From Bacillales bacterium (GTDB lineage: Bacteria; Bacillota_I; Bacilli_A; RFN20; CAG-826), in contig JAQYER010000036.1 in the NCBI GenBank assembly GCA_028723545.1, positions 1 to 62,020 of the forward strand: a stretch of DNA of 62,020 nt, given 5' to 3'. Shown here one piece after another: positions 1 through 62,020 of the stretch. Positions within the stretch are counted from its first letter, which is position 1, and every line of letters begins with the position of its first letter. The notes below the pieces were generated by a model. That model was not told where the DNA came from. It was given only the letters and a program-made list of their open reading frames with translations, and made no database searches. The translations under genes and the position numbers were made by a program.

Positions 1-636
1 CATGAGACGGGCGATATTATCTAATTCAAATTTAACATCTGTATTTAGTAAAGTCTCATATCCTTCTCTTCCACCCCAGAAGACATAGCCTTTACCACCT
101 AGTTTAACAGTAATATCTAATGCCTTCTTAATTTGAGCGGCCGCGAAAGCATAAACATTAACACTATTAGTGGAACCCGCTCCATTCATAAATCTTGGAT
201 TGGAGAACATATTCGCAGTACCCCATAAACATTTGATACCAGTTTCTTTCATCTTCACTAAGATATAATCACTAATTTCATCTAATCTTTGATTAGTGAT
301 GTTGATATCATCACTTTCTGGCACTAAATCGACATCATGGAAGCAGAAATATTCAATGCCAAGTTTAGACATGAATTCAAAGCCAAAATCGACTTTCGCT
401 TTCGCGTGTTCCATAGTAGCAGGAACCTCACCAAAAGACTTATCAATGGTGTTTCTTCCAAACATATCCACTCCATTTGCCCCAAGTGTATGCCACCAAC
501 TCATCGCAAACGGAAGATGTTCTTTCATCTTCTTACCTAAAATAATCTTCTCTGGATCATAAAACTTAAAAGATAAAGGGTTTTTAGAATCTTTTCCTTC
601 GAATTTTACTTTCTTAAAATCTTTTAACTGCTCCAT
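1..636 (-). CDS. xylA: xylose isomerase, N-terminal ~212 codons (3' end runs off the left window edge)
   Basis: Minus-strand translation from ATG (634-636) reads [52 protein letters not shown]...IEYFCFHDV, which is a class II XylA N-terminus. AGGAGG SD is the complement of 645-650. It is absent from the ORF track because the frame stays open to position 1. Confidence 0.9.
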
Positions 637-654
637 GTTTTATACCTCCTATAA

Positions 655-724
655 ACATTTACAATTATTCTTGTCACATTCAATTATTCTCAATTATATA
701 TTTATAAACCACATTTACAATTAT
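655..724. promoter_or_regulatory. three copies of ACATT(TA)CAATTAT in the xylA upstream region (655-668, 676-687, 711-724); candidate operator or promoter repeats
   Basis: Direct repeats read in the sequence, 20-90 nt upstream of the xylA start. No regulator can be assigned. Confidence 0.3.
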
Positions 725-737
725 GTTTGATTATTCT

Positions 738-895
738 TTATTTGGATGGACTCCATTCTAAAACAATTCTTTTTTTGCTTTTATAATTATTGGCTTTACT
801 GCCATTTGTTCCAAGCATCACAATCACAACATCAGGATTAAAAGATAGGCTTTTCTATATAGATTCTGAATTGTAAACGGTTTCTTGTCAGACAT
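738..895 (-). pseudogene. degraded remnant of an SGNH/GDSL-type hydrolase gene
   Basis: The minus-strand frame over 738-838 reads NPDVVIVMLGTNGSKANNYKSKKRIVLEWSPSK*. This resembles the SGNH block III '..PDvViimlGtND..', with the Asp replaced by Gly. The upstream part (to the ATG at ~893-895) is in another frame, so the fragment is frameshifted and truncated. Confidence 0.3.
872..885. promoter_or_regulatory. cre-like site TGTAAACGGTTTCT
   Basis: Matches TGWAANCGNTNWCA at 13 of 14 positions. It lies ~235 nt upstream of the xylA start. Confidence 0.25.
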
Positions 896-1219
896 ATTTT
901 AATGCTATTCCATACTGTGTTCTTTTTAAAGAAAAACAAACCAAAAAGACATGCTACCACTTACAACACTAGATATAGGTTATTTCTTGGCATACTTACT
1001 TAATAGAATTTCTATTAAGTAAAGTGGTATTCATTTGTCATGTCTTTATTCAAAAATATAGGTTTTTATTAAAAATAAATGGGTTTTACTTCTTTAAAAT
1101 CAAGCCAACGACAGTTTCAACGTGTGGGGTGTGTCATCGTAAGCTCAAACATGCATTTAATAAATGATATAGAAGAACAATTGTATTGGTATCAATTGAT
1201 AAATAGTGCACCAAGTGAT

Positions 1220-1264
1220 AAAAACTTCCGTTGGAATTTCAATAGTTTTAAGAAAATTCCAACG
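1220..1264 (-). terminator. rho-independent terminator downstream of rlmCD
   Basis: Perfect 11-bp stem cgttggaattt/aaattccaacg (1229-1264) with a 14-nt loop. On the minus strand a T-run follows (complement of 1221-1225). It starts 6 nt after the rlmCD stop. Confidence 0.6.
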
Positions 1265-1269
1265 AATAT

Positions 1270-2619
1270 TTATTTAATAGTCAATAATAAAACAGACTCA
1301 ACATGATGCGTCATCGGAAACATATCAACTGGTTGTATCTTATCAATATTATATTTAGAAGATAATAAGACTAAATCCCTCGCCAAAGTTTCACAATTAC
1401 ATGAAACATAAACAATCTTTTTAGGAGATAATGTTAATAAAGAATTTATAAATGATTCATCCAATCCTTTTCTTGGAGGATCGACAAATACAACATCAAC
1501 TTTTATTCCTAATTGATTAAATCTAAGCATATATTTGGATGCGTCATCGCATTCAAATTTAACATTATTAATATTATTTATTTTTGCGTTCCTAGTCGCA
1601 TCAATAATCGCGTCTTTAACAATTTCTATTCCATATACTTGTTTTGCTTTTTTTGCAGCAATTAATGATATTGTTCCAATTCCACAATAAGCATCGATAA
1701 CGATTTCATTTACAGTTAGATTTGCATATTCAATTGCCTTGCCATATAAAACATCAACTTGAATAGGATTAACTTGATAAAATGATTTTGAAGATATTTT
1801 AAAATTGACTCCTAAAATTGAGTCTTCAATATATCCTCTACCATATAATGTTCTTTCTTTTTGCCCTAATATCACATTAGTGTCTCTAGTATTTATATTT
1901 TGAATAACCGTTGTTATTTCTGGATGTTTTTCCACTATCGCTTTAACAAAATTATTTTTACCTTTAAATTCATCTAAAAAGGTCACTAAAGTGAGCATAA
2001 TTTGATCTTTATGTTTTGATGTTCTAATTAATATATGACGAATACATCCAGTATGTTTATCTTCATCATATGGTTCAATTTTAAATGAACGCATTAATGA
2101 TTTAATATCTTTAATAATCGGTCTAGATCTTTCGTCATCAATATAACAAACATCTGTCGCAATAATCTTATGAGTATTCGCTCGATAAAAACCAGAAATA
2201 ATATTTCCATGAATATCTTTTCCAAGAGGAACTTGGATTTTATTTCGATAATGATATGGATTATCCATACCTAAACAAGCTAATACATCAAAATCTTTAT
2301 TAAAATGTCTTCTAAATGCATCTTTTACTTTATTGGTCTTATATTCTAATTGAGCGTCATACGATAATTGTTGAAATTGACAACCACCACAAGAAGTACA
2401 AATACCACATAAAGGCTGAATGCGATTTTCTGATTTGGCTATTAATCTTCTAATCTTTCCAAATTTCGTTCCAGCACGTGTATATTCAACATAAACTTCT
2501 AATTCTTCATTTGGGAACGCACCATCAACAAAAACAATGCCTTGTTCTGTTTTAATAACGCCTTTTCCTTCAAATGATATATCAATGCATTTTCCAGTTA
2601 AAAATTCTTTCTTTTCCAT
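1270..2619 (-). CDS. rlmCD: RumA/TrmA-family 23S rRNA (uracil-C5)-methyltransferase with TRAM domain and Fe-S Cys cluster
   Basis: 449 aa with an N-terminal TRAM-like fold, the CGICTSCGGCQFQ cysteine cluster, the SAM-binding DAYCGIGT motif, and a C-terminal VYVSCN..ARD motif. Confidence 0.85.
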   Translation of the reverse strand: MEKKEFLTGKCIDISFEGKGVIKTEQGIVFVDGAFPNEELEVYVEYTRAGTKFGKIRRLIAKSENRIQPLCGICTSCGGCQFQQLSYDAQLEYKTNKVKDAFRRHFNKDFDVLACLGMDNPYHYRNKIQVPLGKDIHGNIISGFYRANTHKIIATDVCYIDDERSRPIIKDIKSLMRSFKIEPYDEDKHTGCIRHILIRTSKHKDQIMLTLVTFLDEFKGKNNFVKAIVEKHPEITTVIQNINTRDTNVILGQKERTLYGRGYIEDSILGVNFKISSKSFYQVNPIQVDVLYGKAIEYANLTVNEIVIDAYCGIGTISLIAAKKAKQVYGIEIVKDAIIDATRNAKINNINNVKFECDDASKYMLRFNQLGIKVDVVFVDPPRKGLDESFINSLLTLSPKKIVYVSCNCETLARDLVLLSSKYNIDKIQPVDMFPMTHHVESVLLLTIK

Positions 2620-2670
2620 AACGAAAAATATTATATCAAAGATTCAATAAATAACGACTAAAAACGTCGA

Positions 2671-3888
2671 CTAATAATCAAGTTTAAACGCAGTTAAAAA
2701 TATACGATATGTTTTTAAATATGTCATCGCAGAAATCGAACCATATTGAGAAGAAGTAAACGCTACACCGATAATTCCTTCTCTATACATGTGTTGATAT
2801 TCATCAGTAACTAATCCAGTATTGTGATTTCTTGGATATGAAGATAATTCTGGGCCAATTGAATTAATATAATTCCATTGTTCAGTTCGATTATTATCAA
2901 AGAAAATATCAAACGGATTATCATAACTAGATGCATCAACATAATATACATCAATATGATCCGCTATAAAATTTGGATATTCGCCATCACTTCCATAACC
3001 TCCACGAGGTTTCGCCATAATAAATTTCTTATTTGATTCATCGTAGCAAAATTCAGCGTTGACTATTCTTTTTGTGCCATATAAATAGCCACCATCAGTG
3101 AATAATGTTGATTCCCTAATTAATTTATAGTCATTAATATTTGAGAAATCATATTCTCTAACATTCATAAATGAGCCAGTTGGACATCCAACTGTTGTAA
3201 ACAATAAAACTCTTCCTTTTTTATCAACACTCATTAAGCAAGCTTGTCCAGTTCCCCAGTTCTTATTCGTGCAATTAAAGTCTTTATAAGGCACAATCGG
3301 ATTAATTGGAGTAACTCCATCCAATTTGTAATCATTACATTTAATCCACGGTCCTTCAGGTGATTTTGAAACGGCGATACCTGTTTCATTTAAAGTGCAA
3401 TCCAAAGGAACACAACCAAGATACGCCATTAAATAATTATATTTTTCGTTATTATATTCAAATTCCCCTTTAATAACAGTTGGGTCGCATGTATGTGTTT
3501 GATCCCATGTGTCTTCACTAGGAGAAATAACTAATTGTTCTTTTGAATAATATAATTGATTGTTTTTAATTTCACCGCTTCGATAGCCGATATAATCAAC
3601 TACACTACCCCAGTCTTTATTTGTGCAATAATAAACATATTCTTTATTATTTTCAATGAAGATTGATGGGCAATAATTATAAAAATAATCTTCTCCATCA
3701 TCGCCGACAGTTTCTTCTTCACTATGTTTGAAAAGTAATTTTACTTCTCCTTCATTAGGTAAAAAATTATTCATAATATCCCCATATTCTCCTAAGTATA
3801 ACGAAGTAGATGGTGTTGTGGTTGTAGAAGTTGAATTACATCCACAAATAATTAATGGAAATAATAATATTAAAATATTTTTATTCAT
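2671..3888 (-). CDS. lipoprotein, beta-propeller glycoside-hydrolase-like (paralog 1 of 3)
   Basis: Lipobox ICGC. Closely similar to the 5460-6746 product (shared FYNYCPSIFIE, YYCTNKD, DYIGYR, CDP(T/S)VIKGEF, YLMAYLGCVP.DCTLNETGIAVSKSPEGPWIKC). I prefer the start at ATG 3886-3888 (MNKNILILL...), which overlaps the rbsK stop as ATGAATAA, over the ORF-track start at 3921. Confidence 0.75.
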   Translation of the reverse strand: MNKNILILLFPLIICGCNSTSTTTTPSTSLYLGEYGDIMNNFLPNEGEVKLLFKHSEEETVGDDGEDYFYNYCPSIFIENNKEYVYYCTNKDWGSVVDYIGYRSGEIKNNQLYYSKEQLVISPSEDTWDQTHTCDPTVIKGEFEYNNEKYNYLMAYLGCVPLDCTLNETGIAVSKSPEGPWIKCNDYKLDGVTPINPIVPYKDFNCTNKNWGTGQACLMSVDKKGRVLLFTTVGCPTGSFMNVREYDFSNINDYKLIRESTLFTDGGYLYGTKRIVNAEFCYDESNKKFIMAKPRGGYGSDGEYPNFIADHIDVYYVDASSYDNPFDIFFDNNRTEQWNYINSIGPELSSYPRNHNTGLVTDEYQHMYREGIIGVAFTSSQYGSISAMTYLKTYRIFLTAFKLDY

Positions 3889-4762
3889 ATACTTCTTCGC
3901 CATTTGGAATCGAAATAACACTACCTTTCCTTGAAACAGTAATAGAAGATGCTTTGCTTGCGATATCCATTGATTCTAATATTGAATAAGAAGCTGCTAA
4001 AGAAGAAACAAAATAACCAACATATGTATCTCCAGCCGCAACTGTGTCAATCGCTTCCACTTTATAACATGGAACTTCAAATCTCTCATTTTTATTTACA
4101 AATAACGATCCTTTGGTCCCTAATGTAACTAATACGTTTTTAATGCCTTTGTTAATTAAATACTCAATTCCTTTATTGATGTCGCTTGTATTCGAATATT
4201 TCATTAATTCGACTTCGTTTGGAATGAAATAAGTTATATATTTAAAATATTTTTCATCAAGTTCTCGATATGGTGCAGGATTATAGACGATGATTTTATT
4301 TAATTCGTGAGCTTTTTCAAAAATGAATTCGTTTGTAATTGACGGTATTTCGTTTTGCAAAACAATATAATCAGCATTTTTGATTAATTCAATATCAATA
4401 TCTTTAGGAAGCAATTCTCCATTCGCACCAGAAATAATGACAATTTCATTTTCTCCTTTGTCTGATACTGTAATTGTCGCGTTTCCTGTTTCAGTATTTT
4501 CTTTAATCAACAAATGAGAAATAACACCATAACTATTAAGAACTTCTTGAATTTGCTTTCCATCAATATCATTACCAACCGCACCGATCATATGACAATT
4601 GACTTTTTTTGATTTGGCAACCGCTACTGCTTGATTTTCCCCTTTTCCACCAGGTTGAATATAACGAGATTTGCCATAAATTGTTTCTCCTTGCAAAGGA
4701 AAATCATTAACATAGACCGTATAATCCATATTTAGTGAACCAATTATTAATACATTTTTCAT
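3881..4762 (-). CDS. rbsK: ribokinase (PfkB family)
   Basis: 293 aa with GGKGENQAVA and DTVAAGDTY(V)G motifs and ribokinase-like overall order. ATGA overlap with the upstream gene. Confidence 0.8.
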   Translation of the reverse strand: MKNVLIIGSLNMDYTVYVNDFPLQGETIYGKSRYIQPGGKGENQAVAVAKSKKVNCHMIGAVGNDIDGKQIQEVLNSYGVISHLLIKENTETGNATITVSDKGENEIVIISGANGELLPKDIDIELIKNADYIVLQNEIPSITNEFIFEKAHELNKIIVYNPAPYRELDEKYFKYITYFIPNEVELMKYSNTSDINKGIEYLINKGIKNVLVTLGTKGSLFVNKNERFEVPCYKVEAIDTVAAGDTYVGYFVSSLAASYSILESMDIASKASSITVSRKGSVISIPNGEEVYE

Positions 4763-5460
4763 TTTTCTTCATCCTCCTTCACGACAGGTAAAAATAAATT
4801 TTCTGGTAATAATGATCTTTCACATTCTTCTCGAGCAATCGTTGTGAATGTTTTTTTATTAATTGCTTGAAGAATGTATATAAAAAACGTAAATGAAACA
4901 AACGGGATTAAAAAAGGAATCAAATATAAAACAATTACAAAACTAATAAAAATTACTAAATTAAGAAAAGTTAATAATTTCTTTCTTAATGTTATAACTG
5001 CCGCTTTTTTAATCATTACAAAGAAAGTATCGTCTTTATAATAATCATTAAACAACATTAGATTAAAATAGATAGATAAAAAGACAATGCTTATTGAAAC
5101 TAGAAACACTAATGCAAACCACCCAATCCAGTTATATGCAACGTGCTTAATATAATAAATATCAAAATAAAACAATGTTCCAACAATTAACATGATTGAA
5201 ATACACAATATTTCTAATCTCCATGAGAATGACCATTGGTTTTTTATTTCCATAAAAAATGTTTTATATACATTATCATCATTATCGGAAATGTAATTAT
5301 ATATGATTTTATGAAGCGATACTAAACTAGGAAAAAATAATACAAACAAAGATAATAATGAAACAACACAAAAAATAATATTCAACGCTATTAATTCAAA
5401 TATTCTTTTCGAATATTTATAAAACGGACTATTTAATTTTTGTTCAAATGTTTTTTTCAT
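4759..5460 (-). CDS. DUF624/YesL-like integral membrane protein
   Basis: 233 aa, about 6 TM helices, with the position typical of YesL-type proteins in sugar ABC loci. It ends with a TGA stop (4759-4761). Confidence 0.55.
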   Translation of the reverse strand: MKKTFEQKLNSPFYKYSKRIFELIALNIIFCVVSLLSLFVLFFPSLVSLHKIIYNYISDNDDNVYKTFFMEIKNQWSFSWRLEILCISIMLIVGTLFYFDIYYIKHVAYNWIGWFALVFLVSISIVFLSIYFNLMLFNDYYKDDTFFVMIKKAAVITLRKKLLTFLNLVIFISFVIVLYLIPFLIPFVSFTFFIYILQAINKKTFTTIAREECERSLLPENLFLPVVKEDEEK

Positions 5461-6746
5461 TATTGATAATATTTGCTTGGGAAATTAAACGCTGTCGCGT
5501 AAATACGATATGTTGATAAATATGACCAATTGTTTCCAGTTTCTTCATCACTGCGAGTGAAGGCAACTCCTAAATTCTTTGAAGAATCAATATGTCCATA
5601 TTCATCAGTAATTAATCCAGTATTGTGATTTCGTAAAAAACCAGTTAATGATTTGTCTATGGTTCCAATTGATTTCCATGTTTTAGTTGTATTGTTTCCT
5701 GCAAATAACACATCACCAACATTCGTGCCTTCAGTATCATCAATATAATATACATCGATCGTGTCGGCAATGAAATTTGGATTCTTTCCGTCTGTACCAA
5801 ATCGTTGACGAGGTTTGGCCATAATTATTCGGCGATTCTCAACATCGTAACCAAAATCAGCATTATTTATTACATCTATTCCAGAAGATGTGCTTTTAAC
5901 ACCAGTGGAAGTAATCTTCATTCTTTCTCTTATTAATTGATAATTATCAATATCAGAAAAATCATATTCTCTTAAATTTGTAAATGTTCCGTTGGACGCT
6001 CCAACAGTGGTAAATAACAATACCCTTCCTTTATTATCAACAGATACTAAAGAAGGTTGACCAGTTCCCCATAATCCATCACAAGAGAATTCACTATATT
6101 TGACGATTGGATTGATTTTTGTTTCTCCATCAATTTGAAAATCACATTTAATCCAAGGCCCTTCAGGACTTTTTGAAACAGCAATACCAGTTTCATTTAA
6201 TGTGCAATCAGAAGGAACACATCCAAGATAGGCCATTAAATATGAATATTGCTCTCCATGGAATTTAAATTCACCTTTGATTACACTTGGATCGCAATCA
6301 TGTCTTGAATCCCATGATCCAATTTCCCCAGGAGATAAGACAAATTTTGTTTCGCTAGAATATTCTAATTTATTATTAGTTATTTGTCCTGTTCTATAAC
6401 CAATATAATCAGTCACGTATCCTTCATCTTTGTTGGTGCAATAATATACATGTTGAACATTATCTTCGATAAAAATTGATGGACAATAATTATAAAATAG
6501 ACTTTCACCTGCAACTCCATGATCAAATAATAATCTCACTTCACCAACTTCCGGAATCAAAGAAATTTCTTTCTGAGGTTCACTACTAGAAGTAGTTGAG
6601 GTTGTTAAAGTATCGGAGGTGGTTGGTGTTGTATCTAAAGATCCTGAAGTAGTATTTGATGAATTATCAGTCGTTGACGAAAAACTAATATCACAACTAG
6701 ATATCAATAACGCTAGTCCAACTAATCCAAAATATTTTTTATTCAC
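5460..6746 (-). CDS. lipoprotein, beta-propeller glycoside-hydrolase-like (paralog 2 of 3)
   Basis: Lipobox ISSC, an S/T-rich linker, then strong similarity to the 2671-3888 product. GTG start at 6744-6746 overlaps the upstream stop (GTGAATAA). Confidence 0.75.
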   Translation of the reverse strand: MNKKYFGLVGLALLISSCDISFSSTTDNSSNTTSGSLDTTPTTSDTLTTSTTSSSEPQKEISLIPEVGEVRLLFDHGVAGESLFYNYCPSIFIEDNVQHVYYCTNKDEGYVTDYIGYRTGQITNNKLEYSSETKFVLSPGEIGSWDSRHDCDPSVIKGEFKFHGEQYSYLMAYLGCVPSDCTLNETGIAVSKSPEGPWIKCDFQIDGETKINPIVKYSEFSCDGLWGTGQPSLVSVDNKGRVLLFTTVGASNGTFTNLREYDFSDIDNYQLIRERMKITSTGVKSTSSGIDVINNADFGYDVENRRIIMAKPRQRFGTDGKNPNFIADTIDVYYIDDTEGTNVGDVLFAGNNTTKTWKSIGTIDKSLTGFLRNHNTGLITDEYGHIDSSKNLGVAFTRSDEETGNNWSYLSTYRIYATAFNFPSKYYQ

Positions 6747-7932
6747 CTAAATTAACCTCAATTGAGCATAATGATGCAGTGTAATTTGAATCCATAACAC
6801 CTTCATTGAATGTAGAATATATTACTTCAATTGAAGTTGCATCACTAGAAATATATCCATATTCATTAGTGACAATTTCTGGAGAATATAATTCATCCCA
6901 TCCTAATGATTCATCATTATTCATATCCATTGTATCAAAGCCAGTGACTTTTTTAATAGAAGTCCATTTTGCTAATGTTGAAGATAAAATATCTGAGCTC
7001 GCAATAGCGATTTCAAAAGATGAAGCACATCCAGGAATATTTAATGAAGGCGCGCCATCATTAGCTAAAATAATATCATGATTTTCATTATCTTTAATTG
7101 CTAAACCAACATTAGATAATATACCATCATCACGGCCAATTAAACCTTCACTAGGAAGTTCAGCATATCCTTCTTCAATGATGATTTCGTTTAAATTTGA
7201 AAAATCACATTGTTTAACTCTTACACCTGAGATTTGAGTTTCCCCAAAAGCATATGTAAGCATAACTTTTCCTTGTTTATCGATTGAATTTAATACTGGA
7301 GAGCCATATCCGAATGAAGCTTCAAATATTTCAGGGTTTTCTAAAATAGGAGTATTGCCGACTCTAACCCATTCTCCAAAGATATTGTTTGATACAGCTA
7401 AACCAATATGATTATTGTAATTATCACCATATTCATTGCCTTGATACGCTAATAAATATGAATAACTTTCTTGTTGATAAGAGAATGTTCCTTTAACGAT
7501 ACTTGGTTGATAAATGTAATTATCCCAACTATTTTCACTTCCTCTAAAAACAATATGTTTTTCTCCATATTCCCATTCGCCATTATTAATAACGCCTTTT
7601 CTTGCAGCAAAAACTTGTTTTCCTTTGGCTTCTTCTTGAGAGACGTAAATAACATATCTTTCGCCATTTTCATCAAAGACCGATGCATCTTTTGTATTGA
7701 AGCCTAAAGATTCTTTAAATAACAAACCAGTGCCATTAATATCTTTTTGCTCACCTTGTTCATATATTGGTAAATCATCTCCACCAGTTGATGTGCCAGT
7801 AGATGGTGAAGTTGTGTTGGTATTTGTATCAGTGTTTGTGTTTGTGTCACTAGAATTAGTATTAGAAGAATTATTACAAGACACTAATAAGAATAAAGAC
7901 AAGAATAGACAAGATAAATGTATTTTTTTCAT
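6739..7932 (-). CDS. lipoprotein, divergent beta-propeller glycoside-hydrolase-like (paralog 3 of 3)
   Basis: Lipobox LVSC and an N/T/S-rich linker. Motifs DASVFDENG, SWDN.IYQPSIVKG, YSYLLAYQG and HIGLAVSNNIFGEW occur in the same order as in the other two paralogs. Confidence 0.7.
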   Translation of the reverse strand: MKKIHLSCLFLSLFLLVSCNNSSNTNSSDTNTNTDTNTNTTSPSTGTSTGGDDLPIYEQGEQKDINGTGLLFKESLGFNTKDASVFDENGERYVIYVSQEEAKGKQVFAARKGVINNGEWEYGEKHIVFRGSENSWDNYIYQPSIVKGTFSYQQESYSYLLAYQGNEYGDNYNNHIGLAVSNNIFGEWVRVGNTPILENPEIFEASFGYGSPVLNSIDKQGKVMLTYAFGETQISGVRVKQCDFSNLNEIIIEEGYAELPSEGLIGRDDGILSNVGLAIKDNENHDIILANDGAPSLNIPGCASSFEIAIASSDILSSTLAKWTSIKKVTGFDTMDMNNDESLGWDELYSPEIVTNEYGYISSDATSIEVIYSTFNEGVMDSNYTASLCSIEVNLGE

Positions 7933-7946
7933 AAACTTATTTCTCC

Positions 7947-10493
7947 TTATAATCCCATATTTTCTTTAATTGTATTTTGGGTATTGAATGCTGAAGATTT
8001 CTTTGTTTCATTAAAATATAATCCAACATTTTTAATGAAGAATTCTAAATCTTCAAATCTAGTATTATCACTTGTTAAGAATAAATTACCTGAGAAATAA
8101 TCTAAATTAAGAATACCATCAACACCTTCAAGGCCAGCATTCCAAGCTGGAACTGAATATGATTCAAATGGGACACGAATATATCCTTTAAATCCGACAG
8201 GAATTTGTACTTGGTCAGATTTAGAATACATCATATAATCAGCGTCTTTTACAACATCATAAGCATAATACATTGCTGGATATCCAACGACACACCATCT
8301 TTCAGTTGTTGTTTTTCCAGGAATCTTTTCATCAAATTGAAGGGTAATTCCAATTTCTTTAAAAGATCTATTTTCAACATAGAAAGTAATTCCTTTTGCG
8401 TATTCTTTTCCGGTTTCTTTTTCAACATACGCTTTAGTTCTATCAGTTGTTAAACCGTGATCAAATAATCCTAAACACATATATGACCCATATTGGTGAC
8501 CAGTTTCATAAGGTCCGATATGGACAAAAACACCATCATCTTCTTTATTATATGAACATGCATTATCACCAATATCATATGTGACATATTTTTTCATTTC
8601 TGCATCTGTTCGATAATTTAAAGAATCGATAATTTTGACATCGCCAATCCATTCAGAAGGAGATGGAATAAAATATTTTACTACAGTCAAATATCCATCA
8701 TCTGCGTGATAAGTTTCTACAATATCATTTACATTGTTGCAATCAAACACGACTGTGTGAGTAAGACTTTCTTGTTCAACAGTTCCAATATCACCAAAAG
8801 TAATATTAATTGCGTAATCATAATATGTATGAACTCTAATTATTAAATTTACAACGCTTGACCAATTAAATGTTGAACCAGCTTTTTGATTTAAGAAATC
8901 TTTTTGAAGCACAATAACTCCGGTCTTTTCAATCGCGTGAATTGTATTTTCATCACCAGTTGTGTGGTTCATTGCAGTAGATTCACCATTTGAAATTAAA
9001 TAAATTGGTTTTTTAACTGCTTCTGCTTTTGATGGTAATTGCATAACATTTGAAGAGTTATCAACAAATTCAAGTTGGAAAGCACATGAGCCAGTACCAG
9101 TATAATTAATAGCAATAGCTTCGCCACTAGATAAATCTAATGGAGTTTCATAAGTTGCAGTTGCTGAAGAGAAAACACTTGAATCGCTATTTTTCTTTGC
9201 AGTAATGTTCGCTCCACCACTTATTCTTCCTTGATAATTGATAGTTGTGTAATCAAATAATGGAATTTCTAATTCCTTATATCCAGATAAAATTGAAGCA
9301 GTACATTCTCCCCATGTTTCAATTCTAGTTTCAATTTCTGATTTATATAATGAAGAGCCATCAAAAGCAATGTTATCTTTTGAAAAAATATCACCTACTG
9401 AAATATCAATTTTATCTCCTTCTAAATAAAATGCACACGCTAAAGAAGAATGATAATCAGGACCACACCAACTAGAATTTGTATCACCAATTAATGATTC
9501 ATTTGGAAGATAAATAAATCCATCAAAATTGCCAGGTAATTCAAAATAACCCCATTCATTGATTGAAGCTAGTGTTTCATTCATTCCGGCTGCATCGTAT
9601 TTATAATAATTTTTATTAGGGCCAGTCACTGCTCTATTTCCAAAACTATCAGACGCTAAGAATGATTTTAAATATGAAGAAGTTGATAAATTATTTTTAA
9701 TTCTAAAATACACTCCTCCATTTGATAAATCAGTAGATCCACCAAATTTATTTAAATATCCAGCATAACCAGTAGTGACAATTTTTGTTCCTCCTAATAA
9801 ATCTCCTTTTGGAACAAATGATTCCGCTCTAGGATTTTGAGTAATACTTTGATATTCACTATTTTGATTGATGAATACTTTTGAGAAATCTTCTTCGGTT
9901 ACTGAAGAAGTATCTAAAACCACTTTTTCATCAGTAAAAATGTCTCCGATCGCATATTTGGCATAGTAATCATAAAATCCACTGAATTCAATATATATTC
10001 TCCAAATTGAAGAAGGGTTAAAGTCAGAAGTGCCTGCTATTTTTGACATTTGAGTTGAATAATTCATGTAAATAAATCCATCAAAATTAGCTGGAAGCAT
10101 AATATAGTTACCCCAAGATCGAGGAGAACAGCCAGTTGTTTCATTTCCATTAATGTCAAAATATGTTTGCGCCACATTTGTTGTTGGTGCAATTAAAGTG
10201 CCGTTTGTGGAATTGATTTTGAATGTTAACGGAGTGTCAGTGCCAGTATAATTTTTCATTCTTAAATAAATACCGGTTCCAGAAAAGTCAGAATTGCCTT
10301 GCATATTTGCGTTAATTTCCGTAACAATTCCTGAATCAGGATCTTTTTGTTTTAAACCTTTGATTCTCGCTGAGCCATATAAATCTCCAGAAATGTCTGT
10401 GGCGTTCACTTTTGTAGCTGAGTCGACTTTATTGCCAATTGAGCCTAATAAAGTCATAATTGCGAGTAATGATAATAATTTTTTCTTTTTCAC
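7947..10493 (-). CDS. secreted 848-aa protein built from about four related beta-sandwich-like modules, function unknown
   Basis: Signal peptide (..KVNA|TD). Recurring module signature G.G(I/V)Y(L/F)R(M/I)KN ... LP(A/G)NFDGFIY. The N-terminal ~210 aa are closely paralogous to the 18299-19915 product. Confidence 0.7.
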   Translation of the reverse strand: MKKKKLLSLLAIMTLLGSIGNKVDSATKVNATDISGDLYGSARIKGLKQKDPDSGIVTEINANMQGNSDFSGTGIYLRMKNYTGTDTPLTFKINSTNGTLIAPTTNVAQTYFDINGNETTGCSPRSWGNYIMLPANFDGFIYMNYSTQMSKIAGTSDFNPSSIWRIYIEFSGFYDYYAKYAIGDIFTDEKVVLDTSSVTEEDFSKVFINQNSEYQSITQNPRAESFVPKGDLLGGTKIVTTGYAGYLNKFGGSTDLSNGGVYFRIKNNLSTSSYLKSFLASDSFGNRAVTGPNKNYYKYDAAGMNETLASINEWGYFELPGNFDGFIYLPNESLIGDTNSSWCGPDYHSSLACAFYLEGDKIDISVGDIFSKDNIAFDGSSLYKSEIETRIETWGECTASILSGYKELEIPLFDYTTINYQGRISGGANITAKKNSDSSVFSSATATYETPLDLSSGEAIAINYTGTGSCAFQLEFVDNSSNVMQLPSKAEAVKKPIYLISNGESTAMNHTTGDENTIHAIEKTGVIVLQKDFLNQKAGSTFNWSSVVNLIIRVHTYYDYAINITFGDIGTVEQESLTHTVVFDCNNVNDIVETYHADDGYLTVVKYFIPSPSEWIGDVKIIDSLNYRTDAEMKKYVTYDIGDNACSYNKEDDGVFVHIGPYETGHQYGSYMCLGLFDHGLTTDRTKAYVEKETGKEYAKGITFYVENRSFKEIGITLQFDEKIPGKTTTERWCVVGYPAMYYAYDVVKDADYMMYSKSDQVQIPVGFKGYIRVPFESYSVPAWNAGLEGVDGILNLDYFSGNLFLTSDNTRFEDLEFFIKNVGLYFNETKKSSAFNTQNTIKENMGL

Positions 10494-10511
10494 AATTTGT
10501 TGCCTCCTTTT

Positions 10512-11429
10512 TTAAATGCTAAGAACTTTTTTAAATAATGAGAAAAATTTTTCTTTATCTACAGAGATGGATACATTGATGAATTTATTTTTTTCAGAAT
10601 TGATAAAAGGCATTCCGTGATTAGAAAGATCAAAATCCAATTTAAGTTTCTCGGTTTTAATAATCGATTCATCTATTAATGATGTAACAGTTAATGGATC
10701 GTGCATGACTGGGTTTTCAAAATTGTAATGAGCAAACCACTTCATCATCGCGTTATACACTAATTTAATGGCTTTTGAATCATTGTTTCTTAATTGATTG
10801 ACTTCTTCACTAGATAATCCAGTTTGTGAAGTTACATTTAATGTAACAGCAGTAATCTTTTTCACATCAGAATCAATTACAATTTTAGCGGCATCTGGAT
10901 CACAAAAAATATTCCATTCGACAAAATTGTAATTTAATCCCGCTCCCATAAATCTAATCTCTTTTATTTTGTTAGCAATGCTTGGGTCTTTTTTTATCGC
11001 ACTGGCGATATTAGTCATTGGGCCAATCGGAATAATTGTTATTTCGTTTGGGTATTTATTAACTGATTCAACAATAAAATCAACCGCGGATTTATTTTCA
11101 ATTTGGCACTTCTCCATTGATTCATCCCATTGAGGAATCAAATATTTATTATTTTCATCTACTTTTTCTTTTTGTTTAATTTCTGGCGATATTAAATTGT
11201 CAATTGATACTTTTAATGGGTTATCAATACCAGGATAAACTTTAATATCATATCCTAAAGAATCAATTAATTGCTTTGCCATCTTCGCTCTTTTGATTGA
11301 ATTGCGAAATACTGTTGTTATCCCGAGAACATCGAATTTATGACTTTCAAGCAATAATAACAATGCAAAAGCATCATCGATATCATCACCAATATCAGTA
11401 TCAAGTATTACTTTTGGCAAATTATTCAT
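10512..11429 (-). CDS. inosine-uridine-preferring nucleoside hydrolase (IUNH) family protein, cytoplasmic
   Basis: DTDIGDDIDDAFAL (the DxDxxxDD Ca/ribose-binding signature) and a C-terminal VMHDPLTV. The start is taken at ATG 11427-11429 (MNNLPKVILDTD), which overlaps the SBP stop as ATGAATAA. The 32-codon extension in the ORF track is rejected. Confidence 0.75.
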   Translation of the reverse strand: MNNLPKVILDTDIGDDIDDAFALLLLLESHKFDVLGITTVFRNSIKRAKMAKQLIDSLGYDIKVYPGIDNPLKVSIDNLISPEIKQKEKVDENNKYLIPQWDESMEKCQIENKSAVDFIVESVNKYPNEITIIPIGPMTNIASAIKKDPSIANKIKEIRFMGAGLNYNFVEWNIFCDPDAAKIVIDSDVKKITAVTLNVTSQTGLSSEEVNQLRNNDSKAIKLVYNAMMKWFAHYNFENPVMHDPLTVTSLIDESIIKTEKLKLDFDLSNHGMPFINSEKNKFINVSISVDKEKFFSLFKKVLSI

Positions 11430-13194
11430 GAACAGCTCCTCTCCAATAAGAAAAGTCTCCATTAGGTCCTTTATATTCTGGTTCAACATAATCAGGTCTA
11501 TTTTGAGGATAACCATATTCAACATTTAACAATTGTTTGGTAGTTACATATGATTCTGAATAGAAAGTAATTACTTTGTCTAAACCTAATTTTTTAGCAT
11601 AAGTAATCGCGTTATTGTAGTCGGTTTTCCAATCATTTGAACGAATAATATCCACTAAAGCCTCAGCCCATTTTGTTTTAATCTTATTAAAGCTAGTTGT
11701 TATTGAGAAATAATCTTCTCTAGAAGTATCATGTTTTAAGAATGTTGGTTTGAAATTATATGAATATGGAGTAAGTGGTCTTTTCATATTATCAATATAA
11801 ATATCGGTCGCTTTTCTTCCGTTTAATGGTTTGTATTTATTGATATACGCTAAATTCATTAATAAAGTCATATTATATAAGCCAAGAGTGTTAATCCATG
11901 CTTGGTCTTCAGCATTTCCATTTACACCTGAAACATATCTATCTGACCATAATATTTGTGTGTGGTCTTCATTCCAGTAATAAGATTCGCCTTCAACACC
12001 AAAAGCCACTAATCTTTGTCCTTCTTCTGAATATAGATATTCAAGCAATTTAATTGCCTTATCAGGATTCTTACAATTTCTAGTAATCATAGTTAATAAA
12101 TAACCGTTTCCAGAAATATCTTGTAATATTGGTGCTTGATTATCTTTGTTTTTTAAAATTAATGGAACGTAATTTACTCCAGATGCATATGCATTGAGGA
12201 ACGCCATTTGATAATCTTGAGGAGTAACAGCTGTAACAAAACAATTTCCACGAGAAATATTTGTTCTAATTGCAGCTGATTTAGCTGAATAGTTTTCTGA
12301 TTTAATAATTCCTTCTTTATGACATTTATTTAAAAATTCAAGCATTTCTTGATAACGTTCAGTTGTGCGAATATCTAAATAATTGCCTTCTTTGTCTTCA
12401 TATGGAGCACAGAAATATTGAGCTAACCAATCAACCGAATCATTTCCTTCAGTTGTAAAAGCATCTAATTGGAAAGGAATTGCGTCATTATGTTTAGTCG
12501 CAATATATTTACATCCTTCAATAAATGATGCGGCAGAAGTCATATCATATCCTGCTGATAAAGCTTCTTTATACCAATCTTCGCGAACCATTAAGCATCC
12601 ATTTGGTTCCATTTTATCAGTGTCATTAACATATTTTGTTGAATAAGCAAAATTTGGAACGCCATAACAATACCCATCTCCTTCGGTAAAATAATTCCAA
12701 ATATCTTCTTGTTCTTTTTCTTTAAAAGATGGAGCCCATCGTTCAATTAATCCATCTAATGGATATAAATAACCTTGGTTCGCTAATTGAGAGCATTGTG
12801 TGTACCAACATTGAACAGAAATAATATCAGGCAATTTATTTCCAGAAATAAGTGTAGATAATTTTTGTCCATCATCAGTAACCGGAACAGTAAATTTGAT
12901 TTTTGCACCAGTCTTTTCTTTAATAATTTGGCTAACGCGGTCAGATCCATATGAGTTCCATGCAAAAGTTGAATCATTGACATACCATTCAAGATCCCAT
13001 TCATCAACTGTGCCATCTTCATTTTTTAAATATTCCCAAGAATCTTTATCTCCTGGAGTAAGTGGCAAATCAGGATAAATATCCTCAATATTAGTTGATG
13101 AACTAGTTGAATCAAAATAACTTAAAAGACCACAACTAGATAGCATAGTTGAAGATAAAAAAGCTAATAAAATTCTTTTAAATGTTTTATTCAT
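11422..13194 (-). CDS. ABC transporter extracellular solute-binding lipoprotein (large LplA/YtcQ-like family-1 SBP)
   Basis: 590 aa, lipobox LSSC, directly upstream of two LplB/LplC-type permeases. Confidence 0.8.
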   Translation of the reverse strand: MNKTFKRILLAFLSSTMLSSCGLLSYFDSTSSSTNIEDIYPDLPLTPGDKDSWEYLKNEDGTVDEWDLEWYVNDSTFAWNSYGSDRVSQIIKEKTGAKIKFTVPVTDDGQKLSTLISGNKLPDIISVQCWYTQCSQLANQGYLYPLDGLIERWAPSFKEKEQEDIWNYFTEGDGYCYGVPNFAYSTKYVNDTDKMEPNGCLMVREDWYKEALSAGYDMTSAASFIEGCKYIATKHNDAIPFQLDAFTTEGNDSVDWLAQYFCAPYEDKEGNYLDIRTTERYQEMLEFLNKCHKEGIIKSENYSAKSAAIRTNISRGNCFVTAVTPQDYQMAFLNAYASGVNYVPLILKNKDNQAPILQDISGNGYLLTMITRNCKNPDKAIKLLEYLYSEEGQRLVAFGVEGESYYWNEDHTQILWSDRYVSGVNGNAEDQAWINTLGLYNMTLLMNLAYINKYKPLNGRKATDIYIDNMKRPLTPYSYNFKPTFLKHDTSREDYFSITTSFNKIKTKWAEALVDIIRSNDWKTDYNNAITYAKKLGLDKVITFYSESYVTTKQLLNVEYGYPQNRPDYVEPEYKGPNGDFSYWRGAVHE

Positions 13195-13206
13195 AAAAAC
13201 TCCTCT

Positions 13207-14130
13207 CTAACCCTTCAAGCTTCCAATTACAACTCCTTTTGTAAGGGTTTTTAAAATTAATGGATATATAATAAAAATTGGAATAACTGAAATAATAATT
13301 GCCGCTAAAGAGACAGTTTCTGGTGCGACTTTATTTAATAATTCAACTGGTAATGACACTCCAGGAGCAGGCATTGAAGATTCATTAATAACTTTCATTA
13401 AATAATATTGGAGAGTCCATAAATTTTCATTTGAAGTGTAAATCATAGTTTCAAAAAATGAATTCCAATGGCCTACTGCAATCCATAACGCAACCGTTGA
13501 TACGACTGGTCCACTTAGTGGAAGAAGAATGCTAAAGAAAATTCTAAATTCACTCGCTCCATCCATGACAGCGGATTCATGAATTTCTTCAGGAATTGTT
13601 TTAAAGAAATTAACAAATACGAGCATGTTGTAAACAGAAAATAAGGCCGGAATAATGTAAACCCAAAATGAATCAAATAAACCTAATACATTAATTACTA
13701 AGAAATAAGGAATAAGACCTCCACCAAAGAACATCGTAAAAATAAAGAATCGATAAATAACTGGTTTACCTATGAGATTTGGTCTTGACATCGCATAGGC
13801 AACAATCGCAGTAAAAATAACTCCAGTTATAGTTCCTAATATCGTTCTAGCGATGGTTATACCATATGCTTTCCATAAACGAATATCATTTAATACTACA
13901 TTGTAATTTTCTAATGAGAACACTCTTGGAAATAACCAAATACCTCCATTAATATAATCAGCGCCTTCAGAGAATGAACCCGCTAAAACATAGATAAGAG
14001 GATATACACTCATTAAAGAGAAAACTAAAAGTAAAGAAACATTTATCCAATCAAAAAGATGTTTCTTTTGTTTTCGACCAGTTGAACCAATCATCAGTTG
14101 GTTTTTCTTATATACTTTTTTTGTTACCAT
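13207..14130 (-). CDS. carbohydrate ABC permease (LplC/YtcP-like)
   Basis: Six-TM MalG-class permease with an EAA-loop region (ESAVMDGASEFRIFF.ILLP). ATG at 14128-14130 is preferred; an alternative GTG lies at 14145. Confidence 0.8.
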   Translation of the reverse strand: MVTKKVYKKNQLMIGSTGRKQKKHLFDWINVSLLLVFSLMSVYPLIYVLAGSFSEGADYINGGIWLFPRVFSLENYNVVLNDIRLWKAYGITIARTILGTITGVIFTAIVAYAMSRPNLIGKPVIYRFFIFTMFFGGGLIPYFLVINVLGLFDSFWVYIIPALFSVYNMLVFVNFFKTIPEEIHESAVMDGASEFRIFFSILLPLSGPVVSTVALWIAVGHWNSFFETMIYTSNENLWTLQYYLMKVINESSMPAPGVSLPVELLNKVAPETVSLAAIIISVIPIFIIYPLILKTLTKGVVIGSLKG

Positions 14131-14131
14131 A

Positions 14132-15115
14132 TTAGAAAATCCCACTTCCTGTTGTCTTTTTAGCTACCCAGTTACCAACACCTAGTAACACAATAGCGAC
14201 AACTGATTTAAAGAAACCAACTGCGGTGGTATATGAATATTGAAGATTAACAGCGCCATATTTATAAATAAAAGTATCAAGAACTTCACTTCTAGCTAAA
14301 TTAATCTGGTTTTGGAATGTCCAAATATGATCAAAACCATTATTTAATATTCCACTTACAGATAAAATGAAAAACAAGACAATTGTTGGTGCGATTGAAG
14401 GGATTGTAATATGAATAATGCGGTGCAATCTAGTTGCCCCATCCATATCAGCAGCTTCAAATAATTGAGGGTCAATTCCAGCAATCGCGGCAACATAAAT
14501 AATTGATCCCCATCCCATTCCTTTTAATAAAGAAGTAATAATAATAGTTGGCCAGAAATATTGAGATTCACCAAAATTAATTGGATCAGAAACAATATTT
14601 AGTTTTAATAAAACCGTATTAATAATTCCATCCGAATTTATTAAAGCTAAAATAATTCCTCCATAAACAATCCAAGAAAGGAAATATGGGAAATAAGTAA
14701 TAACTTGCACTGTTTTGCGGATTTTTTTCCATGGTAATTCACTTAATAAAATCGCGAACAAAATTGGAGCTGGGAAATTAATGCATAATTGAAGAATGTT
14801 TAATCCTAAAGTGTTTAGCATGACATCTTTAAAATCAGGGTCATTAAAAAATGCTTTGAAATTATCAAATCCAACCCATTCACTTTTAAAAATTGCATCA
14901 AGAATATTTAAATAACCATCTCCGCTTTTAAAAGCTAAAATTAATCCAAACATTGGAAGATAGGCAAAAATGGCAATGAAAATAACTCCAAAAGACACCA
15001 TTATTCCTAATTCAAAAGCGCTTCTAGTAAATTTTTTCTTTTCGTGTCTTCTTGCTAATGGAGAAATTTCTTCAAGAGCAGCTTCATATGGTTTTTTCTT
15101 TTTAATTGTTAACAT
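14132..15115 (-). CDS. carbohydrate ABC permease (LplB/YteP-like)
   Basis: EAA loop EAADMDGATRLHR. The AAGGAG SD sits 8 nt before ATG 15113-15115; the ORF-track start at 15124 is a GTG directly abutting the SD. Confidence 0.8.
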   Translation of the reverse strand: MLTIKKKKPYEAALEEISPLARRHEKKKFTRSAFELGIMVSFGVIFIAIFAYLPMFGLILAFKSGDGYLNILDAIFKSEWVGFDNFKAFFNDPDFKDVMLNTLGLNILQLCINFPAPILFAILLSELPWKKIRKTVQVITYFPYFLSWIVYGGIILALINSDGIINTVLLKLNIVSDPINFGESQYFWPTIIITSLLKGMGWGSIIYVAAIAGIDPQLFEAADMDGATRLHRIIHITIPSIAPTIVLFFILSVSGILNNGFDHIWTFQNQINLARSEVLDTFIYKYGAVNLQYSYTTAVGFFKSVVAIVLLGVGNWVAKKTTGSGIF

Positions 15116-16115
15116 CTGAAACACTCCTTCTTTCTACCAAAGTAGGTTCAATCAATATCGTTTTTTTAATTTTTTGATTATTGAATAATTCATTGATTAC
15201 CGAACTACATAACGAATCAATATTTTGTTTTATTGTTGTTAATCCTGGAGTAATTAGTGAAGAAAATTGATTATCATCAAATCCAACAACTGAAATGTCT
15301 TTTCCAACTACCTTGTTCATTTCAGAAGCTGATTTATATATTGAATACGCCATCAAATCATTAAAAGCAAAAATGGCAGTAATTGAATTGTCTTTCAATA
15401 TTTCTTTTGCAAGAGGGAACGCTCCATCGAAATGATAATCGCCTTCATAAACGATTGAGTCATCGAATTCGACCCCCCATTCAGATAAAGCTTTTTTATA
15501 ACCGAGTAAACGATCTTGTGAAGAAGAAATTTCTTTTGGTCCAGTAATACAAGCAATCTTTTTATGCCCTTTTTCTAACAAATATTTGGTAGCCAAATAT
15601 CCACCTTTTATATCGTCATTAACTACTATTGGAGCGTTCTCGATATCAATTTTTCTATCTAAAATAACAACAGGAACATCAATATCTTTTTCTAAAGATT
15701 TAATATCTAATAATTGATTATTTGAAAAACTAGAAGGTGGAACAACTATTAAGAAATCAATATTTTTAATAATCATGTCAGCAATGGTTTTCTTAAATAA
15801 TTCAATGTCATATCCTGAATTAGCAATAAATAATGAATAACCATTTTTAACAAATGATGATTCTAAAGATTTAATTAATCTTGCATAATAACCGTTTTCA
15901 ATATCTGGCACTAATACAGCGGCGGTATGGGTTAATTTGCTTTTTAACGCACTGGCAATATAATTTGGATGATAATGATATTTATTGCACACATCTAAAA
16001 CTCGTTGACGAGTTTCTTTTGAAACGGAGTCAGTTTTTCCATTTAAAACAAAACTAACTGCGGTAATTGATACACCACATTCTTTTGCTATATCTTTTAT
16101 CGTAATCCTTGCCAT
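15102..16115 (-). CDS. LacI-family transcriptional regulator
   Basis: N-terminal HTH MARITIKDIAKECGVSITAVSFVLNGK followed by a periplasmic-binding-fold sugar sensor domain. Confidence 0.9.
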   Translation of the reverse strand: MARITIKDIAKECGVSITAVSFVLNGKTDSVSKETRQRVLDVCNKYHYHPNYIASALKSKLTHTAAVLVPDIENGYYARLIKSLESSFVKNGYSLFIANSGYDIELFKKTIADMIIKNIDFLIVVPPSSFSNNQLLDIKSLEKDIDVPVVILDRKIDIENAPIVVNDDIKGGYLATKYLLEKGHKKIACITGPKEISSSQDRLLGYKKALSEWGVEFDDSIVYEGDYHFDGAFPLAKEILKDNSITAIFAFNDLMAYSIYKSASEMNKVVGKDISVVGFDDNQFSSLITPGLTTIKQNIDSLCSSVINELFNNQKIKKTILIEPTLVERRSVSDVNN

Positions 16116-16116
16116 A

Positions 16117-18069
16117 TTAAATTAATCTCACCTTAAAATTAATATCGGTAACTCCGATAACATTATTATCAATATTAAAATGAATTTGATCGCCAACATT
16201 CCTTTTTTCATTAGGCTCAAATATCAAAATATCTTCATTATTAACATTAACGATATAATATGTTTCATTTCCATAATCGATTATATTTTTAATTTCACCG
16301 GCAAATAATCCATCTTCGCTAATTTTTATATCGTGTGAATTAATTGAAAATTTGATTTGATGTAATTCAAATTTCTTTCCTAACAAATTATATATTTTCA
16401 CTATTGAAGAATTGTTTGGAGTAATTTCTTTACCTAATAATAAATAATTGAATACTTTAATATTTGAATTTTTAATTTTAATTTTCTTTCCACTAGAGTC
16501 TTTAAAATTATTTGACGATAATCTTTCATACATTTCTGGTTCAACTAAATTTTTATCAAGTACTGGAAGAACCATTTTATGAGGAACTAATTTTCCATCA
16601 ATTTCATTGTATTTATTCAAACAATCAATAACTAATTGTCCATTTTCATCAAATATTTTTAAAGAAGGAATTGATAATGAAAATTCAAAATAATCCCCAT
16701 CAATATATTGTTCTTGAGAATAGAATAAATATTCATCTTTGTGTTTTAATTTAAAAACCCATCTATTATTGATTTTTTCTTTATTAACTATTTTAATTTT
16801 AAAATCTGTTCCTTTAATTATTGAATCATTATTAATAGATACATAATAATTAACACCATTTAATTTATCTAATATGAATGAAGGAATACTTAATTTATGT
16901 CCTAAAATGGATAATTTATCTTTATTTAATGTTGCTCTAACAGTCATTGTTTGAGGAATTCGAGGAAGAATCGTATTTGTTGACTCTTTCAAAAATAAAT
17001 GCATTTTTGATAAATCTAGTTTTACATAAATCTTTTGTCCTAATGTAAAATTATCGTTACGTAAAGTGCGGATTGTAATTCTTGTTTTATCCACTACTGA
17101 TTCAACAATTAAGTTACATTCATTTCCTAAAGCTTCAATAACACTAATCTCGCATTCAAAAGCATTTTTATCATTTGGCTTACATAAAACAACGTGCTCT
17201 GGTCTAATTCCAACAACAACTGGTTTTTTATTGATTATATTAATAATATCGATGCGAGAAATATCATCAACTGAACACACTATTTTATTAAATGAAGAAG
17301 TAATTGAAACATCTTTTCCTTCATAATCCATCTTAGCGTCAAAAAAGTTCATTTGAGGAGTTCCAATAAATCCTGCAACAAATTCATTAACAGGATAATC
17401 ATATAAATTCATTGGTGAATCAACTTGTTGAATAACCCCAAGTTTCATAACAACAATTTTTGTTCCCATGGTCATCGCTTCAATTTGGTCATGAGTAACG
17501 TAAATAAATGTAGTGCCTAAAACATGATGTAAACGAGTGATTTCACTTCTCATTGAGCTTCGCAATTTAGCGTCCAAATTTGATAATGGCTCATCAAGTA
17601 AAAATACTTTTGGCTTTCGAACAATCGCTCTACCTAACGCCACACGTTGACGTTGGCCACCAGACATGGCTTTTGGTTTTTTATTCAATTGGTTTTCAAT
17701 ATCTAAAATACGTGACGCTTCATGGACTCTTCGATCAATTTCGTCTTTAGGAACATGTCGAATCTTTAATCCAAAGGCCATATTGTCATAAACAGTCATA
17801 TGAGGATATAAAGCATAGTTTTGGAACACCATCGCCATATCGCGGTCTTTTGGTTCTAAACTATTTGATAAAATTCCATCAATATAGAAATCACCAGCGG
17901 TAATATCTTCAAGCCCTGCAATCATTCGTAGTGTTGTCGATTTACCACATCCAGAAGGACCAACAAAAACAATGAATTCATTATCACCAATTTCTAAATT
18001 AAAATCATCGACAGCCTTTGTGCCGTTGTCATAAATCTTATAAATGTGTTTTAGTGATAAATTCGCCAT
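16117..18069 (-). CDS. MsmK/MalK-type sugar ABC ATPase with ~280-aa C-terminal extension
   Basis: Walker [10 protein letters not shown], signature LSGGQRQR, Walker B FLLDEPLS and H-loop. The regulatory TOBE region ends near aa 370, but the ORF continues to 650 aa. Confidence 0.9.
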   Translation of the reverse strand: MANLSLKHIYKIYDNGTKAVDDFNLEIGDNEFIVFVGPSGCGKSTTLRMIAGLEDITAGDFYIDGILSNSLEPKDRDMAMVFQNYALYPHMTVYDNMAFGLKIRHVPKDEIDRRVHEASRILDIENQLNKKPKAMSGGQRQRVALGRAIVRKPKVFLLDEPLSNLDAKLRSSMRSEITRLHHVLGTTFIYVTHDQIEAMTMGTKIVVMKLGVIQQVDSPMNLYDYPVNEFVAGFIGTPQMNFFDAKMDYEGKDVSITSSFNKIVCSVDDISRIDIINIINKKPVVVGIRPEHVVLCKPNDKNAFECEISVIEALGNECNLIVESVVDKTRITIRTLRNDNFTLGQKIYVKLDLSKMHLFLKESTNTILPRIPQTMTVRATLNKDKLSILGHKLSIPSFILDKLNGVNYYVSINNDSIIKGTDFKIKIVNKEKINNRWVFKLKHKDEYLFYSQEQYIDGDYFEFSLSIPSLKIFDENGQLVIDCLNKYNEIDGKLVPHKMVLPVLDKNLVEPEMYERLSSNNFKDSSGKKIKIKNSNIKVFNYLLLGKEITPNNSSIVKIYNLLGKKFELHQIKFSINSHDIKISEDGLFAGEIKNIIDYGNETYYIVNVNNEDILIFEPNEKRNVGDQIHFNIDNNVIGVTDINFKVRLI

Positions 18070-18082
18070 AAAAACCTCTTCT

Positions 18083-18100
18083 AACTAAATCGTTTTAGTT
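18083..18100. promoter_or_regulatory. LacI-type palindromic operator AACTAAATCGTTTTAGTT
   Basis: 16 of 18 positions are palindromic around a central CG. It lies between the predicted -10 box and the SD of the first gene of locus A. A near-identical site is at 20016-20037. Confidence 0.55.
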
Positions 18101-18107
18101 AACTTTA

Positions 18108-18135
18108 ATTATAAATAATTATTTTTGTATTTCAA
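18108..18135 (-). promoter_or_regulatory. sigma-A-type promoter of locus A (TTGAAA, 16 nt, TATAAT)
   Basis: The minus strand reads TTGAAA (complement of 18130-18135), a 16-nt spacer, then TATAAT (complement of 18108-18113). The operator starts 7 nt downstream. Confidence 0.55.
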
Positions 18136-18228
18136 TATAGGGAAGATATTTTTTTATTTTACTATGTAAAATAATTAATTCATTTTTTGACCAAATCTTT
18201 TATTTTCTTTATTTTGATACCATTTTTC

Positions 18229-18262
18229 AAAAAAATAAAGCACAGAAATTAATCCGTGCTTT
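18229..18262 (-). terminator. rho-independent terminator of the 18299-19915 gene
   Basis: Stem aaagcac(a)g/c(c)gtgcttt at 18237-18262, followed on the minus strand by ATTTTTTT. Confidence 0.6.
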
Positions 18263-18298
18263 AAATTCTTATATAAAACTAATTCGATTATTAATTAA

Positions 18299-19915
18299 TT
18301 ATTTTTCTTTTTTTGTTTTAATAACAAGTGAAGTAACAAGTAATGATGAAATAGTTAATATACAAATAATTGTAATTAATGAATTAGAAGATTCTGCTAC
18401 ATTGACAATTTGGCGAAGATTCAATTGAGCAGAAATTCCTTTTGTCATAAAGTCTTCATATCCATATTTCATAACAAGGTATTCATATCTTGCAATTGCT
18501 TGTTCGATTGCGTCACCTTCAACATTAGATTTTGCACTTCTAAGATAATCTTTTTCGGTATCAGATAATGCATTGAATGCTTCTTTAAATGAAGACCATG
18601 ATTTTCCTTCTGCAAATGTTGGAGCGTTAACTCCACTTGCATCACATGTCATAGACGCTAAGAAATCATCTGCAAATAAGAATGATGCTTCATGATAATA
18701 TCCAGGTTCAATACTAGCAGTACATCCTCCAGATGTCCATGGCACTACAAACTTTTCAGTCATTGTTCTTGTCCACCATTGACCAGCAAATTGTGGATTA
18801 TCTGTTCCGAAATCACCGATAACTAAATTACCATTGGCAGCAAATTGAATATCGATTTGGTTAACATTAGTAATATGGAATGATTCACTTTCAGGCGCAA
18901 ATGATGAGCTTGGGAAATAAATAAATCCATCGTAGCCGGCAGGAAGTTCAAAATAACCAACATCATTGATTGAATAATCGGAAATATCTAATCCATTTGA
19001 ACTAATACGATAATAAGTAGAGTTTGCTTTTAAAGGGGCACTGCCTTGCCACCAGTCAGATGCTAATACGAATTTTGGCCAGCAACTTGCAGTTCCATCA
19101 TTTCTAATTCTCATCCATAAACCTGATGTGGCATTAATAAAGTATCCAAATTGGAAATCTGCTCCAGCATAATCAGTTGTTTGTAAACGAACACCACCGA
19201 GAAGATTTCCACTTGGTGAACAAACACGAGTTGCACTTAATTGTTCAACGCTTTGATATGCAGTAGATCCGCCTTGATTGATAAATATTGAACTAAAATC
19301 ACTAGCAGCGATTTCTGATGTATCAACAACTGTTTTTTGATCAGTGAAGATATCACCAATAGCAAAATTAGCGTATGCATCATGTTTGCCGCTATATTCA
19401 ACATAAATTCTCCATATTGAACTAGGATTAAATTCATTATCTCCGCCTTCAATTTTGGTCATTTGTGAAGTGTAGTTCATATAAACATAACCATCAAACC
19501 AAGCAGGTAACATTAAATAGTTTCCAAAATCTCTTGGGGCGCATCCATATACTTCAACACCATTAACATCATAATATGTTTGCTTTACATCTTTAGTTGG
19601 AGCAATAATTGCGGTATTTGTTGAATTAATTTTAAATGTAATAGGCGTATTAGTGCCGGTATAGTTACGCATTCTAACATAAATTCCGGTACCAGAATAA
19701 TCACCATTATTGTTATTGGCATTAATTTCAGTAATATTACCAACATCTGAATCGCGGGCAGATGTAGCGTAAATATGAGCGCCACCTAAATAATCGTGAT
19801 TAAATGCTGCTTCAGCTTTGGTTTCTATAGCGACATCATTTCCTAATGATAAAGCAAGACCACCACACGCTAAAGCGCAAATAGCTGTAAATAAAAGACG
19901 ATTTAATTTTTTCAT
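18299..19915 (-). CDS. 538-aa surface protein, paralog of the 848-aa repeat protein, with C-terminal TM anchor
   Basis: Signal peptide. The block TEINAN..(D/Y)SGTGIY(L/V)RM(K/R)NYTGT.TP.TFKINSTN...FNPSSIWRIY(I/V)E(F/Y)SG is shared with the 7947-10493 product. It ends LITIICILTISSLLVTSLVIKTKKEK. Confidence 0.7.
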   Translation of the reverse strand: MKKLNRLLFTAICALACGGLALSLGNDVAIETKAEAAFNHDYLGGAHIYATSARDSDVGNITEINANNNNGDYSGTGIYVRMRNYTGTNTPITFKINSTNTAIIAPTKDVKQTYYDVNGVEVYGCAPRDFGNYLMLPAWFDGYVYMNYTSQMTKIEGGDNEFNPSSIWRIYVEYSGKHDAYANFAIGDIFTDQKTVVDTSEIAASDFSSIFINQGGSTAYQSVEQLSATRVCSPSGNLLGGVRLQTTDYAGADFQFGYFINATSGLWMRIRNDGTASCWPKFVLASDWWQGSAPLKANSTYYRISSNGLDISDYSINDVGYFELPAGYDGFIYFPSSSFAPESESFHITNVNQIDIQFAANGNLVIGDFGTDNPQFAGQWWTRTMTEKFVVPWTSGGCTASIEPGYYHEASFLFADDFLASMTCDASGVNAPTFAEGKSWSSFKEAFNALSDTEKDYLRSAKSNVEGDAIEQAIARYEYLVMKYGYEDFMTKGISAQLNLRQIVNVAESSNSLITIICILTISSLLVTSLVIKTKKEK

Positions 19916-20015
19916 AAAAAACCTCCAAAAATATTTTTTGATAACTTTATTTTATAAACATAAAAAATTTTTATCAAATACTAAAAAAATAAAGTATTTA
20001 TTATATAAATAAATT

Positions 20016-20037
20016 ATTACTAAAACATTTTAGTAAT
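20016..20037. promoter_or_regulatory. palindromic operator ATTACTAAAACATTTTAGTAAT (same core as 18083-18100)
   Basis: Perfect 10-nt arms with a 2-nt centre. The ACTAAAWC|RTTTTAGT core is shared with the locus A operator. It lies ~100 nt upstream of the 538-aa gene start. Confidence 0.5.
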
Positions 20038-20083
20038 TCGATTTTGTTTTTTATGACAAGTTTTTATTATTTAAATATTAATT

Positions 20084-21025
20084 TTACAATTTTATTGTTT
20101 CTAAAGGTTTGTTTTCTTTAATAAATTGTTCAACTTCTTCTTTGTGATGAAGAGATGGTATTGCCCCTTTAACTTGGACAGTTAATGCCCCCATTGCATT
20201 TCCATATTTAACAGCATCTTCAATTGAACATCCTTCGCTTAATGAATACGCAAAAGCGCCAATAAAGCTATCTCCTGCCGCAACAGTGTCAATCGCATCT
20301 ACATGATATGAAGATACAATTCTTGCTCCATTTTCATCAAAAATAAACGCTCCTTTTGAGCCTAGTGTTGTGACAACATGTTTAACACCTTTATCAAATA
20401 ACGCTTTTGCGGCGATTTTTATTTGATTGATATCAGATGTATCTAAATTAGAAATAAGCGCTAATTCGGTTTCATTTGGCATTAAATAATCTAAATTTTT
20501 CAATATATAATCAGGTAATTTAATAGCAGGGGCTGGATTTAAAATAACTTTGACATTATTTTGTTTACAATATTCAATGACTTTAAATGTTGTTTCGATA
20601 TCCATTTCTAATTGACAAATCACATAATCACTATCTTTTAAAACTGGTTTAACTTTTTCAAATTGTTCATCTAAAAATTCATGATTCGCGCATGGAATAA
20701 CACAGATTCTATTTTGACCATTTTTATTGATTTGGATTTGAGCTGTTCCAGTGCAATTTTTATCAGTTACAAAAACATTTGATACATCAATATTTTCTTT
20801 TTTAAATAAATCGATAAATTTTTGACCATTCGCATCATTTCCAACCATTCCAATCATTCTAACATCGGCGTTTTGTCTTGCTAAAGCAATGCATTGATTT
20901 GCGCCTTTACCGCCTAAAAAGATTTGTAATGATTTACCCACTACTGTTTCACCTGCTTCAGGATAACGATCCATTGAAGCAACATTATCGACCATAAATG
21001 ATCCAAATACTGTTATTTTCTTCAT
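20084..21025 (-). CDS. ribokinase-family (PfkB) sugar kinase; specificity not determinable (ribose or possibly D-arabinose)
   Basis: 313 aa with GGKGANQCIALA and DTVAAGDSFIGAF motifs and clear similarity to RbsK. It is the last gene of locus B. Confidence 0.75.
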   Translation of the reverse strand: MKKITVFGSFMVDNVASMDRYPEAGETVVGKSLQIFLGGKGANQCIALARQNADVRMIGMVGNDANGQKFIDLFKKENIDVSNVFVTDKNCTGTAQIQINKNGQNRICVIPCANHEFLDEQFEKVKPVLKDSDYVICQLEMDIETTFKVIEYCKQNNVKVILNPAPAIKLPDYILKNLDYLMPNETELALISNLDTSDINQIKIAAKALFDKGVKHVVTTLGSKGAFIFDENGARIVSSYHVDAIDTVAAGDSFIGAFAYSLSEGCSIEDAVKYGNAMGALTVQVKGAIPSLHHKEEVEQFIKENKPLETIKL

Positions 21026-21076
21026 AATATAACCCTAAAATTATAATAATATGTTAGTAAATAATTTTTGTTTCAA

Positions 21077-21679
21077 TTATTTATTGTTTTGTTGTTTTCT
21101 TAATGATTCACCTAACGCTCCATTAGGATGGAAATTATAAAAATCATCTTTGGTGAAATTGTTTGATTTAGATATTGCACACGCGATTGCGTCACCTAAC
21201 ACTAAACACATTGTCGAAGAATTAGTTGGAGCTAAATTTAAATGATCAGCTTCTTTTAATTTAGGATAAATAATTTTGTAGTCACATTCTAAAGCTAATT
21301 TTGAATTAGGATTTGATGTAAAAGCGATTGTGGCTGCTCCAATTTTTTTAATTGGTTCGAGGTTTTGTGTAACTTCTTTAGTTGTTCCACTATTAGACAT
21401 TAAAATGACAATATCTTTCTTTTCAATCATTCCTAAATCACCATGACAAGCTTCAGTTCCGTGAACAAAAAATGATGGCGTGCCAGTCGATGAAAATGTC
21501 GCAGCGAGTTTTTTACATACATGTCCTGATTTGCCAACTCCTAAAAAGATTATTTTTCCTTGGCAATTATTAATTAATTGACAAATATTCTCTAAATTAT
21601 CGTAATCGAGACTTCTTTCCATTTCCTCGATTGCGTTTCTTTCACTAATAATTGCTTCTTTAATTCCATCTTTAAACAT
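21077..21679 (-). CDS. single-domain (SIS only, no CBS pair) D-arabinose-5-phosphate isomerase, KdsD/GutQ/KpsF-like
   Basis: GVGKSGHVCKKLAATFSSTGTPSFFVHGTEACHGDLGMI..D.VILMSNSGTTKE follows the KdsD/GutQ SIS core almost residue for residue. About 200 aa. Start at ATG 21677-21679, preceded by a GAGGTGG SD. Confidence 0.75.
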   Translation of the reverse strand: MFKDGIKEAIISERNAIEEMERSLDYDNLENICQLINNCQGKIIFLGVGKSGHVCKKLAATFSSTGTPSFFVHGTEACHGDLGMIEKKDIVILMSNSGTTKEVTQNLEPIKKIGAATIAFTSNPNSKLALECDYKIIYPKLKEADHLNLAPTNSSTMCLVLGDAIACAISKSNNFTKDDFYNFHPNGALGESLRKQQNNK

Positions 21680-21692
21680 AAGACCACCTCTT

Positions 21693-22913
21693 TTATTTAA
21701 ATTCAATTTCGATTAATGAAGTGTTATATATTGGAGACCATTGAGATACTTGCATAAAGATCTTTTTTCCATCATATAACGACATCTTTGGATGAATAAA
21801 CCCGCCATAATGAGATACAACTTCATTATGGGTTAATACTTTAATTTTCTCATCAAAGGACGAAGTTAATTCATCACATAAATGAATATTTAATTGGTTT
21901 CCATCAATATTAGTAAGCATCCATTTATGCAAATATTTATTATACATTATTGATGGCTCTGATACATTTCCAATTAATAAATAATATGGTTTTAATTTAA
22001 TTCCTTCATTAAATTTAGCCCATTTATTTTTACCTACGCATAATTCATATTCATTTTTATTTTCAAATTGTTCTTTTTTAACGCGTAATAAAGATAAATT
22101 CCCAACTCTTCCACCAGGGATAGAAACAAAATAAATATGTTTATCATCAAATGGGTTTTCGAATGGAAATATTTGTCCAAAACGATTATCCTCTATTTCT
22201 TCAAAGTTCAATGAATCCACTTTGACAAAGTGCTCTAAATCATCTTTTTTGGCTTTATAGCATTGATTATTTGTTACATGCCATTTGCCAGCTTCACCCC
22301 AATATCGAACAGACATGATAAATATATATACATACCCATTTAAATATATTCCACCAGTTGGAATACAAGATACTTCTTTATTAAGAGATATATCTAAATT
22401 CTTTTCGTCATTTCGGTGATGTTTTCCTTGTCTTATTGGTTTAATGATTCCGTTTTCGTCAGTAATGATTTCATTGAATTTAAGACCATTAAGATATGAT
22501 TTTGTGTTACTTCTAGCAATAAAATTTGAATTCCATAACCCATCATTACAATCTATTCCAGAAAATGTATCTCCATATAAATAAATCATTGAATCGTTTA
22601 AATCAACTGGGATGCCAAGATCAGTCGCTCCCGCTTTCGCGTTCACTAGCAAATTACAATTAATAGAATCTCTTCCAGTAACAAAACCAATATTGTGTAC
22701 ATATTCAATTTTATCATCTAAAGAAAAACTTCCTTCAGGAGGTAAAGCAACATATAACACAACAACATTTGGTTCTTTTGTTTCGTATGAAAAAACGTGA
22801 TTTACTAAAGCTTTATTCGTTTTGACATATTTAATTTCGATTTCATATTCGTATAAACGTTTTTTTGCTTCTTCAAGCGAATTATATAAAACATTTGGAA
22901 CAGGTGTAATCAT
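21693..22913 (-). CDS. DUF4185 (GH183-like) protein, cytoplasmic, with PASTA-like N-terminal module
   Basis: No signal peptide. Motifs GATDLGIP..L.D..IYLYGDTFSG......LWNSNF.A, KIPTGGI..NG.VYIF.MS.RYWG..G.W.V and SIPGGR are shared with the 22979-24322 product. Confidence 0.6.
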   Translation of the reverse strand: MITPVPNVLYNSLEEAKKRLYEYEIEIKYVKTNKALVNHVFSYETKEPNVVVLYVALPPEGSFSLDDKIEYVHNIGFVTGRDSINCNLLVNAKAGATDLGIPVDLNDSMIYLYGDTFSGIDCNDGLWNSNFIARSNTKSYLNGLKFNEIITDENGIIKPIRQGKHHRNDEKNLDISLNKEVSCIPTGGIYLNGYVYIFIMSVRYWGEAGKWHVTNNQCYKAKKDDLEHFVKVDSLNFEEIEDNRFGQIFPFENPFDDKHIYFVSIPGGRVGNLSLLRVKKEQFENKNEYELCVGKNKWAKFNEGIKLKPYYLLIGNVSEPSIMYNKYLHKWMLTNIDGNQLNIHLCDELTSSFDEKIKVLTHNEVVSHYGGFIHPKMSLYDGKKIFMQVSQWSPIYNTSLIEIEFK

Positions 22914-22944
22914 ATTTACTCCTCTACAATTTGAAAATATAAAT

Positions 22945-22968
22945 TAGAGAGTGTGTCGCCACACCCTC
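22945..22968 (-). terminator. GC-containing hairpin between the two DUF4185 genes (partial terminator or attenuator)
   Basis: agag(a)gtgtg-tcgc-cacac(c)ctct, a 10-bp stem with one mismatch, followed by only a modest T-rich tail on the minus strand. Confidence 0.35.
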
Positions 22969-22978
22969 TAATATCATG

Positions 22979-24322
22979 TTATTTAAGTACAACTTCAACT
23001 AAATAAGTGTTATAAATCGGAGTCCATCTAGATAATTGAATATACATTCTTTGTCCATCACTATCCATGAACTTAGAGTGAACAAATCCCCCATATAATC
23101 CAGGGAAATCACTTGAACTAACGACTGGATAAGTTTCATTATATGGACCACAAACATTATCAGCTACTCCAAAGACAATATTTGATCCTTTTAATGTCGC
23201 GAATACATATTTATCTAAATATTCACTGTACACAATTGATGGTTCAGATACTCCAGGAGACATAATAAAATATGGATTATCATTTAATTTTTTCATTCCA
23301 TCATCACCTTTAGTCCAGGTGTTCTTGCTTGTTAAATATTCATATTCATCGCGATTTTCAAATTTGTCTTTATCGACTCTAAACATAACCGCTCCATTAT
23401 TTCTTCCACCAGGAATTGATGTGAAGTAGATATGTTCATTATCTTTTGGATCATTAAATGGATAAATTTGACCAGCATAATATAACTCATCTTCATTCCA
23501 TCTTAACGATTCGACATTTGACCATGATTTATAGGTTGAATCATCAGCTTTTAAACATTGGTTATAAGTGACTCTCCAGTCACCTCCAACTCCCCAATAA
23601 CGGATTGACATATAGAAAATATAAACATCATTTCCAATGCTAATTCCACCAGTAGGGATTTTTGTTACTTCGACTGATTTATCAGTTTCATTTCCGCCTT
23701 GATGCGCTCCTTGAGCAAATGGAAGAATCATTCCATTTGCATCGTTAGTTACTAATTCATCAAATTGTAATCCATCTGTTAAATCTTCATCACTAGTAAT
23801 TGCCATAAAGTTTGAATTCCAAAATCCAGACATCGGTGCACTTGAAAAAGTGTCACCATATAAAAGCATTGTTCTTCCATCTGGAAGTTCAAATGGAATT
23901 CCTAAATCAGTACCGCCTTGTCCAGCATTGGTACACAATTCCTCGTTAGTCGAATCTCGACCGGTAATTCTGTCTAATTCAGTAATGTAATTAACAATAT
24001 TACTATCGGATAACGCTATTGATTTATCTAAACGCGCTGCAACATTAACAGCGATTCTAGATCCTTTTTCAACAACATCCCCAACATTATTATTACGATA
24101 TCCTAAAATTCTTCCTTCAATTAACTCTGAAGTTTGAACTTCGATTGGGTCAATATAAATATTTGCACCAAGTAATAATTTTGCTTCACTAGTCGTTAAA
24201 TTGTGAATTTCAGGGAGTGTATATCCGTTTACAATAGTGACGGAGCTGGATTGGTTACATCCAGCTACGCCAAAACAAACTGAAGTCAATAACGCGCCGA
24301 TTAAATATAATTTATTTTTCAT
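22979..24322 (-). CDS. DUF4185 (GH183-like) lipoprotein with PASTA-like N-terminal module
   Basis: Lipobox VAGC. PASTA-like segment YTLPEIHNLTTSEAKLLLG...GRILGY....VGDVVEKGSRIAVNV, followed by GGTDLGIPFELPDGRTMLLYGDTFS...FWNSNFMA. Confidence 0.6.
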   Translation of the reverse strand: MKNKLYLIGALLTSVCFGVAGCNQSSSVTIVNGYTLPEIHNLTTSEAKLLLGANIYIDPIEVQTSELIEGRILGYRNNNVGDVVEKGSRIAVNVAARLDKSIALSDSNIVNYITELDRITGRDSTNEELCTNAGQGGTDLGIPFELPDGRTMLLYGDTFSSAPMSGFWNSNFMAITSDEDLTDGLQFDELVTNDANGMILPFAQGAHQGGNETDKSVEVTKIPTGGISIGNDVYIFYMSIRYWGVGGDWRVTYNQCLKADDSTYKSWSNVESLRWNEDELYYAGQIYPFNDPKDNEHIYFTSIPGGRNNGAVMFRVDKDKFENRDEYEYLTSKNTWTKGDDGMKKLNDNPYFIMSPGVSEPSIVYSEYLDKYVFATLKGSNIVFGVADNVCGPYNETYPVVSSSDFPGLYGGFVHSKFMDSDGQRMYIQLSRWTPIYNTYLVEVVLK

Positions 24323-24346
24323 ATATTTTGACGCTTTCTTATTTAA

Positions 24347-26833
24347 TTATTTTTCTTTTTTCTTAAATGCAACTAATGCAACACCTGCTAATGCAAGTCC
24401 AGAAATAATTGCACTTGTTGCGATAATTGAACCTTTGCAACCTTTTTTGGCAGGTTCATCAGCTTCTTTTTTAGCAACTGTAACAACGATTGATGCTTTA
24501 ACACCATTTTCAGCTGTAACAAAAATTTGAGCAGAACCTTCACCAACAGCAATAACTAAACCAGTAGATGATACAGTTGCAATATTTTCATTTGATGAAG
24601 ACCAAGTAAATGTTGTTTCATCATGGTCTTCTGGGTTAGCAACAAATGATAATTGTAATTCATCACCAATAAATAATTCTTGGTCACCTTGTTCAATTGA
24701 TAAACGTGTTACTGGATTAGCAATTGGAGTTTCACTTAATAAATGAATTTCAACATTATCAATATACACAATGTCTCCAATTGCGACTGGTGTTAATAAC
24801 CAACGTAATGAGTTCCATTGAATCTTATCTGAAGTAATTTCAAATGAGAATTCAACTCTAGTAAATCCATTTTCTAATGCTTGTGTTTTAACTCCATAAT
24901 GAAGTTTTTCAGCACCAGAAGTCATTGATGGAATTCCAGCGCGGAAATCAAGGAGATAATATTCAACGTTTGCACCACCAACAAGTGATGAGTCAGCAAC
25001 AGTGTAGCTTTCTGCTGCAGCAGATAATGTAGTCTTAACATCGTATCTAAATCTAACTAAATCACCAATTGTTAAATCATCTGGTGTCATTAAGAACATT
25101 GATGAATATGCTTTTGTATCAGTTTCATCAAATTTTCCGATAGCGGCAACTTTGTTACCATCTTCAAGTTGAATGATTCTTCCTGGGTTATCAAAATTAT
25201 CAACTGATCCCCATGCACCTTCTAATTGAGTATTTGATAATTTTGTTCCAGCTTCGAAAGCTTCAAAATCACCATTTACAACAAGGTTTTTATCTTCATA
25301 ATAATCGAATTCTGGATCATAGGCTGATTCAGCGATTGTTTTTAAACATAATTCAGTAATTTTTAATGAAGATGTTCCTGCGTTATGGAATTCAACTGCA
25401 GTAGCTCCTAAAACAGAAGAAATTCTTTGAACATCGACTTTAGTTACATCAATTGTAACATCTTTAATTGATGCGCCATCTTTAATGAATTTTGCTACTA
25501 ATGAAGCGCCTTCATTAACATCAGAAGTTTTAACAGTTAATTCATAATCAGAATTAGATAAATCTTCAATTAAAACACCATAATAACCATTTGATTCAAT
25601 AGTAACTGAACCTAAAGCTAATTTAGCGTTATTACCATATAAACCAGTTGAATCTGGTTCTTCAGTTAAAGATCCGCCAGGTAATCTATCAGCAATTGAA
25701 GTAAAGTCTCCGCATGTAAATAAATTATTTCCGCCTTCTTCTTTAATACTGAAGTTATCAAAATAAATATCTCCAGCATCAGTATTAGCCCATAATCCGA
25801 CAGAATCGAATGCAGCAACAGAAGTATATGTTGCTGTGACATGTTTCCATCCTCTTAAGCCATCAGTAATTGTGGTGTTATAATATGCGACATCGGCTTC
25901 ATTGAAGATATTTCCATCATGTGACCATTTGCCATTATCATAGAAGTGGAAGCCAATGTTATTTGTGCCATTTGGAGCGAAATAATCAAATTCAAATGTA
26001 TATGTTTTTCCACCTTCAATTCCACTAAGTAAATTAAAGCAATCTGGGAATCCACCTTTGCCTTTGTTGAATCTTAGAGCAACATTTGTTGAATCAGTTG
26101 GATCAAGAGTAAAGGCTTGATTATATCCTCCCCAGTCTCCCCATCCTTCAACTACGTCAGCGCTGAAAGCTAATTCTGGAACATAAATATCTTCCATGTA
26201 ATTTGAGAAATCACCGTTGACAAAATGGTTAACACCATCGCCAGAATCGCAAGTGAAATTATCAAAATAAATTGCTCCTGAAGCAGTATTAGCCCATAAG
26301 CCAATTGAATCAAATACACCAACAGAAGTGTATTTAAAATCAACATGTTTCCATCCGCTTGATTTATCACTAATAGTTGTTTGATAATATGCGACATCAC
26401 TTTCTTTGAAAATGTTTCCTTCATGTGACCAAGCACCATTATCATATAAGTGGAAGCCAATGTTATCAGTTTTAGATGTTAAATAATAATCAAATCCTAA
26501 TGTGTATTCTGTTCCAGCAGTAATGTCTGAAATAAGACCAAAACAGTCAGGGAATCCACCTGCTTGATATTTTAATACGACGTTAGTTGAATTGGTTGGA
26601 TCTTTGACGAAATATTCATCAAAATCACTCCAGTCTCCCCAGCCACGTGGAGCTTCACCAGTGATTTTAACTTCGCTTACTCCTCCACCACCTAAAGAGA
26701 ATGTTGCGTTTGGAATAACATTATCACCATAAAGAATATTGCCTGCAGCGTTAACACCAATAGGTGAACGACCAAATGAGGCAATAGATATGAATGCAAA
26801 AGTTCCAATCGCTAATGGTAATACTTTTTTCAT
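24347..26833 (-). CDS. 828-aa surface protein: signal peptide, tandem CBM4/9/22-like modules, Big_2 domain, C-terminal TM anchor
   Basis: Two clearly duplicated ~150-aa modules (GWGDW..(F/Y)...F..DPT.STNV.L...GGFPDCF.L.S.I..G..YT..FDY......NIGFH.YDNG.WSH.GNIF.E.DVAYY.TTI.D...GWKHV). Further NGDFE-type modules follow. Big_2-like FTWSSSNENIATVSSTGLVIAVGEGSAQIFV, and the protein ends ..IISGLALAGVALVAFKKKEK. Confidence 0.7.
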   Translation of the reverse strand: MKKVLPLAIGTFAFISIASFGRSPIGVNAAGNILYGDNVIPNATFSLGGGGVSEVKITGEAPRGWGDWSDFDEYFVKDPTNSTNVVLKYQAGGFPDCFGLISDITAGTEYTLGFDYYLTSKTDNIGFHLYDNGAWSHEGNIFKESDVAYYQTTISDKSSGWKHVDFKYTSVGVFDSIGLWANTASGAIYFDNFTCDSGDGVNHFVNGDFSNYMEDIYVPELAFSADVVEGWGDWGGYNQAFTLDPTDSTNVALRFNKGKGGFPDCFNLLSGIEGGKTYTFEFDYFAPNGTNNIGFHFYDNGKWSHDGNIFNEADVAYYNTTITDGLRGWKHVTATYTSVAAFDSVGLWANTDAGDIYFDNFSIKEEGGNNLFTCGDFTSIADRLPGGSLTEEPDSTGLYGNNAKLALGSVTIESNGYYGVLIEDLSNSDYELTVKTSDVNEGASLVAKFIKDGASIKDVTIDVTKVDVQRISSVLGATAVEFHNAGTSSLKITELCLKTIAESAYDPEFDYYEDKNLVVNGDFEAFEAGTKLSNTQLEGAWGSVDNFDNPGRIIQLEDGNKVAAIGKFDETDTKAYSSMFLMTPDDLTIGDLVRFRYDVKTTLSAAAESYTVADSSLVGGANVEYYLLDFRAGIPSMTSGAEKLHYGVKTQALENGFTRVEFSFEITSDKIQWNSLRWLLTPVAIGDIVYIDNVEIHLLSETPIANPVTRLSIEQGDQELFIGDELQLSFVANPEDHDETTFTWSSSNENIATVSSTGLVIAVGEGSAQIFVTAENGVKASIVVTVAKKEADEPAKKGCKGSIIATSAIISGLALAGVALVAFKKKEK

Positions 26834-26853
26834 AGTTTCCTCCTTTTAAAGTA

Positions 26854-27906
26854 TTATTTATTTTTAAGAGGCAATCTTTCTTTGACAGATAAGATATTCT
26901 CTTTAATACCAAATGGTTGTTTCATATACCAATACGCTGTTGAAGAATAATCATCAGTGCGATGATTATTATGTCCATGTTCAATCGTTACTTTAATGGA
27001 TTTTTTAAAAGTAATTGGATCTAATATGTGATATCGGTAATATGTAATTTTTCCTTTCCAGTTATCTTTTCCTGGAATAATTATTCCGTGATATGGAGCG
27101 TTATATTCTTGGTTAGGACACCATGCGCAATTAATATAATCTTCAGTGCCAGTACCATTAATTGTTGGTAATTTATCACCATCAATAAAAATCATATCGT
27201 CGCCTTCTCCAGGCCAATCCCAATCAGAAGTATCTAATTGGTTATCGATATTTAAATTGCATCCGCAATAATGGCCTTCGCCTTCAATATCTAAGATGAC
27301 ATAATTGTCTTTTCCATCGAGATTCTGGCCTGAAAATTCATAGTCGCGGAAATTATCAAATTCGCTTCTATCTTTTCCTTTAGGTGGATTTTCTCGATGC
27401 CATAAAGCATGGAAATAAGTAATATCTTCATCGAATGTTTTTAATTCATAATCGATGTAATAATAAAGCATTAATGTCGTATCGCATTCATTGATGATTT
27501 CAATTTTGGCGTGCTCTTTAAAAGGCATTGGCCACCAACAATTTAGTCCTCTTCCATCTTGTGGAGACATTTGTAATGGAGCGGAAACAAAATTGTGTGA
27601 TATTCCATGTCCCATTCCAAAGAAATCCCCTAATGGAGCGATTACACTTGGATAAGAATTGTTTTCCCAATACATTTTAATGACAATTTTACGGAAAGCA
27701 TTTTCTTCAATAATGTCTCCAAAATTCATTTGAGTCATCCAAATGTGTTCAATTAATCCTGAACCTTGGATATCAAAAATAACACGTGATTCACCTGGTT
27801 TAATATAAATGCGGTCATCATTTCCACCGCTTCTATCCCATGATGATTCTCTTCTTCTAATGCCTTTTTTTGGTAAATAAATTGTTGATAAGTCGTGTCC
27901 AATCAT
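26854..27906 (-). CDS. DUF2961 / GH172 family glycoside hydrolase, cytoplasmic
   Basis: RRESSWDRSGGNDDRIYIKPGESRVIFDIQGSGLIEHIWMT near the N-terminus and DDYSSTAYWY near the C-terminus are hallmark DUF2961 segments. No signal peptide. Confidence 0.75.
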   Translation of the reverse strand: MIGHDLSTIYLPKKGIRRRESSWDRSGGNDDRIYIKPGESRVIFDIQGSGLIEHIWMTQMNFGDIIEENAFRKIVIKMYWENNSYPSVIAPLGDFFGMGHGISHNFVSAPLQMSPQDGRGLNCWWPMPFKEHAKIEIINECDTTLMLYYYIDYELKTFDEDITYFHALWHRENPPKGKDRSEFDNFRDYEFSGQNLDGKDNYVILDIEGEGHYCGCNLNIDNQLDTSDWDWPGEGDDMIFIDGDKLPTINGTGTEDYINCAWCPNQEYNAPYHGIIIPGKDNWKGKITYYRYHILDPITFKKSIKVTIEHGHNNHRTDDYSSTAYWYMKQPFGIKENILSVKERLPLKNK

Positions 27907-27907
27907 A

Positions 27908-28795
27908 TTATTTTACTCCTGTTAACGCGATACCATCTTTTATATATCTTTGAACGATGCAGAAAATAATAACAGCAGGAATTAAAGCGATGAAAGACGC
28001 CGCTAAAACTGAGCCATATCCTTGTGTTGATGCATCGTTAAATAATTTATTAATTGTTGTCATTATTTGTGCTAAATATGCATGATCACTATCAATTGTT
28101 AATGTTGGCCATAAATATGAATTGAAATAGCCAATAAATGTTCCCGCTCCCATAATTACCATCGGAGTCGCACTACTAGGAAGATAAATACGGAAGAAAA
28201 TTGAAAACGAATTACATCCATCAACTCTTGCTGATTCATCATAATCTTTTGGGAATCCTAAATAAAATTGTCTAAAGAAGAAAATATTATATGCACTTGC
28301 GACACCTGGAATAATTAATACCCAAATTGTATTCATCATTCCTAAAGCAGAAACAACTGAAATCGATGTTAATAAAATCGTAATTCCTGGAATAAACATC
28401 GTCATTAATGTAATAATCCAAAATAGTTTTTTAGCTGGGAAATTTAATCTTGCAAAAGCATATCCTGCTAAAGAATTAACAAATAACGACATAATCGTTG
28501 AAATTGACGCGACAAGAAGAGTCATAAACAATGATTGGAAGAAATTAATTCCAATTGATGTATATTGTAAATAAGCAATTCTTGTAAAGTTATCTATAGT
28601 AGGATTTATTGGGAAAAGATGAAATTCAGTTGGGAATATTTCTTGTTTATTTTTAAACATACAGATAATTGTTAAAAACAAAGGAAGGAATAAACAAAAT
28701 AACACGACTGCAATAACGATATAACACATCACTAAAACAATTTTATTAGTGATTTCGCTTTTTCTAGATAATTTAGTTAAATCTTTTTTATCCAT
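27908..28795 (-). CDS. carbohydrate ABC permease (MalG-class)
   Basis: Six TM helices and EAA loop ESARVDGCNSFSIFFRIYLP. Confidence 0.85.
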   Translation of the reverse strand: MDKKDLTKLSRKSEITNKIVLVMCYIVIAVVLFCLFLPLFLTIICMFKNKQEIFPTEFHLFPINPTIDNFTRIAYLQYTSIGINFFQSLFMTLLVASISTIMSLFVNSLAGYAFARLNFPAKKLFWIITLMTMFIPGITILLTSISVVSALGMMNTIWVLIIPGVASAYNIFFFRQFYLGFPKDYDESARVDGCNSFSIFFRIYLPSSATPMVIMGAGTFIGYFNSYLWPTLTIDSDHAYLAQIMTTINKLFNDASTQGYGSVLAASFIALIPAVIIFCIVQRYIKDGIALTGVK

Positions 28796-29735
28796 GTTTT
28801 TTTACCCTCCTTTCATCTTTGTCTTTGCGATTTGTTAATGAGAAAACAATCGCATTAATTGCTCCAACAGAAAGCATAATTAAAATTGAAGCAGCAATAA
28901 TTTGACTTTCAGAAACATTACCATTGCTACGAAGATGGACCAAATACAATACTGGAGTCATCGTCATATTTAAAGGAAGACCATTAGTCATCATCATTGG
29001 GATTTCAAACATTTGTAAATTTCCAGTTACTAAAGTGACAATAATTAAGACAAAATAGTTTTTTAAACTAGGAAGGATAATTGAAAATAATTTTGTGAAA
29101 TAACCCGCTCCATCAACACTCGCAGCTTCTAAATAATCATTTGGTATATTAATTAATCCGCTATAGAACACTAATGTTGTATATCCCATTCCAACCCATA
29201 ATGTCGGAACAATAATACTAAGATATGCCCAAAATTTATCCATTTGGAACGATATTGGTTCACCATCAAATAAAGTAATTAACCCATTGATAAATCCACC
29301 ATTATAAGTCGTTAATAAGGTGAAAATACATCCAACAACAATTCCAGAAAACAAATAAGGTAAATAAATAATTACTCGAACAAAAACAGTAAATTTATTT
29401 CTAACTTTTACTAAAATTGAAGCAAAGATAAATGAACCAATAACTTGAAATGAGACGATGCATAACGCCATCAAAAGAACATTTCCAAGTGATTTAAGGA
29501 ATATTTCATTTTTTAATATTGCTTTATAATTTTCAAATCCAACAAAATATGAATCAACTGGCCCACTTTCGTAATAATAAAATGATCGCCAAATTGCCAT
29601 AACTAAAGGAACTAAAACAAAGATAGTAAGAAGAATGAAGGCTGGAGCAATACAAATTAATCCAGACACTTTTTCTTCAGTTGTCTTGTTTTTAGGCAAT
29701 ATTGAAAATTGTTTTTTCTTCTTTGCTTGTTCCAT
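28788..29735 (-). CDS. carbohydrate ABC permease (MalF/UgpA-class)
   Basis: Six TM helices and EAA loop EAASVDGAGYFTKLFSIILP. Confidence 0.85.
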   Translation of the reverse strand: MEQAKKKKQFSILPKNKTTEEKVSGLICIAPAFILLTIFVLVPLVMAIWRSFYYYESGPVDSYFVGFENYKAILKNEIFLKSLGNVLLMALCIVSFQVIGSFIFASILVKVRNKFTVFVRVIIYLPYLFSGIVVGCIFTLLTTYNGGFINGLITLFDGEPISFQMDKFWAYLSIIVPTLWVGMGYTTLVFYSGLINIPNDYLEAASVDGAGYFTKLFSIILPSLKNYFVLIIVTLVTGNLQMFEIPMMMTNGLPLNMTMTPVLYLVHLRSNGNVSESQIIAASILIMLSVGAINAIVFSLTNRKDKDERRVKKHG

Positions 29736-29737
29736 TT

Positions 29738-31096
29738 TTATGATCGAGGATTTGTTCCTGCTATATTCCTTGATGTAATGATATTTTTAATTGCTGTATC
29801 GCATTTATTAACAGCAGATGGAATATCATTTCCCATTGCAGCTTCTTCTAATAATCCTTCAACAGCGACGGAAATATCCCATTCATAAATTGGTTCAAGA
29901 ATAGCTCTTGTGGCAACATAATTAATTGTTTCAATCCATGAAGTTGGAACAACATCTTGTGTTTTATAAGATTCGTCTAAAATAGCTTGAATTGATTTTC
30001 TTGTTGGGAATTTTGAATAATGAGCTTTTTGGAAATAAGAAGTTGGTACTTCTTCATTTTCCATAACTAAATATTTTAAAACTTCAACCGCTTTTTCAAC
30101 GTTTTTGCATTCGCTTGAAATAACATAACACCATCCACCATTAGTGGCAGTAACACAATCTTGTTCTCCACTGACTGTTGGCATAACAGCAAAACCAATC
30201 TTATCTACTAAATCAGGATATGTATTAATAATTGAAGCAGCTGACCAGCTACCACAAGTTGTCATAACTGATTTACCATCACATAAATCAAAGGAGGATT
30301 CAGTATAATTGCCAGCTGATAATGGTACATATCCATTACCATATAAATCTCTAAATACTTCTGCTAATTTAGTGTATCCTGGTTCAGCAATACGAGAAGT
30401 TGACCAATCATCAGTAATCGCTAATCCACCTGTCGCAGCGTGTTGCATTCCCCATGATCCCCACGCAAGTGCGACACCAGTAGGTACTCCAAATGGATAA
30501 ACATTTTTCTTTCCGGCTGAACGAAGTCCAGCTTTGACATCTCCACATAATGATAATAATCCATCCCATGTTGTTGGAATTTCATAATTAGGAGCGTATT
30601 GTTCTAATAAATCTTTACGATATGCAAGTAAAGTTGATGGCTCCATAACAATTGGAGCGGCATAATATTTGTTTCCATATTTAACTGCTTCTGTCGCAGT
30701 ATCGGTTAAATCACTCCATGTTTCATTAGAAAAATATGATGTGATATCAATTGCTCTACCAGTATTGATTTCTTTATATAAATTTCCATATGAAACCATA
30801 TAAATATCAGGAACATTATTTGATGCATATGCCGAACGAATTAAGTCATCAAATGCGTTTGTGTCAATATAAGTTTGTTTTAATTGAATACCATCATTTA
30901 AATTTGAGTTGAAAGATTTTCTTTGAGAAATATTAATTTGGTTTTCCCATTCTTCAAAATCCATGAGCCACATACTAATTTCTGTCGCTCCATCTTCAAA
31001 TTTTTCTTCTTCACCAATAATAATGTCTGATGGAGGAGTGCATGATGTTAATGCAAATAAAGTTGTTAAAGTTAATAAAGGTATAATTTTCTTCAT
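29738..31096 (-). CDS. ABC extracellular sugar-binding lipoprotein (family-1 SBP)
   Basis: 452 aa, lipobox LTSC, immediately upstream of the permease pair. Confidence 0.85.
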   Translation of the reverse strand: MKKIIPLLTLTTLFALTSCTPPSDIIIGEEEKFEDGATEISMWLMDFEEWENQINISQRKSFNSNLNDGIQLKQTYIDTNAFDDLIRSAYASNNVPDIYMVSYGNLYKEINTGRAIDITSYFSNETWSDLTDTATEAVKYGNKYYAAPIVMEPSTLLAYRKDLLEQYAPNYEIPTTWDGLLSLCGDVKAGLRSAGKKNVYPFGVPTGVALAWGSWGMQHAATGGLAITDDWSTSRIAEPGYTKLAEVFRDLYGNGYVPLSAGNYTESSFDLCDGKSVMTTCGSWSAASIINTYPDLVDKIGFAVMPTVSGEQDCVTATNGGWCYVISSECKNVEKAVEVLKYLVMENEEVPTSYFQKAHYSKFPTRKSIQAILDESYKTQDVVPTSWIETINYVATRAILEPIYEWDISVAVEGLLEEAAMGNDIPSAVNKCDTAIKNIITSRNIAGTNPRS

Positions 31097-31173
31097 TTAA
31101 CGAAACCTCCTTGTTTATGATTTCATTTTATCTAAGGAAAGAGTTGTAATATATACATTTTTAATGTGTTTTA

Positions 31174-31190
31174 ATAACAAAAATTTGGTA
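31174..31190. promoter_or_regulatory. ATAACAAAAATTTGGTA motif upstream of the locus B SBP gene (candidate AraC-regulator site)
   Basis: The same motif, with one extra T and in inverse orientation, occurs at 33612-33629 upstream of the ATPase-AraC genes. A related perfect palindrome AATAACAAATTTGTTATT is at 31243-31260. Confidence 0.35.
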
Positions 31191-31203
31191 TTAGCAAAAC
31201 TCT

Positions 31204-31230
31204 AAAAAAATATACTACTAAAGTAGTATA
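31204..31230 (-). terminator. rho-independent terminator after the AraC regulator gene
   Basis: On the minus strand, stem tatactac/gtagtata with loop ttta (31211-31230), followed by TTTTTTT (complement of 31204-31210). Confidence 0.55.
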
Positions 31231-31277
31231 CATTTTGAATTTAATAACAAATTTGTTATTTTTTTGTCAAATATTGC

Positions 31278-32126
31278 TTATTTTTTGTATTGAGTTGGGT
31301 ATTTTCCGGTCATTTTTTTAAACCAACGAGAAAATGTTTGTGGATCATTAAACGACAAAAGTGCAGAAATTTCCTTAACTGACTTAAATGAATGAGTAAT
31401 TAAATTCTTCGCATAACGAATTCTTAATGAATCATAATATTTCTTTGGAGTGGTATTATAAGCCTTCTTAAAAATTTCATTTAATGACCAGCTAGATAAA
31501 TTCGCTTTCATCATGAAATCTTCCATCGATAAATTATTTTGAACATTTTCACCCATATATGTTGTTAATAATGACAAAGTATCTTTTTGTTCATTATCTT
31601 CATAATATCCAACGCTTTCTGCAACAATTAAGCCGATTAAATATTTTAATAATCCTTCCATTTCCAATTCTCTTGTTGGGCTTTTTAAAGAATAGACATT
31701 AATTAAATCAAGAAGTGTATTTCGGATAACACTAGGCGTTTTACAATGAATGACATAAGGCATATTAATTTTATTTTGTTCCCAATAATTTGGTCTAAAA
31801 TATTCTTCATTTAATTGTTCTTTTCGATGCATTGAAACTGGAATGATTGAACTAAATTCATCTTTGTCAAAATCAAAATGAACATGAGGTTGACAACAAT
31901 TTTCTTCATACCATGTAATTTTATGATAAACATTAGGTGGAATAATTGCGACATCACCTTCTTTTAAAATGTAAGTTTTCCCGTCAATAAAAAGAGATAA
32001 TTTACCTTTATCAATATAAATAATTTCGTTATCATAAATACTTCGATCAGCGACATAATCATAAAGCCAAGTGTGATACATCGCTAAACGGATATAAGGA
32101 TGAAATGGTTTTAATTTAACATTCAT
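31278..32126 (-). CDS. AraC-family transcriptional regulator (cupin sensor plus dual HTH)
   Basis: 282 aa with an N-terminal cupin-like fold (GDVAIIPPNVYH) and C-terminal AraC HTH signatures (..FSRWFKKMTGKYPTQY). Confidence 0.85.
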   Translation of the reverse strand: MNVKLKPFHPYIRLAMYHTWLYDYVADRSIYDNEIIYIDKGKLSLFIDGKTYILKEGDVAIIPPNVYHKITWYEENCCQPHVHFDFDKDEFSSIIPVSMHRKEQLNEEYFRPNYWEQNKINMPYVIHCKTPSVIRNTLLDLINVYSLKSPTRELEMEGLLKYLIGLIVAESVGYYEDNEQKDTLSLLTTYMGENVQNNLSMEDFMMKANLSSWSLNEIFKKAYNTTPKKYYDSLRIRYAKNLITHSFKSVKEISALLSFNDPQTFSRWFKKMTGKYPTQYKK

Positions 32127-32128
32127 AA

Positions 32129-33430
32129 TTAAATAATTGTAATACTAGTTTTTTCATCAAATAAATGGATTTTGCTTTCACTTATTTCAAAATACATTAT
32201 TTGTCCTTCATCAATTAATTGTTCACTGCTAACTTTTGAAAGAACATCATTTCCACCATAATTGAAATGAACATAAAATTCATCACCTAATAATTCAGAT
32301 AATGTTACTTCAATTTTGATCGCTTTTTTATTTGATTTAGTTGTTTGAATAATATGCTCAGGACGAATTCCAAATGTAATAGGATGTTTTTTATTTATGC
32401 ATATATCTTCATAATATTGAATTAATTGCTTTTTATATTCGACTTCTTTGTCGGTTGATTCATCATAAGGAACGGCTTTTTTATTTTTTTCATTGAGGAA
32501 ATTGTATTCTTGTTTTCTTTTATCAATGAATTGTTCTAATCCTAATTTTTCTTTATTGTATTGATTTTGATAAAATTCATCGTGTTTCTTAATTAATTCA
32601 TTTGATAACTTAATATGTTCTCCATTAATAAATTCAATACGTCCATTATCATAATTTCCCGCGATGAAATTCATTGCTGGAGAGCCGATGAATGATGCGA
32701 CAAATTTATTAGCAGGATGACGATATATTTCAATTGGAGTATCAATTTGTTGAGTAATACCATCTTTCATAACAACAATGCGGTCCGCCATAGTCATAGC
32801 TTCAACTTGGTCATGAGTAACATAAATCGTTGTCGCGTTAATTTTATGATGAAGTCTAGTAATTTCGCTTCTCATTTGAACACGTAATTTTGCATCCAAA
32901 TTTGACAACGGTTCATCCATTAAAAATAATCTTGCATCACGGACAATTGCTCTACCTAATGCGACACGTTGACGTTGCCCGCCTGATAAAGCTTTAGGTT
33001 TACGATTTAATAAATCAGAAATCTCTAATATTTCCGCGGCTTTCTTGACTCTTTCAGCAATTTCTTTTTTATCAAAATGTCTGACTTTTAATCCAAAGCC
33101 AATGTTTTCAGCAACAGTCATATTAGGATAAAGCGCATAACTTTGGAATACCATCGCAATATCGCGGTCTTTTGGAGATAATTTATTTGAATACACTCCA
33201 TCGATATATAAGTCACCACTTGATATTTCTTCAAGTCCCGCGATCATTCTTAAGGTTGTTGATTTGCCACATCCAGATGGTCCAACAAAAACAATGAATT
33301 CATGCTTCTTAATATCGAGATTAAAATCGGTGACAGCATGCACTGTTTTGTTATAGAACTTGTTAACGTGTTTTAAGCTAACAAATTGTTCATCATTATT
33401 AGTTACTTCTTTTTCGATTGTTTCATTCAT
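32129..33430 (-). CDS. MsmK/MalK-type sugar ABC ATPase (locus B)
   Basis: Walker [18 protein letters not shown], Walker B FLMDEPLS. Start taken at ATG 33428-33430 (MNETIEKE...); the 24-codon hydrophobic extension in the ORF track is rejected. Confidence 0.9.
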
Positions 33431-33611
33431 ACGCTTTTCCGCCTTTATATAATTATTGTAAAACACAATTTTTATCATTTGAGAAACATAAAAATTATAC
33501 ATAAATATTTTATGTAATATTTTTTTGTTCTTTTTTTAAATATATAAATATATTTATCTGATTTATAAATATAAGAGAAAAATTAATAAAAAAATATTGA
33601 AATAACAAGTC

Positions 33612-33629
33612 TACCAAAATTTTTGTTAT
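33612..33629. promoter_or_regulatory. TACCAAAATTTTTGTTAT motif (inverse copy of the 31174-31190 motif)
   Basis: Read directly in the sequence, ~180 nt upstream of the locus B ATPase start. Confidence 0.3.
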
Positions 33630-33699
33630 CAAATCTATTTATTTGTTTTATTTATAAAAATGTTAATTAATGACTATTTATTAATATTGAATTTTTAAA

Positions 33700-34617
33700 T
33701 TAATTGTTATTTAAGAAATTATGAATTTCCTCAAGTGTTGGCACGACATCAATTGCTCCTTTCTTTTGAGTAGCAAGGCCACCAACAACATTGGCTTTTG
33801 TAAGACAAGAAATAATCTCATCATCGTTATTAATATCTAATCCTTTATCAAGTTCATAAAGGAAATATGAGTAGAAAGCATCTCCCGCTCCAGTGGTGTC
33901 AACCGGTTTTAATTTAAAAGTTGGAACATGAATATATTTATTGTTTGAATAAAAAATAGATCCTTCTTCTCCTAAAGTGACAACTGCAATTTGTTTTTCA
34001 TTTAATAATGATTTTAAGGCACTTCTTATGTCTTTTTCTCCACTTAATAACTCTAATTCTTCACTTGTAAATTTGATGATATCAGCTTGTTTGATTGCTT
34101 CAACAAAAATCTTTTTTGCTTCATCTTCACTTGTAAAAATATCATCGCGGTAATTAACATCGAATGATAATTTAGCTTTTAAATTATTGTGAATGTATTC
34201 ACATGCTTCAAAGAAGAATATTCTTCCTTTTCTTTTTGAAAGCATTAATGAACCAAGATGAATAATATTTGAATTTAATATTGATTCATTTTGAATATTT
34301 GAAACATTTAAACAATAATCCGCTCCTAAATCACGAACGAATTTAAATGATCTTTCGCCGTTAATTAATTCCACAAGAGCTTCAGTAGTTTGTCGATTTT
34401 GTAAAATATCAATTCGAGTGGAAATATGTTTAGAATTAATGAAATTAGTTAATAATTTTCCTTCTTCATCATTACCGATTGCTCCATAGAAAAAGACTTT
34501 TCCTCCAAAAGAAGAAATATTACACGCTAAATTGAAAGGCGCCCCACCAGGAAGAACAGTTTTTTGATTATTATCAATAAATATATCAACTAATATTTCA
34601 CCAATTGAAGTTATCAT
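33700..34617 (-). CDS. fructokinase (PfkB family)
   Basis: 305 aa with GGAPFNLA and DTTGAGDAF motifs. It sits at the distal end of the fructan locus. Confidence 0.75.
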   Translation of the reverse strand: MITSIGEILVDIFIDNNQKTVLPGGAPFNLACNISSFGGKVFFYGAIGNDEEGKLLTNFINSKHISTRIDILQNRQTTEALVELINGERSFKFVRDLGADYCLNVSNIQNESILNSNIIHLGSLMLSKRKGRIFFFEACEYIHNNLKAKLSFDVNYRDDIFTSEDEAKKIFVEAIKQADIIKFTSEELELLSGEKDIRSALKSLLNEKQIAVVTLGEEGSIFYSNNKYIHVPTFKLKPVDTTGAGDAFYSYFLYELDKGLDINNDDEIISCLTKANVVGGLATQKKGAIDVVPTLEEIHNFLNNN

Positions 34618-34631
34618 AATTTCTCTTTTCT

Positions 34632-34664
34632 AAAAGCCGAGAAAGGTAGTCTTATCTCGGCTTT
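34632..34664 (-). terminator. hairpin terminator after the 640-aa surface protein gene
   Basis: Perfect 10-bp stem aaagccgaga/tctcggcttt (34633-34642 and 34655-34664). The minus-strand tail is only UUUU, so read-through into the fructokinase gene is plausible. Confidence 0.5.
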
Positions 34665-34682
34665 GTTCGCTAAATAAGTCTA

Positions 34683-36605
34683 TTATTTAGATGCTTTTTT
34701 CTTTTTTGAGATAAAAGCAATTAATAAAATTGAAGCAATGACAGCTAGACAAATAACAACGATGTAAATGTTATTTTCAACACTATTATTACTATTTCCA
34801 AATAAGAAGAGATGGCTCTTAGATACGTTAATAGAATCATTTAAGTAGTCAATTCCTTGACCAACTGTATATGAAGTATCTGGAGTTAATGTGTACCAGT
34901 TATCACTAGTCGCGGTAACTCCATATGAGATATCCATTGAATTATTTACAATTGCTTTCGCATCAGCTGATAAGGCATTATATGCTTCTAATAAAGCATT
35001 TTTATTTTCAGAAGTAAATCCTTCACCACAGAATGTAACAGCATTAGATTTTGCTCTTGCGCTAGCATAATATGATGATAAGAAATTTGAAGCTTCTAAT
35101 ACAACAGTATTATCTACAGTTTCTGCATTACGAGTTTCTTCAACTGTGTAAATTATATCAGCGTTTGTGCGGCTGACATAGTGGTCTAAATAATATGGAT
35201 GTTTTTCAATTTCATTTGTATTTTGTGTCGCAACATCAACTTTGAATGTTGGGTTTGATGGATAATAAGTAATGAGTTCATCGAAATTAACTGCACCCCA
35301 TCCAGCATTGCCAACATCAGCGATTCCAAGACAAATAATTTGATCTTTAAAAGCATTTAAATTAATGATGTGTCTAACCATTGTGCATGAATTAAATCCA
35401 GATATTGCAACGTTAGATGCATCAGCATCAATTTTAAATTCTTTCTTATCAATAAAGGCTAATTCTTGGAGATAATTTCCGCTAGAAGAATCACCATTTA
35501 AAACGTGAAGTGAAGCAGTTGATCCGCCCATTTTAACTGAAATAAATCCAGTTCCACCTAATTTAAAGCTTGGAGATAATAAACGGTATCTTGGCGCATC
35601 AGATGCGGCAAATCCTTGAATATTTCCTTCATTTCCTTCATAGAATCCTTTGAAGAAATAATTACCGGTTTTATTAAATGGTAAATCATTATTATTCCAG
35701 TGATTTGATACATTAGCGATCGCGGTATCAAAATGAGTGTTTGTTCCTTCTGTATCAACATCAGCAGTATAAGTTGTATCCCAACCATAACCAGTAAGTC
35801 CATAGCCTTCTTCAAAATCATCACTAACATCATAGAAATTAGATAAATTAGTGAAAGAGGCATATTCTTCTTTGTTATATACGCTTAATGTCCACGCTCT
35901 CGCGGCTTCATCTGCGCTATTTCTTGATAGTCCGTTTTTATGAGCAGAAATTGTCTTGATAACGTCATTCTTTGTTTGACTGACTCTTAAGGCACCGAAA
36001 TTCAAGAATCCAAATCCACCAGTTTTTGCATCGACTAAACGGCAATACATTTCTAAGCCAGTTTCTAATTGGCTTTCATATGATGATGGGATTTCAAAAT
36101 ATTTAACAATCATATTGTTAGATAATTCGTTATCTTTAAATTCCAAATTTGCGACACGTCCTACTTCAACTTCTTTACCTTCACTATCTCTTGTTAAGAA
36201 TTGAACATAGTTAACAACATTTTCTCCATCATATGGATTACCACCAAGAGTAAATGTAATATAAGGATTCTTTTGAGTCCAAGTAGTTGAAGTAATTGTG
36301 CCAGTCCATCCTTCATTTGTTTCTCCACGGAAGAAATTATCTAAAGCATTGAAAGATCTTGTTCCCCAAAATAATGAACGAGTTCTTGGAGCACCCCATT
36401 CACCAGAATTTTCGCTAGATGGAGTGAAATTGGCGGTAGTAAATGGAATATATCTACCGCTTTCATTTGTTTCCCCAATCGCGAATACTGGGATTTCATT
36501 TTTCAAAACATTTGAAGTAGTTGAGATAAGAGAAGCGACAAAAGTTGTGCAGATAATTGCAAATAAACTACCGAAAATTGCGAATTTCTTTGTTAATTTT
36601 TTCAT
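34683..36605 (-). CDS. 640-aa surface protein with two beta-sandwich (CBM-like) modules and C-terminal TM anchor
   Basis: N-terminal signal/anchor. The module signatures GWTGTITS..W....PYITFTLGGN and LLSPSFKLGGTGFISVKMGGS resemble the repeats of the 37969-40452 product. It ends IVVICLAVIASILLIAFISKKKKASK. Confidence 0.65.
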   Translation of the reverse strand: MKKLTKKFAIFGSLFAIICTTFVASLISTTSNVLKNEIPVFAIGETNESGRYIPFTTANFTPSSENSGEWGAPRTRSLFWGTRSFNALDNFFRGETNEGWTGTITSTTWTQKNPYITFTLGGNPYDGENVVNYVQFLTRDSEGKEVEVGRVANLEFKDNELSNNMIVKYFEIPSSYESQLETGLEMYCRLVDAKTGGFGFLNFGALRVSQTKNDVIKTISAHKNGLSRNSADEAARAWTLSVYNKEEYASFTNLSNFYDVSDDFEEGYGLTGYGWDTTYTADVDTEGTNTHFDTAIANVSNHWNNNDLPFNKTGNYFFKGFYEGNEGNIQGFAASDAPRYRLLSPSFKLGGTGFISVKMGGSTASLHVLNGDSSSGNYLQELAFIDKKEFKIDADASNVAISGFNSCTMVRHIINLNAFKDQIICLGIADVGNAGWGAVNFDELITYYPSNPTFKVDVATQNTNEIEKHPYYLDHYVSRTNADIIYTVEETRNAETVDNTVVLEASNFLSSYYASARAKSNAVTFCGEGFTSENKNALLEAYNALSADAKAIVNNSMDISYGVTATSDNWYTLTPDTSYTVGQGIDYLNDSINVSKSHLFLFGNSNNSVENNIYIVVICLAVIASILLIAFISKKKKASK

Positions 36606-36638
36606 ACATACTCCTTTCTATTTGCAAAACAAGATGTT

Positions 36639-37898
36639 TTATTTAAGATTATTGACCACTACATTAACGTCATCGTAATGGTAATAATTAATCATTGAGA
36701 AGAAAGCGTCTCCATCATTGATTGATATTTCCAAGCAAGAATTATCAAGATGATATTCAACTTTAATTTCTTCATTAAAAGATAGGTGGAATGTTCTAGA
36801 ATCGATAATTACACCATCTTCATCAATGATTTGATCCTCCATATTTTTACGGCTAATTGTGATAGTTTGATGAGCTTTATCAAAATCAATCAAAACATTG
36901 TTAACTTTGATAGTTGCTTCATCATTAATTAATTTACCTTTAATAATTTTTGTGTTTTGGTTTTCTAAGAATTGGTATTTTAATTTATCATCATCAAAAA
37001 TTATCTTTTTAATTAATGATAATTGACCAGCATATCCTTCTTTTTTAGAAGGATAATTAATTCCCCAAGAAGACATCCATGAAACACTATAAAATTCATT
37101 ATCTTTTTCAATGACTTGTAAAGCATATGAGTCAAATCCTTTATCAATCTCTCTTTCTGGACCAATTGGAGTAAATATTCCTTTGTTCACATCAAGAGTG
37201 CCGATTTGATATCCAACAACGAATGAATTTTGATATAAATCACCTTTAGTTGTAGGATTTTGTAAAGAATAGATTAAAGCACATTTTCCATCTTTAAAGA
37301 TAATTTCAGGACATTCCACCATTCCGCCTTTCTTTAAATCATAAAAAGATTTAAGGACATTAACGAAACGATAATTAATTAAATCTTCGCTTTCAAATAA
37401 GAGAATAGATGAATAATTATTTTCATTGCGGCAAACACATAAAACGTAATATTTATTATTGATTTCAAATACTTTAGGATCGCGGAAATCACTAACTAGA
37501 TAGCCATTTGGCAAATGTCTTTCATCAATGATTGGATTATGTTCATATTTTTTATATGTATATCCATCTTCACTAATAGCTAAACATTGTCTTTGCTTTC
37601 CGTTTGCGACACCGGTATATAAAGCATAAATCTTATTATCATAAACAATTGAAGAACCTGAGAAACACCCTAAATCACAATCATAAACTTGATCTGGATA
37701 TAAAGATATTTCACATTGTTTCCAGTTAATTAAATCTTCACTTACAAAATGTAACCAATGCATTGGTCCCCAGCAAACATCTTTTGGATTGTGTTGGGCG
37801 TACACGTGAAATTGATTGTTAAAATAAACAAAACCATTTGGATCATTAATCCAACCTTTTTTAGGGCTTATATGATAATTAGGACGATACTTGTTCAT
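36639..37898 (-). CDS. cytoplasmic GH32 beta-fructofuranosidase / sucrose-6-phosphate-hydrolase-like
   Basis: YRPNYHISPKKGWINDPNGFVYFNNQFHVYAQHNP, FRDPKVF and VECPE, which are the three canonical GH32 catalytic motifs. No signal peptide. Confidence 0.85.
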   Translation of the reverse strand: MNKYRPNYHISPKKGWINDPNGFVYFNNQFHVYAQHNPKDVCWGPMHWLHFVSEDLINWKQCEISLYPDQVYDCDLGCFSGSSIVYDNKIYALYTGVANGKQRQCLAISEDGYTYKKYEHNPIIDERHLPNGYLVSDFRDPKVFEINNKYYVLCVCRNENNYSSILLFESEDLINYRFVNVLKSFYDLKKGGMVECPEIIFKDGKCALIYSLQNPTTKGDLYQNSFVVGYQIGTLDVNKGIFTPIGPEREIDKGFDSYALQVIEKDNEFYSVSWMSSWGINYPSKKEGYAGQLSLIKKIIFDDDKLKYQFLENQNTKIIKGKLINDEATIKVNNVLIDFDKAHQTITISRKNMEDQIIDEDGVIIDSRTFHLSFNEEIKVEYHLDNSCLEISINDGDAFFSMINYYHYDDVNVVVNNLK

Positions 37899-37900
37899 GT

Positions 37901-37915
37901 TTGGAAACGTTTCAA
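37901..37915. promoter_or_regulatory. cre/LacI-type operator TTGGAAACGTTTCAA
   Basis: It starts 3 nt upstream of the GH32 start codon. It is the inverse copy of 51884-51898 (TTGAATCGTTTCCAA) and a half-variant of the 52025-52040 palindrome. Confidence 0.5.
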
Positions 37916-37968
37916 TTTTTTCGATATGATAATTATAATATAATAATATTATATTTTAAAGTGGTTTT

Positions 37969-40452
37969 TTACCTTGCTTCGAGGCCGAGTGGAAGTTCGG
38001 CCTCACTTTGATAATAAGTAATGAATGAATCAAGGAACACTAATCCCCAATCGCTTGAGGCATTATCAATGATTCTAATTTTTACTTTTCTTCCCGCAAT
38101 TGAAGATAAGTCTGCAATATATGTGACCATGTTGGCCATATATACTCCATCTTTAGCGACATCAATTGGTTGTCCATTATAATAATAGACTTTAGCCATA
38201 TGATCACTAAACATGTAATTGCCATAGCTAAATAGTGTTTCTTCTGTTGATGCATCAATAATATCAACATGGCAAACACTTTTGTTTTTCGCTCCTCCAA
38301 GTTTGAAGGAAATTTTATTAATTCCACCAACAGTGAATGTAGAGCTGGTTAATGAACCAGTATTACCTTCACTACCATTCCATCCAGAGAAGAAGCTTGT
38401 TCCTTCTTTATCGAATGAATACCATTCGTTCCACCACACTTCATTAAATGAAATGTTTCCGATGTTATTGACTCTTGTCCAACCAGTTAAATCACCAGTT
38501 TCAAAGTCACCATTGAGAACTTGATATTCATTATCTTCACCTAATACGCCGTGATGTAAGACATCGGCTGCATCATAATATGAAGATGGTAAAGAATTTT
38601 CATTTTCATAATAGGTAATAAAGCTATCAACAGTTAATAATCCCCAATCGCTTGAAGCATTATCAACTACTTTAAGATATACTTGTTGGCCTAAATAGTT
38701 TGATATATCAGCAACATATTGGACCATGTTCATTAAATTTGAACCATTGTTAATTAATCCAATACCAATATCGTGGTAATAGCGATTTGAGAAACGCATT
38801 AATTCAACATCCGTATTCGCGTCCACTAAAGCGATATAGCATAAATATGGATTTTTCGCTCCACCAAAAAGGAATGACATTTTTCCAATTCCTCCAACAG
38901 TGAAAGTTGAACTCTTAATATATCCAGTATTACCTTCTTTAGTTTCACCAGAATATAAATACATTCCTTTTTTATTAAATGGAAGATTTTCATTCCACCA
39001 TCCAGATTTATTTGTTACTTCTCCAATACCAAGATTTGGATCAGTATAACTTGTTTCCCAACCTGTTAAATCACCAGTTTCAAAAGAACCATTAATAATT
39101 TGATATTCACTATCAACAATTACATCAGTACTAATCATTGATAATGCTTGATAATGGTCAACATAATAAAATTCTGGTTTAGTTTCATAATATGTATATA
39201 TTGAATCAAGAGTGATACATCCTAAATCATCAGAAGTAGAATTGTTATCAACTACTTCAATATATAATTGCTTTCCAATATATGGAGTTAAGTCAGCGAC
39301 ATATTGAATTAAATTAAGTAATTTCATGCCGTTTTCCACAAATGGGAATTGGAAATTCCAATATTTTGAATTGGAATAACGGGCGACTTCTAATGGTTCT
39401 TCGCCATCTAATAAATAGATAGATAAATAAGTTAATGCATTATTTGAGCATCCACCTAATTTGAAAGTAATATATCCACTTCCTCCTAAAATGAAAGTTG
39501 ATGAACGCATTCTACCAACTTCCGTTGGAGAATACATTCCATAATGGTAATTACCATCGCGGTCGTAAGTAATTCCTTCATTCCACCAAGTCTTTTCTTT
39601 ATTGACTCCATCATCAGAGAAAGCTTGGCCTTCTAAAATAGTCCAACCCGCTAAAGAGCCACATTCAAAGTCTCCATTTGCAATTTCATAAATTGAATTT
39701 GCTTCACATTCAGTGACGTAATTTGGAGATTTTACATAATAATTTCCTATTGGTTGAGAACTTTCTCCACCGATACAAATATCATCGACACTAATATATC
39801 CGTAATAAATATTTTTATCGTTGTCAACGATACGAATATACATTTCTTCATTTAAATATTTTGATAAATTAACAGTATATTCGACAAAATTATCTGTTGA
39901 ATAAACTCCATTTTTATATTTATTAATATCGACATAATCTTCAGTATGCTCTAAGAAGAATTCGTTTGTTTGCCTCGCTACCATTTGATTATTTTTAGCT
40001 AAATAGAAGCCAACATAACATATTTCTGTATCTGCTTTATATTCCGCTCCAACGCCTTTGCTTTTAGTTAACGCTCCAGCGGCGAGTTTTAATTTAATTT
40101 TGCCATTTCCAGAAAGAACAAAATTGTTTGATCTAATTGCGCCAGTGCGAGAGCAAGCTAATGAACCATCGTATCCTTTTCCGCACAAATACCAATTTCC
40201 TTCTTGATTAACTGGGATTTGGTTTTGTTTTGCATCATTAGCAAAACTAAATGTTGATTTAGATGAAATGCAATCGTCGATAAAAGCATCGCCATATTCA
40301 ACTGTCCATCCATCTAAAGTAGATGTTTCGAATCCACCATTTAATAATGATGTATATTTTGTTTCGATTTCTTGATTGTTATTGTTATTTGAACTACATC
40401 CAACAAGGAATAAAGTGGAAATAAGACTGATAAATAAATTAATCTTTTTCAT
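37969..40452 (-). CDS. 827-aa lipoprotein made of four tandem ~190-aa NG.FE.G..(A/T)GW beta-sandwich (CBM-like) repeats; no catalytic motif seen
   Basis: Lipobox LVGC. Repeats start at NGGFETSTLDGW, NGDFECGSLAGW, NGSFETGDLTGW and NGDFETGDLTGW. Each contains ..S(S/N).F.(L/V)(G/S)G.G.(I/M).F.(L/F).(G/A)G and ends ..VD(D/S)(I/F). Confidence 0.7.
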   Translation of the reverse strand: MKKINLFISLISTLFLVGCSSNNNNNQEIETKYTSLLNGGFETSTLDGWTVEYGDAFIDDCISSKSTFSFANDAKQNQIPVNQEGNWYLCGKGYDGSLACSRTGAIRSNNFVLSGNGKIKLKLAAGALTKSKGVGAEYKADTEICYVGFYLAKNNQMVARQTNEFFLEHTEDYVDINKYKNGVYSTDNFVEYTVNLSKYLNEEMYIRIVDNDKNIYYGYISVDDICIGGESSQPIGNYYVKSPNYVTECEANSIYEIANGDFECGSLAGWTILEGQAFSDDGVNKEKTWWNEGITYDRDGNYHYGMYSPTEVGRMRSSTFILGGSGYITFKLGGCSNNALTYLSIYLLDGEEPLEVARYSNSKYWNFQFPFVENGMKLLNLIQYVADLTPYIGKQLYIEVVDNNSTSDDLGCITLDSIYTYYETKPEFYYVDHYQALSMISTDVIVDSEYQIINGSFETGDLTGWETSYTDPNLGIGEVTNKSGWWNENLPFNKKGMYLYSGETKEGNTGYIKSSTFTVGGIGKMSFLFGGAKNPYLCYIALVDANTDVELMRFSNRYYHDIGIGLINNGSNLMNMVQYVADISNYLGQQVYLKVVDNASSDWGLLTVDSFITYYENENSLPSSYYDAADVLHHGVLGEDNEYQVLNGDFETGDLTGWTRVNNIGNISFNEVWWNEWYSFDKEGTSFFSGWNGSEGNTGSLTSSTFTVGGINKISFKLGGAKNKSVCHVDIIDASTEETLFSYGNYMFSDHMAKVYYYNGQPIDVAKDGVYMANMVTYIADLSSIAGRKVKIRIIDNASSDWGLVFLDSFITYYQSEAELPLGLEAR

Positions 40453-40455
40453 AAA

Positions 40456-42942
40456 TTAGTCCCCCAAATTAGATGAATTTCCATAATATGCTGGTGTAAC
40501 TTCATCAAAATATGCACTCTTCATTGACTTAATTGATAATGAAGAAATAGTTAAATTGCCACCATTATCAAAGAATGATAAGTAGTCACTATCACCATAT
40601 TTTGGATAAATTCTTGTTGTTAAAGTAATTTCATTATTAATGTAGACTTCAAGTAATGAACGATCTAATAAAATCGTTAAATCAAATTCATTTCCACTAG
40701 TAGTGTATGTATTTGTATCACTACGGTCAACTGTGGTAGTTACGGTTGATAATAAACGGTCAACATATGCGCCATTATTTGATAATGTAATCGCCGTTCT
40801 TTCAGTTTTATCATTGACAACATTTTTGTTATAACGAACATAAAGTCCACTATTATAATTTTCTGACGTTGGATTTAAATTAACATGGGCTTTAATTTCT
40901 AAAGCATCACCGCGAAGTTGAGAAATTTGTTCATTCATTTGAGCAACATTTAATGGATCTCCATTATACGAATATAATGTTTCATCATATAATGATTCCA
41001 TTTCTTTAATTGGTTCACGAATTACTGTTTTTCCATCATTTGCAAGATATAAATCAACAGGCATTGCCATATTATGAGCCCAACCAGCCCAAATATTTTG
41101 TTCCGTACCAGCTGATTTTCCTTGGGCTAAAGAGAATAAGACTGTACGTCCATCTTCATATGGAACACCACTTTCAATTTGTTCTTCTGTACGGTAACAC
41201 ATTCCAGTTTGACCAGTATAAATTCCTTTACCATAATCAAATAATTGTGGTTCATGATTATCTGGAATAAAGCGGCATGTATTTTTATCAAATTGTCCAA
41301 TCCAATAATAACAATCAACGACATATCCATCGACAGTATATTGTGGGCAATCAAATAATATCCATTTTTTAATTGATCCATCTTTTGATGAAATTGGAAG
41401 CATGATTACACATTCCCAGTGAGCGCCTTGTACTGGATATAAATCAAATGGGCATTCATATAAATATCCATGATAATCCCAGTCACGCATATCGGTCGAT
41501 GTATAAATGTTTGCTGAACCTCCTCTTCCAGGAATAGATGTGGAAATTAACATATAATATGTTCCATCATCATACCAAACAAATGGATCTCTAAATTGAT
41601 CTCTTTCACCCATGACATCTCCAGCTGGTTGAGTTAAAACAACTTTATCTTCAATAACCCAATCAGTTAAATATGGATCATCTGGATCAACGCAGTGAGC
41701 GTAAGCAATATTTTGCCCTGACCAAGTAGACTTATTAGTACCAGCAGTAATAATTAACCATGGAGTGCCATCTGGTCCAACAACTGAACCGCCAGTCCAA
41801 ACTCCTTCTGGACACACTCCTTTAGTTGGCACAACAGCGTCTTTAACACTTACCCAATGAATCATATCTGTTGAAACCATATGAGCCCATCGAATTTGTG
41901 ACCAGTAAGGTCCAATTGGGTTGTGTTGATAAAAGATGTGATACATCCCTTTATAATATATAGGTGCGTGTGGTTCATTCATCCACACTGCAGAAGGAAT
42001 ACCGTGATATATAGGTCTATATCGATCTCCTTCATAAATAGAACGATCTTCTTGAACTTCGGTGAACGGAAGAGCTGGATGTTCTCCATCAACTAAACAT
42101 TCATCGTATTCATTTTTAATTTGAAGTGGGTCTAAAGAACCACTATATAACTTGATTTCATCAATTAATCCAGAAGGTAATTGACGAGTACAACCAAATT
42201 CATACATTGGATTAACATAATATCCCATATATAAATTTTCACCAGTTGAGATGATTTCGGAATTTACTAATTCTGGGATATATGATTCATATGAGGCAAC
42301 ACCATTATAAAATAAGCCAATATATCCAGTAACACCATCATATGAAACAGCAATATGATTCCATTCATATAATTTTAAATCATTGATTGGATCATAAAAT
42401 CCCATCATAAATTCATCACCAGTGTCATTGTTTCTTAAGCATAATTGGAGACCCCATTTTCCTAATCGGCCATAGCCAAATAAGAAACCTTCTCCCATTT
42501 CAATGTCACCTTTATTTAAAATTGATGTTAAACGTGAATGTCCACGCGCGACTGAATCATAATTGTAATCAAATACATTTTCAAAACCACGAGGAGCAAT
42601 ATAGCAAGACGCAGTTAATTTTTGCTTTGGCGATCTAATGTCACGGAAAACCATTTTGGTTGAATGACCATCCATATATAAAGAATGACCAACCGCTCCT
42701 TGCTTAAAGAGTGGATCACTTGCTTCTTTAAATATTTTGTCTTGGTTTTCTTCGTTAAATAAATAATCAATTTTGTATTCTTGATTATTCGCATTATTTA
42801 CAACATATTCTCCATTATGCGTATCAAAATCTAAATCGAGAAGAAGATTAGAATTTATATTTTGTTCGACGCTAGAAGATGGAGTGCATGAACATAATAA
42901 GCAAGAAACAAATAAAATTATTGAAGATTTTTTGATGTTCAT
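40456..42942 (-). CDS. lipoprotein with N-terminal LamG/concanavalin-like domain fused to a GH32 domain carrying a variant nucleophile motif
   Basis: Lipobox LCSC. LamG-like segment (..WNHIAVSYDGVTGYIGLFYNGV..IDEIKLY). GH32 motifs RYRPIYHGIPSAVWMNEPHAPIYYKGMYHIFYQHNP, FRDPFVW and HWECV. Confidence 0.8.
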   Translation of the reverse strand: MNIKKSSIILFVSCLLCSCTPSSSVEQNINSNLLLDLDFDTHNGEYVVNNANNQEYKIDYLFNEENQDKIFKEASDPLFKQGAVGHSLYMDGHSTKMVFRDIRSPKQKLTASCYIAPRGFENVFDYNYDSVARGHSRLTSILNKGDIEMGEGFLFGYGRLGKWGLQLCLRNNDTGDEFMMGFYDPINDLKLYEWNHIAVSYDGVTGYIGLFYNGVASYESYIPELVNSEIISTGENLYMGYYVNPMYEFGCTRQLPSGLIDEIKLYSGSLDPLQIKNEYDECLVDGEHPALPFTEVQEDRSIYEGDRYRPIYHGIPSAVWMNEPHAPIYYKGMYHIFYQHNPIGPYWSQIRWAHMVSTDMIHWVSVKDAVVPTKGVCPEGVWTGGSVVGPDGTPWLIITAGTNKSTWSGQNIAYAHCVDPDDPYLTDWVIEDKVVLTQPAGDVMGERDQFRDPFVWYDDGTYYMLISTSIPGRGGSANIYTSTDMRDWDYHGYLYECPFDLYPVQGAHWECVIMLPISSKDGSIKKWILFDCPQYTVDGYVVDCYYWIGQFDKNTCRFIPDNHEPQLFDYGKGIYTGQTGMCYRTEEQIESGVPYEDGRTVLFSLAQGKSAGTEQNIWAGWAHNMAMPVDLYLANDGKTVIREPIKEMESLYDETLYSYNGDPLNVAQMNEQISQLRGDALEIKAHVNLNPTSENYNSGLYVRYNKNVVNDKTERTAITLSNNGAYVDRLLSTVTTTVDRSDTNTYTTSGNEFDLTILLDRSLLEVYINNEITLTTRIYPKYGDSDYLSFFDNGGNLTISSLSIKSMKSAYFDEVTPAYYGNSSNLGD

Positions 42943-42944
42943 AA

Positions 42945-43862
42945 TTAGATTTTTAAACCTCCTGCTCCAAAGCCTTTTACAATATATTTTTGGGCCGCAA
43001 CATAAACGATGAAGATTGGTATTGAAGTGGTAACTAAAGACGCCATAATTTGTCCAGTTTCAATGCCTTCAATACTTTGAATAGTTGTTAATGCGGCTTG
43101 AATTGGATACATATTTTCATCAGTGAGAACCATTGTTGGCCATAGATAGTCATTCCAAACACCAATAAAGCAGAAGACCGCAACTGTGGCTAAAATTGGT
43201 TTTGATAATGGAAGAATGACTTTAAAGAATACTTTGACTGTATTTGCCCCATCCATTCTCGCTGCTTCTTCAAATTCCTTCGGAATTGAAGAGAAAAATT
43301 GAATAAATAAGAAAATATTAAATATAGAAATAGCTGAAGGTAGAATAATCGCTAAAATAGATAAAGATTTAGTTAGTTTTAGCATTATTTTACAAATAGA
43401 TAAAAGAGGAATAATTGACGTTTCGACTGGAACGATAATTAAAAACATAATGATTGCATTAAAGAATCGTTTTCCAGGGAAAGTTAATTTTGATATAGCG
43501 TACGCGGCTGCACCATTGATGACGATATTTAATACAATAGCGATCGCAGCGTAAATAAGGCTGTTAAGCGCATATCTACCAACGTTATATCCTTCACCAA
43601 AAATGATTTTGTAGTTGTTGAACATTGTTCCAAGATGAGCAAAATCTGGAATAAACATTAAAATAGTTCCGGCATGTTGAGCAATTGTTTCTTCACTTTT
43701 TGTTGAAGCAGCAATCATATAGAAAATCGGGAAGAGGAAAGTTAATGATAAACACGCCCCAACAAGATAATAAATAACTTTTCCGAAAGCGCTTATTGTG
43801 TTTTTCTTAACAATGACTACCTCTTCATTATTAATTAATTCACGAATGTGTTTTTCTTTCAT
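42945..43862 (-). CDS. carbohydrate ABC permease (MalG-class)
   Basis: Six TM helices and EAA loop EAARMDGANTVKVFFKVILP. Confidence 0.85.
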   Translation of the reverse strand: MKEKHIRELINNEEVVIVKKNTISAFGKVIYYLVGACLSLTFLFPIFYMIAASTKSEETIAQHAGTILMFIPDFAHLGTMFNNYKIIFGEGYNVGRYALNSLIYAAIAIVLNIVINGAAAYAISKLTFPGKRFFNAIIMFLIIVPVETSIIPLLSICKIMLKLTKSLSILAIILPSAISIFNIFLFIQFFSSIPKEFEEAARMDGANTVKVFFKVILPLSKPILATVAVFCFIGVWNDYLWPTMVLTDENMYPIQAALTTIQSIEGIETGQIMASLVTTSIPIFIVYVAAQKYIVKGFGAGGLKI

Positions 43863-44857
43863 TATTTCTTACCTCCTAATAATTTTCTTTGGAGTAAAGT
43901 GATTGTGCCAACAATGATAGTCATTAATAAGGCAATTGCTGAGCTATATCCAACGAGTTGATTTGAGAAACCTTGTTCATACATAAAATATGATAAAGTT
44001 ACTGAATTATCGTGATATCCGACCATCAACATTGGTTGGACCATAATACGGCATGCGCCGATAAAGACGGTGACAAGAACATATAAGACTGTTGGTCTAA
44101 GTCCTGGAACAGTGACTTTCCAAAAGCGATGCCAAGCATTACAACCATCTAATCTTGCCGCTTCGTATAAGTCTTTTCTAATACCAGTTAAAGCTGATAA
44201 GAAAATTAACATTTGATATCCGCAACCTTGCCAAGCGGAAATAAAGACGATTGTTGGCATTGTTGTCTTTGGATCATTTAATAAATCTTTTGCAGGAATA
44301 TTAAATAATCCTAAGATTGAGTTAAACATTCCTGATTCACTTGGTGAAAGGATTTGTTTCCATAAATAAGATGTAACTGAAAGAGAAATAACTACCGGAG
44401 TAAAGAAACAGACTTTAAAAATAGTATTTCCTTTCATCTTTGCATTACAAAATAGAGCAAGAAGTAAAGCTAATCCAATTTGTAATGGAACAACTAAGAC
44501 GACAAAATATAAAGTATTTAAGACGGCACGCGAGAGCTTTTGATCTTTGTTAAACATTTCTTTAAACGCAAGAATGAAGTTATCAAAACCAATGAATTCA
44601 ATTTGATTTGGTTTTAATAATTTATAGTTAGTGAAGCTATACGCTAAAGAATAAATAATTGGTAATAAGACAAAGAAATAAGCTAATATACACGCCGGAA
44701 GAAGAAACAATAAAGCTGTTAAAGTTCTCTTCCAGGTATATTTTTGTTGTAAGCGTTTAGCTTTTTTAATATCCAAAATTACAACGATAACAAAAATAGC
44801 AACAAATACCGCTAAAATAATTAAGGCCGATACTAGAAGAATATTTTTGCTAAACAT
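43862..44857 (-). CDS. carbohydrate ABC permease (MalF-class)
   Basis: Six TM helices and EAA loop EAARLDGCNAWHRFWKVTVP. Confidence 0.85.
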   Translation of the reverse strand: MFSKNILLVSALIILAVFVAIFVIVVILDIKKAKRLQQKYTWKRTLTALLFLLPACILAYFFVLLPIIYSLAYSFTNYKLLKPNQIEFIGFDNFILAFKEMFNKDQKLSRAVLNTLYFVVLVVPLQIGLALLLALFCNAKMKGNTIFKVCFFTPVVISLSVTSYLWKQILSPSESGMFNSILGLFNIPAKDLLNDPKTTMPTIVFISAWQGCGYQMLIFLSALTGIRKDLYEAARLDGCNAWHRFWKVTVPGLRPTVLYVLVTVFIGACRIMVQPMLMVGYHDNSVTLSYFMYEQGFSNQLVGYSSAIALLMTIIVGTITLLQRKLLGGKK

Positions 44858-44859
44858 AA

Positions 44860-46146
44860 TTATCTTTTATCTAATTCGCTTTGTAATTCATTAGCTGCTG
44901 CATCAACAGTAGCGGAAATATCATTAGTTGTTCTAAGTTTATAAATGACATCTGAGAATGATGTTGTAAATTGTGGATATCCAACAGTAACTGGTCTTTC
45001 TTTACCAGTTTGTGCAAGTTGATTTAATAAGACGCTTTCTGGTGATCCAGGTGCGTAATTTGTTACACAAGATTTACGGCATGGAATCATTCCGGTCGCA
45101 TTAGTGATAGTTGTTGAAGATGAAGCACTTGACATCCATTTAAGTAATTCAAGAGCACATGATTTATCTTTAACACCATTATTTGTAATTGCATATGACC
45201 AGCTTCCTGTCGCACTCGCTCTTGTTTCGAGCTTTGGATAAGGAAGAAGTCCCCATGAATCACGATTTGGGAATTGTTCAGGGAATTTATTATCTAAATC
45301 TGGAATTGTCCAACCAGATGAAAGATACATACCGACCTTTCCAGTGAAGAAGTCAGTTGCCCCAATTGCATATGAAGTATATGAAGCATCAACTAAATCT
45401 TTAAAGAATTGGAAACCAACTTTTGATTTATCAGAATTAAAATATCCAGTGGCGGTTAATCCATCGCTTGAAACAAAAGATCCACCAGCTGCATAAATAA
45501 ATGGATAAAGTAAATATGTTGCTGTTTCATCATTTGTTGCGTCGAGTCTCATATCAACTGGAGTTACTCCACGGGCTTTTAATTTGCTACAAACATCTTT
45601 AAATTGATCAAATGTCCACGGATTTTCAACTGTGTATGAAGAGACATTGATTCCTGCATCAGCAAATATTCTTTTGTTATAGAAAAATCCAGCGCTTGAT
45701 TCTTGAATTGGAAGACCATAAATCTTTCCTTGATATGTATTTAATGATAAGAAGTCATCTTTTTCTTCTTGAGTAAAGTCATTAGTTACATCATAAAGTA
45801 AATCCGCATCAGCGTATGAAGCGCAGTTTGGAGCATCAAAAGTAATGATATCTGGTAAATCATTATCTATTTGAAGAGCGATTAATTGTTGTTCATAGTC
45901 CGCTCCACCGGCAGTACGAGCTTTAAATGTCGCTGCTGCTTTAATTTTTTGATCTTCATATTCCGTATTGAAATCGCTTATTAATTTTTGATAAGCTTTG
46001 CCTTCTGAAGAGTTCTTATCAACGTGGAACATAATTTTGACAATTTTATTGCCTGATTCATCAGTTGGTTGTTCATCTCCACCGCCATCAACACATGAGG
46101 CAAGAAGAAGTGAAGATAACATCATAAACAAGATTGATTTTTTCAT
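44860..46146 (-). CDS. ABC extracellular sugar-binding lipoprotein (family-1 SBP)
   Basis: 428 aa, lipobox LASC, upstream of the permease pair in the fructan locus. Confidence 0.85.
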   Translation of the reverse strand: MKKSILFMMLSSLLLASCVDGGGDEQPTDESGNKIVKIMFHVDKNSSEGKAYQKLISDFNTEYEDQKIKAAATFKARTAGGADYEQQLIALQIDNDLPDIITFDAPNCASYADADLLYDVTNDFTQEEKDDFLSLNTYQGKIYGLPIQESSAGFFYNKRIFADAGINVSSYTVENPWTFDQFKDVCSKLKARGVTPVDMRLDATNDETATYLLYPFIYAAGGSFVSSDGLTATGYFNSDKSKVGFQFFKDLVDASYTSYAIGATDFFTGKVGMYLSSGWTIPDLDNKFPEQFPNRDSWGLLPYPKLETRASATGSWSYAITNNGVKDKSCALELLKWMSSASSSTTITNATGMIPCRKSCVTNYAPGSPESVLLNQLAQTGKERPVTVGYPQFTTSFSDVIYKLRTTNDISATVDAAANELQSELDKR

Positions 46147-46166
46147 TTTCTTTTGTTCTCCTTTTC

Positions 46167-47141
46167 TTATTTTGTTGTAATACCTTTATTTATCGTTGTA
46201 TTTAAGACATAGATTTGGTCAACTTCTTCTTCATCAATTATTTGTTTTAAGACTCGGAAGGCAGTATTAGCCATTTCTTGAATTGGTTGATAAATGGTTG
46301 TAATTGGCATAAGAGAACGAATCTCTTTTACAAGTCCATCATAACCAATTAGTTGAATATCGTTAGGGAATTTAGCTCCTCTACTAACTAATTTTGAATA
46401 AACAATTTGTGATAACACTGAGTTTGAAGCAAATATAGCGTCTAAATCTTTGTAACTATCAAGGAATTTATCGACTAATTTTTCTTCTTCGCCATGATCG
46501 ATAACTTCATTCATAAAGCGTGGCTCAAGTTGGTGTTCTTTAATGACATCTAAATAAGCTTTTTCACGAAGTAAGACTTCTGAATCAACGAGTGGTTTTG
46601 TCCCGATATATCCAATCTTTTTAGCGCCTGAAGCAATTAATTGTTCAATTGCTTCTTTCGTTGAATCATAGTTATTTGAAGTAATGCAAGGAACAAAGTT
46701 CGCTAAGTGGCGGTCAATACTAACAAGAGGTAAATTAATTAATTCCTTTTCATCGTGAGAATAATGGGTAACAAAGATTGCTCCATCGATTTCTTTTTGA
46801 CGAATCTTTTTTAATATTTCTTTCTCTCTTTCTTTGTTCATTTGTGAGGTGACAAGAAGTAATGAATATTTATTTTCCATTGCTATTTGTTCAACATATT
46901 CAACAAATTCCGCAAAGAACGGATGATTAATAACTGGAACCATAACTGCGATAACTCCGCTATGTTTTAAACGAAGACGCGCTCCATTGACATTAGGTGT
47001 GTAATGCAATTCGTCGATTACTTTAAGAATTTTTTGTCTTGTTGAGTCTTTAACTGATATATCGTTAGAGAGTACTCTTGAGACTGTTCCGACTGCGAAA
47101 CCAGACTTTTTTGCAACATCTAAAATCGTTATTTTTGACAT
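46167..47141 (-). CDS. LacI-family transcriptional regulator (fructan locus)
   Basis: HTH MSKITILDVAKKSGFAVGTVSRVLSN plus a sugar-binding fold. The start overlaps the tail of the upstream GH32 gene by 13 nt. Confidence 0.9.
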   Translation of the reverse strand: MSKITILDVAKKSGFAVGTVSRVLSNDISVKDSTRQKILKVIDELHYTPNVNGARLRLKHSGVIAVMVPVINHPFFAEFVEYVEQIAMENKYSLLLVTSQMNKEREKEILKKIRQKEIDGAIFVTHYSHDEKELINLPLVSIDRHLANFVPCITSNNYDSTKEAIEQLIASGAKKIGYIGTKPLVDSEVLLREKAYLDVIKEHQLEPRFMNEVIDHGEEEKLVDKFLDSYKDLDAIFASNSVLSQIVYSKLVSRGAKFPNDIQLIGYDGLVKEIRSLMPITTIYQPIQEMANTAFRVLKQIIDEEEVDQIYVLNTTINKGITTK

Positions 47142-50100
47142 TTAGCTTTGTTTCCTTTCTTCTTTAATAAGATGATTGTTAAAATAACACCTCCACCAAC
47201 AACTAAGACCGATGGGATAGTAATTAATAAGACAATTAATAAAGTATTATCTTTTTCAACAACTGGTTGATAAGTATTATTTTGAAGTATTTTAACGTTA
47301 ATAATTTCATCATTAATTTTTACTTCATTATCTCCTAATGCAAATACTGAAGAATCAATATGAAGAACATAATTCTTCACATAATATTTATCTTCACTAA
47401 TTTGTTCATTATTAATAATTAATGAATTAATCGTGCGATTACCAATATAAATAGTGACTTCTAATCCTAAATAAGTTTCAACATCTTCTAAAGCAATATC
47501 ATCAAGATTATTAATTTGAACTGTGAAAATAAATTTTGATGATTCGCCATTAATTAATAATGAATATGTTGTTTCTTCGCTTAATGTTAAGAAATATTGT
47601 TTAGAAATCGTAATATTTCTTCCATTAATTTCATAATATTGTTCACTAATTCTTTGATTGTTTTTTGTGATGTTAATAATAGAATTAACGCGTTGTTCGA
47701 CTGGAGATTTAATAATTAAATCTTCATTATTAAAGACATAATTTTCTTTAATAAGACTAATGTTTTTATAAATAATTGTTCCAGCGCAAACATTTAAGCC
47801 AATATATCCTTCTTGAGGATCGCTATCTTCAAGTAATGTATCAATAACAACTAATCCGTTTAATAATAATTTAATATTGTTATCATTAACTTTAACCATT
47901 AATGAAGCATTTGAGGAATCAATTGGATTAACGCTCGCACGAGCGATTTCTCGATCTTGAGACCAAATTTTACAAATATTTCCAGCTTTATCATAGTTAC
48001 ACATAATGTAACTAGACATATCTAAAGAGGCATGGAGTAATACACCTCCGGCAACAGCGTTAGAAATATTAAATGCTGCACTTAATGTGAAATTCTTTTC
48101 ATTATTATTCGAAATAATAAATCCATCTCCAGATGGTTGATTTCCAACTAATCCATTAGAAGTTGTTCGCCAATTACCAGATACAACATTTTCTTTATTA
48201 AATGATAAATCTGAATCAATTATTCCATTATCAACTGTAACCGTAATTGTTTTGTTATTACCATCAGAAATGACATTAATTTTAGCCACACCATTTTGTT
48301 TAGCTTTAACAATTAATCCTTTATTTGTTGGAGTAATATCAATTACATCGACTCCTGATTCAATCTCATAATTAATTTCACTACCATTAGATGAATAGCA
48401 AATAATTTCTTTTTCATCTAAAAGATTTAAATCTAATTCAAGATTATCTTTATTTAAATATAACACTCCTTTGTCGAGTTCATTTTCATCATGCCAAATA
48501 GACGCAATTTGATTGATGGTTAAATTATTAATTAACACATTACCAGATGTTCTAATTGAGGCATTGATTGAATACGGTTGAGATAATGTTAAATTATAGA
48601 AAGCATATTTATAATCGCCTACAAATAATTCAAATCCTCCATTATCAACCAAACAATAGAATGTCTGATTATTTAAATCGCAACTTCCGGTTGAAAAGCG
48701 GTGATGGTAATTTTTATTGAAAGATAATCCAGCATCAGAAGTGTGACTTCTATCAACATAATAACCTTCATCTTTATTCCATCCAAATGAAGTATATTCA
48801 TCATCAGATTCATTAATTCTAAATTCGATTGATTCACTATTTTCGTTAGTGAACGAAGCAATAATTTCTAAGTTTTGTGAGGCAACTTCACTTAAGATGT
48901 TGCTTTCGTTATTAAATTGTTCACCAATAACATTAACAACATTCGTTTTTGATAAATCATCATTATCAATAGTAATTGGTTTTTGCGTTAAGATATAGCG
49001 ATCGTTTTCTTTGGCTAAACCGAGTTCAACTGGAATTGTCATTCCTGAACCATTCCAAGTTGTTCTTACTTCCGCATAAAGTCCACTTTCGGCATCAGAA
49101 GGCAATCCTTGATACCAAGAAAGAGAAATTCTTTTACCATAATATTTTGATGAAGCATCATCAATATAGAAACATTGAGCGGCATAACTATCATCGCCAT
49201 AATCCATTGTTTGATAATCTTCACTAATGGCGTTTTCAAGTTTTCGCCCACTGACAAGAGTGAAATTAATATTTGTTCCATCATAACTAAAATCACCAAC
49301 AACATAATAACGTGATGAAACAGTAATTACAGAATGAGTTAATCCATCACTAGTATTTAATGTTGATACTGTTAAACATTCTGGATATGGGCATTTACCT
49401 TGACCCGCTAAAGACCAATTAACAAGGTCATTAGATTTTAAGAACCAATAATCATTTGATTCCGCTCCAGCTACAATCATTCCCCATAAAGTAACTTTAT
49501 CACCGGATTTAGTAACTGGGAAAATAGATGGATCTCGACATGAAATCTTATCTCCTGCATAAACTAAATCTTGCGATAATAAAATTCTTTTAACCCAAGT
49601 ATAACCACCATCATCACTTGAAATAATTACTTGGTCTTGTTTAGCGCCATCACGAGTATAAAAACCAATTAAGCCTTCACCATTTCCATTTGGGAACCAG
49701 TTATATCCATCGATAACATCACTCATTCCTTTGCGATACACCATCGCGGAACCACTCCAAGCATAGCCATTACCTAAGCCCATTCCCATTGTTCCATCAT
49801 CTGGGAATAAAGCATATGGAAGTTCTTCCCAATGGATGAGGTCTTGGCTTCTTGCGTGTCCCCAATACATATCACCCCAAAATTTTGAATATGGGTTTGT
49901 TTGGTAATACAAATGGTACCAACCGTTATAATACACTAATCCATTTGGGTCATTATTCCAGTGAGAGAATTGTGAATAATGGTATTGGTTACGATATAGT
50001 TCGGTGTAATATGCATAATCGCTTTTACCAATATTTTCATTAATGAAATTTACTTTAGCGTTAAAAACGTTATACCCTAAATTTCCTCCAGTATAAGTAA

Positions 50101-50623
50101 TATTTTCATTTAATGCATTTAAATCAATGTCAGTATCAACTCCAAAGCGTTTAATGTTATCGATGAAAAATTCACCATAAACATGTTCACCCTCAACACT
50201 AAGAACGACTTTAAAATCATAAATATTGTTTTCTCTTACACGAGGCTTAATTAAATTTAATTCACTTTGTGTAACTTTGTCATTGCCAATAAAATATTCA
50301 GATAATAATTCAGTTGCAGTAGTAACTCCTTCAGTAACACTGAAATATAATAATTTGGTTCTATTTTCGTATCTATCGATATTAAAAACCCAGTAATGTT
50401 CATCTTGGCTAGCGCCGAACACAATTCCACAAGCTTGACCACTTACAAAATTTGCTTGGCTAGTAATGACAAAACTTTCGTCTTCCGCAAAAGATGTTTC
50501 GTTAACTAAGAAATAATCTGAATTATATTCAAGATAATATCCATCTGCTTTTGCTTCAATAAAATTGTTTCCTAATGTTGGAACAATAAATAAAGCAAGT
50601 AGAGGTAAAAATATTTTTTTCAT
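47129..50623 (-). CDS. 1164-aa surface-anchored multidomain GH32 fructanase (levanase/inulinase-type)
   Basis: Signal peptide, then an N-terminal LamG/DUF1080-like module. GH32 motifs YRNQYHYSQFSHWNNDPNGLVYYNGWYHLYYQTNP, CRDPSIF and YPECL. A Big_2-like module, a second LamG/CBM66-like module, two X2-like modules, and a C-terminal TM helix plus KKKGNKAKCQK. Confidence 0.85.
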   Translation of the reverse strand: MKKIFLPLLALFIVPTLGNNFIEAKADGYYLEYNSDYFLVNETSFAEDESFVITSQANFVSGQACGIVFGASQDEHYWVFNIDRYENRTKLLYFSVTEGVTTATELLSEYFIGNDKVTQSELNLIKPRVRENNIYDFKVVLSVEGEHVYGEFFIDNIKRFGVDTDIDLNALNENITYTGGNLGYNVFNAKVNFINENIGKSDYAYYTELYRNQYHYSQFSHWNNDPNGLVYYNGWYHLYYQTNPYSKFWGDMYWGHARSQDLIHWEELPYALFPDDGTMGMGLGNGYAWSGSAMVYRKGMSDVIDGYNWFPNGNGEGLIGFYTRDGAKQDQVIISSDDGGYTWVKRILLSQDLVYAGDKISCRDPSIFPVTKSGDKVTLWGMIVAGAESNDYWFLKSNDLVNWSLAGQGKCPYPECLTVSTLNTSDGLTHSVITVSSRYYVVGDFSYDGTNINFTLVSGRKLENAISEDYQTMDYGDDSYAAQCFYIDDASSKYYGKRISLSWYQGLPSDAESGLYAEVRTTWNGSGMTIPVELGLAKENDRYILTQKPITIDNDDLSKTNVVNVIGEQFNNESNILSEVASQNLEIIASFTNENSESIEFRINESDDEYTSFGWNKDEGYYVDRSHTSDAGLSFNKNYHHRFSTGSCDLNNQTFYCLVDNGGFELFVGDYKYAFYNLTLSQPYSINASIRTSGNVLINNLTINQIASIWHDENELDKGVLYLNKDNLELDLNLLDEKEIICYSSNGSEINYEIESGVDVIDITPTNKGLIVKAKQNGVAKINVISDGNNKTITVTVDNGIIDSDLSFNKENVVSGNWRTTSNGLVGNQPSGDGFIISNNNEKNFTLSAAFNISNAVAGGVLLHASLDMSSYIMCNYDKAGNICKIWSQDREIARASVNPIDSSNASLMVKVNDNNIKLLLNGLVVIDTLLEDSDPQEGYIGLNVCAGTIIYKNISLIKENYVFNNEDLIIKSPVEQRVNSIINITKNNQRISEQYYEINGRNITISKQYFLTLSEETTYSLLINGESSKFIFTVQINNLDDIALEDVETYLGLEVTIYIGNRTINSLIINNEQISEDKYYVKNYVLHIDSSVFALGDNEVKINDEIINVKILQNNTYQPVVEKDNTLLIVLLITIPSVLVVGGGVILTIILLKKKGNKAKCQK

Positions 50624-50625
50624 TA

Positions 50626-51864
50626 TTAATGACCTCCAAGAATAGATTCTCCACTATTTTTATCAAATAAATGGACTTTTTGTTCATCGAAAGAAATATT
50701 AATTTGCTGTCCGTTTTCCCAAACATTATTTTCCATTGTTGAAACAATATATTCTTTTTCATCATTTTCAAAACGAACAAATAAATGAGTTGTAGATCCT
50801 AATACTTCAAAGATTGAAATATTCATTTTAATTCCATCTTTATTATTAAGTAATAGATGTTCCGCGCGTGTACCTAAGACTACTTGATGTGGATTTCCAT
50901 CTAAATATTGTGAGTCAATTGGACGAAGTTTATTTAAATCTAAATTTATAGATTGCTTACTAGAATCATTAAATTCAACATGTAGTGTTTTCTTCAATGT
51001 TTTAATTGTTACATCAAAGAAATTCATTTGTGGAGTACCAATAAATCCCGCGACAAAAATATTATTTGGATAATTAAATAAATCGGTTGGCTTATCAATT
51101 TGTTGAATGATTCCATCTTTCATAACAACGATTTTAGTTCCCATAGTCATCGCTTCAACTTGGTCATGGGTAACGTAAATGAATGTTGTTTTTAAACGTT
51201 GATGTAATTTAACAATTTCACTTCTCATTGAAGTACGTAATTTAGCATCAAGATTTGATAATGGTTCATCAAGAAGGAATAATTTAGGTCCTCTAACTAA
51301 GGCGCGTCCTAACGCGACACGTTGACATTGACCACCACTCATTTCTGAAGGTTTTCGATTAAGTAAATTTTCAATACCTAATATATTCGCTGCCCAATTT
51401 ACTTTTTCATCAATTTCCTTTTTTGTGTAATGACGCTTAACTGACTTTGTATTTCCGTCTTTATCTAAGACGACGTCATCAATCTTTCTCATTTTTAAAC
51501 CGAAAGCGATGTTTTCATAAGCTGATAAATGTGGATAAAGAGCGTAGCTTTGGAACACCATCGCCATATCTCTATTCATAGGGTCAACATTATTTAATAA
51601 AATGTCATCCATATAAAGTTCACCAGCAGAGATATCTTCAAGTCCTGCAATCATTCTTAATGTGGTGGATTTACCACATCCAGAAGGACCAACAAAGACA
51701 ACAAATTCACCATCATCAATTTCAAGATTGAAGTCTTTAACTGCTACAAAATCTTTTGGAGTTTCCACAATTTTGTTTTTTGATAAAAGACGTTTAAAAA
51801 TCGATGGTTGCTTATCTCTAGATGGATAGACTTTGTATATGTGTCTTAAAGATAATTTTGCCAT
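50626..51864 (-). CDS. MsmK/MalK-type sugar ABC ATPase (locus C)
   Basis: Walker [18 protein letters not shown] signature, Walker B FLLDEPLS. It has short insertions near the N-terminus and after the Q-loop relative to the other two paralogs. Confidence 0.9.
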   Translation of the reverse strand: MAKLSLRHIYKVYPSRDKQPSIFKRLLSKNKIVETPKDFVAVKDFNLEIDDGEFVVFVGPSGCGKSTTLRMIAGLEDISAGELYMDDILLNNVDPMNRDMAMVFQSYALYPHLSAYENIAFGLKMRKIDDVVLDKDGNTKSVKRHYTKKEIDEKVNWAANILGIENLLNRKPSEMSGGQCQRVALGRALVRGPKLFLLDEPLSNLDAKLRTSMRSEIVKLHQRLKTTFIYVTHDQVEAMTMGTKIVVMKDGIIQQIDKPTDLFNYPNNIFVAGFIGTPQMNFFDVTIKTLKKTLHVEFNDSSKQSINLDLNKLRPIDSQYLDGNPHQVVLGTRAEHLLLNNKDGIKMNISIFEVLGSTTHLFVRFENDEKEYIVSTMENNVWENGQQINISFDEQKVHLFDKNSGESILGGH

Positions 51865-51883
51865 ATAATTTCTCCTTTAAGTA

Positions 51884-51898
51884 TTGAATCGTTTCCAA
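51884..51898. promoter_or_regulatory. cre/LacI-type operator TTGAATCGTTTCCAA in the locus C leader
   Basis: It lies between the predicted -10 box (51903-51908) and the SD of the ATPase gene. Confidence 0.5.
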
Positions 51899-51902
51899 AA
51901 TT

Positions 51903-51931
51903 ATTATAATATGCTCGGTTTTCATTTTTAA
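51903..51931 (-). promoter_or_regulatory. candidate sigma-A promoter of locus C (TTAAAA, 17 nt, TATAAT)
   Basis: On the minus strand, TATAAT is the complement of 51903-51908 and TTAAAA is the complement of 51926-31. Confidence 0.4.
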
Positions 51932-52024
51932 AATAATTTATAAAATAAATTTTAAATATTGCTTATATACTTTGTATATAAAAAATTGAAATTTGCTTCA
52001 TTTAACTAAAAAATTGAAATTATT

Positions 52025-52040
52025 TTGGAAACGTTTCCAA
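52025..52040. promoter_or_regulatory. perfect 16-bp palindrome TTGGAAACGTTTCCAA (cre consensus or distal LacI operator)
   Basis: The core TGGAAACGTTTCCA fits TGNAANCGNTTNCA. It lies ~125 bp upstream of the proximal operator. Confidence 0.55.
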
Positions 52041-52070
52041 AAATTATTACAACTTTTTGATTCTTAAAAT

Positions 52071-52097
52071 TAAAAAAATGCAGGCATAACCCGCATT
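52071..52097 (-). terminator. rho-independent terminator after fakA
   Basis: On the minus strand, atgcggg-ttat-gcctgcat (52078-52096) followed by TTTTTTT. Confidence 0.6.
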
Positions 52098-52114
52098 TTC
52101 AAGTTCTTAATTAA

Positions 52115-53794
52115 TTATTCAATATCAATGAAATAAGAATAAACTGATTGTCCACCATCGAATGAACCAACTTCAATCCATGGATAATTGCTTGTAATTA
52201 ATTCAATTGATTTTTCTTTTTCAACATCGGTAACATCACTTCCGAAGATTAAGACAATAACTTGTTTTTCTTTAATATCTTCAATACTGTCTAATAACGA
52301 TTTTAAGATTTGAATTTTATCATTAACTGACGCGACTATTTGACCATTAACAATCGCCATATAATCATCTTTATGAATATCAACATTATTAATTGTGCAA
52401 TCTCTAATTGAATAAGTTACTTCTCCACTAGTAACATTAGCGAAACTTTCATTAATTGATTCAATAATTTGATCAACATCATCGATTGAGAAATCAATCA
52501 TTGTAAGCGCACTATAGCATTGAGGAATAGTCTTTGTTTCAATAACATGTATTTCAGCTGCTTTATATAATTGAGCAGATTGTTTAGCGGCTAAAATAAT
52601 ATTTTTGTTATTTGGGAATACGAAGATATGATCAGCATTTATTTTTTTATAAGCAGAGATAAAATCTTCTGTTGAAGGATTCATTGTATTGTTTCCAGAT
52701 ACAATTTGATCAACTCCAAATTCTTTAAATTGATTTGCTAGTCCTTCACCTGATGCGACCGCGACAATAGCGAACTTCTTGTGTGGAATTTTTTCTTCCT
52801 CTTCAGTAATTTCGTTATGTTGAAGAGCCATATTCTCAATCTTAATTGTTAAGAATTCACCATATTCACGCATCTTGGTTAATACTAATCCAGGATTTTT
52901 TGTATGAACATGTACTTTAATAACATCTTCGTCTTTTAAACAAACAATAGAATCGCCTTTTACTTTTGAATGTTGTAAATAATCAATAATGATATTTTCA
53001 TCAAAAGAAGGAATATCTACTTTTGAATTTTGTAAACGTAAAATAAATTCAGTGCAATATCCAAATTTTAATACATCGTTAGCAGTAAAAGCATCGAAAT
53101 CAATTTCATTAGAAGTTGTTTTATTTGCTTCAACTTCAAGATTTCCAACTACTTCTTCACCATCTAAATATTTAACGATTCCTTTGACAATATAACAATA
53201 TCCACATCCACCACTATCAATAACATCAGCTTCTTTTAAAACTGGTAATAATTCTTTAGTGTTTTTTAATGAAATAAGGGCTTGTTTTAAATGTAATTCA
53301 AAGAATTCATTAATTGTTGATGTTTCATTAATGTTAGCACATGCATATTCAGTTGCTTCTCTAAAAACAGTAAGAATTGTTCCTTCAACTGGAGTAACAA
53401 CTGCTTCATAAGCTTGTTTAACACCAGTTTTAAAAGCTTCGCCTAATTCTATTGCGCCAACAGTTTCATATGTTGCAAGGCCTTTACAAATTCCGCGGAA
53501 TATTTGGGATAAAATAACGCCAGAATTACCTCTTGCGCCCATTAACATTCCTTTAGAAAGATCTTTTCCTATCTTTCCAATATTGTTTTCGTTTTTATTT
53601 TCAATGTTAACGACACCAGATTCAATAGTGCGGCACATATTTGTACCTGTATCACCATCTGGAACTGGGAAAACATTTAAATTATCGACTTCTTGATAAT
53701 TTGCTCTTAAATTTAAAGCGCCACATTTAACTAATTCTTTAAATTCAGACCCGTTTAACTGTTTTAACTCTCTCGTGTCCATTTTATTCAGCAC
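52115..53794 (-). CDS. fakA: DAK2/DhaL-domain protein YloV/FakA (fatty acid kinase, ATP-binding subunit)
   Basis: 559 aa with an N-terminal DhaL motif PDGDTGTNM and a typical YloV length. It overlaps and follows a DegV gene. Confidence 0.8.
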   Translation of the reverse strand: MLNKMDTRELKQLNGSEFKELVKCGALNLRANYQEVDNLNVFPVPDGDTGTNMCRTIESGVVNIENKNENNIGKIGKDLSKGMLMGARGNSGVILSQIFRGICKGLATYETVGAIELGEAFKTGVKQAYEAVVTPVEGTILTVFREATEYACANINETSTINEFFELHLKQALISLKNTKELLPVLKEADVIDSGGCGYCYIVKGIVKYLDGEEVVGNLEVEANKTTSNEIDFDAFTANDVLKFGYCTEFILRLQNSKVDIPSFDENIIIDYLQHSKVKGDSIVCLKDEDVIKVHVHTKNPGLVLTKMREYGEFLTIKIENMALQHNEITEEEEKIPHKKFAIVAVASGEGLANQFKEFGVDQIVSGNNTMNPSTEDFISAYKKINADHIFVFPNNKNIILAAKQSAQLYKAAEIHVIETKTIPQCYSALTMIDFSIDDVDQIIESINESFANVTSGEVTYSIRDCTINNVDIHKDDYMAIVNGQIVASVNDKIQILKSLLDSIEDIKEKQVIVLIFGSDVTDVEKEKSIELITSNYPWIEVGSFDGGQSVYSYFIDIE

Positions 53795-54692
53795 TCACTA
53801 CTTCCACTTTTTTGCCAAAACAGAATACTGCTAAAGTACCTGGACCAGTTGTCGCTCCAATAATTGGTCCTAAAGGAGCAATATAAACTTCTTTAAAGTG
53901 ACATTCATCAATTAATTTTGAACGAACTAATTCAACATCTTCTGGATTAGCGTCAGAATGAACTAAATATGCAATTTGATTTTCAGGATTAATAACTACT
54001 TCTTTAGTCATTGAAATTGTGCGTAATAAACCATTTCTACGACCTTTTTGTTTTTCGATCGCATAATTGTTTCCTTTTGCGTCACTAATTAACATTGGCT
54101 TCACACCAAATAAATTACCAAAGAATGCTTTTGTGGCTTTTACTCTTCCTGCTCTTTTTAAATATTCAAGAGTTTCTAAAGTAGCAACTTGATTACATGT
54201 TAATTTATTTTCTTCTAACCATGAAGAAACTTCATCAACACTTTTTCCTTCTTCTCTTAATTTAGCTGCTTCAATGCATAACATACCTTGTCCAATACAA
54301 GAAATTAATGAATCAACAATAATTAATCGAGCGTTAGGATATTTTTTTGAATATTTTTCATTGTTAAGCTTAATTGCTAATTTAACAGAAGCACTTAAAG
54401 CGCTTGAACATGAAATATATATTACATCTTCCCCTTTTTCTAAATGAGGAATAAAGACACGATCAAATTCTTGTTCTGTGACTTGAGCTGTTCTCATACG
54501 AGTTCCATTTCTCATCAAATCATAATATTCTTTTGGAGAAATTTCTGGCCAATCTAAGTCTGCATAAATTTCTTTTGCATCAACATCGTTTCCTAATGTG
54601 ACAGACATACGAGCATATTCAATATTATATTTAGCTCTTAATTCACCAGTTAGGTCGCAAGTTGAATCTCCGATAATTGCGAATTTATTCAT
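53784..54692 (-). CDS. fakB: DegV-family fatty-acid-binding protein (FakB)
   Basis: 302 aa with the N-terminal IIGDSTCDL motif and a DegV-like length and order. Confidence 0.8.
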   Translation of the reverse strand: MNKFAIIGDSTCDLTGELRAKYNIEYARMSVTLGNDVDAKEIYADLDWPEISPKEYYDLMRNGTRMRTAQVTEQEFDRVFIPHLEKGEDVIYISCSSALSASVKLAIKLNNEKYSKKYPNARLIIVDSLISCIGQGMLCIEAAKLREEGKSVDEVSSWLEENKLTCNQVATLETLEYLKRAGRVKATKAFFGNLFGVKPMLISDAKGNNYAIEKQKGRRNGLLRTISMTKEVVINPENQIAYLVHSDANPEDVELVRSKLIDECHFKEVYIAPLGPIIGATTGPGTLAVFCFGKKVEVVSAE

Positions 54693-54819
54693 ATGTAAAA
54701 TCTCCTTTTTTCGGTGATACCGACGCGTTTACTATAAAACTGGCACTTTATTATGGCAATAATCAAATAATTACACTTGTATTTTATGCGACAAATATGT
54801 TAAAGTGTTGATTATACCT

Positions 54820-55380
54820 ATGGAAGATTTAAGAGTAACTAAGACAAAATTAATAATTAAACAATCTTTCTTAACATTAGTTGAGGAAGTTGGCTTTGAT
54901 AATGTTTATGTTAGTGACATTGCTAAAAGAGCAATGATCAATCGAAATACTTTTTACCTTCATTATGATTCAAAAGAAGATTTAGTCCAAAAAATAGCGA
55001 ATGAATCAATTCTTACTCGTCTATCTAATTTAGATATTGTCGCGACATTTAAATCAAGAAACAAAAGAAAAGTTCTTCAATTCTTCACAAACATTATTGA
55101 CGCAATCGACGATAACTTAGAAATTTATCGTATTTACTTAATTAATCCTTCAATGGCAGGATATTTACAATTATCAGTTAATAAAGTTTATGACTATATA
55201 TTTACCTTTATTAAAAAGACAGTTGTGACAAGATTAGAAATTGAGTATCTTATTTCTGGAATTATTGGTATAGTATCTAAGTGGATTGTTTACGCGATTG
55301 GCACAAAAGAAGAAGTTATCAAAGTTTTAACAGAAATGGCTTTTGCAACAGGTAAACAAATATATTTCTCAATGAGGTAA
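54820..55380 (+). CDS. TetR-family transcriptional regulator
   Basis: The N-terminal HTH segment (F..LVEEVGFDNVYVSDIAKRAMINRNTFYLHY) is typical of TetR. Start taken at ATG 54820 (MEDLRVTKTK). Confidence 0.8.
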   Translation: MEDLRVTKTKLIIKQSFLTLVEEVGFDNVYVSDIAKRAMINRNTFYLHYDSKEDLVQKIANESILTRLSNLDIVATFKSRNKRKVLQFFTNIIDAIDDNLEIYRIYLINPSMAGYLQLSVNKVYDYIFTFIKKTVVTRLEIEYLISGIIGIVSKWIVYAIGTKEEVIKVLTEMAFATGKQIYFSMR

Positions 55381-55386
55381 TTAATT

Positions 55387-56331
55387 ATGACACGAAATTT
55401 CATCAAAGCTCGCGAATACATTGTAGTATTTGCTATTGCGCTCGCTATGATAATAACCGGTTCATTTGTGGATTTAGGTTTTTCTAAAGCTGTTTATAGT
55501 TATACTGAAACAAATTTATTTGGTGTAATTATGTCTGGACTAGCTGAAGCTCCAACATATTTAACTATGTCATTTGCTGGATTATTATTAATAATTTCAT
55601 GCAAGGAATTACCTGCTTTTAAAAAAGTAATCTCTATCATTCTTGGCGCCGCCGCGATAGCGTTTGGAGCGGTAATGACTTTTGATACATTCACAAATAT
55701 TGCCAAATTCTACCGCACTGAAGATTATGAAAAATTAATTATTGCGGTCGGAATTGTGTTTGATGTATTAATGCATGGATTAATCTCCTTGTTTATTTTT
55801 AAAAAATGTTTAAGAAAAAACCGCGATAACATGAGGATGATTGCTATCGCGTTATTATCAATTATTGTTTTAGAGCTACTACTTGCGACGATTTTAAAAT
55901 TTGTTTTCTCTCGTCCACGTCCTCGTTATTTATTAGAAGGTGGAATTGGAGTTGAACAAGAATTCCGTAATTGGTGGGAGCTCCAACCATTTAGATGCAA
56001 TGAATTAGCGGATATTAAAAGCGAAGTGTTAGGTGGAATTCATGTTAGTTCTTCCAACTGGAAATCATGTCCTTCTGGACATACCGCTACCGCTATTGCG
56101 ATGATGTTTATTCTCCCTATCTGTGCATTATTAAATGACGATTGGAAAAACAATAATAAATTTAGAATTGCTTCTATATATATTGGATTATTATGGGGAT
56201 TATTAACTGCGATATCTCGTATTTATGCTGGTGCGCATTTTCTAAGTGACGTCGGCATGGGCTTATTAGTAGGATCATTATCTGGATTATTAGTTCAATT
56301 ATTATTGCCAAAAATATTGAAGACTGAATAA
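55387..56331 (+). CDS. PAP2-family membrane phosphatase
   Basis: Multi-TM protein carrying the three PAP2 motifs K..FSRPRP, PSGH and SRIYAGAHFLSDV. Confidence 0.85.
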   Translation: MTRNFIKAREYIVVFAIALAMIITGSFVDLGFSKAVYSYTETNLFGVIMSGLAEAPTYLTMSFAGLLLIISCKELPAFKKVISIILGAAAIAFGAVMTFDTFTNIAKFYRTEDYEKLIIAVGIVFDVLMHGLISLFIFKKCLRKNRDNMRMIAIALLSIIVLELLLATILKFVFSRPRPRYLLEGGIGVEQEFRNWWELQPFRCNELADIKSEVLGGIHVSSSNWKSCPSGHTATAIAMMFILPICALLNDDWKNNNKFRIASIYIGLLWGLLTAISRIYAGAHFLSDVGMGLLVGSLSGLLVQLLLPKILKTE

Positions 56332-56424
56332 ATAAAAGAAACTCTAACTCTTGTATAAATACAAAAGACTGCGAGTATCAATGCTAAAATGATTGGAAAC
56401 ACATCTATTATTTGTTTTGATGAA

Positions 56425-57354
56425 TTATTTCATCTTAATCCAACACTTTTCTTTTAAGAAATTAACAATATCGCCTTTCTTTGACTCATCTTCGTAATAT
56501 GATACAAGGACTTTTTTATATTCTTTAACTTGTTCTGCGGGCACTACAATTAAACCTAATGCGTGTGATATCAAATAATGGTTTGCAAATATAATTGCAG
56601 TTCTTTTGTTTCCATCTAAGAACAATTGCTTTTTCATGACATATAAAACTAAATCAATTGCGAGATCAATTCCCTTTTCATTATTTAACATATCATATAA
56701 ATCTTGTTTAACTTGGTCTTCGAACGGAATTGGAGGAATATAAGTAGAACCGCCAATAGTAACTGGTACACTTCTTATTCTTCCTGCAGTTAAAGAAAAA
56801 CCATCTTCAACTATTTGATTGATTTGACATAAAACCGCGTAGTTAGTTGGATAATTAGCTAAATCAATTGACATAATGAATTCCCATGCTCTTTTAAGAT
56901 TAATGACTTTGTTGATATCAGAAGCGGTCATATCTTTAACTTTTCCGCCATTAACAATTGTTTCCGTATCGGAATATGTGGTTGCCACACCTTCTAACAT
57001 AGCTTGTTTATAAATAGAATCGACAAGGTATCTTCTAGCTAAATCGATGTTAATGGCAACTTTTTCATCAACACCTTCAGCTTCAATATAGTTGAGTTCC
57101 TTAAGAGTCTTATTGATTTCTTTTAATCTCTTTTTAAGATTCTTGGCTAATTCAGTATTATTCCTAATTAAGTTATATAAAACATCTGAATATTCCCCAG
57201 CATACTTTGTAGTTAATACACCATCTAGGCGATAATGAACATAGATGTATTGTTTTCCATCTTTTTCTCTTAATTCTATTGAACCATATAACAAAGATTT
57301 TAATTGTTCTAATAACTGGTTTTTTTCGCGTAATAATTCATTGATATTTGGCAT
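56425..57354 (-). CDS. Fic/Doc-family protein with degenerate active-site motif
   Basis: Fic-like core (..RSVPVTIGGSTYIPPIP..), but the motif position reads QLFLDGNKRTAI (56602-56628) instead of HxFx(D/E)GN(G/K)RxxR. Confidence 0.6.
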   Translation of the reverse strand: MPNINELLREKNQLLEQLKSLLYGSIELREKDGKQYIYVHYRLDGVLTTKYAGEYSDVLYNLIRNNTELAKNLKKRLKEINKTLKELNYIEAEGVDEKVAINIDLARRYLVDSIYKQAMLEGVATTYSDTETIVNGGKVKDMTASDINKVINLKRAWEFIMSIDLANYPTNYAVLCQINQIVEDGFSLTAGRIRSVPVTIGGSTYIPPIPFEDQVKQDLYDMLNNEKGIDLAIDLVLYVMKKQLFLDGNKRTAIIFANHYLISHALGLIVVPAEQVKEYKKVLVSYYEDESKKGDIVNFLKEKCWIKMK

Positions 57355-57566
57355 AAGTATGCCTCCTGCAAATACATTGTATCACAATATAAATTAGTGT
57401 GAAACAATTTTGGTATTTTTGTTACACACTAGTCAAATGAACACCTTAGAAAGCCTGTTTTTTTACCATATTTTTCTTTTGAGCGAAAAATAGCATAACG
57501 CTATTACATAACTTCTTGATATTAATGGATTATTATATAGTTTTCTTATTAGATCGTCGGCAAGAA

Positions 57567-57724
57567 CTAAAAAAGACCTACCAGTAAGGTAGTAATATAG
57601 CCGTAAAAAGCATCTAATAGTTTGGATTTTCCAGATCTTCTTACACCCATAATTGCTTTTATATCAGGAGTATTAATTACATCTATTAGAGTATTTAGAT
57701 ATTTTTTCTTTCAATTAATTTCAT
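57567..57724 (-). pseudogene. N-terminal fragment of a COG1373-type AAA+ ATPase gene, frameshifted and truncated
   Basis: ATG at 57722-57724 behind an AAGGTGA SD gives MKLIERKNI*. Shifting one frame in the A-run gives ..KYLNTLIDVINTPDIKAIMGVRRSGKSKLLDAF.., which contains a Walker A, and this stops after about 50 codons. Confidence 0.45.
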
Positions 57725-57800
57725 TTTTATCACCTTCGAATACATTGTGTTATATTTCGCAAATTTAAAAAAATCTTATTTTTGCGAAATAAGAAATTAA

Positions 57801-57847
57801 AAAGCACCGCTTAAATTCTTATTATTGAAAGAAATATGAGGTGCTTT
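57801..57847 (-). terminator. terminator-like hairpin downstream of the alpha-galactosidase gene
   Basis: Arms aaagcacc (57801-57808) and ggtgcttt (57840-57847) around a long AT loop, with T-runs on both strands. It may act bidirectionally. Confidence 0.4.
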
Positions 57848-57865
57848 TTTTCTAGGTTATTTTAA

Positions 57866-59962
57866 TTATTTGATTTTAATAATGATGTGTTTTGTGCCAA
57901 TCTTACAATCGTTTTCATAATCGATATTAAGGTCTTCATAAATGCTTTCCTCAATATAATGATTATTTAATTCACAGCCTTTCTTAGTGATATTTTCAAC
58001 AATATATTCTTTATTATCATCAAAGACATTAGGCCATTTGATTTTGATTTTGCCTTCTTCTAAGCGATATAAGAATAAATGACATTCTTCTTCATGAATG
58101 ATAAGTACACCTTTACAAATATTTTTATATCCTAATCGATAAGCTTTTCCAAGTTGGATAGATTCACGATGTTTTTTATAAAAATCAATTTGTTCAATTA
58201 TTTGTTCTTTCTCTTCTTTAGTGAATATTGTTGGATCTAATTCATATCCTAAATTACATGAACAAGAAACGTTGAATCGATCGTTTAATGAAGATGTTCT
58301 TCCAGTCGTGTGGTTTGGTGATTTTGCAACATGGGAAGTAATGACAATTTGAGGAAGCATTGTTAATGTTGAATCTTGAATTAATATTCTTTCTCTTGGG
58401 TCACAATCATCACTAGTCCAGTTTTGAGAGAAATAATAAAACATTCCTAAATCATATCTTCCTCCACCACCAGAGCATCCTTCAAATAAAACATGAGGAT
58501 ATTTATCTAATACTTTATTTAATATTTCATAGAACGATAAGATGTAGCGATGGAAATATTCACTAGTTGGGAAATCTTTTGAATATATTTCGGTCATTTG
58601 ACGATTGTAATCCCATTTAACATAATCAGCATCCGCTTCATCAATGATATTACATATTGTGTTATATACAAATTGTTTAACTTCTTCGTTTGTTAAATCT
58701 AACATTAATTGATTTCTCCACAATGTTGGATTGTGTTTAGGTGTTAACATCGCATATTCTTTATGATTTCGATACAAATCAGAATCTGGATTTACCATTT
58801 CTGGTTCCATCCAAATACCAAATTTTAACCCTAAATCTTTAACTCTTTTTGATAAAACATTTAATCCACCGCCAGTTTTTTCTTTATTTGAATACCAGTC
58901 TCCTAGTCCAGCGCGATCAGAATTTCTTTGACCAAACCACCCATCATCAAGAACAAATAATTCCGCTCCTAATTCTTTGGATGTTTTAGCGATTTCATAA
59001 ATCTTATCAGCAGTAAAATCAAAATAAGTTCCTTCCCAGTTATTTAATAATACTGGTCTTACTTTATTTGACCAATTAGGATTCATTAAATGATTAATAG
59101 TAAAATGATGGAAATGTTGACTCATATCACTTTCATCTAATCCATAACTAAATACCGCTTCTGGTGTGTAAAATTTTTCATTATGTTTTAAAGTCCAATC
59201 AAAAAGGAAATCATTAATTCCAACAATGACGTTCATACGGTTAAAAAATCCAGCCTCATAAGTTGTTTTATGATTTCCTGAATAAATCAAATTAAAGCCA
59301 TATGCGTGATTAGATTTATCTAGCATCATTGTGAATGGGCTATGAAGATGGGAAGAAGAACCAGTAACACTTGAATTAGTTAATAATCCATTTCTTAATT
59401 TAGTTTCAGTTCTTGTTCTTTCATGCGCCCAAGAGCCATTATAAGTAACAACTGTAAAATCGTTTTCATTAATTGGGAATGATAATGAAGATGCTTTTAA
59501 TAAATGGATATCGTTTTCATTATTATTTTCCACAACTGCGTAACAAGAAAAGACATCTGAATCATAATAAGCACAATAAACTAACGTAATTGATATTTGA
59601 TAATTAGAGTCGACATATTTAAAAGATATGCATTGGCTAGGATTTCTTCCGCTAGGCATAATAGGAATATATTTCGTCTCATTTTTATTAACTGAAACAA
59701 ATTTAAATTCATTCGAATATGAGCCATCTTCATTTTTTATAACAAAAGAATATTCGCGGTGTTCAAACCAACCATAATTAGATAATAATGGTCTTAAAAA
59801 AATTACACCACATATATTTTTTTGTTCATCTTTTAAATAGCAGTCTTTAAAATTGTAATCTTTTCCTTTTTTTGGACCAAAATATAAATATTCTGGACCC
59901 ATTATTCCTTTTAAATCAAAGCATAATGTTAAATTTTTTGTGTCGAGTCTAATTCTTTTCAT
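57866..59962 (-). CDS. GH36 alpha-galactosidase
   Basis: FVLDDGWFGQRNSDRAGLGDW, KWDYNR and CSGGGGRYD motifs. ATG 59960-59962 lies 6 nt after an AAGGTG SD; the ORF-track start at 59971 is a GTG inside the SD. Confidence 0.85.
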   Translation of the reverse strand: MKRIRLDTKNLTLCFDLKGIMGPEYLYFGPKKGKDYNFKDCYLKDEQKNICGVIFLRPLLSNYGWFEHREYSFVIKNEDGSYSNEFKFVSVNKNETKYIPIMPSGRNPSQCISFKYVDSNYQISITLVYCAYYDSDVFSCYAVVENNNENDIHLLKASSLSFPINENDFTVVTYNGSWAHERTRTETKLRNGLLTNSSVTGSSSHLHSPFTMMLDKSNHAYGFNLIYSGNHKTTYEAGFFNRMNVIVGINDFLFDWTLKHNEKFYTPEAVFSYGLDESDMSQHFHHFTINHLMNPNWSNKVRPVLLNNWEGTYFDFTADKIYEIAKTSKELGAELFVLDDGWFGQRNSDRAGLGDWYSNKEKTGGGLNVLSKRVKDLGLKFGIWMEPEMVNPDSDLYRNHKEYAMLTPKHNPTLWRNQLMLDLTNEEVKQFVYNTICNIIDEADADYVKWDYNRQMTEIYSKDFPTSEYFHRYILSFYEILNKVLDKYPHVLFEGCSGGGGRYDLGMFYYFSQNWTSDDCDPRERILIQDSTLTMLPQIVITSHVAKSPNHTTGRTSSLNDRFNVSCSCNLGYELDPTIFTKEEKEQIIEQIDFYKKHRESIQLGKAYRLGYKNICKGVLIIHEEECHLFLYRLEEGKIKIKWPNVFDDNKEYIVENITKKGCELNNHYIEESIYEDLNIDYENDCKIGTKHIIIKIK

Positions 59963-59973
59963 ATAAGGCACCT

Positions 59974-61107
59974 TTATTCTTCGTATTCGTTTCTTTTAAT
60001 ATTGACATAATCAGTAAATGAAAATTTTTCAATCAATGATATTTTGTTTGCTGAGAATGTTCTAAAGAAGAAATCCACAATGAGCAATACAAAAGAAACT
60101 AAAACAAAAATTAATACATTAAACCATCCTCCAAGTGGAACAGCTAAAATTGATAATCCAAATGAAAATGTTCCAATTATTCCAACAAGGAAGAACAATT
60201 TAATGTAATTTAAAATAATATTTAAAGATAATGATAAAGCGACATTTTTTGAGTGAATTAGCCTTGTTTTAGTTATTAATCTTCCAAGAGTTAATCCATC
60301 ATTAAAAAATATTTGAGGGAGAGCGAATATTACAATATATGTCAAAGTGAATGTCAGAATTAAAACTAGACATTCAATGCCTGCTAAATCTTTATAAATA
60401 TTTGTATATCTAATATATAAATTATTATAAGGTTCATAATTATTTAAATCAGATAAAGCACTTCGGCTATTATTCGAAAAGAAAGAATATAAATCATTAT
60501 AATAAAGAGATTTTTCGGATATTTTATTTAAATATTGATATAAATCAATCGCCACATCAGATGTTAATGAAGGGATATTGTCATCATGTGTTTCATAGTA
60601 TGTTGCGCAATCACTACCTAAAATAATATCTTCAACAAAATATTGTTTTGGAGTTTTGTTGTTATATTGTTCAATATTAATATTGTTATTATATTTATAA
60701 TTTACATAATAATAACCAAGATAATCATTTTCATATGTTGCCTTATTTGATAAATCATCAATGGCAATTTGCTTTTCATTAAACTTATCTTGATGATATG
60801 AATATGATGTCAAAATATGGCTATTAATATATTCATCAAATAATTTACCTTCAGTATATATTTCTTCTTCACTTACTCTATATGACAATTTTGCTTCTTC
60901 TTGAATGTCATATAATTGACACACAGTTGAAGTTAAATCATTTATTTGTTCTTTAAAATGATTATTGTTTTTTAAAATAGGAATCGATGCGAAATTCACT
61001 AATAAAAAGGAGATAATAAACACAAAAAGTCCATCTAAAAAATTAGATAGAACTTTTTTTGATGGGCTTAATTGATCGTTATTAACATAGGTGTTGTGCT
61101 TAAACAT
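59974..61107 (-). CDS. multi-pass membrane protein, RDD-family-like with a large soluble insert
   Basis: N-terminal TM preceded by K.LSNFLDGLF, a ~200-aa N/Y-rich hydrophilic region, then TM helices containing GLTLGRLITKTRLI, which resembles the RDD 'GqTlGk' segment. Confidence 0.4.
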   Translation of the reverse strand: MFKHNTYVNNDQLSPSKKVLSNFLDGLFVFIISFLLVNFASIPILKNNNHFKEQINDLTSTVCQLYDIQEEAKLSYRVSEEEIYTEGKLFDEYINSHILTSYSYHQDKFNEKQIAIDDLSNKATYENDYLGYYYVNYKYNNNINIEQYNNKTPKQYFVEDIILGSDCATYYETHDDNIPSLTSDVAIDLYQYLNKISEKSLYYNDLYSFFSNNSRSALSDLNNYEPYNNLYIRYTNIYKDLAGIECLVLILTFTLTYIVIFALPQIFFNDGLTLGRLITKTRLIHSKNVALSLSLNIILNYIKLFFLVGIIGTFSFGLSILAVPLGGWFNVLIFVLVSFVLLIVDFFFRTFSANKISLIEKFSFTDYVNIKRNEYEE

Positions 61108-61109
61108 AA

Positions 61110-62020
61110 TTAGTGCTTAACAATAATTGCTTCTCCATTATTTAATCTAGATTCTTCGCTTGCTAAAGCGATTAAATGGCTTTCAACAGAAACATCCAAA
61201 GAAGTTTTGACTGGGTCTTTTCCAATTAAAATACCATATAATTCTTCAATCATTCGTTGGTCCGCTCCGTTATGAGCGCTGCTATGGACATCCGCTAAAT
61301 CAGATACTTTCCAATTTTTAACTTCGTGAGTGCCAAATATTTTTAAAGTAATTAAATCATCATCTTCTCTTAAATATAAGCAACCATGGGTGCCATAAAT
61401 TGTAAAATCACGACCAGAACGATCCATAAAAGCAGTCATTCTTAAATTAGCGACAATTCCATTTTGAAATTTCATAATAACAGCTTGATTATCGACGACG
61501 TTATTGTCGCATTTAAAGACGCATCTTCCATATGGTCCTTTTTCAAGCGCTTCATATACTGCTGCATCGGTATTTGGGTCAGCATCAGTAATCATATTTC
61601 TTCCCCAGAAATGGTCATCGATATAAATCTTTTTCGCGCTGTAAGGGCATGTTTCAACAAATTGGCAAGATAAACAACGATCGCTTGCTCCTTTTGGTTG
61701 ATTTTCTTCTTTAAAGAATGATAATTGGCCAAATGAAGAAACAGTTTCGCATTTAGAAGAAGCAAACCAAGTAATTAAATCTAAATCGTGGCAACATTTA
61801 GCCATAATCATTGGAGATGTTTCGTTATCATTCCTCCAGTTTCCACGAACAAAACTATGAGATTGATGTTGATATTGAACATTTTCAACATCATCAATCA
61901 TAATAATTTTTCCTAAGACACCGCTATCAACGATTTCTTTTAATTTTTCAAAAGCAGGTGCGTATCTTAAAACATGACACACTAATATTTTTCTTTGATA
62001 TTTCTTTTGAGCTTCTAATA
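61110..62020 (-). CDS. Gfo/Idh/MocA-family oxidoreductase, C-terminal part (5' end beyond the right window edge)
   Basis: The frame is open to position 62020 (..LVCHVLRYAPAF...). The C-terminal alpha/beta dimerisation domain is typical of the family, with a Cys-rich insert (CLSCQFVETCPYS). Confidence 0.7.
   Translation of the reverse strand, partial: LEAQKKYQRKILVCHVLRYAPAFEKLKEIVDSGVLGKIIMIDDVENVQYQHQSHSFVRGNWRNDNETSPMIMAKCCHDLDLITWFASSKCETVSSFGQLSFFKEENQPKGASDRCLSCQFVETCPYSAKKIYIDDHFWGRNMITDADPNTDAAVYEALEKGPYGRCVFKCDNNVVDNQAVIMKFQNGIVANLRMTAFMDRSGRDFTIYGTHGCLYLREDDDLITLKIFGTHEVKNWKVSDLADVHSSAHNGADQRMIEELYGILIGKDPVKTSLDVSVESHLIALASEESRLNNGEAIIVKH

Follow-up and report, generated by a model that had tools for sequence, protein, structure and literature searches.

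Positions 2671-18069 on the minus strand of the window, by which we mean the whole 62,020-nt stretch of Bacillales DNA analysed here, carry twelve ORFs, all at the coordinates listed in an earlier note on this DNA. Adjacent ORFs overlap by up to 23 nt or are separated by at most 18 nt, which confirms the tight packing described there, and on the evidence of its sequence the region is one compact transcription unit that has a promoter of its own and a candidate operator of the LacI type. The promoter, the best sigma-70-like match of the region (TTGAAA-16-TATAAT, 11/12; 18108-18135, minus strand), lies upstream of msmK, in the interval that separates the start of this gene at 18069 from the terminator (18236-18263) of the gene before it. 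Between its -10 element and the RBS sits the candidate LacI-family operator, an 18-bp palindrome centred on CG, AACTAAAACGATTTAGTT (18083-18100), the sole site within the window at three mismatches or fewer. Similar sites, TA(C/G)TAAAACG(A/T)TTTA(G/C)T, are found in other genomes (L006, L041 and L032) upstream of msmK, an SBP gene or extra propeller genes. The gene families named in the earlier note mostly hold, but their order does not: the 848-aa gene is followed by lipo397, lipo428, a membrane protein, the ribokinase and lipo416, so the third lipoprotein comes last. All the genes described below are on the minus strand.

The first gene (16117-18069) encodes a long, 650-aa form of the MsmK-type ABC ATPase, in which Pfam recognises ABC_tran, OB_MalK and TOBE_2 over residues 21-359. 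Its C-terminal extension of about 290 aa gives a weak TOBE_2 signal only, and the orthologues are 632-652 aa long. Next comes a LacI-family repressor (15102-16115; Pfam LacI HTH and Peripla_BP_1/3), a gene found in 37 of the 50 informative loci, that is, genome loci with enough upstream flank. Two CUT1-type permeases with BPD_transp_1 domains follow: permease 1 (14132-15124) keeps 55-86% identity across orthologous loci and permease 2 (13207-14145) is syntenic in 44/50. The SBP (11422-13194) is a 590-aa lipoprotein with the lipobox MLSSC and SBP_bac_1/8 domains; its best solved relatives bind large oligosaccharides (5gub/5gx8/5xs8, E ~3e-10; AlgQ2, 1e-4), and SBP and permeases occur together in 44/50 loci. 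The polytopic membrane protein further downstream (4759-5460) does not merit its former DUF624 label, which Pfam does not return even at E <= 5; NCBIfam gives a sub-threshold MusI match instead (MusI_fam, E 4.6e-11, 42.9 bits, cutoff 160). This MusI-like protein, which forms one fused gene with the kinase in L003, is possibly an accessory subunit of the ABC importer.

The operon encodes a cytoplasmic IUNH-family enzyme with an N-ribohydrolase fold (PF01156, IU_nuc_hydro, 203 bits), on which no signal peptide was found. As listed, its ORF (10512-11525) shares some 100 nt with the SBP gene, and its orthologues are 301-310 aa long, so its true start is likely Met33 (10512-11429). The motifs DTDIGDDIDD, EWN and HDPL are invariant across 51 orthologues, and the Ca2+/ribose-binding motifs are retained. 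The enzyme lacks the HGxDG aglycone-loop motif that canonical enzymes carry and reaches no NCBIfam equivalog cutoff, the best model being UriH with 140 bits against 450. This enzyme is no bystander unrelated to the locus: its retention in 43 of the 50 loci marks it as an integral, conserved part of the operon. The PfkB kinase (3881-4762) is ribokinase-like. TIGR02152 is its best NCBIfam model (285 bits, cutoff 299.65), its top solved-structure matches are ribokinases throughout (1vm7, 1e-52) and counterparts of the E. coli RbsK ribose ligands N14, D16, K43, N46, E143 and D255 are kept, all in agreement with the identity first assigned to it.

Three paralogous lipoproteins complete the surface equipment, together with the 848-aa protein. 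The 428-aa protein (5460-6746) and the product of the 416-aa ORF (2671-3921; lipobox IICGC, true start probably Met7 or Met12) are 57% identical, and the divergent 397-aa protein (6739-7932) is about 30% identical to each. As the earlier note had sensed, none of these four extracellular proteins can be named by family, since Pfam is blank for all of them at E <= 0.01; the best GH43 match in the window proteins is sub-threshold (E 0.017, 14.9 bits against a cutoff of 32.2). The model of the 428-aa protein (pLDDT 83.5) has a disordered S/T-rich linker followed by a five-bladed propeller, and Foldseek places GH62 (4n2z, E 3e-9) at the top, then GH117, GH43 and GH130. The fold is thus that of the five-bladed GH117 (3,6-anhydro-alpha-L-galactosidase), GH62 and GH43 enzymes (E 3e-9 to 1e-7), and the family profile runs in register with GH117 blades 1-2 (E ~1e-9). 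With these enzymes, however, the 428-aa protein shares 10-15% identity, Cys or Ala stands in place of the blade-1 Asp of the DPS motif and a different polar set is conserved. The models suggest that the lipoproteins belong to this furanosidase-rich fold class but lie outside every characterised subfamily.

The family to which they belong comprises 782 clusters at 50% identity and has no characterised member. Its members occur fused to Ricin lectins, dockerins, CBMs and T9SS tails, partners that are typical of CAZymes, as in GH117, GH62 and GH43. The catalytic Asp of blade 1 is replaced by Cys in the locus lipoproteins, and the position holds Cys in 27/50 and Ala in 18/50 family members; hydrolase activity of the propellers is therefore not assured. 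Other polar residues are conserved in the family (D113, D146, H149, D152, Q230, N295, D297, D301, R372, H374, N375 and D381). The 416-aa protein shares every conserved pocket residue with its 428-aa paralogue except for D297E, and the 397-aa protein, which has lost most of them (e.g. D152Q, H149Y, H374Y and D297G), may be non-catalytic.

The 848-aa secreted protein (7947-10493) is predicted to be all-beta, with about five CBM/LG-like beta-sandwich domains (AlphaFold pLDDT 87). Foldseek matches its model to LNS/LG domains, CBM11 (TM-score 0.55 on target) and SGBP-B, with no catalytic fold among the matches, and just 31 homologues were found. We regard it as a putative surface glycan-binding protein, whose modelled chain of beta-sandwiches fits polymer capture. 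Over its first 400 residues it shares 46% identity with a 538-aa surface protein (18299-19915), a paralogue of its N-terminal half that carries a C-terminal TM anchor and is transcribed separately, from its own promoter (19949-19977) to a strong terminator (18236-18263). In L017-L020, homologues of the 538-aa protein lie within the operon.

Far from being an orphan, as first thought, the operon is kept in many gut, rumen and sediment Firmicutes. In fact, its LacI-permeases-SBP-IUNH-propellers core recurs in about 43 of the 50 informative loci, in Bacilli and Clostridia, and its synteny persists down to 30-40% identity across both. At least three propellers are present in 36/50, a ribokinase of the rbsK293 type in 17/50 and one of the pfkB313 type in one more. 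The association extends to distant forms. For example, Paenibacillus gansuensis has LacI-RbsD-SBP-permeases-GH42-like-IUNH adjoining a propeller+Ricin gene, and L089 has LacI-SBP-permeases-PfkB-IUNH beside a distant member of the propeller family. Because propellers recur with IUNH, ribokinase or RbsD, even in distant family members from other phyla, ribose is well supported by association as the end product of the locus.

We propose, with a probability of about 0.5, that the locus is a Gram-positive analogue of the Rus system of Bacteroidetes: a LacI-repressed, ABC-importer-based system for using an extracellular glycan or glycoconjugate that contains ribose. The direct results are folds, motifs and gene associations, and from these we infer every step that follows. 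The polymer would be captured at the cell surface by the 848-aa protein and cut or trimmed by the lipid-anchored propellers, of which two, the 428- and 416-aa proteins, have a conserved polar pocket in common and the third, the 397-aa paralogue, may only bind. The fragment would enter via the SBP, the two permeases, the long MsmK and perhaps the MusI-like protein. Inside the cell, the Ca2+-type IUNH would split a beta-ribofuranosyl bond to yield D-ribose, which the ribokinase would pass as ribose 5-phosphate to the pentose-phosphate pathway. LacI would sit on the promoter-overlapping palindrome and be released by an inducer, either the imported fragment or ribose. Several observations count against a ribose-glycan substrate: many Clostridia versions have no ribokinase, the operon holds no cytoplasmic hydrolase for a second sugar and, to our knowledge, IUNH enzymes act on N-ribosides and activated O-ribosides, not on unactivated O-glycosides. 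Other contexts of the propeller family count against it as well, being unrelated (a conjugative element; protease genes) or consisting of a two-component system and an ABC importer with no visible IUNH.

The scavenging of nucleosides or RNA-derived compounds is an explanation that we find rather doubtful. Here the substrates of the importer would be ribonucleosides or small riboside conjugates, such as cofactor fragments and modified or glycosylated nucleosides. The IUNH would release base and ribose for the ribokinase, and the propellers and 848-aa protein would bind or pre-process an extracellular precursor, not act as classical glycosidases. It is favoured by the IUNH, which shares its His-Asp (HDP) leaving-group and Ca motif with true nucleoside hydrolases and has UriH as its best NCBIfam match, by the absence of the canonical general base from the propellers and by the hosts, reduced-genome Bacilli/Mollicutes-like MAGs and Izemoplasma, which are probably base and nucleoside auxotrophs. 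It also matches actinobacterial ribokinase-transporter-nucleoside hydrolase clusters, such as uriR-rbsK2-uriT-uriH of Corynebacterium glutamicum, which includes a LacI-type repressor. Another, B. longum B8809_1363-1366, combines ribokinase, transporter and a RihC-like enzyme and is ribose-induced, with no LacI-type repressor reported (PMC13011590). The logic of these clusters is common to the locus, but they take up free nucleosides through a single secondary transporter and, unlike the locus, have no extracellular enzymes or binding proteins. Against this rival, the locus transporter is a CUT1 sugar importer with an SBP akin to oligosaccharide binders and not a nucleoside system of the Bmp/Nup type; conserved alongside it are three propellers and a CBM-like protein of five domains, the IUNH departs from canonical enzymes in its loop and its scores, and in Paenibacillus a cytoplasmic GH42-like enzyme joins the set.

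Two further substrates seem less plausible still. It is improbable that the target is a microbial cell-wall polymer of furanosides other than ribosides, such as a D-arabinofuranose or galactofuranose glycan, common to the adjacent GH172/GH183 locus, with the kinase phosphorylating the released pentose and the IUNH in a side role. That neighbour (20084-33502) does encode GH172, two DUF4185/GH183 proteins, a SIS protein resembling arabinose-5-phosphate isomerase and a ribokinase equivalog that shares 35% identity with the locus kinase, and the region shared by the 848- and 538-aa proteins, the latter encoded between the loci, is a further link. However, this adjacency is absent from the other loci examined, the conserved partner of the propellers is IUNH and no GH172 or GH183 gene, RbsD accompanies the Paenibacillus version, the candidate operator is, within the window, confined to the promoter of this locus and IUNH chemistry needs a cis-2,3-diol ribo configuration for Ca2+ chelation. 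The window also contains Gram-positive polysaccharide utilisation loci of the D-arabinan type and for GH32 fructan, which share the layout of MsmK, regulator, lipoprotein SBP, two permeases, surface-anchored enzymes and sugar kinase, but in the locus described here the cytoplasmic enzyme is an IUNH in place of a glycoside hydrolase, and the surface enzymes fall outside defined families. It is very improbable that the locus is an ordinary system for plant pentosans (arabinan/xylan) whose GH43 enzymes have diverged and whose IUNH and ribokinase are functionally unrelated passengers. GH43 and GH62 arabinofuranosidases are among the Foldseek matches, 15/50 distant family members match Pfam GH43 (best E 7e-19) and UniRef names some members 'Glycosyl hydrolase family 43'. 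Against this, the window proteins are sub-threshold for GH43, the catalytic Asp is substituted, Pfam family calls find no araA/B/D or xylA/B among the locus genes and the IUNH linkage is conserved over classes and phyla.

We favour a ribose-containing glycan or glycoconjugate. The earlier reading of the locus as a ribofuranose-glycan system is borne out in part, by the integral IUNH with its retained motifs, the kept ribokinase ligands, the fold class of the lipoproteins, the beta-sandwich chain of the 848-aa protein and the recurrences in distant family members; the claim that no dedicated utilisation system is established falls along with the orphan status, given that Rus (Bacteroides thetaiotaomicron BT2802-BT2809) has been described, with about 70 variants in Bacteroidetes (Glowacki et al., bioRxiv 10.1101/574913). 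Rus combines ribokinases, an IUNH and a surface lipoprotein GH that has no assigned family and is weakly active as a pNP-ribofuranosidase, and LacI-type regulators in many variants; its authors concluded that this architecture suits ribose release from something beyond nucleosides and left the complex substrate unidentified (bioRxiv 10.1101/574913). Ribokinase(s), IUNH, a surface lipoprotein 'GH' without assigned family, importer and regulator are common to Rus and the locus. T9SS-tailed propellers, on Bacteroidota-type contigs, sit in Rus-like gene sets, next to ribokinase, secreted NH-like proteins, an RbsU-type transporter and transaldolase. RusGH (BT2807, 539 aa) is likened to the locus propellers by description only, and no B. 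thetaiotaomicron protein is among the best 120 matches to a profile from three T9SS-tailed members. The systems differ in import (SusC/SusD and the inner-membrane permease RusT versus a CUT1 ABC importer with a 590-aa lipoprotein SBP), in the site of the hydrolase (RusNH periplasmic, the locus IUNH cytoplasmic) and in the three propeller lipoproteins and multi-CBM-like protein of the locus. Surface propellers and an importer are coupled to IUNH and ribokinase, and the locus therefore looks like a Gram-positive counterpart of Bacteroides Rus.

The operon lies on the minus strand at 2671-18069, in a window with a G+C content of about 30% where nearly all long ORFs are on that same strand. Neighbours among its twelve ORFs overlap by up to 23 nt or lie no more than 18 nt apart. 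The gene inventory and tight packing described in an earlier note are correct, except for the place of one lipoprotein, one family label and the IUNH start. In transcription order, a 650-aa MsmK-type ATPase (Pfam ABC_tran, OB_MalK and TOBE_2 over residues 21-359) is followed by a LacI repressor (HTH_LacI and a periplasmic-binding-protein-like domain in Pfam), two permeases (BPD_transp_1), a 590-aa lipoprotein SBP (SBP_bac_1/8), an IUNH hydrolase (PF01156), an 848-aa secreted protein, a 397-aa and a 428-aa lipoprotein, a 233-aa polytopic membrane protein, a 293-aa PfkB kinase and a 416-aa lipoprotein. This last gene comes after the kinase, and not ahead of it as the note had it. The DUF624 label attached to the 233-aa protein was not reproduced either: Pfam DUF624 gives no match at E <= 5, and there is only a sub-threshold match to the NCBIfam family MusI_fam (42.9 bits for a cutoff of 160). 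In the orthologous operon of L003, a related locus in another genome, the PfkB gene (12420-14000) encodes 526 aa and a separate membrane-protein gene was not detected, which is consistent with a MusI-like membrane protein fused to the kinase. MsmK has a C-terminal extension of about 290 aa (window 16117-17000) past the usual OB/TOBE regulatory domain; it shows only a weak extra TOBE_2 signal and is kept in orthologues of 632-652 aa.

The operon appears to have its own control region. The upstream gene, encoding a 538-aa protein, ends at a strong hairpin with a T-run (18236-18263), and downstream of this terminator lies the region's best promoter match (18108-18135, 11/12). The stretch that separates the -10 element from the RBS holds an 18-bp palindrome with a CG centre, AACTAAAACGATTTAGTT (18083-18100), a candidate LacI operator: it occurs once in the window and its shape is typical of such sites. 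Very similar palindromes are found upstream of msmK, an SBP gene or extra propeller genes in the related loci L006, L032 and L041. The 538-aa surface protein (18299-19915, minus strand) carries both a signal peptide and, at its C-terminus, a TM anchor; with the first 400 aa of the 848-aa protein it shares 46% identity. Its gene sits between the operon and the neighbouring locus with its own promoter and terminator, and homologues are found inside the operon in loci L017-L020.

The operon had been called an orphan. However, a scan with one genome per species returned 79 related loci, sampled in sediments and in the guts of humans, ruminants, chickens and rabbits. They belong to Bacilli MAGs labelled Mollicutes, Erysipelotrichaceae, Acholeplasmataceae, Anaeroplasmataceae and Izemoplasma, and to Clostridia MAGs (Christensenellaceae, Gallimonas, Catabacter); Paracholeplasma vituli and Candidatus Izemoplasma sp. 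B36 are among them. Among the 50 loci with at least 7 kb upstream, the SBP and both permeases are present in 44, IUNH in 43, LacI in 37, at least three propellers in 36, an 848-aa-type protein in 28 and a ribokinase in 18 (17 of the rbsK293 type, one of the pfkB313 type). Clustering of all ORFs in the 79 loci yielded no additional conserved family, the rest being shadow ORFs. Thus, the operon is not an orphan, and IUNH is its most faithful enzymatic partner. In L014, L023 and L039, a full Firmicutes-type operon with ABC importer and lipoproteins is found in bins assigned to Bacteroidaceae, Parasutterella excrementihominis and Alistipes onderdonkii; these contigs are probably mis-binned.

Nine further contexts were examined, each holding a distant member of the propeller family (about 30-36% identity), and the ribose module is found again in four of them. 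In Paenibacillus gansuensis, a LacI-RbsD-SBP-permease-permease-GH42-like-IUNH cluster is divergent from a gene combining propeller and Ricin domains; two T9SS-tailed forms are neighboured by ribokinase, secreted NH-like proteins, an RbsU-type transporter and transaldolase; and locus L089 reads LacI-SBP-permeases-PfkB-IUNH. As for the other five contexts, one is on a contig too short to judge, one has the gene at a contig end, and in the last three the surroundings are a conjugative element, protease genes, or a two-component system together with an ABC importer. A universal linkage was rejected, as no IUNH is in view around the Amycolatopsis, Cohnella, Mariniflexile and conjugative-element copies: the propeller-IUNH link is recurrent, not universal. 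In locus L084 (1867-3432), a 521-aa propeller member lies among conjugative-element genes (TrbL, YodL, DUF3852, PadR, RelB/ParE), and sugar genes are absent nearby.

What does the cytoplasmic half of the operon act on? The IUNH protein has no signal peptide and matches PF01156 with 203.3 bits (threshold 34.2). Because its orthologues are 301-310 aa long, it probably starts at Met33 (position 11429, giving a gene of 10512-11429) and not at the start proposed earlier. The segments DTDIGDDIDD, which extends DxDxxxDD by two residues, EWN and HDPL are invariant across 51 orthologues and correspond to the acidic Ca2+/ribose motif, the E-x-N ribose ligands and the His-Asp (HDP) pair. In IUNH enzymes that have been characterised, they bind the 2',3',5'-hydroxyls of the ribosyl group as well as Ca2+, and they also provide the leaving-group histidine. 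With these motifs kept, IUNH is a predicted ribosyl hydrolase as judged by its sugar site. In the alignment, the HGxDG aglycone loop of solved enzymes is replaced by an unrelated, longer loop, and the protein falls in none of the named specificity groups (UriH, RihA, RihB, RihC), being far under all NCBIfam equivalog cutoffs (top match UriH, 140 bits for a cutoff of 450). In Paracholeplasma vituli (L049, 4138-5032), the IUNH gene is split into two ORFs of 158 and 122 aa; a frameshift, pseudogenisation or faulty assembly could be responsible. The operon kinase (3881-4762) narrowly misses the ribokinase equivalog TIGR02152 (285.2 bits, cutoff 299.65), which the kinase of the neighbouring locus (20084-21025) passes at 343.5 bits. 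When aligned to 1gqt, it keeps the counterparts of the ribose-binding and catalytic E. coli RbsK residues N14, D16, K43, N46, E143 and D255, and its top solved-structure matches are ribokinases throughout.

The extracellular proteins are more unusual. As the earlier note had observed, they carry no family signature that can be named with confidence: the 848-aa protein has no Pfam match, and direct assignment of the propeller lipoproteins gave nothing significant in Pfam, NCBIfam or a single-sequence search of solved structures. The 416- and 428-aa lipoproteins are 57% identical, and the 397-aa lipoprotein (6739-7932) is about 30% identical to each. Only profiles and a structure model revealed their GH43/62/117-like fold. 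In the 428-aa model (pLDDT 83.5), a disordered tether rich in Ser/Thr leads into an all-beta domain, a five-bladed beta-propeller as in GH43, which Foldseek matches with probability 1.0 to the propeller glycosidases GH62 (E 3e-9), GH117, GH43 and GH130, and to GH32 too, each at 10-15% identity. The GH43 profile PF04616 itself does not match the 428- and 416-aa proteins, and the 397-aa protein scores 14.9 bits (E 0.017) against a gathering threshold of 32.2. GH43 Pfam matches occur in 15 of 50 sampled distant members; in both members for which profile coordinates were shown (2 of those 15), the match is out of register. An exhaustive profile search gave a family of 782 clusters at 50% identity; in the members sampled, the propeller is joined to Ricin lectins, dockerins, CBMs, GDSL esterases or T9SS tails. 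These CAZyme-type partner domains, together with the GH43 matches, argue that the family is carbohydrate-active. Kinship with the DUF4185/GH183 proteins encoded nearby was rejected (hhalign probability 1.8%).

The putative active site departs from the canonical one. Profile alignment of the family to GH117 is in register (E ~1e-9), and it is this sequence alignment on which our statements about catalytic residues are based. In blade 1, Cys88 faces the catalytic Asp of the DPS motif, a column occupied by C in 27/50 members, A in 18/50 and D in 0/50. The canonical GH43/GH117 general-base Asp of blade-1 DP(S) is thus missing, and the blade-3 Asp position is Q230. The family instead conserves a polar set of its own: D113, D146, H149, D152, Q230, N295, D297, D301, R372, H374, N375 and D381. 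The 397-aa paralogue and its orthologues have lost most of it (D113Q, H149Y, D152Q, Q230S, D297G, R372E, H374Y), and this type is nevertheless kept in nearly all loci. These losses suggest that the 397-aa copy is non-catalytic or differently specialised; its role may be restricted to binding. The 848-aa protein is modelled (pLDDT 87) as about five beta-sandwich domains resembling LG/LNS domains, CBM11 and a Bacteroides SGBP, and a search for a catalytic domain or fold in it found none. The closest solved relatives of the SBP (11422-13194) bind large oligosaccharide ligands, AlgQ2 among them.

Two more utilisation loci lie on the minus strand of the window. The neighbouring one (20084-33502), also of Gram-positive type, encodes MsmK, AraC, an SBP, two permeases, a cytoplasmic GH172/DUF2961 protein, a surface-anchored 828-aa Big_2 protein, two DUF4185/GH183 proteins (one lipoprotein, one cytoplasmic), a SIS-only KdsD/KpsF-like arabinose-5-phosphate isomerase and the ribokinase equivalog. 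Its appearance is that of a D-arabinan-type locus. The kinase may open a route through arabinose-5-P to ribulose-5-P, of which a literature search found no description. In the Dysgonomonas gadei PUL, by contrast, the most abundant carbohydrate-active protein is a predicted fucose isomerase (PMC10115798). The third locus (33700-51864), for fructans, has three GH32 enzymes, a fructokinase-like PfkB, LacI and an ABC importer. One GH32 enzyme is 1164 aa long, with an additional 3-keto-disaccharide-hydrolase-like domain and a C-terminal anchor, and two surface proteins without assigned family (640 and 827 aa) are paralogous to one another.

The earlier note held that no dedicated utilisation system is established for such a glycan, which is contradicted by the Rus locus of Bacteroides thetaiotaomicron. 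In Rus, which has about 70 variants, two ribokinases and SusC/D are combined with a surface lipoprotein GH (RusGH), an IUNH, a permease and a regulator (10.1101/574913). RusGH is unassigned to a family and has weak Ca2+-dependent pNP-ribofuranosidase activity; the Rus IUNH is weak, broad in specificity and cleaves pNP-ribose too; and the authors consider the true substrate to be more complex and not known (10.1101/574913). The operon likewise groups a ribokinase, an IUNH, a surface-exposed candidate enzyme without GH family (RusGH being compared by description) and a regulator in one locus. However, it has an ABC importer in place of the SusC/SusD outer-membrane pair and the RusT permease, as expected for a Gram-positive or Mollicutes-like host. 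Rus is the closest known system: the operon shares its enzymatic logic, on a Gram-positive ABC-importer chassis and with a different, larger set of surface proteins. Possible membership of RusGH in the propeller family was approached with a profile built from three T9SS-tailed members, which has no B. thetaiotaomicron protein among its best 120 matches, and with cluster look-ups, where 'hypothetical protein' was the only name returned. In C. glutamicum, uri is a ribokinase-transporter-nucleoside hydrolase cluster. B. longum has a plain cluster of this kind (PMC13011590), and both have only the operon's cytoplasmic half in common with it. A literature search for a ribofuranosidase, or for the operon's gene combination in Gram-positives, returned only the Rus preprint (10.1101/574913).

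The observation in the earlier note is confirmed and its reading as a ribose-glycan system is supported in part, without the orphan status and the absence of an established system. From the association data, D-ribose is most likely the cytoplasmic end product, and the extracellular substrate is most likely a polymer or conjugate and not a free nucleoside. Together these lead us to a proposed mechanism of surface capture, import and ribose release, whose steps past fold, motif and synteny we infer. Its main weaknesses are the non-canonical propeller active site and the lack of a second cytoplasmic glycosidase in the operon; also, no ribose-containing polymer is known to be frequent across guts, soils and sediments. 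In a more far-reaching reading, the propellers would form a new glycoside-hydrolase family, with Cys/Ala for the general-base Asp and a new Asp/His/Asn constellation, that depolymerises a widespread, unrecognised polymer or conjugate containing ribofuranose, and IUNH would cleave the imported fragment in the cytoplasm as a ribofuranosidase. We give this far-reaching reading a probability of roughly one in four.

Depending on diet, ribose-scavenging loci make Bacteroides fitter in the gut, and the complex substrate behind them was never found. The operon is a second, independent architecture with the enzymatic logic of Rus, conserved in numerous Bacilli and Clostridia of gut and rumen that are uncultured, with culturable carriers besides (Paracholeplasma vituli, Paenibacillus gansuensis and Candidatus Izemoplasma sp. 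B36). It provides a defined SBP, whose ligand would bear directly on the nature of the ribose-containing nutrient, and a propeller family with no characterised member, both expressible and screenable. It may enter CAZy as a new family, one whose catalytic residues are unusual. If the far-reaching reading is true, the propeller family would be the missing extracellular enzyme class of the ribose-scavenging systems of Firmicutes and Bacteroidetes.

Follow-up and report, generated by a model that had tools for sequence, protein, structure and literature searches.

Results

The window, i.e. the whole analysed stretch of 62,020 nucleotides with a GC content of about 30%, carries between positions 20084 and 33430 eleven open reading frames, all of which are located on the minus strand. 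Domains were assigned with Pfam and NCBIfam profiles on mechanically called open reading frames, whose true starts may differ for the ATPase and the SIS isomerase. As TGA was never read through in the minus-strand frames that were checked (0 of 42), the standard code 11 applies. An earlier, sequence-only reading had proposed a co-directional set of eleven genes in this interval, and all genes were found at the proposed coordinates and with the proposed domains.

A locus-dedicated ABC ATPase of the MsmK/UgpC type is encoded at 32129..33430 (NCBIfam NF008653, 467.7 bits at a cut-off of 432). Its mechanical frame spans 32129-33502, and the ATG at 33430, which has the ribosome binding site AAAGGCGGA 8 nt upstream, is the probable start, matching the end coordinate of the sequence-only reading. 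The ATPase gene overlaps by 4 nt with the start of an AraC-family regulator gene (31278..32126), whose product combines a cupin sensor with an HTH_18 DNA-binding domain (Pfam HTH_18 5e-19, Cupin_2 2e-08, AraC_binding 3e-07). The AraC gene opens the locus in every full-length relative, and the orthologous ATPase is located at the 3′ end of the locus in the relatives. Upstream of the binding-protein gene, a conserved CAAATTTTTGTTAT box (31168..31188, minus strand) overlaps the −35 region of the transporter/enzyme operon, while a related palindrome, AATAACAAATTTGTTATT, is located at 31243-31260. Since 9-mers of the CAAATTTTTGTTAT box were found in 10 of 14 AraC-SBP spacers taken from different genomes and a variant box, CAAATAAnTGTTAAGT, in more distant loci, it is regarded as a putative AraC operator. 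The importer itself comprises a substrate-binding lipoprotein (29738..31096; SBP_bac_8 4.5e-26, SBP_bac_1 4e-20; lipobox LTSC with Cys19; ribosome binding site AAGGAGG) and two permeases, one UgpA/MalF-like (28788..29735; BPD_transp_1 2.4e-11, NCBIfam UgpA 4.5e-24) and one UgpE/MalG-like (27908..28795; BPD_transp_1 2.7e-14, NCBIfam UgpE 1.6e-33).

The gene at 26854..27906 encodes a GH172 protein (Pfam DUF2961, 8.3e-85), in which no signal peptide was found and which is predicted to be a cytoplasmic exo-α-D-arabinofuranosidase. PDB matches were αFFase1 (7v1v) and 4kq7 (2.9e-78), Dg79 (8ah3, 3.8e-71) and 8ic8 (2.2e-33). In αFFase1 numbering the protein keeps E270 (GEGDD), E291-D292 (TGTEDY), W267, W298 and Y187, with E270 and E291 corresponding to the catalytic Glu pair known from the literature (PMC8605356, PMC10115798). 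It lacks both the αFFase1 insertion 62-98 and Lys147 and is collinear with Dg79 and BACUNI_00161. Sequence identities range from 40 to 44%, with the highest value for αFFase1 (43.5%) and 40% for Dg79; because the protein is thus equidistant from a fructofuranosidase and an arabinofuranosidase, its specificity is not fixed by sequence alone.

Two GH183 (DUF4185) proteins are encoded in tandem. The product of 22979..24322 (DUF4185 4e-56) is a surface lipoprotein (lipobox VAGC, Cys22) with an N-terminal PASTA-like domain and a predicted endo-α-D-arabinanase. It matches EndoMA1 (PDB 8hhv, 2.9e-32) over the whole catalytic domain and conserves D33 (TDLG), D51 (GDTF), E243 (SEPS), R198 and Y293; the roles of D33, D51 and E243 in GH183 were established by mutagenesis (PMC10509167). 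For the N-terminal domain, 20 of the 52 aligning homologues match Pfam PASTA (best 3.7e-07), and the window's own N-terminal segment alone gave no Pfam PASTA match. The second GH183 protein (21693..22913; DUF4185 4.4e-48), in which no signal peptide was found, is predicted to hydrolyse arabino-oligosaccharides in the cytoplasm. With its lipoprotein paralogue it shares 42% identity, and it matches EndoMA1 with 1.8e-13, again with D33, D51 and E243 conserved; the 12 other loci whose DUF4185 best matches the second paralogue contain orthologues of about 404-412 aa. To our knowledge, no endo-arabinanase working in the cytoplasm has been characterised, which speaks against the D-arabinan reading discussed below. 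In the gap between the GH183 genes a strong stem-loop of 13 bp (22943..22972, minus strand, −19.8 kcal/mol) is followed by a U-rich tract; it is specific to the window, since the relatives have just 2-20 bp between their GH183 genes. The stem-loop may act as a partial terminator or processing site, and the three genes behind it may thus be uncoupled from the preceding part of the operon, a further point against this reading.

The 828 aa product of 24347..26833, a predicted surface glycan-capture protein, yielded Big_2 as its sole Pfam match and no CBM domain by Pfam. It is composed of a signal peptide, four β-sandwich modules (A1, ~31-205; A2, 205-378; B, 379-502; C, 503-702), the Big_2 domain (708-780), a C-terminal membrane helix and a KKKEK tail; hhalign showed homology between modules A and C (96.5%, E 8e-10). 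The full-length AF2 model gave a mean pLDDT of 76.7, and module C modelled alone gave a pLDDT of 94.5 and a pTM of 0.90. Foldseek matched module C to CBM4-2 (E 3e-07, TMt 0.63), to EndoMA1 (8ic1, E 2e-05) and to CBM22, CBM16 and CBM61. At the fold level the models support a protein built of CBM4-like β-sandwich modules, so that the previously proposed CBM-rich surface protein, though invisible to Pfam, could be upheld. The C-terminal domain of EndoMA1 binds D-arabinan and D-arabinotetraose (PMC10509167). The surface protein occupies the equivalent position in all relatives, and its family is narrow, comprising 24 representative clusters among 1.84 billion proteins.

The gene at 21077..21706 (SIS 1.2e-27) encodes a predicted D-arabinose-5-phosphate isomerase consisting of a single SIS domain without CBS domains, in line with NCBIfam matches to KdsD (9e-57) and KpsF/GutQ (2e-55) over the N-terminal SIS part only. 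PDB matches were 5uqi (1.8e-58), the KdsD SIS domain 2xhz (5.4e-42) and 3etn (2.9e-32), and residues aligned to K59, H88, E111 and E152 of KdsD are present together with the HPxGALG histidine. The mechanical frame begins with the TTG at 21706; with the ATG at 21679 as start, the protein would have 200 aa, the typical length of the orthologues.

The ribokinase-family kinase (20084..21025; PfkB 1e-65; TIGR02152 343.5 bits, cut-off 299.65) is a predicted D-arabinose 5-kinase. It keeps D16, G42, K43, N46, E143 and D255 and clusters with the kinases of the related loci, apart from canonical RbsKs and from the window's own paralogue at 3881-4762, which retains Asn14. At the position of this residue, a ribose ligand in E. 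coli RbsK, the window kinase has Met and 13 of 13 orthologues have Val, Met or Ile, so that all 14 locus kinases carry a hydrophobic residue there. Salmonella DeoK presumably carries Met at this position as well. A98 is exchanged for Gly in 12 of the 13 orthologues, which therefore naturally carry the Gly98 of the engineered E. coli ribokinase A98G, whose kcat on D-arabinose is increased 15-fold (PMC9604405). The window kinase itself retains Ala98 and passes the NCBIfam ribokinase cut-off, two observations that speak against the D-arabinan reading discussed below. The transcription unit probably ends after the kinase gene, at an AT-rich hairpin followed by a T-rich tract (20016..20037, minus strand). 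A separate promoter-like site and ribosome binding site precede the gene that comes next (18299-19915); its product has a homologue in the downstream locus and is missing from all related loci.

The neighbourhood comparison revealed that the gene order AraC-SBP-permease-permease-GH172-surface protein-GH183(x1-3)-SIS-PfkB(-ATPase) is shared by 19 loci representing at least 14 other genomes, which belong to uncultured Bacilli, Mollicutes, Acholeplasmatales and Izemoplasma. As this order recurs across genomes, the eleven-gene arrangement is not due to chance. In two of the loci, L005 and L019, the SIS/PfkB pair is swapped in place for an L-fucose/D-arabinose isomerase (1031 and 1024 bits, cut-off 775) and a ribulokinase (643 and 634 bits, cut-off 428), and no aldolase was found in either locus. 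D-arabinose is the sugar that both catabolic modules can turn into D-ribulose-5-phosphate, and the isomerase/ribulokinase pair is the module known from described D-arabinan loci.

Discussion

We read the region, with a probability of roughly 70%, as an AraC-controlled locus for α-D-arabinofuranan utilisation, whose predicted activities would be directed at the D-arabinan of Mycobacteriales arabinogalactan and LAM or at a similar D-Araf glycan. In the proposed mechanism the membrane-anchored protein with its four CBM4-like modules would hold the polymer on the cell surface, where the PASTA-like/GH183 lipoprotein would make endo-cuts. The resulting oligosaccharides would enter via the lipoprotein binding protein and the two-permease ABC importer, energised by the dedicated MsmK-type ATPase, and would then be trimmed by the cytoplasmic second GH183 enzyme, while the GH172 exo-α-D-arabinofuranosidase would free D-arabinose. 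Phosphorylation at C5 by the ribokinase-derived kinase and conversion of D-arabinose-5-phosphate to D-ribulose-5-phosphate by the single-domain isomerase would finally feed the pentose-phosphate pathway.

The D-arabinan interpretation of the sequence-only reading is supported in all its checkable elements, to which comparative evidence has now been added. DUF2961 was assigned to the product of 26854-27906 and DUF4185 to those of 21693-22913 and 22979-24322, as had been expected, and among solved structures GH172 enzymes and the GH183 endo-α-D-arabinanase EndoMA1 come closest, with the catalytic residues conserved. Signal peptides, lipoboxes and signal-less enzymes agree with the suggested surface-to-cytoplasm layout. 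The term "complete route", however, is too strong: no GH116 exo-β-D-arabinofuranosidase, an enzyme present in known D-arabinan loci (PMC10509167), was found in the window, and β-capped arabinogalactan/LAM termini would not be cleared by known means. The suggested kinase-then-isomerase step is backed by the non-orthologous displacement in two relatives and by the kinase specificity signature. Both the names of the relatives and the anchoring by membrane instead of LPXTG are compatible with a wall-less lineage.

The cluster of Microbacterium arabinogalactanolyticum contains the GH183 enzymes EndoMA1 and EndoMA2, ExoMA1 (GH172), ExoMA2 (GH116), an ABC transporter, an isomerase and a kinase (PMC10509167). 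Its architecture is matched by the window with regard to extracellular GH183 endo-enzymes, an ABC oligosaccharide importer, a signal-less intracellular GH172 and catabolic genes leading to D-ribulose-5-phosphate. A CBM4-like β-sandwich for arabinan binding is also shared, for which the window has a separate protein. In contrast to this actinomycetotal cluster, the locus of the window belongs to Bacillota (Bacilli/Mollicutes-type), its enzymes are lipoprotein- or membrane-anchored instead of freely secreted, its GH183 has a PASTA-like domain at the N-terminus in place of a CBM at the C-terminus, and an extra cytoplasmic GH183, a dedicated ATPase and an AraC regulator are present only here. Furthermore, kinase and A5P isomerase stand in place of isomerase and kinase. 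PUL42 of Dysgonomonas gadei, with DgGH4185a/b, three GH172 enzymes, a GH116 candidate and a fucose isomerase (PMC10115798, bioRxiv 10.64898/2026.08.13.744632), shares the core pair of GH183 and GH172, and the window GH172 is collinear with its selective exo-α-1,5-D-Araf-ase Dg79 at 40% identity. Uptake there proceeds via an outer-membrane SusC/SusD system instead of an ABC importer, and its three GH172 enzymes differ in linkage preference, whereas the window has one. When D. gadei uses D-arabinan, the fucose isomerase is its most abundant carbohydrate-active protein (PMC10115798); L005 and L019 possess this type of catabolic module, from which most loci of the window family differ.

In the established D-arabinose catabolism of enterobacteria, L-fucose isomerase acts together with the D-ribulokinase DarK (mentioned in bioRxiv 10.1101/2025.02.06.636802). 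The end product D-ribulose-5-phosphate is common to this route, whose module is carried by L005 and L019, and to that of the window, in which phosphorylation to D-arabinose-5-phosphate would precede isomerisation. No description of kinase-then-isomerase D-arabinose catabolism as a natural route was found in the literature searched. The window isomerase shares the lone SIS domain of about 200 aa with 5uqi, 3etn and the SIS domain of KdsD (2xhz), but its gene belongs to an operon for glycan catabolism in a lineage derived from Gram-positives, and the predicted direction of its reaction is from A5P to Ru5P. Its partner kinase has the PfkB fold, catalytic Asp255, the GGKGAN motif and the anion hole in common with E. 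coli RbsK and the deoxyribokinase DeoK.

The other substrate considered in the sequence-only reading was difructose dianhydride or another α-D-fructofuranoside, given the fructan locus next to it. On such substrates (difructose dianhydride I, caramel sugars) the GH172 protein would act like αFFase1 in cooperation with the GH32 fructan locus. In favour of this, αFFase1 is the joint best PDB match and the most identical one, a GH32 locus begins 200 bp upstream in the window, and in Bifidobacterium dentium the αFFase1 gene, encoding a DFA I synthase/hydrolase, adjoins an ABC transporter and GH32 (PMC8605356). The cytoplasmic GH172 beside an ABC importer, the catalytic Glu pair and the aromatics of the −1 subsite are common to both clusters, and αFFase1 hydrolyses pNP-α-D-Araf too (PMC8605356). 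Nevertheless, this explanation is disfavoured and appears very improbable to us. The insertion bearing Glu85 and the Lys147, which form the fructose +1 subsite of αFFase1, are both missing from the window protein, and Dg79, with which it is collinear as it is with BACUNI_00161, is inactive on DFA I (bioRxiv 10.64898/2026.08.13.744632). The two GH183 genes, the A5P isomerase and the pentose kinase, all absent from the B. dentium cluster, would be without a role in fructose metabolism; the fructan locus carries its own fructokinase and ATPase; and GH32 genes adjoin the locus in none of the relatives. The fucose isomerase and ribulokinase of L005 and L019 likewise argue against a fructofuranoside.

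We attach hardly any weight to the view that the last two or three genes lie outside the glycan pathway, the kinase being an ordinary ribokinase for the nucleoside-hydrolase/ABC locus downstream and the SIS protein a biosynthetic enzyme. The kinase does score above the ribokinase equivalog cut-off, and a terminator-like hairpin stands before these genes. However, the relatives keep SIS and PfkB behind the GH183 genes whatever flanks them, with the isomerase/ribulokinase module at this very place in L005 and L019, Asn14 is lost in all locus kinases, and a separate ribokinase paralogue with the canonical Asn14 belongs to the downstream locus. Kdo synthesis, the usual biosynthetic role of such isomerases, is not expected in Bacilli. 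A different furanosidic target, such as a D-Araf capsule, O-antigen or pilin glycan or the substrate of a GH183 clade with a new specificity, is rather unlikely but deserves more attention: the GH183 proteins are distant from the characterised enzymes (2.9e-32 and 1.8e-13 to EndoMA1), the missing GH116 and the narrow surface-protein family point in this direction, and α-D-Araf is likewise a constituent of the pilins of Pseudomonas and the O-antigen of Stenotrophomonas (PMC8605356). Against it, every GH183 enzyme described in the GH183/DUF4185 literature covered is an endo-D-arabinanase, the catabolic modules indicate D-arabinose as the freed sugar, and the PASTA-like domain suits a peptidoglycan-linked target. 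If the glycan contains α-D-Araf, this explanation merges with the D-arabinofuranan locus favoured here.

An α-D-arabinofuranan locus in the window would place the degradation of D-arabinan, an unusual cell-wall polymer of mycobacteria and corynebacteria, in a low-GC, Mollicutes-like gut bacterium, and its order of kinase before isomerase would be the reverse of the isomerase-then-kinase order of known D-arabinan loci.

Results

Organisation of the locus

The window has a G+C content of about 30% throughout and carries nearly every gene on the minus strand. From 33502 down to 20084, eleven successive minus-strand open reading frames follow each other with short or overlapping junctions. By Pfam and NCBIfam they start with an MsmK/UgpC-type ABC ATPase (32129-33502), an AraC regulator (31278-32126), a sugar-binding protein with a lipobox (29738-31096) and two permeases (28788-29735 and 27908-28795). 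These are followed by a DUF2961/GH172 protein (26854-27906, Pfam 8e-85), a surface protein of 828 aa in which Big_2 is the sole recognised domain (24347-26833), a DUF4185/GH183 lipoprotein with a lipobox (22979-24322, 4e-56), a second DUF4185/GH183 paralogue (21693-22913, 4e-48), a SIS protein of about 200 aa matching only the SIS half of KdsD (21077-21706, 9e-57) and a PfkB kinase scoring above the ribokinase equivalog cut-off (20084-21025). All eleven co-directional genes claimed by the sequence-only reading were thus found on the minus strand, and their domain types agree with it. Its upper boundary at 33430 is likely the true start of the ATPase gene, since a ribosome-binding site precedes the ATG there. 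TAA is the stop codon of 39 of the 42 minus-strand reading frames checked, and TGA interrupts none of them, indicating that the standard code is used.

The localisation which had been predicted also held: a lipobox is present on the binding protein and on one GH183, and GH172 and the other GH183 lack a signal sequence. On this predicted localisation, the scheme of a D-arabinan locus, namely an extracellular endo-enzyme, an oligosaccharide importer and an intracellular exo-alpha enzyme, appears to be present in the window.

In 10 of 14 genomes a CAAATTTTTGTTAT box precedes the binding-protein gene (intergenic region between the AraC and binding-protein genes, related loci L001-L019). The copy in the window lies at 31168-31188, and the box is plausibly the operator of the AraC regulator. 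More distant loci carry the variant CAAATAAnTGTTAAGT, and a palindromic copy, AATAACAAATTTGTTATT, was also found in the window (31243-31260). Between the two GH183 genes, a GC-containing hairpin of 13 bp with a U-rich tail (22943-22972, minus strand, -19.8 kcal/mol) may act as an internal terminator or attenuator; it is lineage-specific, as only 2-20 bp separate these genes in relatives. An AT-rich hairpin lies 3' of the kinase gene. Neither an Rfam match nor a tRNA gene was found when the window was scanned.

Conservation in related genomes

The gene neighbourhood was compared with 19 related loci from at least 14 genomes, mapped with phmmer. According to their record titles these are human-gut assemblies (Hadza, UMGS), other MAGs from uncultured Bacilli, Mollicutes and Bacillota, and one from a Candidatus Izemoplasma. 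The conservation which the sequence-only reading had left to be checked was evident in a constant gene order, in which AraC is followed by the binding protein, the two permeases, GH172, the Big_2 surface protein, between one and three GH183, SIS and PfkB, usually together with the ATPase. The ATPase gene stands at the 5' end in the window and at the 3' end in the relatives, so that, judged from gene order, it has moved in the window lineage. Flanking genes vary with every lineage and include GH32 in none. The best matches are two short, near-identical contigs, P0001 (99%) and L020 (about 95%). Beyond the 19 loci, the same gene arrangement is present on a contig whose surface-protein copy is 95% identical.

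A rearranged locus was observed in GCA_053528235.1 (L007, 1-8926), whose GH172 is distant from that of the window (138 bits) and adjoins a 734-aa DUF6259 protein. This protein could be a candidate for a missing beta-D-arabinofuranosidase, or unrelated. When considered as a GH116-like enzyme it gave no PDB sequence match and no other Pfam family, and it was counted neither way.

The GH183 pair and GH172

The family assignments proposed for the three glycosidase genes were confirmed by HMM. DUF4185 was assigned to the products of both 22979-24322 and 21693-22913 (190.9 and 164.5 bits against a Pfam gathering threshold of 39.5), and DUF2961/GH172 to that of 26854-27906 (284.5 bits against 27). 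A comparison with solved GH172 and GH183 enzymes had likewise been suggested, and the sequences align to them with conserved catalytic residues. The lipoprotein GH183 aligns over the entire catalytic domain with EndoMA1, the solved endo-alpha-D-arabinanase of Microbacterium arabinogalactanolyticum (2.9e-32), and the match of the signal-less paralogue is weaker (1.8e-13). Asp33 (TDLG), Asp51 (GDTF) and Glu243 (SEPS; EndoMA1 numbering) are aligned and kept in both paralogues. Mutagenesis has established that these three residues are essential, Asp33 being the nucleophile and Asp51 the acid/base (PMC10509167; PMC10115798). On these alignments both GH183 proteins of the window are predicted endo-alpha-D-arabinanases. 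Homologues of the lipoprotein are plentiful in metagenomes, the named ones belonging to Firmicutes, Bacilli, Tenericutes, Acholeplasmatales and Izemoplasmatales MAGs. We know of no characterised precedent for a cytoplasmic GH183.

Members of this GH183 clade carry an N-terminal domain of about 90 aa, which is matched by Pfam PASTA (PF03793) in 20 of 52 aligned members (best 3.7e-07). The N-terminal segments of the two window proteins alone gave no Pfam PASTA match, though they can be aligned with the matching members. PASTA domains are known sensors of peptidoglycan or muropeptides. Since arabinogalactan is covalently bound to peptidoglycan, it is an attractive idea that the PASTA-like domain could serve as a targeting module. 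The domain is kept even in the signal-less, presumably cytoplasmic GH183, which is odd for a domain targeting the cell wall.

In GH172 the catalytic Glu pair and the adjacent Asp are conserved (GEGDD and TGTEDY, corresponding to E270/E291 of alphaFFase1, the fructofuranosidase of Bifidobacterium dentium, and E233/E254 of DgGH172c), as are the -1 subsite aromatics W267, W298 and Y187 of alphaFFase1. The identity amounts to 40-44%, equally to alphaFFase1, BACUNI_00161 and Dg79, a GH172 of Dysgonomonas gadei. The latter is a selective exo-alpha-1,5-D-arabinofuranosidase which does not turn over difructose dianhydride (DFA) I (bioRxiv 10.64898/2026.08.13.744632). The architecture of the window enzyme is of the Dg79 type, lacking both the Glu85-bearing insertion and Lys147 of alphaFFase1, two residues assigned to the fructose +1 subsite (PMC8605356). 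GH172 by itself leaves the substrate undecided, and it is the genomic context only that favours D-Araf over D-Fruf.

The surface protein

The surface protein, whose place in the locus is the same in every relative, consists of a signal peptide, the modules A (duplicated in the window), B and C, Big_2 and a membrane anchor. At its C-terminus a membrane helix is followed by a basic tail; an LPXTG motif is absent. Modules A and C are homologous to each other (hhalign 96.5%). The modules gave no Pfam match at E up to 1, and PDB sequences were likewise not matched by the family profiles of A and C (E up to 10). In an exhaustive HMMER search of 1.84 billion proteins the family proved narrow, with 24 representative clusters.

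An AlphaFold model of the full-length protein returned multi-domain structural matches of low TM only, and module C was therefore predicted alone (pLDDT 94.5, pTM 0.90). Its best structural match is CBM4-2 (E 3.4e-07, TMt 0.63), followed by CBM22, CBM16 and CBM61, with EndoMA1 at rank 7. The C-terminal domain of EndoMA1 is CBM4-2-like and holds D-arabinotetraose in the crystal structure (PMC10509167). These fold matches, taken together with the arabinan-binding domain of EndoMA1, support the earlier description of the protein as CBM-rich at the level of the fold, a beta-sandwich matching solved CBMs, but not as membership of a CAZy or Pfam CBM family by sequence. From the model we infer that the surface protein binds glycans.

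Kinase, isomerase and the released sugar

The locus kinase scores 343.5 bits against the ribokinase equivalog TIGR02152 (cut-off 299.65). Aligned with the ribokinases of E. coli, V. cholerae and S. aureus it keeps D16, G42, K43, N46, E143 and D255, and the full ribose-ligand set (N14, D16, G42, K43, N46, E143 and D255; PMC9604405) is incomplete by the missing N14. This residue is replaced by Met in the window kinase and by Val, Met or Ile in 13 of 13 orthologous locus kinases. We take Met10 of DeoK to be a parallel to the replacing residue. When E. coli was selected to grow on 2-deoxyribose, substitutions arose at Asn14 (PMC6452873). At the position of Ala98, 12 of the 13 orthologous kinases have Gly and one has Ser, Ala being retained in the window kinase; the engineered A98G exchange in E. 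coli ribokinase raised kcat for D-arabinose 15-fold by relieving the clash with the arabino 2-OH (PMC9604405). In the ribokinase paralogue of the window (3881-4762, nucleoside-hydrolase locus), which serves as an internal control, the canonical GSLNMD motif is intact. Neighbour-joining places the window kinase among the locus kinases, apart from its own paralogue and the canonical RbsKs.

The SIS protein finds its best matches in the single-domain phosphosugar isomerase 5uqi (1.8e-58), presumably c3406 of E. coli CFT073, and in the SIS domain of KdsD. In alignments to 2xhz and 5uqi the motifs GVGKSGH, HGDLG, TKE, KEAD and HPNGALG are present, and residues of the SIS protein align to K59, H88, E111, E152 and H193 of KdsD, which we take to be its active-site residues. 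Of the 328 positions of the KdsD model the protein (209 aa) covers only 6-202, and it has no canonical tandem C-terminal CBS domains. By its sequence it is a single-domain D-arabinose-5-phosphate (A5P) isomerase subtype, like 5uqi and 3etn.

In two related loci, L005 ('Tenericutes bacterium') and L019 (Candidatus Izemoplasma), SIS and PfkB are missing and an L-fucose isomerase and a ribulokinase occupy the same position (L005 11368-14783; L019 9365-12807). Both enzymes score above their equivalog cut-offs, and no aldolase lies alongside. These loci have a single GH183 of the lipoprotein type, the cytoplasmic paralogue being absent. L-fucose isomerase also isomerises D-arabinose, and D-arabinose is the one sugar which both modules could bring to D-ribulose-5-phosphate (Ru5P), so that the displacement points to D-arabinose. 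In D. gadei grown on D-arabinan, fucose isomerase was the carbohydrate-active protein of top abundance (PMC10115798). As read from the gene content, we consider the non-orthologous displacement to be the strongest evidence, for the substrate as well as for the kinase-then-isomerase step which the sequence-only reading had put at the end of the route. The predicted order would be D-arabinose to A5P by the ribokinase-derived kinase and A5P to Ru5P by the single-domain A5P isomerase. No description of this natural catabolic route was found in the literature searched. The same two enzyme types have been combined in synthetic cascades.

Neighbouring loci

The region forms an island densely packed with genes for carbohydrate utilisation. 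Each of three adjacent ABC sugar loci has an MsmK-like ATPase of its own (16117-18069, 32129-33502 and 50626-51864), with scores of 386 and 337 bits between closest copies; many Firmicutes share one such ATPase among their sugar loci. A third sugar locus downstream (10512-18069, probably also 1270-10493) comprises an MsmK-type ATPase of unusual length (650 aa), a LacI regulator, a binding protein of 590 aa with two permeases, an inosine-uridine nucleoside-hydrolase-family protein and then an 848-aa protein (7947-10493), a pair of roughly 400-aa proteins, one of which gave a faint GH43-like match, and the canonical ribokinase paralogue. This locus may serve the utilisation of nucleosides or ribofuranosides.

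The gene for a 538-aa protein (18299-19915) was rejected as a member of the locus under study: it is absent from every related locus, has its own promoter-like site and ribosome-binding site, and its product is homologous to the 848-aa protein (6e-103), neither having a Pfam family. The protein has a signal peptide, a C-terminal membrane helix and a KTKKEK tail.

On the other side, a fructan locus (33700-51864) contains three GH32 proteins (1164, 828 and 419 aa) along with a LacI regulator, an ABC importer, a fructokinase and an ATPase of its own, and also two large proteins without a recognisable family (827 aa, 37969-40452; 640 aa, 34683-36605). The rest of the window (57866-59971 and 52115-54692) includes a GH36 alpha-galactosidase (Melibiase 2.5e-128), a GFO/IDH/MocA oxidoreductase fragment, a FakA/DegV fatty-acid kinase pair, a Fic protein and a PAP2 phosphatase.

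Discussion

The system of the window is best read as a new variant of the known D-arabinan utilisation loci, in a new phylum. Loci of the Microbacterium / D. gadei type are marked by a GH116 subfamily-4 exo-beta-D-arabinofuranosidase, which the window locus lacks, and a D-arabinose isomerase with a (ribulo)kinase in place of the PfkB kinase and A5P isomerase; this canonical pair of known D-arabinan loci is the one found in L005 and L019 at the same position. New are the lipoprotein and membrane-anchored design, a fusion of GH183 with a PASTA-like domain, CBM-like modules on a capture protein of their own and the reversed catabolic module, with the kinase first and then the isomerase. The sequence-only reading knew of no such system in Bacillota or Mollicutes-type organisms. 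Neither Firmicutes nor Bacillota is mentioned in the two founding papers (PMC10509167 and PMC10115798), and among the top-ranked matches of a literature search no paper combines D-arabinan with Mollicutes-type taxa.

The route had been called complete. Candidates for its extracellular endo, importer and intracellular exo-alpha parts were found, but none for the beta-enzyme. A Pfam scan of the 44 reading frames of at least 150 aa in the window yielded no GH116, no homologue of the DUF6259 protein of L007 is present in the window, and neither the window nor the mapped genes of syntenic relatives contain a GH116 or other candidate exo-beta-D-arabinofuranosidase. The beta-capped termini of arabinogalactan and lipoarabinomannan (LAM) would withstand the known activities.

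A different D-Araf-containing or unknown glycan is a possible target. A locus serving DFA or other fructofuranosides is disfavoured: the similarity of GH172 and the neighbouring GH32 locus are the sole bases of such a reading, yet the GH32 locus owns an ATPase and a fructokinase, and its adjacency is not conserved in relatives. A reading in which the terminal genes of the locus belong to another pathway is contradicted by their universal linkage to the GH genes in relatives.

To our knowledge, D-arabinan-degrading enzymes were first identified in 2023, in Bacteroidota and Actinomycetota only. With D-arabinan as the favoured substrate, reduced-genome, possibly wall-less Bacilli of gut and sediment (Mollicutes-type, Acholeplasmatales, Izemoplasma) could be specialised scavengers or predators of Mycobacteriales cell walls by means of a GH183 with a PASTA-like domain, CBM-like capture modules and a kinase-first D-arabinose route, to which we give a probability of roughly 0.4. 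This reading takes the three components to be without described counterparts, the PASTA-like domain as possibly peptidoglycan-recognising and the CBM-like modules as a new D-arabinan-binding family.

If the locus works as predicted, the divergent GH183 and GH172, the candidate new family of D-arabinan-binding modules and the binding protein would be new reagents for LAM and arabinogalactan analysis, of value for tuberculosis diagnostics and cell-wall research, and the kinase would be a natural D-arabinose kinase for the enzymatic synthesis of arabinoside drugs, in which the engineered E. coli ribokinase is currently the limiting enzyme. It would also mean a new natural D-arabinose pathway and a physiological role for single-domain A5P isomerases in organisms without Kdo synthesis. 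An entire uncultured, genome-reduced clade of gut, rumen and sediment Bacilli would then feed on the mycobacterial or corynebacterial cell wall, an unexpected niche, and D-arabinan would be a handle to enrich or culture them.

Follow-up and report, generated by a model that had tools for sequence, protein, structure and literature searches.

Gene content of the locus

The stretch of DNA analysed here (the window) is 62,020 nucleotides long and belongs to a metagenome-assembled genome recorded at NCBI as "Bacillales bacterium", where the two proteins on which this work centres carry the names "SIS domain-containing protein" and "ribokinase". Their genes are the last two of a tightly spaced minus-strand cluster which also carries an AraC regulator, an ABC importer, a GH172 gene, a surface protein and two GH183/DUF4185 genes. 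The features are given below in the order of transcription (L numbers designate loci used for comparison), followed by the other PfkB kinases of the window.

31278..32126, minus strand: AraC-family regulator heading the cluster (386 bits to its L001 homolog, an AraC_binding/HTH_18 gene)
29738..31096, minus strand: solute-binding lipoprotein serving the ABC importer (665 bits to its L001 homolog, an SBP_bac_1 gene), with a visible lipobox
28788-29735 and 27908-28795, minus strand: two ABC sugar permeases, with BPD_transp_1 homologs in the corresponding place of L001-L003
26854..27906, minus strand: GH172/DUF2961 protein, 350 aa, cytoplasmic (PF11175, 284.5 bits)
24347..26833, minus strand: surface protein, 828 aa, with internal repeats, Big_2 (PF02368), a signal peptide and a C-terminal hydrophobic membrane anchor
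22979..24322, minus strand: GH183/DUF4185 lipoprotein, 447 aa (PF13810, 190.9 bits), with a lipobox (...GVAGC) visible in the sequence
22943..22972, minus strand: terminator-like hairpin between the two GH183 genes, a stem of 13 bp with a T-run behind it, from a pattern scan only
21693..22913, minus strand: GH183/DUF4185 protein, 406 aa, cytoplasmic, without signal peptide (PF13810, 164.5 bits)
21077..21679, minus strand: candidate single-SIS-domain arabinose-5-phosphate isomerase, 200 aa (PF01380, 96.8 bits, the only domain)
20084..21025, minus strand: PfkB kinase of the ribokinase subfamily, 313 aa (PF00294, 222 bits), proposed D-arabinose 5-kinase
3881-4762 and 33700-34617: further PfkB kinases of the window

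The initial annotation of this DNA had described the isomerase gene as adjoining D-arabinan-type hydrolase genes, and indeed the two GH183 genes lie directly upstream of it, with the GH172 gene at 26854-27906. In alignment, both GH183 proteins conserve the catalytic residues D33, D51 and E243 of EndoMA1 (8HHV), which is matched by the lipoprotein with E=2.9e-32 and by the cytoplasmic protein with E=1.8e-13. The former is a candidate extracellular endo-alpha-D-arabinanase, and the latter probably acts on imported D-arabino-oligosaccharides. The GH172 protein is a candidate exo-alpha-D-arabinofuranosidase, whose matches among solved structures include alphaFFase1 (7V1V, 2.9e-78), the Dysgonomonas gadei GH172 enzyme (8AH3, 3.8e-71) and ExoMA1 (8IC8, 2.2e-33); it is thus as close to alphaFFase1, an alpha-D-fructofuranosidase/DFA I synthase, as to D-arabinofuranosidases, which counts against a D-arabinose reading. 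The surface protein, whose position is matched by counterparts in L001, L008 and L009, probably binds glycan, and the hairpin between the GH183 genes may be a transcription attenuator or a sub-operon boundary. A promoter scan of the window was uninformative, since it returned fewer matches (68) than the shuffled sequence (97).

A GH32 fructan cluster borders the D-arabinan-type locus in the window, and a separate fructokinase-type PfkB gene sits beside the GH32 genes; the presence of this cluster at the border also counts against a D-arabinose reading. Homologs of GH116 (ExoMA2-type), FucU, FucP and DHDPS were sought in the window and none is present. As had been stated previously, nothing related to Kdo or LPS was found among the scanned ORFs of the window.

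The candidate isomerase and the adjacent kinase

The listed start of the SIS ORF is a TTG at 21706. The ATG at 21679 is almost certainly the true start, since it is preceded by a AAGAGGTGG ribosome-binding site and the N-termini of homologs match it. The product harbors the motifs GVGKSGH, STGTPSFFVH and HGDLGM, and Pfam detects one SIS domain and no CBS domains, in agreement with the earlier description of a KdsD/GutQ catalytic core without the CBS pair. The protein thus has the N-terminal SIS domain of the KpsF/GutQ/KdsD family and its catalytic residues but lacks the tandem CBS domains of that family. Correspondingly, the KdsD model NF008141 (192.8 bits) is matched only over positions 6-202 of 328, and the score on TIGR00393 (188.2 bits) falls below the cutoff of 203.7. 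Equivalents of KdsD K59, H88, E111, E152 and H193, located by alignment to 2XHZ, are kept and are invariant across 21 homologs. Among solved structures, the protein matches 5UQI (E=1.6e-58), the KdsD SIS domain 2XHZ (2.8e-41) and the Listeria SIS protein 3FXA (4.4e-29), and it is 52% identical over 185 aa to the single-domain 5UQI protein of E. coli. The SIS-only architecture noted initially stands, and the single-domain type is already known from 5UQI. The window protein is a close relative of about 200 aa of that type, found in a GH183-SIS-PfkB context and not in a PTS/MalY-type island. According to our analysis, it is a candidate enzyme for the interconversion of D-arabinose-5-phosphate and D-ribulose-5-phosphate.

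The kinase gene begins at 21025. Between it and the SIS stop codon (21077-21079) lie exactly 51 bp, the spacing originally reported; the designation as a second RbsK paralog is likewise correct, because the window contains two more PfkB kinases (3881-4762 and 33700-34617). The kinase is 33-38% identical to solved ribokinases and scores 343.5 bits on the TIGR02152 ribokinase equivalog, above the cutoff of 299.65, versus 71 bits as a fructokinase. The ribose-binding set described for ribokinase consists of N14, D16, G42, K43, N46, E143 and D255 (PMC9604405). Six of these seven residues are conserved in the window kinase, including D16, K43, N46, E143 and D255 (E. coli numbering); the exception is Asn14, replaced by Met, and residue 13 is Phe. 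The lid residues A98 and I100 of E. coli ribokinase are said to clash with the 2-OH of arabinose; the wild-type enzyme is poor on D-arabinose (KM 470 mM) and its A98G variant shows a kcat for D-arabinose increased 15-fold (PMC9604405). The window kinase retains both A98 and I100, which, together with its passing of the ribokinase cutoff, counts against a D-arabinose reading.

When kinases linked to SIS genes are considered as a group, a signature emerges: all 15 kinases have Phe13 and replace the ribose-binding Asn14 by Val, Met or Ile, and in 10 of them residue 98 is G or S, the L017 and L091 kinases being examples with G98. In contrast to this group, N14, A98 and I100 are present in five solved bacterial ribokinases and in the window paralog at 3881-4762, and this paralog with the canonical N14 signature lies near a nucleoside-hydrolase-family gene. 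Across 150 representatives of the family, G/S98 goes together with a hydrophobic residue at position 14 (16/28 versus 2/113, p=8e-12). In a neighbor-joining tree of 170 leaves, built without bootstrap, all 15 SIS-linked kinases fall in one 33-leaf clade, which excludes the solved ribokinases; the window kinase has its place in this SIS-linked group. Taken alone, the change of Asn14 to Met was dropped as a mark of non-ribose specificity: P0122, a eukaryote-like tandem ribokinase-family protein with a hydrophobic residue 14, has Cys-Met at positions 13-14, so that the substitution by itself does not exclude ribose. Human ribokinase also has Met at position 14. The argument from the kinase pocket consequently rests on the signature as a whole, on its covariation with residue 98 and on the grouping in one clade. 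From the pocket residues and the genomic context, we propose that the window kinase would catalyse the ATP-dependent conversion of D-arabinofuranose to D-arabinose-5-phosphate.

Pairing and genomic contexts in other Bacillota

The SIS and kinase genes are adjacent in 16 distinct Bacillota loci of many lineages. Of the 15 short-SIS loci from reference genomes that could be evaluated, 11 have the kinase gene directly behind the SIS gene or fused to it, and the pairing is found for 7 of the 8 metagenomic proteins whose context was examined. Immediate succession is seen in the window, in L001-L009, L011, L012, L015, L017, L018 and L023, and also in L089, L090, L091, L092 and L095. Fusions exist in both orders, SIS-PfkB in L010 (513 aa) and PfkB-SIS in P0179 (532 aa). 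No rbsD/ABC ribose transport genes occur in the pair-bearing loci shown. At one locus with GH183 and SIS genes, L088, no kinase gene lies next to them, an observation that counts against a D-arabinose reading. The carriers of the pair are largely gut and rumen bacteria.

In all 16 distinct pair-bearing loci, the pair stands behind one of three modules: GH183/GH172/GH116 hydrolases; a transporter with a DHDPS-type lyase, usually accompanied by FucU; or FucU with FucP. Each of the three would be expected to yield D-arabinose. The hydrolase context consists of two GH183 genes with or without GH172; in L090, GH172 occurs alone, and in the high-GC locus L015, the plus strand of which was read by hand, we found a GH116 gene orthologous to that of the exo-beta-D-arabinofuranosidase ExoMA2 (E=2e-215). 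A DHDPS-type lyase lies beside the pair in five loci. Three of them (L012, L089 and L091) have a TRAP transporter with the lyase, to which L089 and L091 add FucU and L091 additionally DUF386 and a transketolase; L010 carries FucU, BNR_2 and an MFS transporter, and L095 carries BNR_2 and GH20. The gene content of this module points to probable cleavage of Kdo, the products of Kdo aldolase being D-arabinose and pyruvate. The enzyme is classified as EC 4.1.2.23 (PMC12199768), and no description of Kdo catabolic genes was found in the literature searched. The third module appears in Virgibacillus and Tetragenococcus in the order FucU-(LacI)-SIS-kinase-FucP, with a transporter that the TIGR00885 FucP model scores at 339 bits (cutoff 280.4). 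Virgibacillus ndiopensis and Tetragenococcus muriaticus are culturable carriers.

Proposed route and comparison with known systems

We consider it likely that the pair completes a D-arabinan utilisation locus at its downstream end, in the cytoplasm, converting D-arabinose via D-arabinose-5-phosphate to D-ribulose-5-phosphate. The GH183 lipoprotein and the surface binding protein would cut D-arabinan outside the cell, the oligosaccharides would enter through the ABC importer, and D-arabinofuranose would be freed by the cytoplasmic GH183 and GH172 enzymes. The subclade kinase would then phosphorylate the furanose at O5, i.e., perform the chemistry of D-arabinokinase (EC 2.7.1.54), and the CBS-less SIS protein would convert the resulting D-arabinose-5-phosphate to D-ribulose-5-phosphate (EC 5.3.1.13 in the catabolic direction), which would join the pentose phosphate pathway. 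The kinase-then-isomerase route put forward in the initial annotation is in this way supported by comparative genomics, because the pairing is conserved, fusions occur in two orders, three contexts recur and the kinase pocket is altered. From these observations, and from the domain identities and conserved catalytic residues, we infer which substrate the kinase uses, in which direction flux runs and what the polymer is. Other Bacillota seem to employ this pair of genes again as a cassette, behind the probable Kdo-lyase module and behind FucP/FucU uptake of free D-arabinose. With somewhat less confidence, we favor the broader proposal that the ribokinase subclade is the missing D-arabinose 5-kinase family (EC 2.7.1.54) and that it constitutes, with the CBS-less isomerase, a portable cassette leading from D-arabinose to D-ribulose-5-phosphate behind at least three D-arabinose sources.

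The locus can be read in other ways. If the kinase were an ordinary ribokinase making ribose-5-phosphate, the isomerase would have an unrelated role, such as regulation or provision of arabinose-5-phosphate for some glycan, and the adjacency would be meaningless. The NCBI name, the score above the TIGR02152 cutoff and the retention of D16, K43, N46, E143, D255, A98 and I100 agree with such an assignment, which we nevertheless deem unlikely given that the pair recurs in 16 distinct loci from many lineages of Bacillota, that fusions exist in either order, and that the paired kinases group in a clade of their own whose pocket is altered. Furthermore, the canonical N14 signature belongs to the second window paralog, near the nucleoside-hydrolase-family gene, and the pair-bearing loci shown carry D-arabinose-related modules instead of rbsD/ABC ribose transport. 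Slightly more improbable, in our view, is a locus for alpha-D-fructofuranosides (difructose anhydrides and caramel-type sugars), in which GH172 would free fructose, the PfkB protein would be a fructokinase and the SIS protein a hexose-phosphate isomerase like 3FXA. The match of GH172 to alphaFFase1 and the GH32 fructan genes with a fructokinase-like PfkB immediately upstream in the window speak for it, as does the detectable relationship of the SIS protein to 3FXA, a Listeria protein with reported glucose-6-phosphate isomerase activity. The SIS protein is, however, far nearer to 5UQI and KdsD than to 3FXA, the kinase scores as a ribokinase rather than as a fructokinase, and the GH32 genes already have their own fructokinase-type gene. 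The pair is also found with the ExoMA2 ortholog, with GH183 enzymes that keep their catalytic residues and with FucP/FucU and lyase modules that lack a link to fructose.

A third reading reverses the two steps, the SIS protein isomerising free D-arabinose to D-ribulose and the kinase making D-ribulose-5-phosphate, with the same net conversion. Although the published D-arabinan loci do run isomerase first and kinase second (PMC10115798, PMC10509167), we assign this order only a very small probability. SIS domains bind phosphosugars, and the phosphate-binding and catalytic motifs of the window protein are intact. The closest characterised SIS relative reportedly acts on arabinose-5-phosphate, and the D-ribulokinases known to us belong to other kinase folds (e.g., FGGY) and not to PfkB ribokinases.

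If the preferred kinase-then-isomerase route is correct, genes would be assigned to D-arabinokinase (EC 2.7.1.54), an activity without a defined sequence family, which was still without a gene in a 2007 survey of orphan enzymes (PMC1940265). Gram-positive bacteria make no Kdo, and a physiological role would also be provided for their arabinose-5-phosphate isomerases; the cassette would explain why such an isomerase is kept by bacteria without LPS. D-Arabinan loci would feed at least two different routes: in the published loci of Bacteroidota and Actinobacteria the isomerase precedes the kinase, and in Bacillota the kinase comes first. Moreover, the cassette would mark what is probably an operon for Kdo catabolism, made up of a transporter, a DHDPS-type lyase and usually FucU, and this operon would include a candidate Kdo aldolase (EC 4.1.2.23), another orphan enzyme. 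In the enzymatic synthesis of arabinoside drugs, where E. coli ribokinase is a poor catalyst (PMC9604405), a natural D-arabinose 5-kinase would be of practical use.

Several known systems share parts of this arrangement. KdsD, GutQ and KpsF of Gram-negative bacteria have the same SIS core and the same residues (K59, H88, E111, E152 and H193) as the window protein, but they carry a C-terminal CBS pair and convert D-ribulose-5-phosphate to arabinose-5-phosphate for Kdo synthesis, whereas the window protein lacks the CBS pair and stands in a catabolic context. The E. coli protein 5UQI/5VHU, which we take to be c3406 of strain CFT073, resembles it more fully, with about 200 aa, a SIS domain only, no CBS pair and the same catalytic residues. 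Mosberg et al. reportedly showed in 2011 that c3406 is an arabinose-5-phosphate isomerase, and a C. tetani isomerase is said to have been described by Cech et al. in 2017. The gene island of 5UQI (PRD antiterminator, PTS EIIC, MalY/PatB, SIS, dehydrogenase) differs from the window in having neither a kinase nor glycoside hydrolases; the arrangement of this island was also found in the Firmicutes loci L013 and L014.

The two proposed activities are said to have been purified from the Gram-positive Propionibacterium pentosaceum, the phosphoarabinoisomerase (EC 5.3.1.13) by Volk in 1960 and the D-arabinokinase (EC 2.7.1.54) by Volk in 1962. These activities, reported between 1959 and 1962 and known only in purified form, would correspond to the two steps proposed here, in identical order and likewise in a Gram-positive host, and we know of no link between them and D-arabinan or Kdo breakdown. 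The initial annotation had presented the route as different from the known FucI/FucK/FucA and D-ribulokinase routes: this holds with respect to the published D-arabinan loci, but the chemistry itself reportedly has this precedent. The ribokinases RbsK of E. coli (1RKD), Vibrio cholerae (4X8F) and Staphylococcus aureus (3RY7) share with the window kinase the PfkB fold, the catalytic Asp255 and most sugar-binding residues, while the subclade of the latter departs from them by Val, Met or Ile in place of Asn14, by Phe13, often by G/S98, and by its pairing with an isomerase instead of rbs transport.

The closest parallels in locus structure are PUL42 of D. gadei and the Microbacterium arabinogalactanolyticum locus, which, like the window, combine GH183 endo-arabinanases with a GH172 exo-enzyme; the published Gram-positive locus also shares the ABC importer and cytoplasmic exo-enzymes (PMC10115798, PMC10509167). 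The combination of endo-acting GH183, exo-acting GH172 and a sugar importer that marks these loci is present in the window. No paper joining arabinose-5-phosphate isomerase with D-arabinan was found in the literature searched. In the published loci, a fucose-isomerase-type isomerase and then a kinase lead from D-arabinose via D-ribulose to D-ribulose-5-phosphate (PMC10115798, PMC10509167). The window differs in that it has no GH116 gene and no fucose-isomerase-type D-arabinose isomerase among its scanned ORFs, and the place of isomerase and kinase is taken by the SIS isomerase candidate and the PfkB kinase.

The isomerase-kinase pair and its gene cluster

The window, which has a G+C content of about 30% and carries almost all of its genes on the minus strand, belongs to a metagenome-assembled genome labeled "Bacillales bacterium" at NCBI, where the two proteins considered here are named "SIS domain-containing protein" and "ribokinase". 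Their genes are the final two of a closely packed cluster which, in order of transcription, encodes an AraC regulator, a solute-binding lipoprotein, two ABC permeases, a cytoplasmic GH172 protein, a Big_2 surface protein, a GH183 lipoprotein, a cytoplasmic GH183 protein, the SIS protein, and the kinase. Intergenic gaps measure 1 to 65 bp, and one pair of permease genes overlaps. The initial annotation had described a CBS-less SIS gene followed by a kinase gene at this place, and coordinates, spacing, domain content, and cluster position were all borne out.

The pair and an upstream hairpin
21679 to 21077, minus strand: SIS gene, starting at ATG 21679 behind a AAGAGGTGG ribosome-binding site; 200 aa, single SIS domain, no CBS pair
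21025 to 20084, minus strand: kinase gene, 313 aa, beginning 51 bp 3' of the SIS gene
22943 to 22972: terminator-like hairpin (13-bp stem and T-run) between the lipoprotein GH183 and cytoplasmic GH183 genes

The three genes that close the cluster, those for the cytoplasmic GH183 protein, the SIS protein, and the kinase, may form a sub-operon under separate control. Promoter-like hexamers lie immediately downstream of the hairpin.

Of the KdsD model, only the SIS half (model positions 6 to 202 of 328) aligns with the SIS protein. The nearest solved structure is 5UQI/5VHU (E=1.6e-58), followed by 2XHZ (E. coli KdsD, SIS domain; 2.8e-41), 3ETN (a single-domain protein from Bacteroides) and, more distantly, the Listeria SIS protein 3FXA. 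5UQI, 52% identical to the window protein, is encoded on an E. coli island by a gene that we take to be c3406 of strain CFT073, which codes for a CBS-less, demonstrated arabinose-5-phosphate isomerase. According to the alignment with 2XHZ, the equivalents of KdsD K59, H88, E111, E152, and H193, known as the catalytic residues, are all found in the SIS protein, and they are unchanged across 21 diverse family members. Fold, motifs, and nearest characterized relative thus all point to a predicted isomerase interconverting D-arabinose-5-phosphate (A5P) and D-ribulose-5-phosphate (Ru5P).

As for the hydrolases, the GH183 lipoprotein and its cytoplasmic paralog match the endo-alpha-D-arabinanase EndoMA1 (E=2.9e-32 and 1.8e-13, respectively), and both retain D33, D51, and E243, any of which, when mutated, abolishes EndoMA1 activity (PMC10509167). 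The GH172 protein, which has no signal peptide, is roughly equidistant from alphaFFase1 (an alpha-D-fructofuranosidase/DFA I synthase) and a D. gadei GH172, and by its sequence alone does not distinguish arabinofuranose from fructofuranose. The fructofuranoside reading of GH172 stays alive because a large fructan utilization cluster lies directly upstream of the D-arabinan-type locus.

Other loci in the window
33700 to 50623: fructan cluster with three GH32 proteins (419, 828, and 1164 aa), a fructokinase-like PfkB protein, ABC transport genes, and a LacI regulator
2671 to 18069, minus strand: second sugar locus with a PfkB kinase paralog (3881 to 4762), an inosine-uridine nucleoside-hydrolase-family protein (10512 to 11525), an ABC importer, a LacI regulator, and several large proteins without Pfam match
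7947 to 10493: surface protein of 848 aa without Pfam match
18299 to 19915: surface protein of 538 aa without Pfam match, with a membrane anchor at its end, encoded directly after the kinase gene

The second sugar locus may target a ribofuranoside substrate. The N-terminal regions of the two surface proteins, about 200 aa long, are clearly homologous (...TEINAN...SGTGIY.RM.NYTG...FKINSTN...).

Pairing of the two genes and the modules upstream

We surveyed 80 loci anchored on the SIS protein, taking reference genomes at one per species, and added eight proteins of metagenome and genome assemblies, whose gene neighborhoods were looked up. Gram-negative reference loci mostly encode full-length SIS+CBS proteins of KdsD size without a neighboring kinase. 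Where Bacillota have a short SIS gene, a close homolog of the window kinase is encoded immediately after it at 11 of the 15 evaluable reference loci, and likewise in seven of the eight metagenomic look-ups. Locus L088 (4645 to 8582) is an exception: its SIS gene, accompanied by two GH183 genes and a LacI regulator, is followed by no kinase gene in the next 8 kb downstream. A single 513-aa ORF in locus L010 (10001 to 11542) joins SIS to PfkB, and P0179, a 532-aa representative of a 50%-identity protein cluster, has the reverse order; fusions in both orders are classical evidence for two enzymes acting in one pathway. P0179 diverges in its SIS half, where the motifs read GKPSH and HGSSGQL.

All 16 distinct pair-bearing loci fall into three context types. 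The first comprises D-arabinan-type hydrolases. In the window, L001 to L009, L011, and L018, the pair is accompanied by two GH183 genes and in some cases also by GH172; L090 has GH172 alone and L015 an ABC importer with a GH116 protein matching the exo-beta-D-arabinofuranosidase ExoMA2 (E=2e-215). In the second, a conserved DHDPS-family lyase lies beside the pair.

Lyase operons
L089, 2837 to 9523: TRAP transporter, FucU mutarotase
L091, 222 to 8237: TRAP transporter, FucU mutarotase, DUF386 and transketolase genes
L012, 4682 to 11532: TRAP transporter
L010, 8576 to 13769: FucU, BNR_2 sialidase-like protein, MFS transporter
L095, 4871 to 10528: BNR_2-like protein, GH20

On the simplest reading, this type looks like uptake and aldol cleavage of Kdo, or of a similar 2-keto-3-deoxy acid sugar. 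Cleavage of Kdo to pyruvate and D-arabinose (EC 4.1.2.23) is established enzymology (PMC12199768), and the lyase is a candidate for this orphan aldolase. The third type is a compact operon, fucU-(lacI)-SIS-kinase-fucP, of two culturable Bacilli, with no fucI, fucK, or fucA nearby.

Compact operons
L017, 8398 to 12976: Virgibacillus ndiopensis
L023, 551 to 3929: Tetragenococcus muriaticus

The transporter scores above the FucP equivalog cutoff (339 versus 280.4 bits); E. coli FucP also transports D-arabinose, a sugar of the same stereochemistry as L-fucose. Three upstream modules, unrelated to each other, therefore converge on D-arabinose as the sugar passed to the kinase, and an A5P isomerase is needed only if the kinase product is A5P. 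As judged from gene context, the cassette appears to be reused behind probable modules for Kdo and for free D-arabinose.

The sugar pocket of the kinase

The window kinase matches PfkB and exceeds the NCBIfam ribokinase equivalog cutoff (343.5 versus 299.65 bits), is 33 to 38% identical to solved ribokinases, and retains D16, K43, N46, E143, and the catalytic D255. In each of the 15 SIS-linked kinases, residue 13 is Phe, and Val, Met, or Ile takes the place of the ribose-binding Asn14 of bacterial ribokinases; position 98 is Gly or Ser in 10 of them, and position 100 is Val or Pro in 10. N14, A98, and I100 are present in five solved bacterial ribokinases and in the window paralog, whose Asn14 contrasts with Met14 of the kinase adjoining the isomerase; the latter keeps A98 and I100. 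Met14 occurs also in P0122, a eukaryote-like tandem ribokinase-family protein.

Among the best 150 matches from a search of 1.8 billion representatives, residue 14 is Asn in 113 and Met, Val, or Ile in 28, the hydrophobic residues being concentrated in the top-ranked matches, and Gly or Ser at position 98 covaries with them (16/28 versus 2/113; Fisher p=8e-12). In a neighbor-joining tree without bootstrap values, the 15 SIS-linked kinases all fall in one clade (33 of 170 leaves) where residue 14 is hydrophobic in 30 leaves; outside it are 137 leaves, the solved ribokinases and the paralog among them, of which 117 have Asn14.

These positions are meaningful because of independent biochemistry on E. 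coli ribokinase (PMC9604405). In that enzyme, Asn14 is among the hydrogen-bond partners of ribose, and the lid surface facing C2 consists of Ala98, Ile100, and Ile110. D-arabinose is used very poorly (kcat 1.9 per s, KM 470 mM); the single substitution A98G increases kcat for this sugar 15-fold and decreases activity with ribose.

Comparison with known D-arabinose pathways

The short SIS family serves more than one pathway, since the 5UQI-type gene sits in a context (PRD-PTS-MalY-SIS) unlike that of the window. The E. coli arrangement (PRD antiterminator, PTS EIIC, MalY/PatB, SIS, dehydrogenase) is shared by some Firmicutes, recurring in identical order in Clostridiaceae and Erysipelotrichaceae genomes, which suggests a horizontally transferred cassette for a PTS sugar; the SIS gene occurs in 1688 of 5426 complete E. 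coli genomes.

5UQI-type islands
L087, 3387 to 8616: E. coli
L013, 6301 to 10582
L014, 6302 to 10597

A short SIS gene of Lactobacillus laiwuensis (L016, 7322 to 11516) lies among ascorbate-type PTS IIA, IIB, and IIC, KDPG-aldolase-family, and DHDPS-family genes with no kinase; here phosphorylation is presumably by the PTS.

In published D-arabinan loci, a fucose-isomerase-type enzyme acts first and a kinase second (D-arabinose to D-ribulose to Ru5P; PMC10115798, PMC10509167). No isomerase of that type was present among the scanned window ORFs, and the order of chemistry we propose is reversed: the kinase would phosphorylate D-arabinose to A5P, which the SIS isomerase would then convert to Ru5P. 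In the literature searched, we found no paper joining an arabinose-5-phosphate isomerase term with a D-arabinan term and no description of Kdo catabolic genes. The mechanism, as put forward in the initial annotation, is probably correct and is the best-supported explanation of pairing, fusions, contexts, and pocket residues, all of them sequence and context data; the window is fairly described as holding a D-arabinan locus in which the downstream route would begin with the kinase. Its presentation as a wholly new route was overstated. Volk (1959 to 1962) reportedly purified both a D-arabinokinase forming A5P (EC 2.7.1.54) and a phosphoarabinoisomerase (EC 5.3.1.13) from Propionibacterium pentosaceum, so that the kinase-first order is not new biochemistry and the genes are the missing part. 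EC 2.7.1.54 and EC 4.1.2.23 were both tabulated as orphan activities in a 2007 survey (PMC1940265), and the ribokinase subclade of SIS-linked kinases is a strong candidate for the orphan D-arabinokinase gene family.
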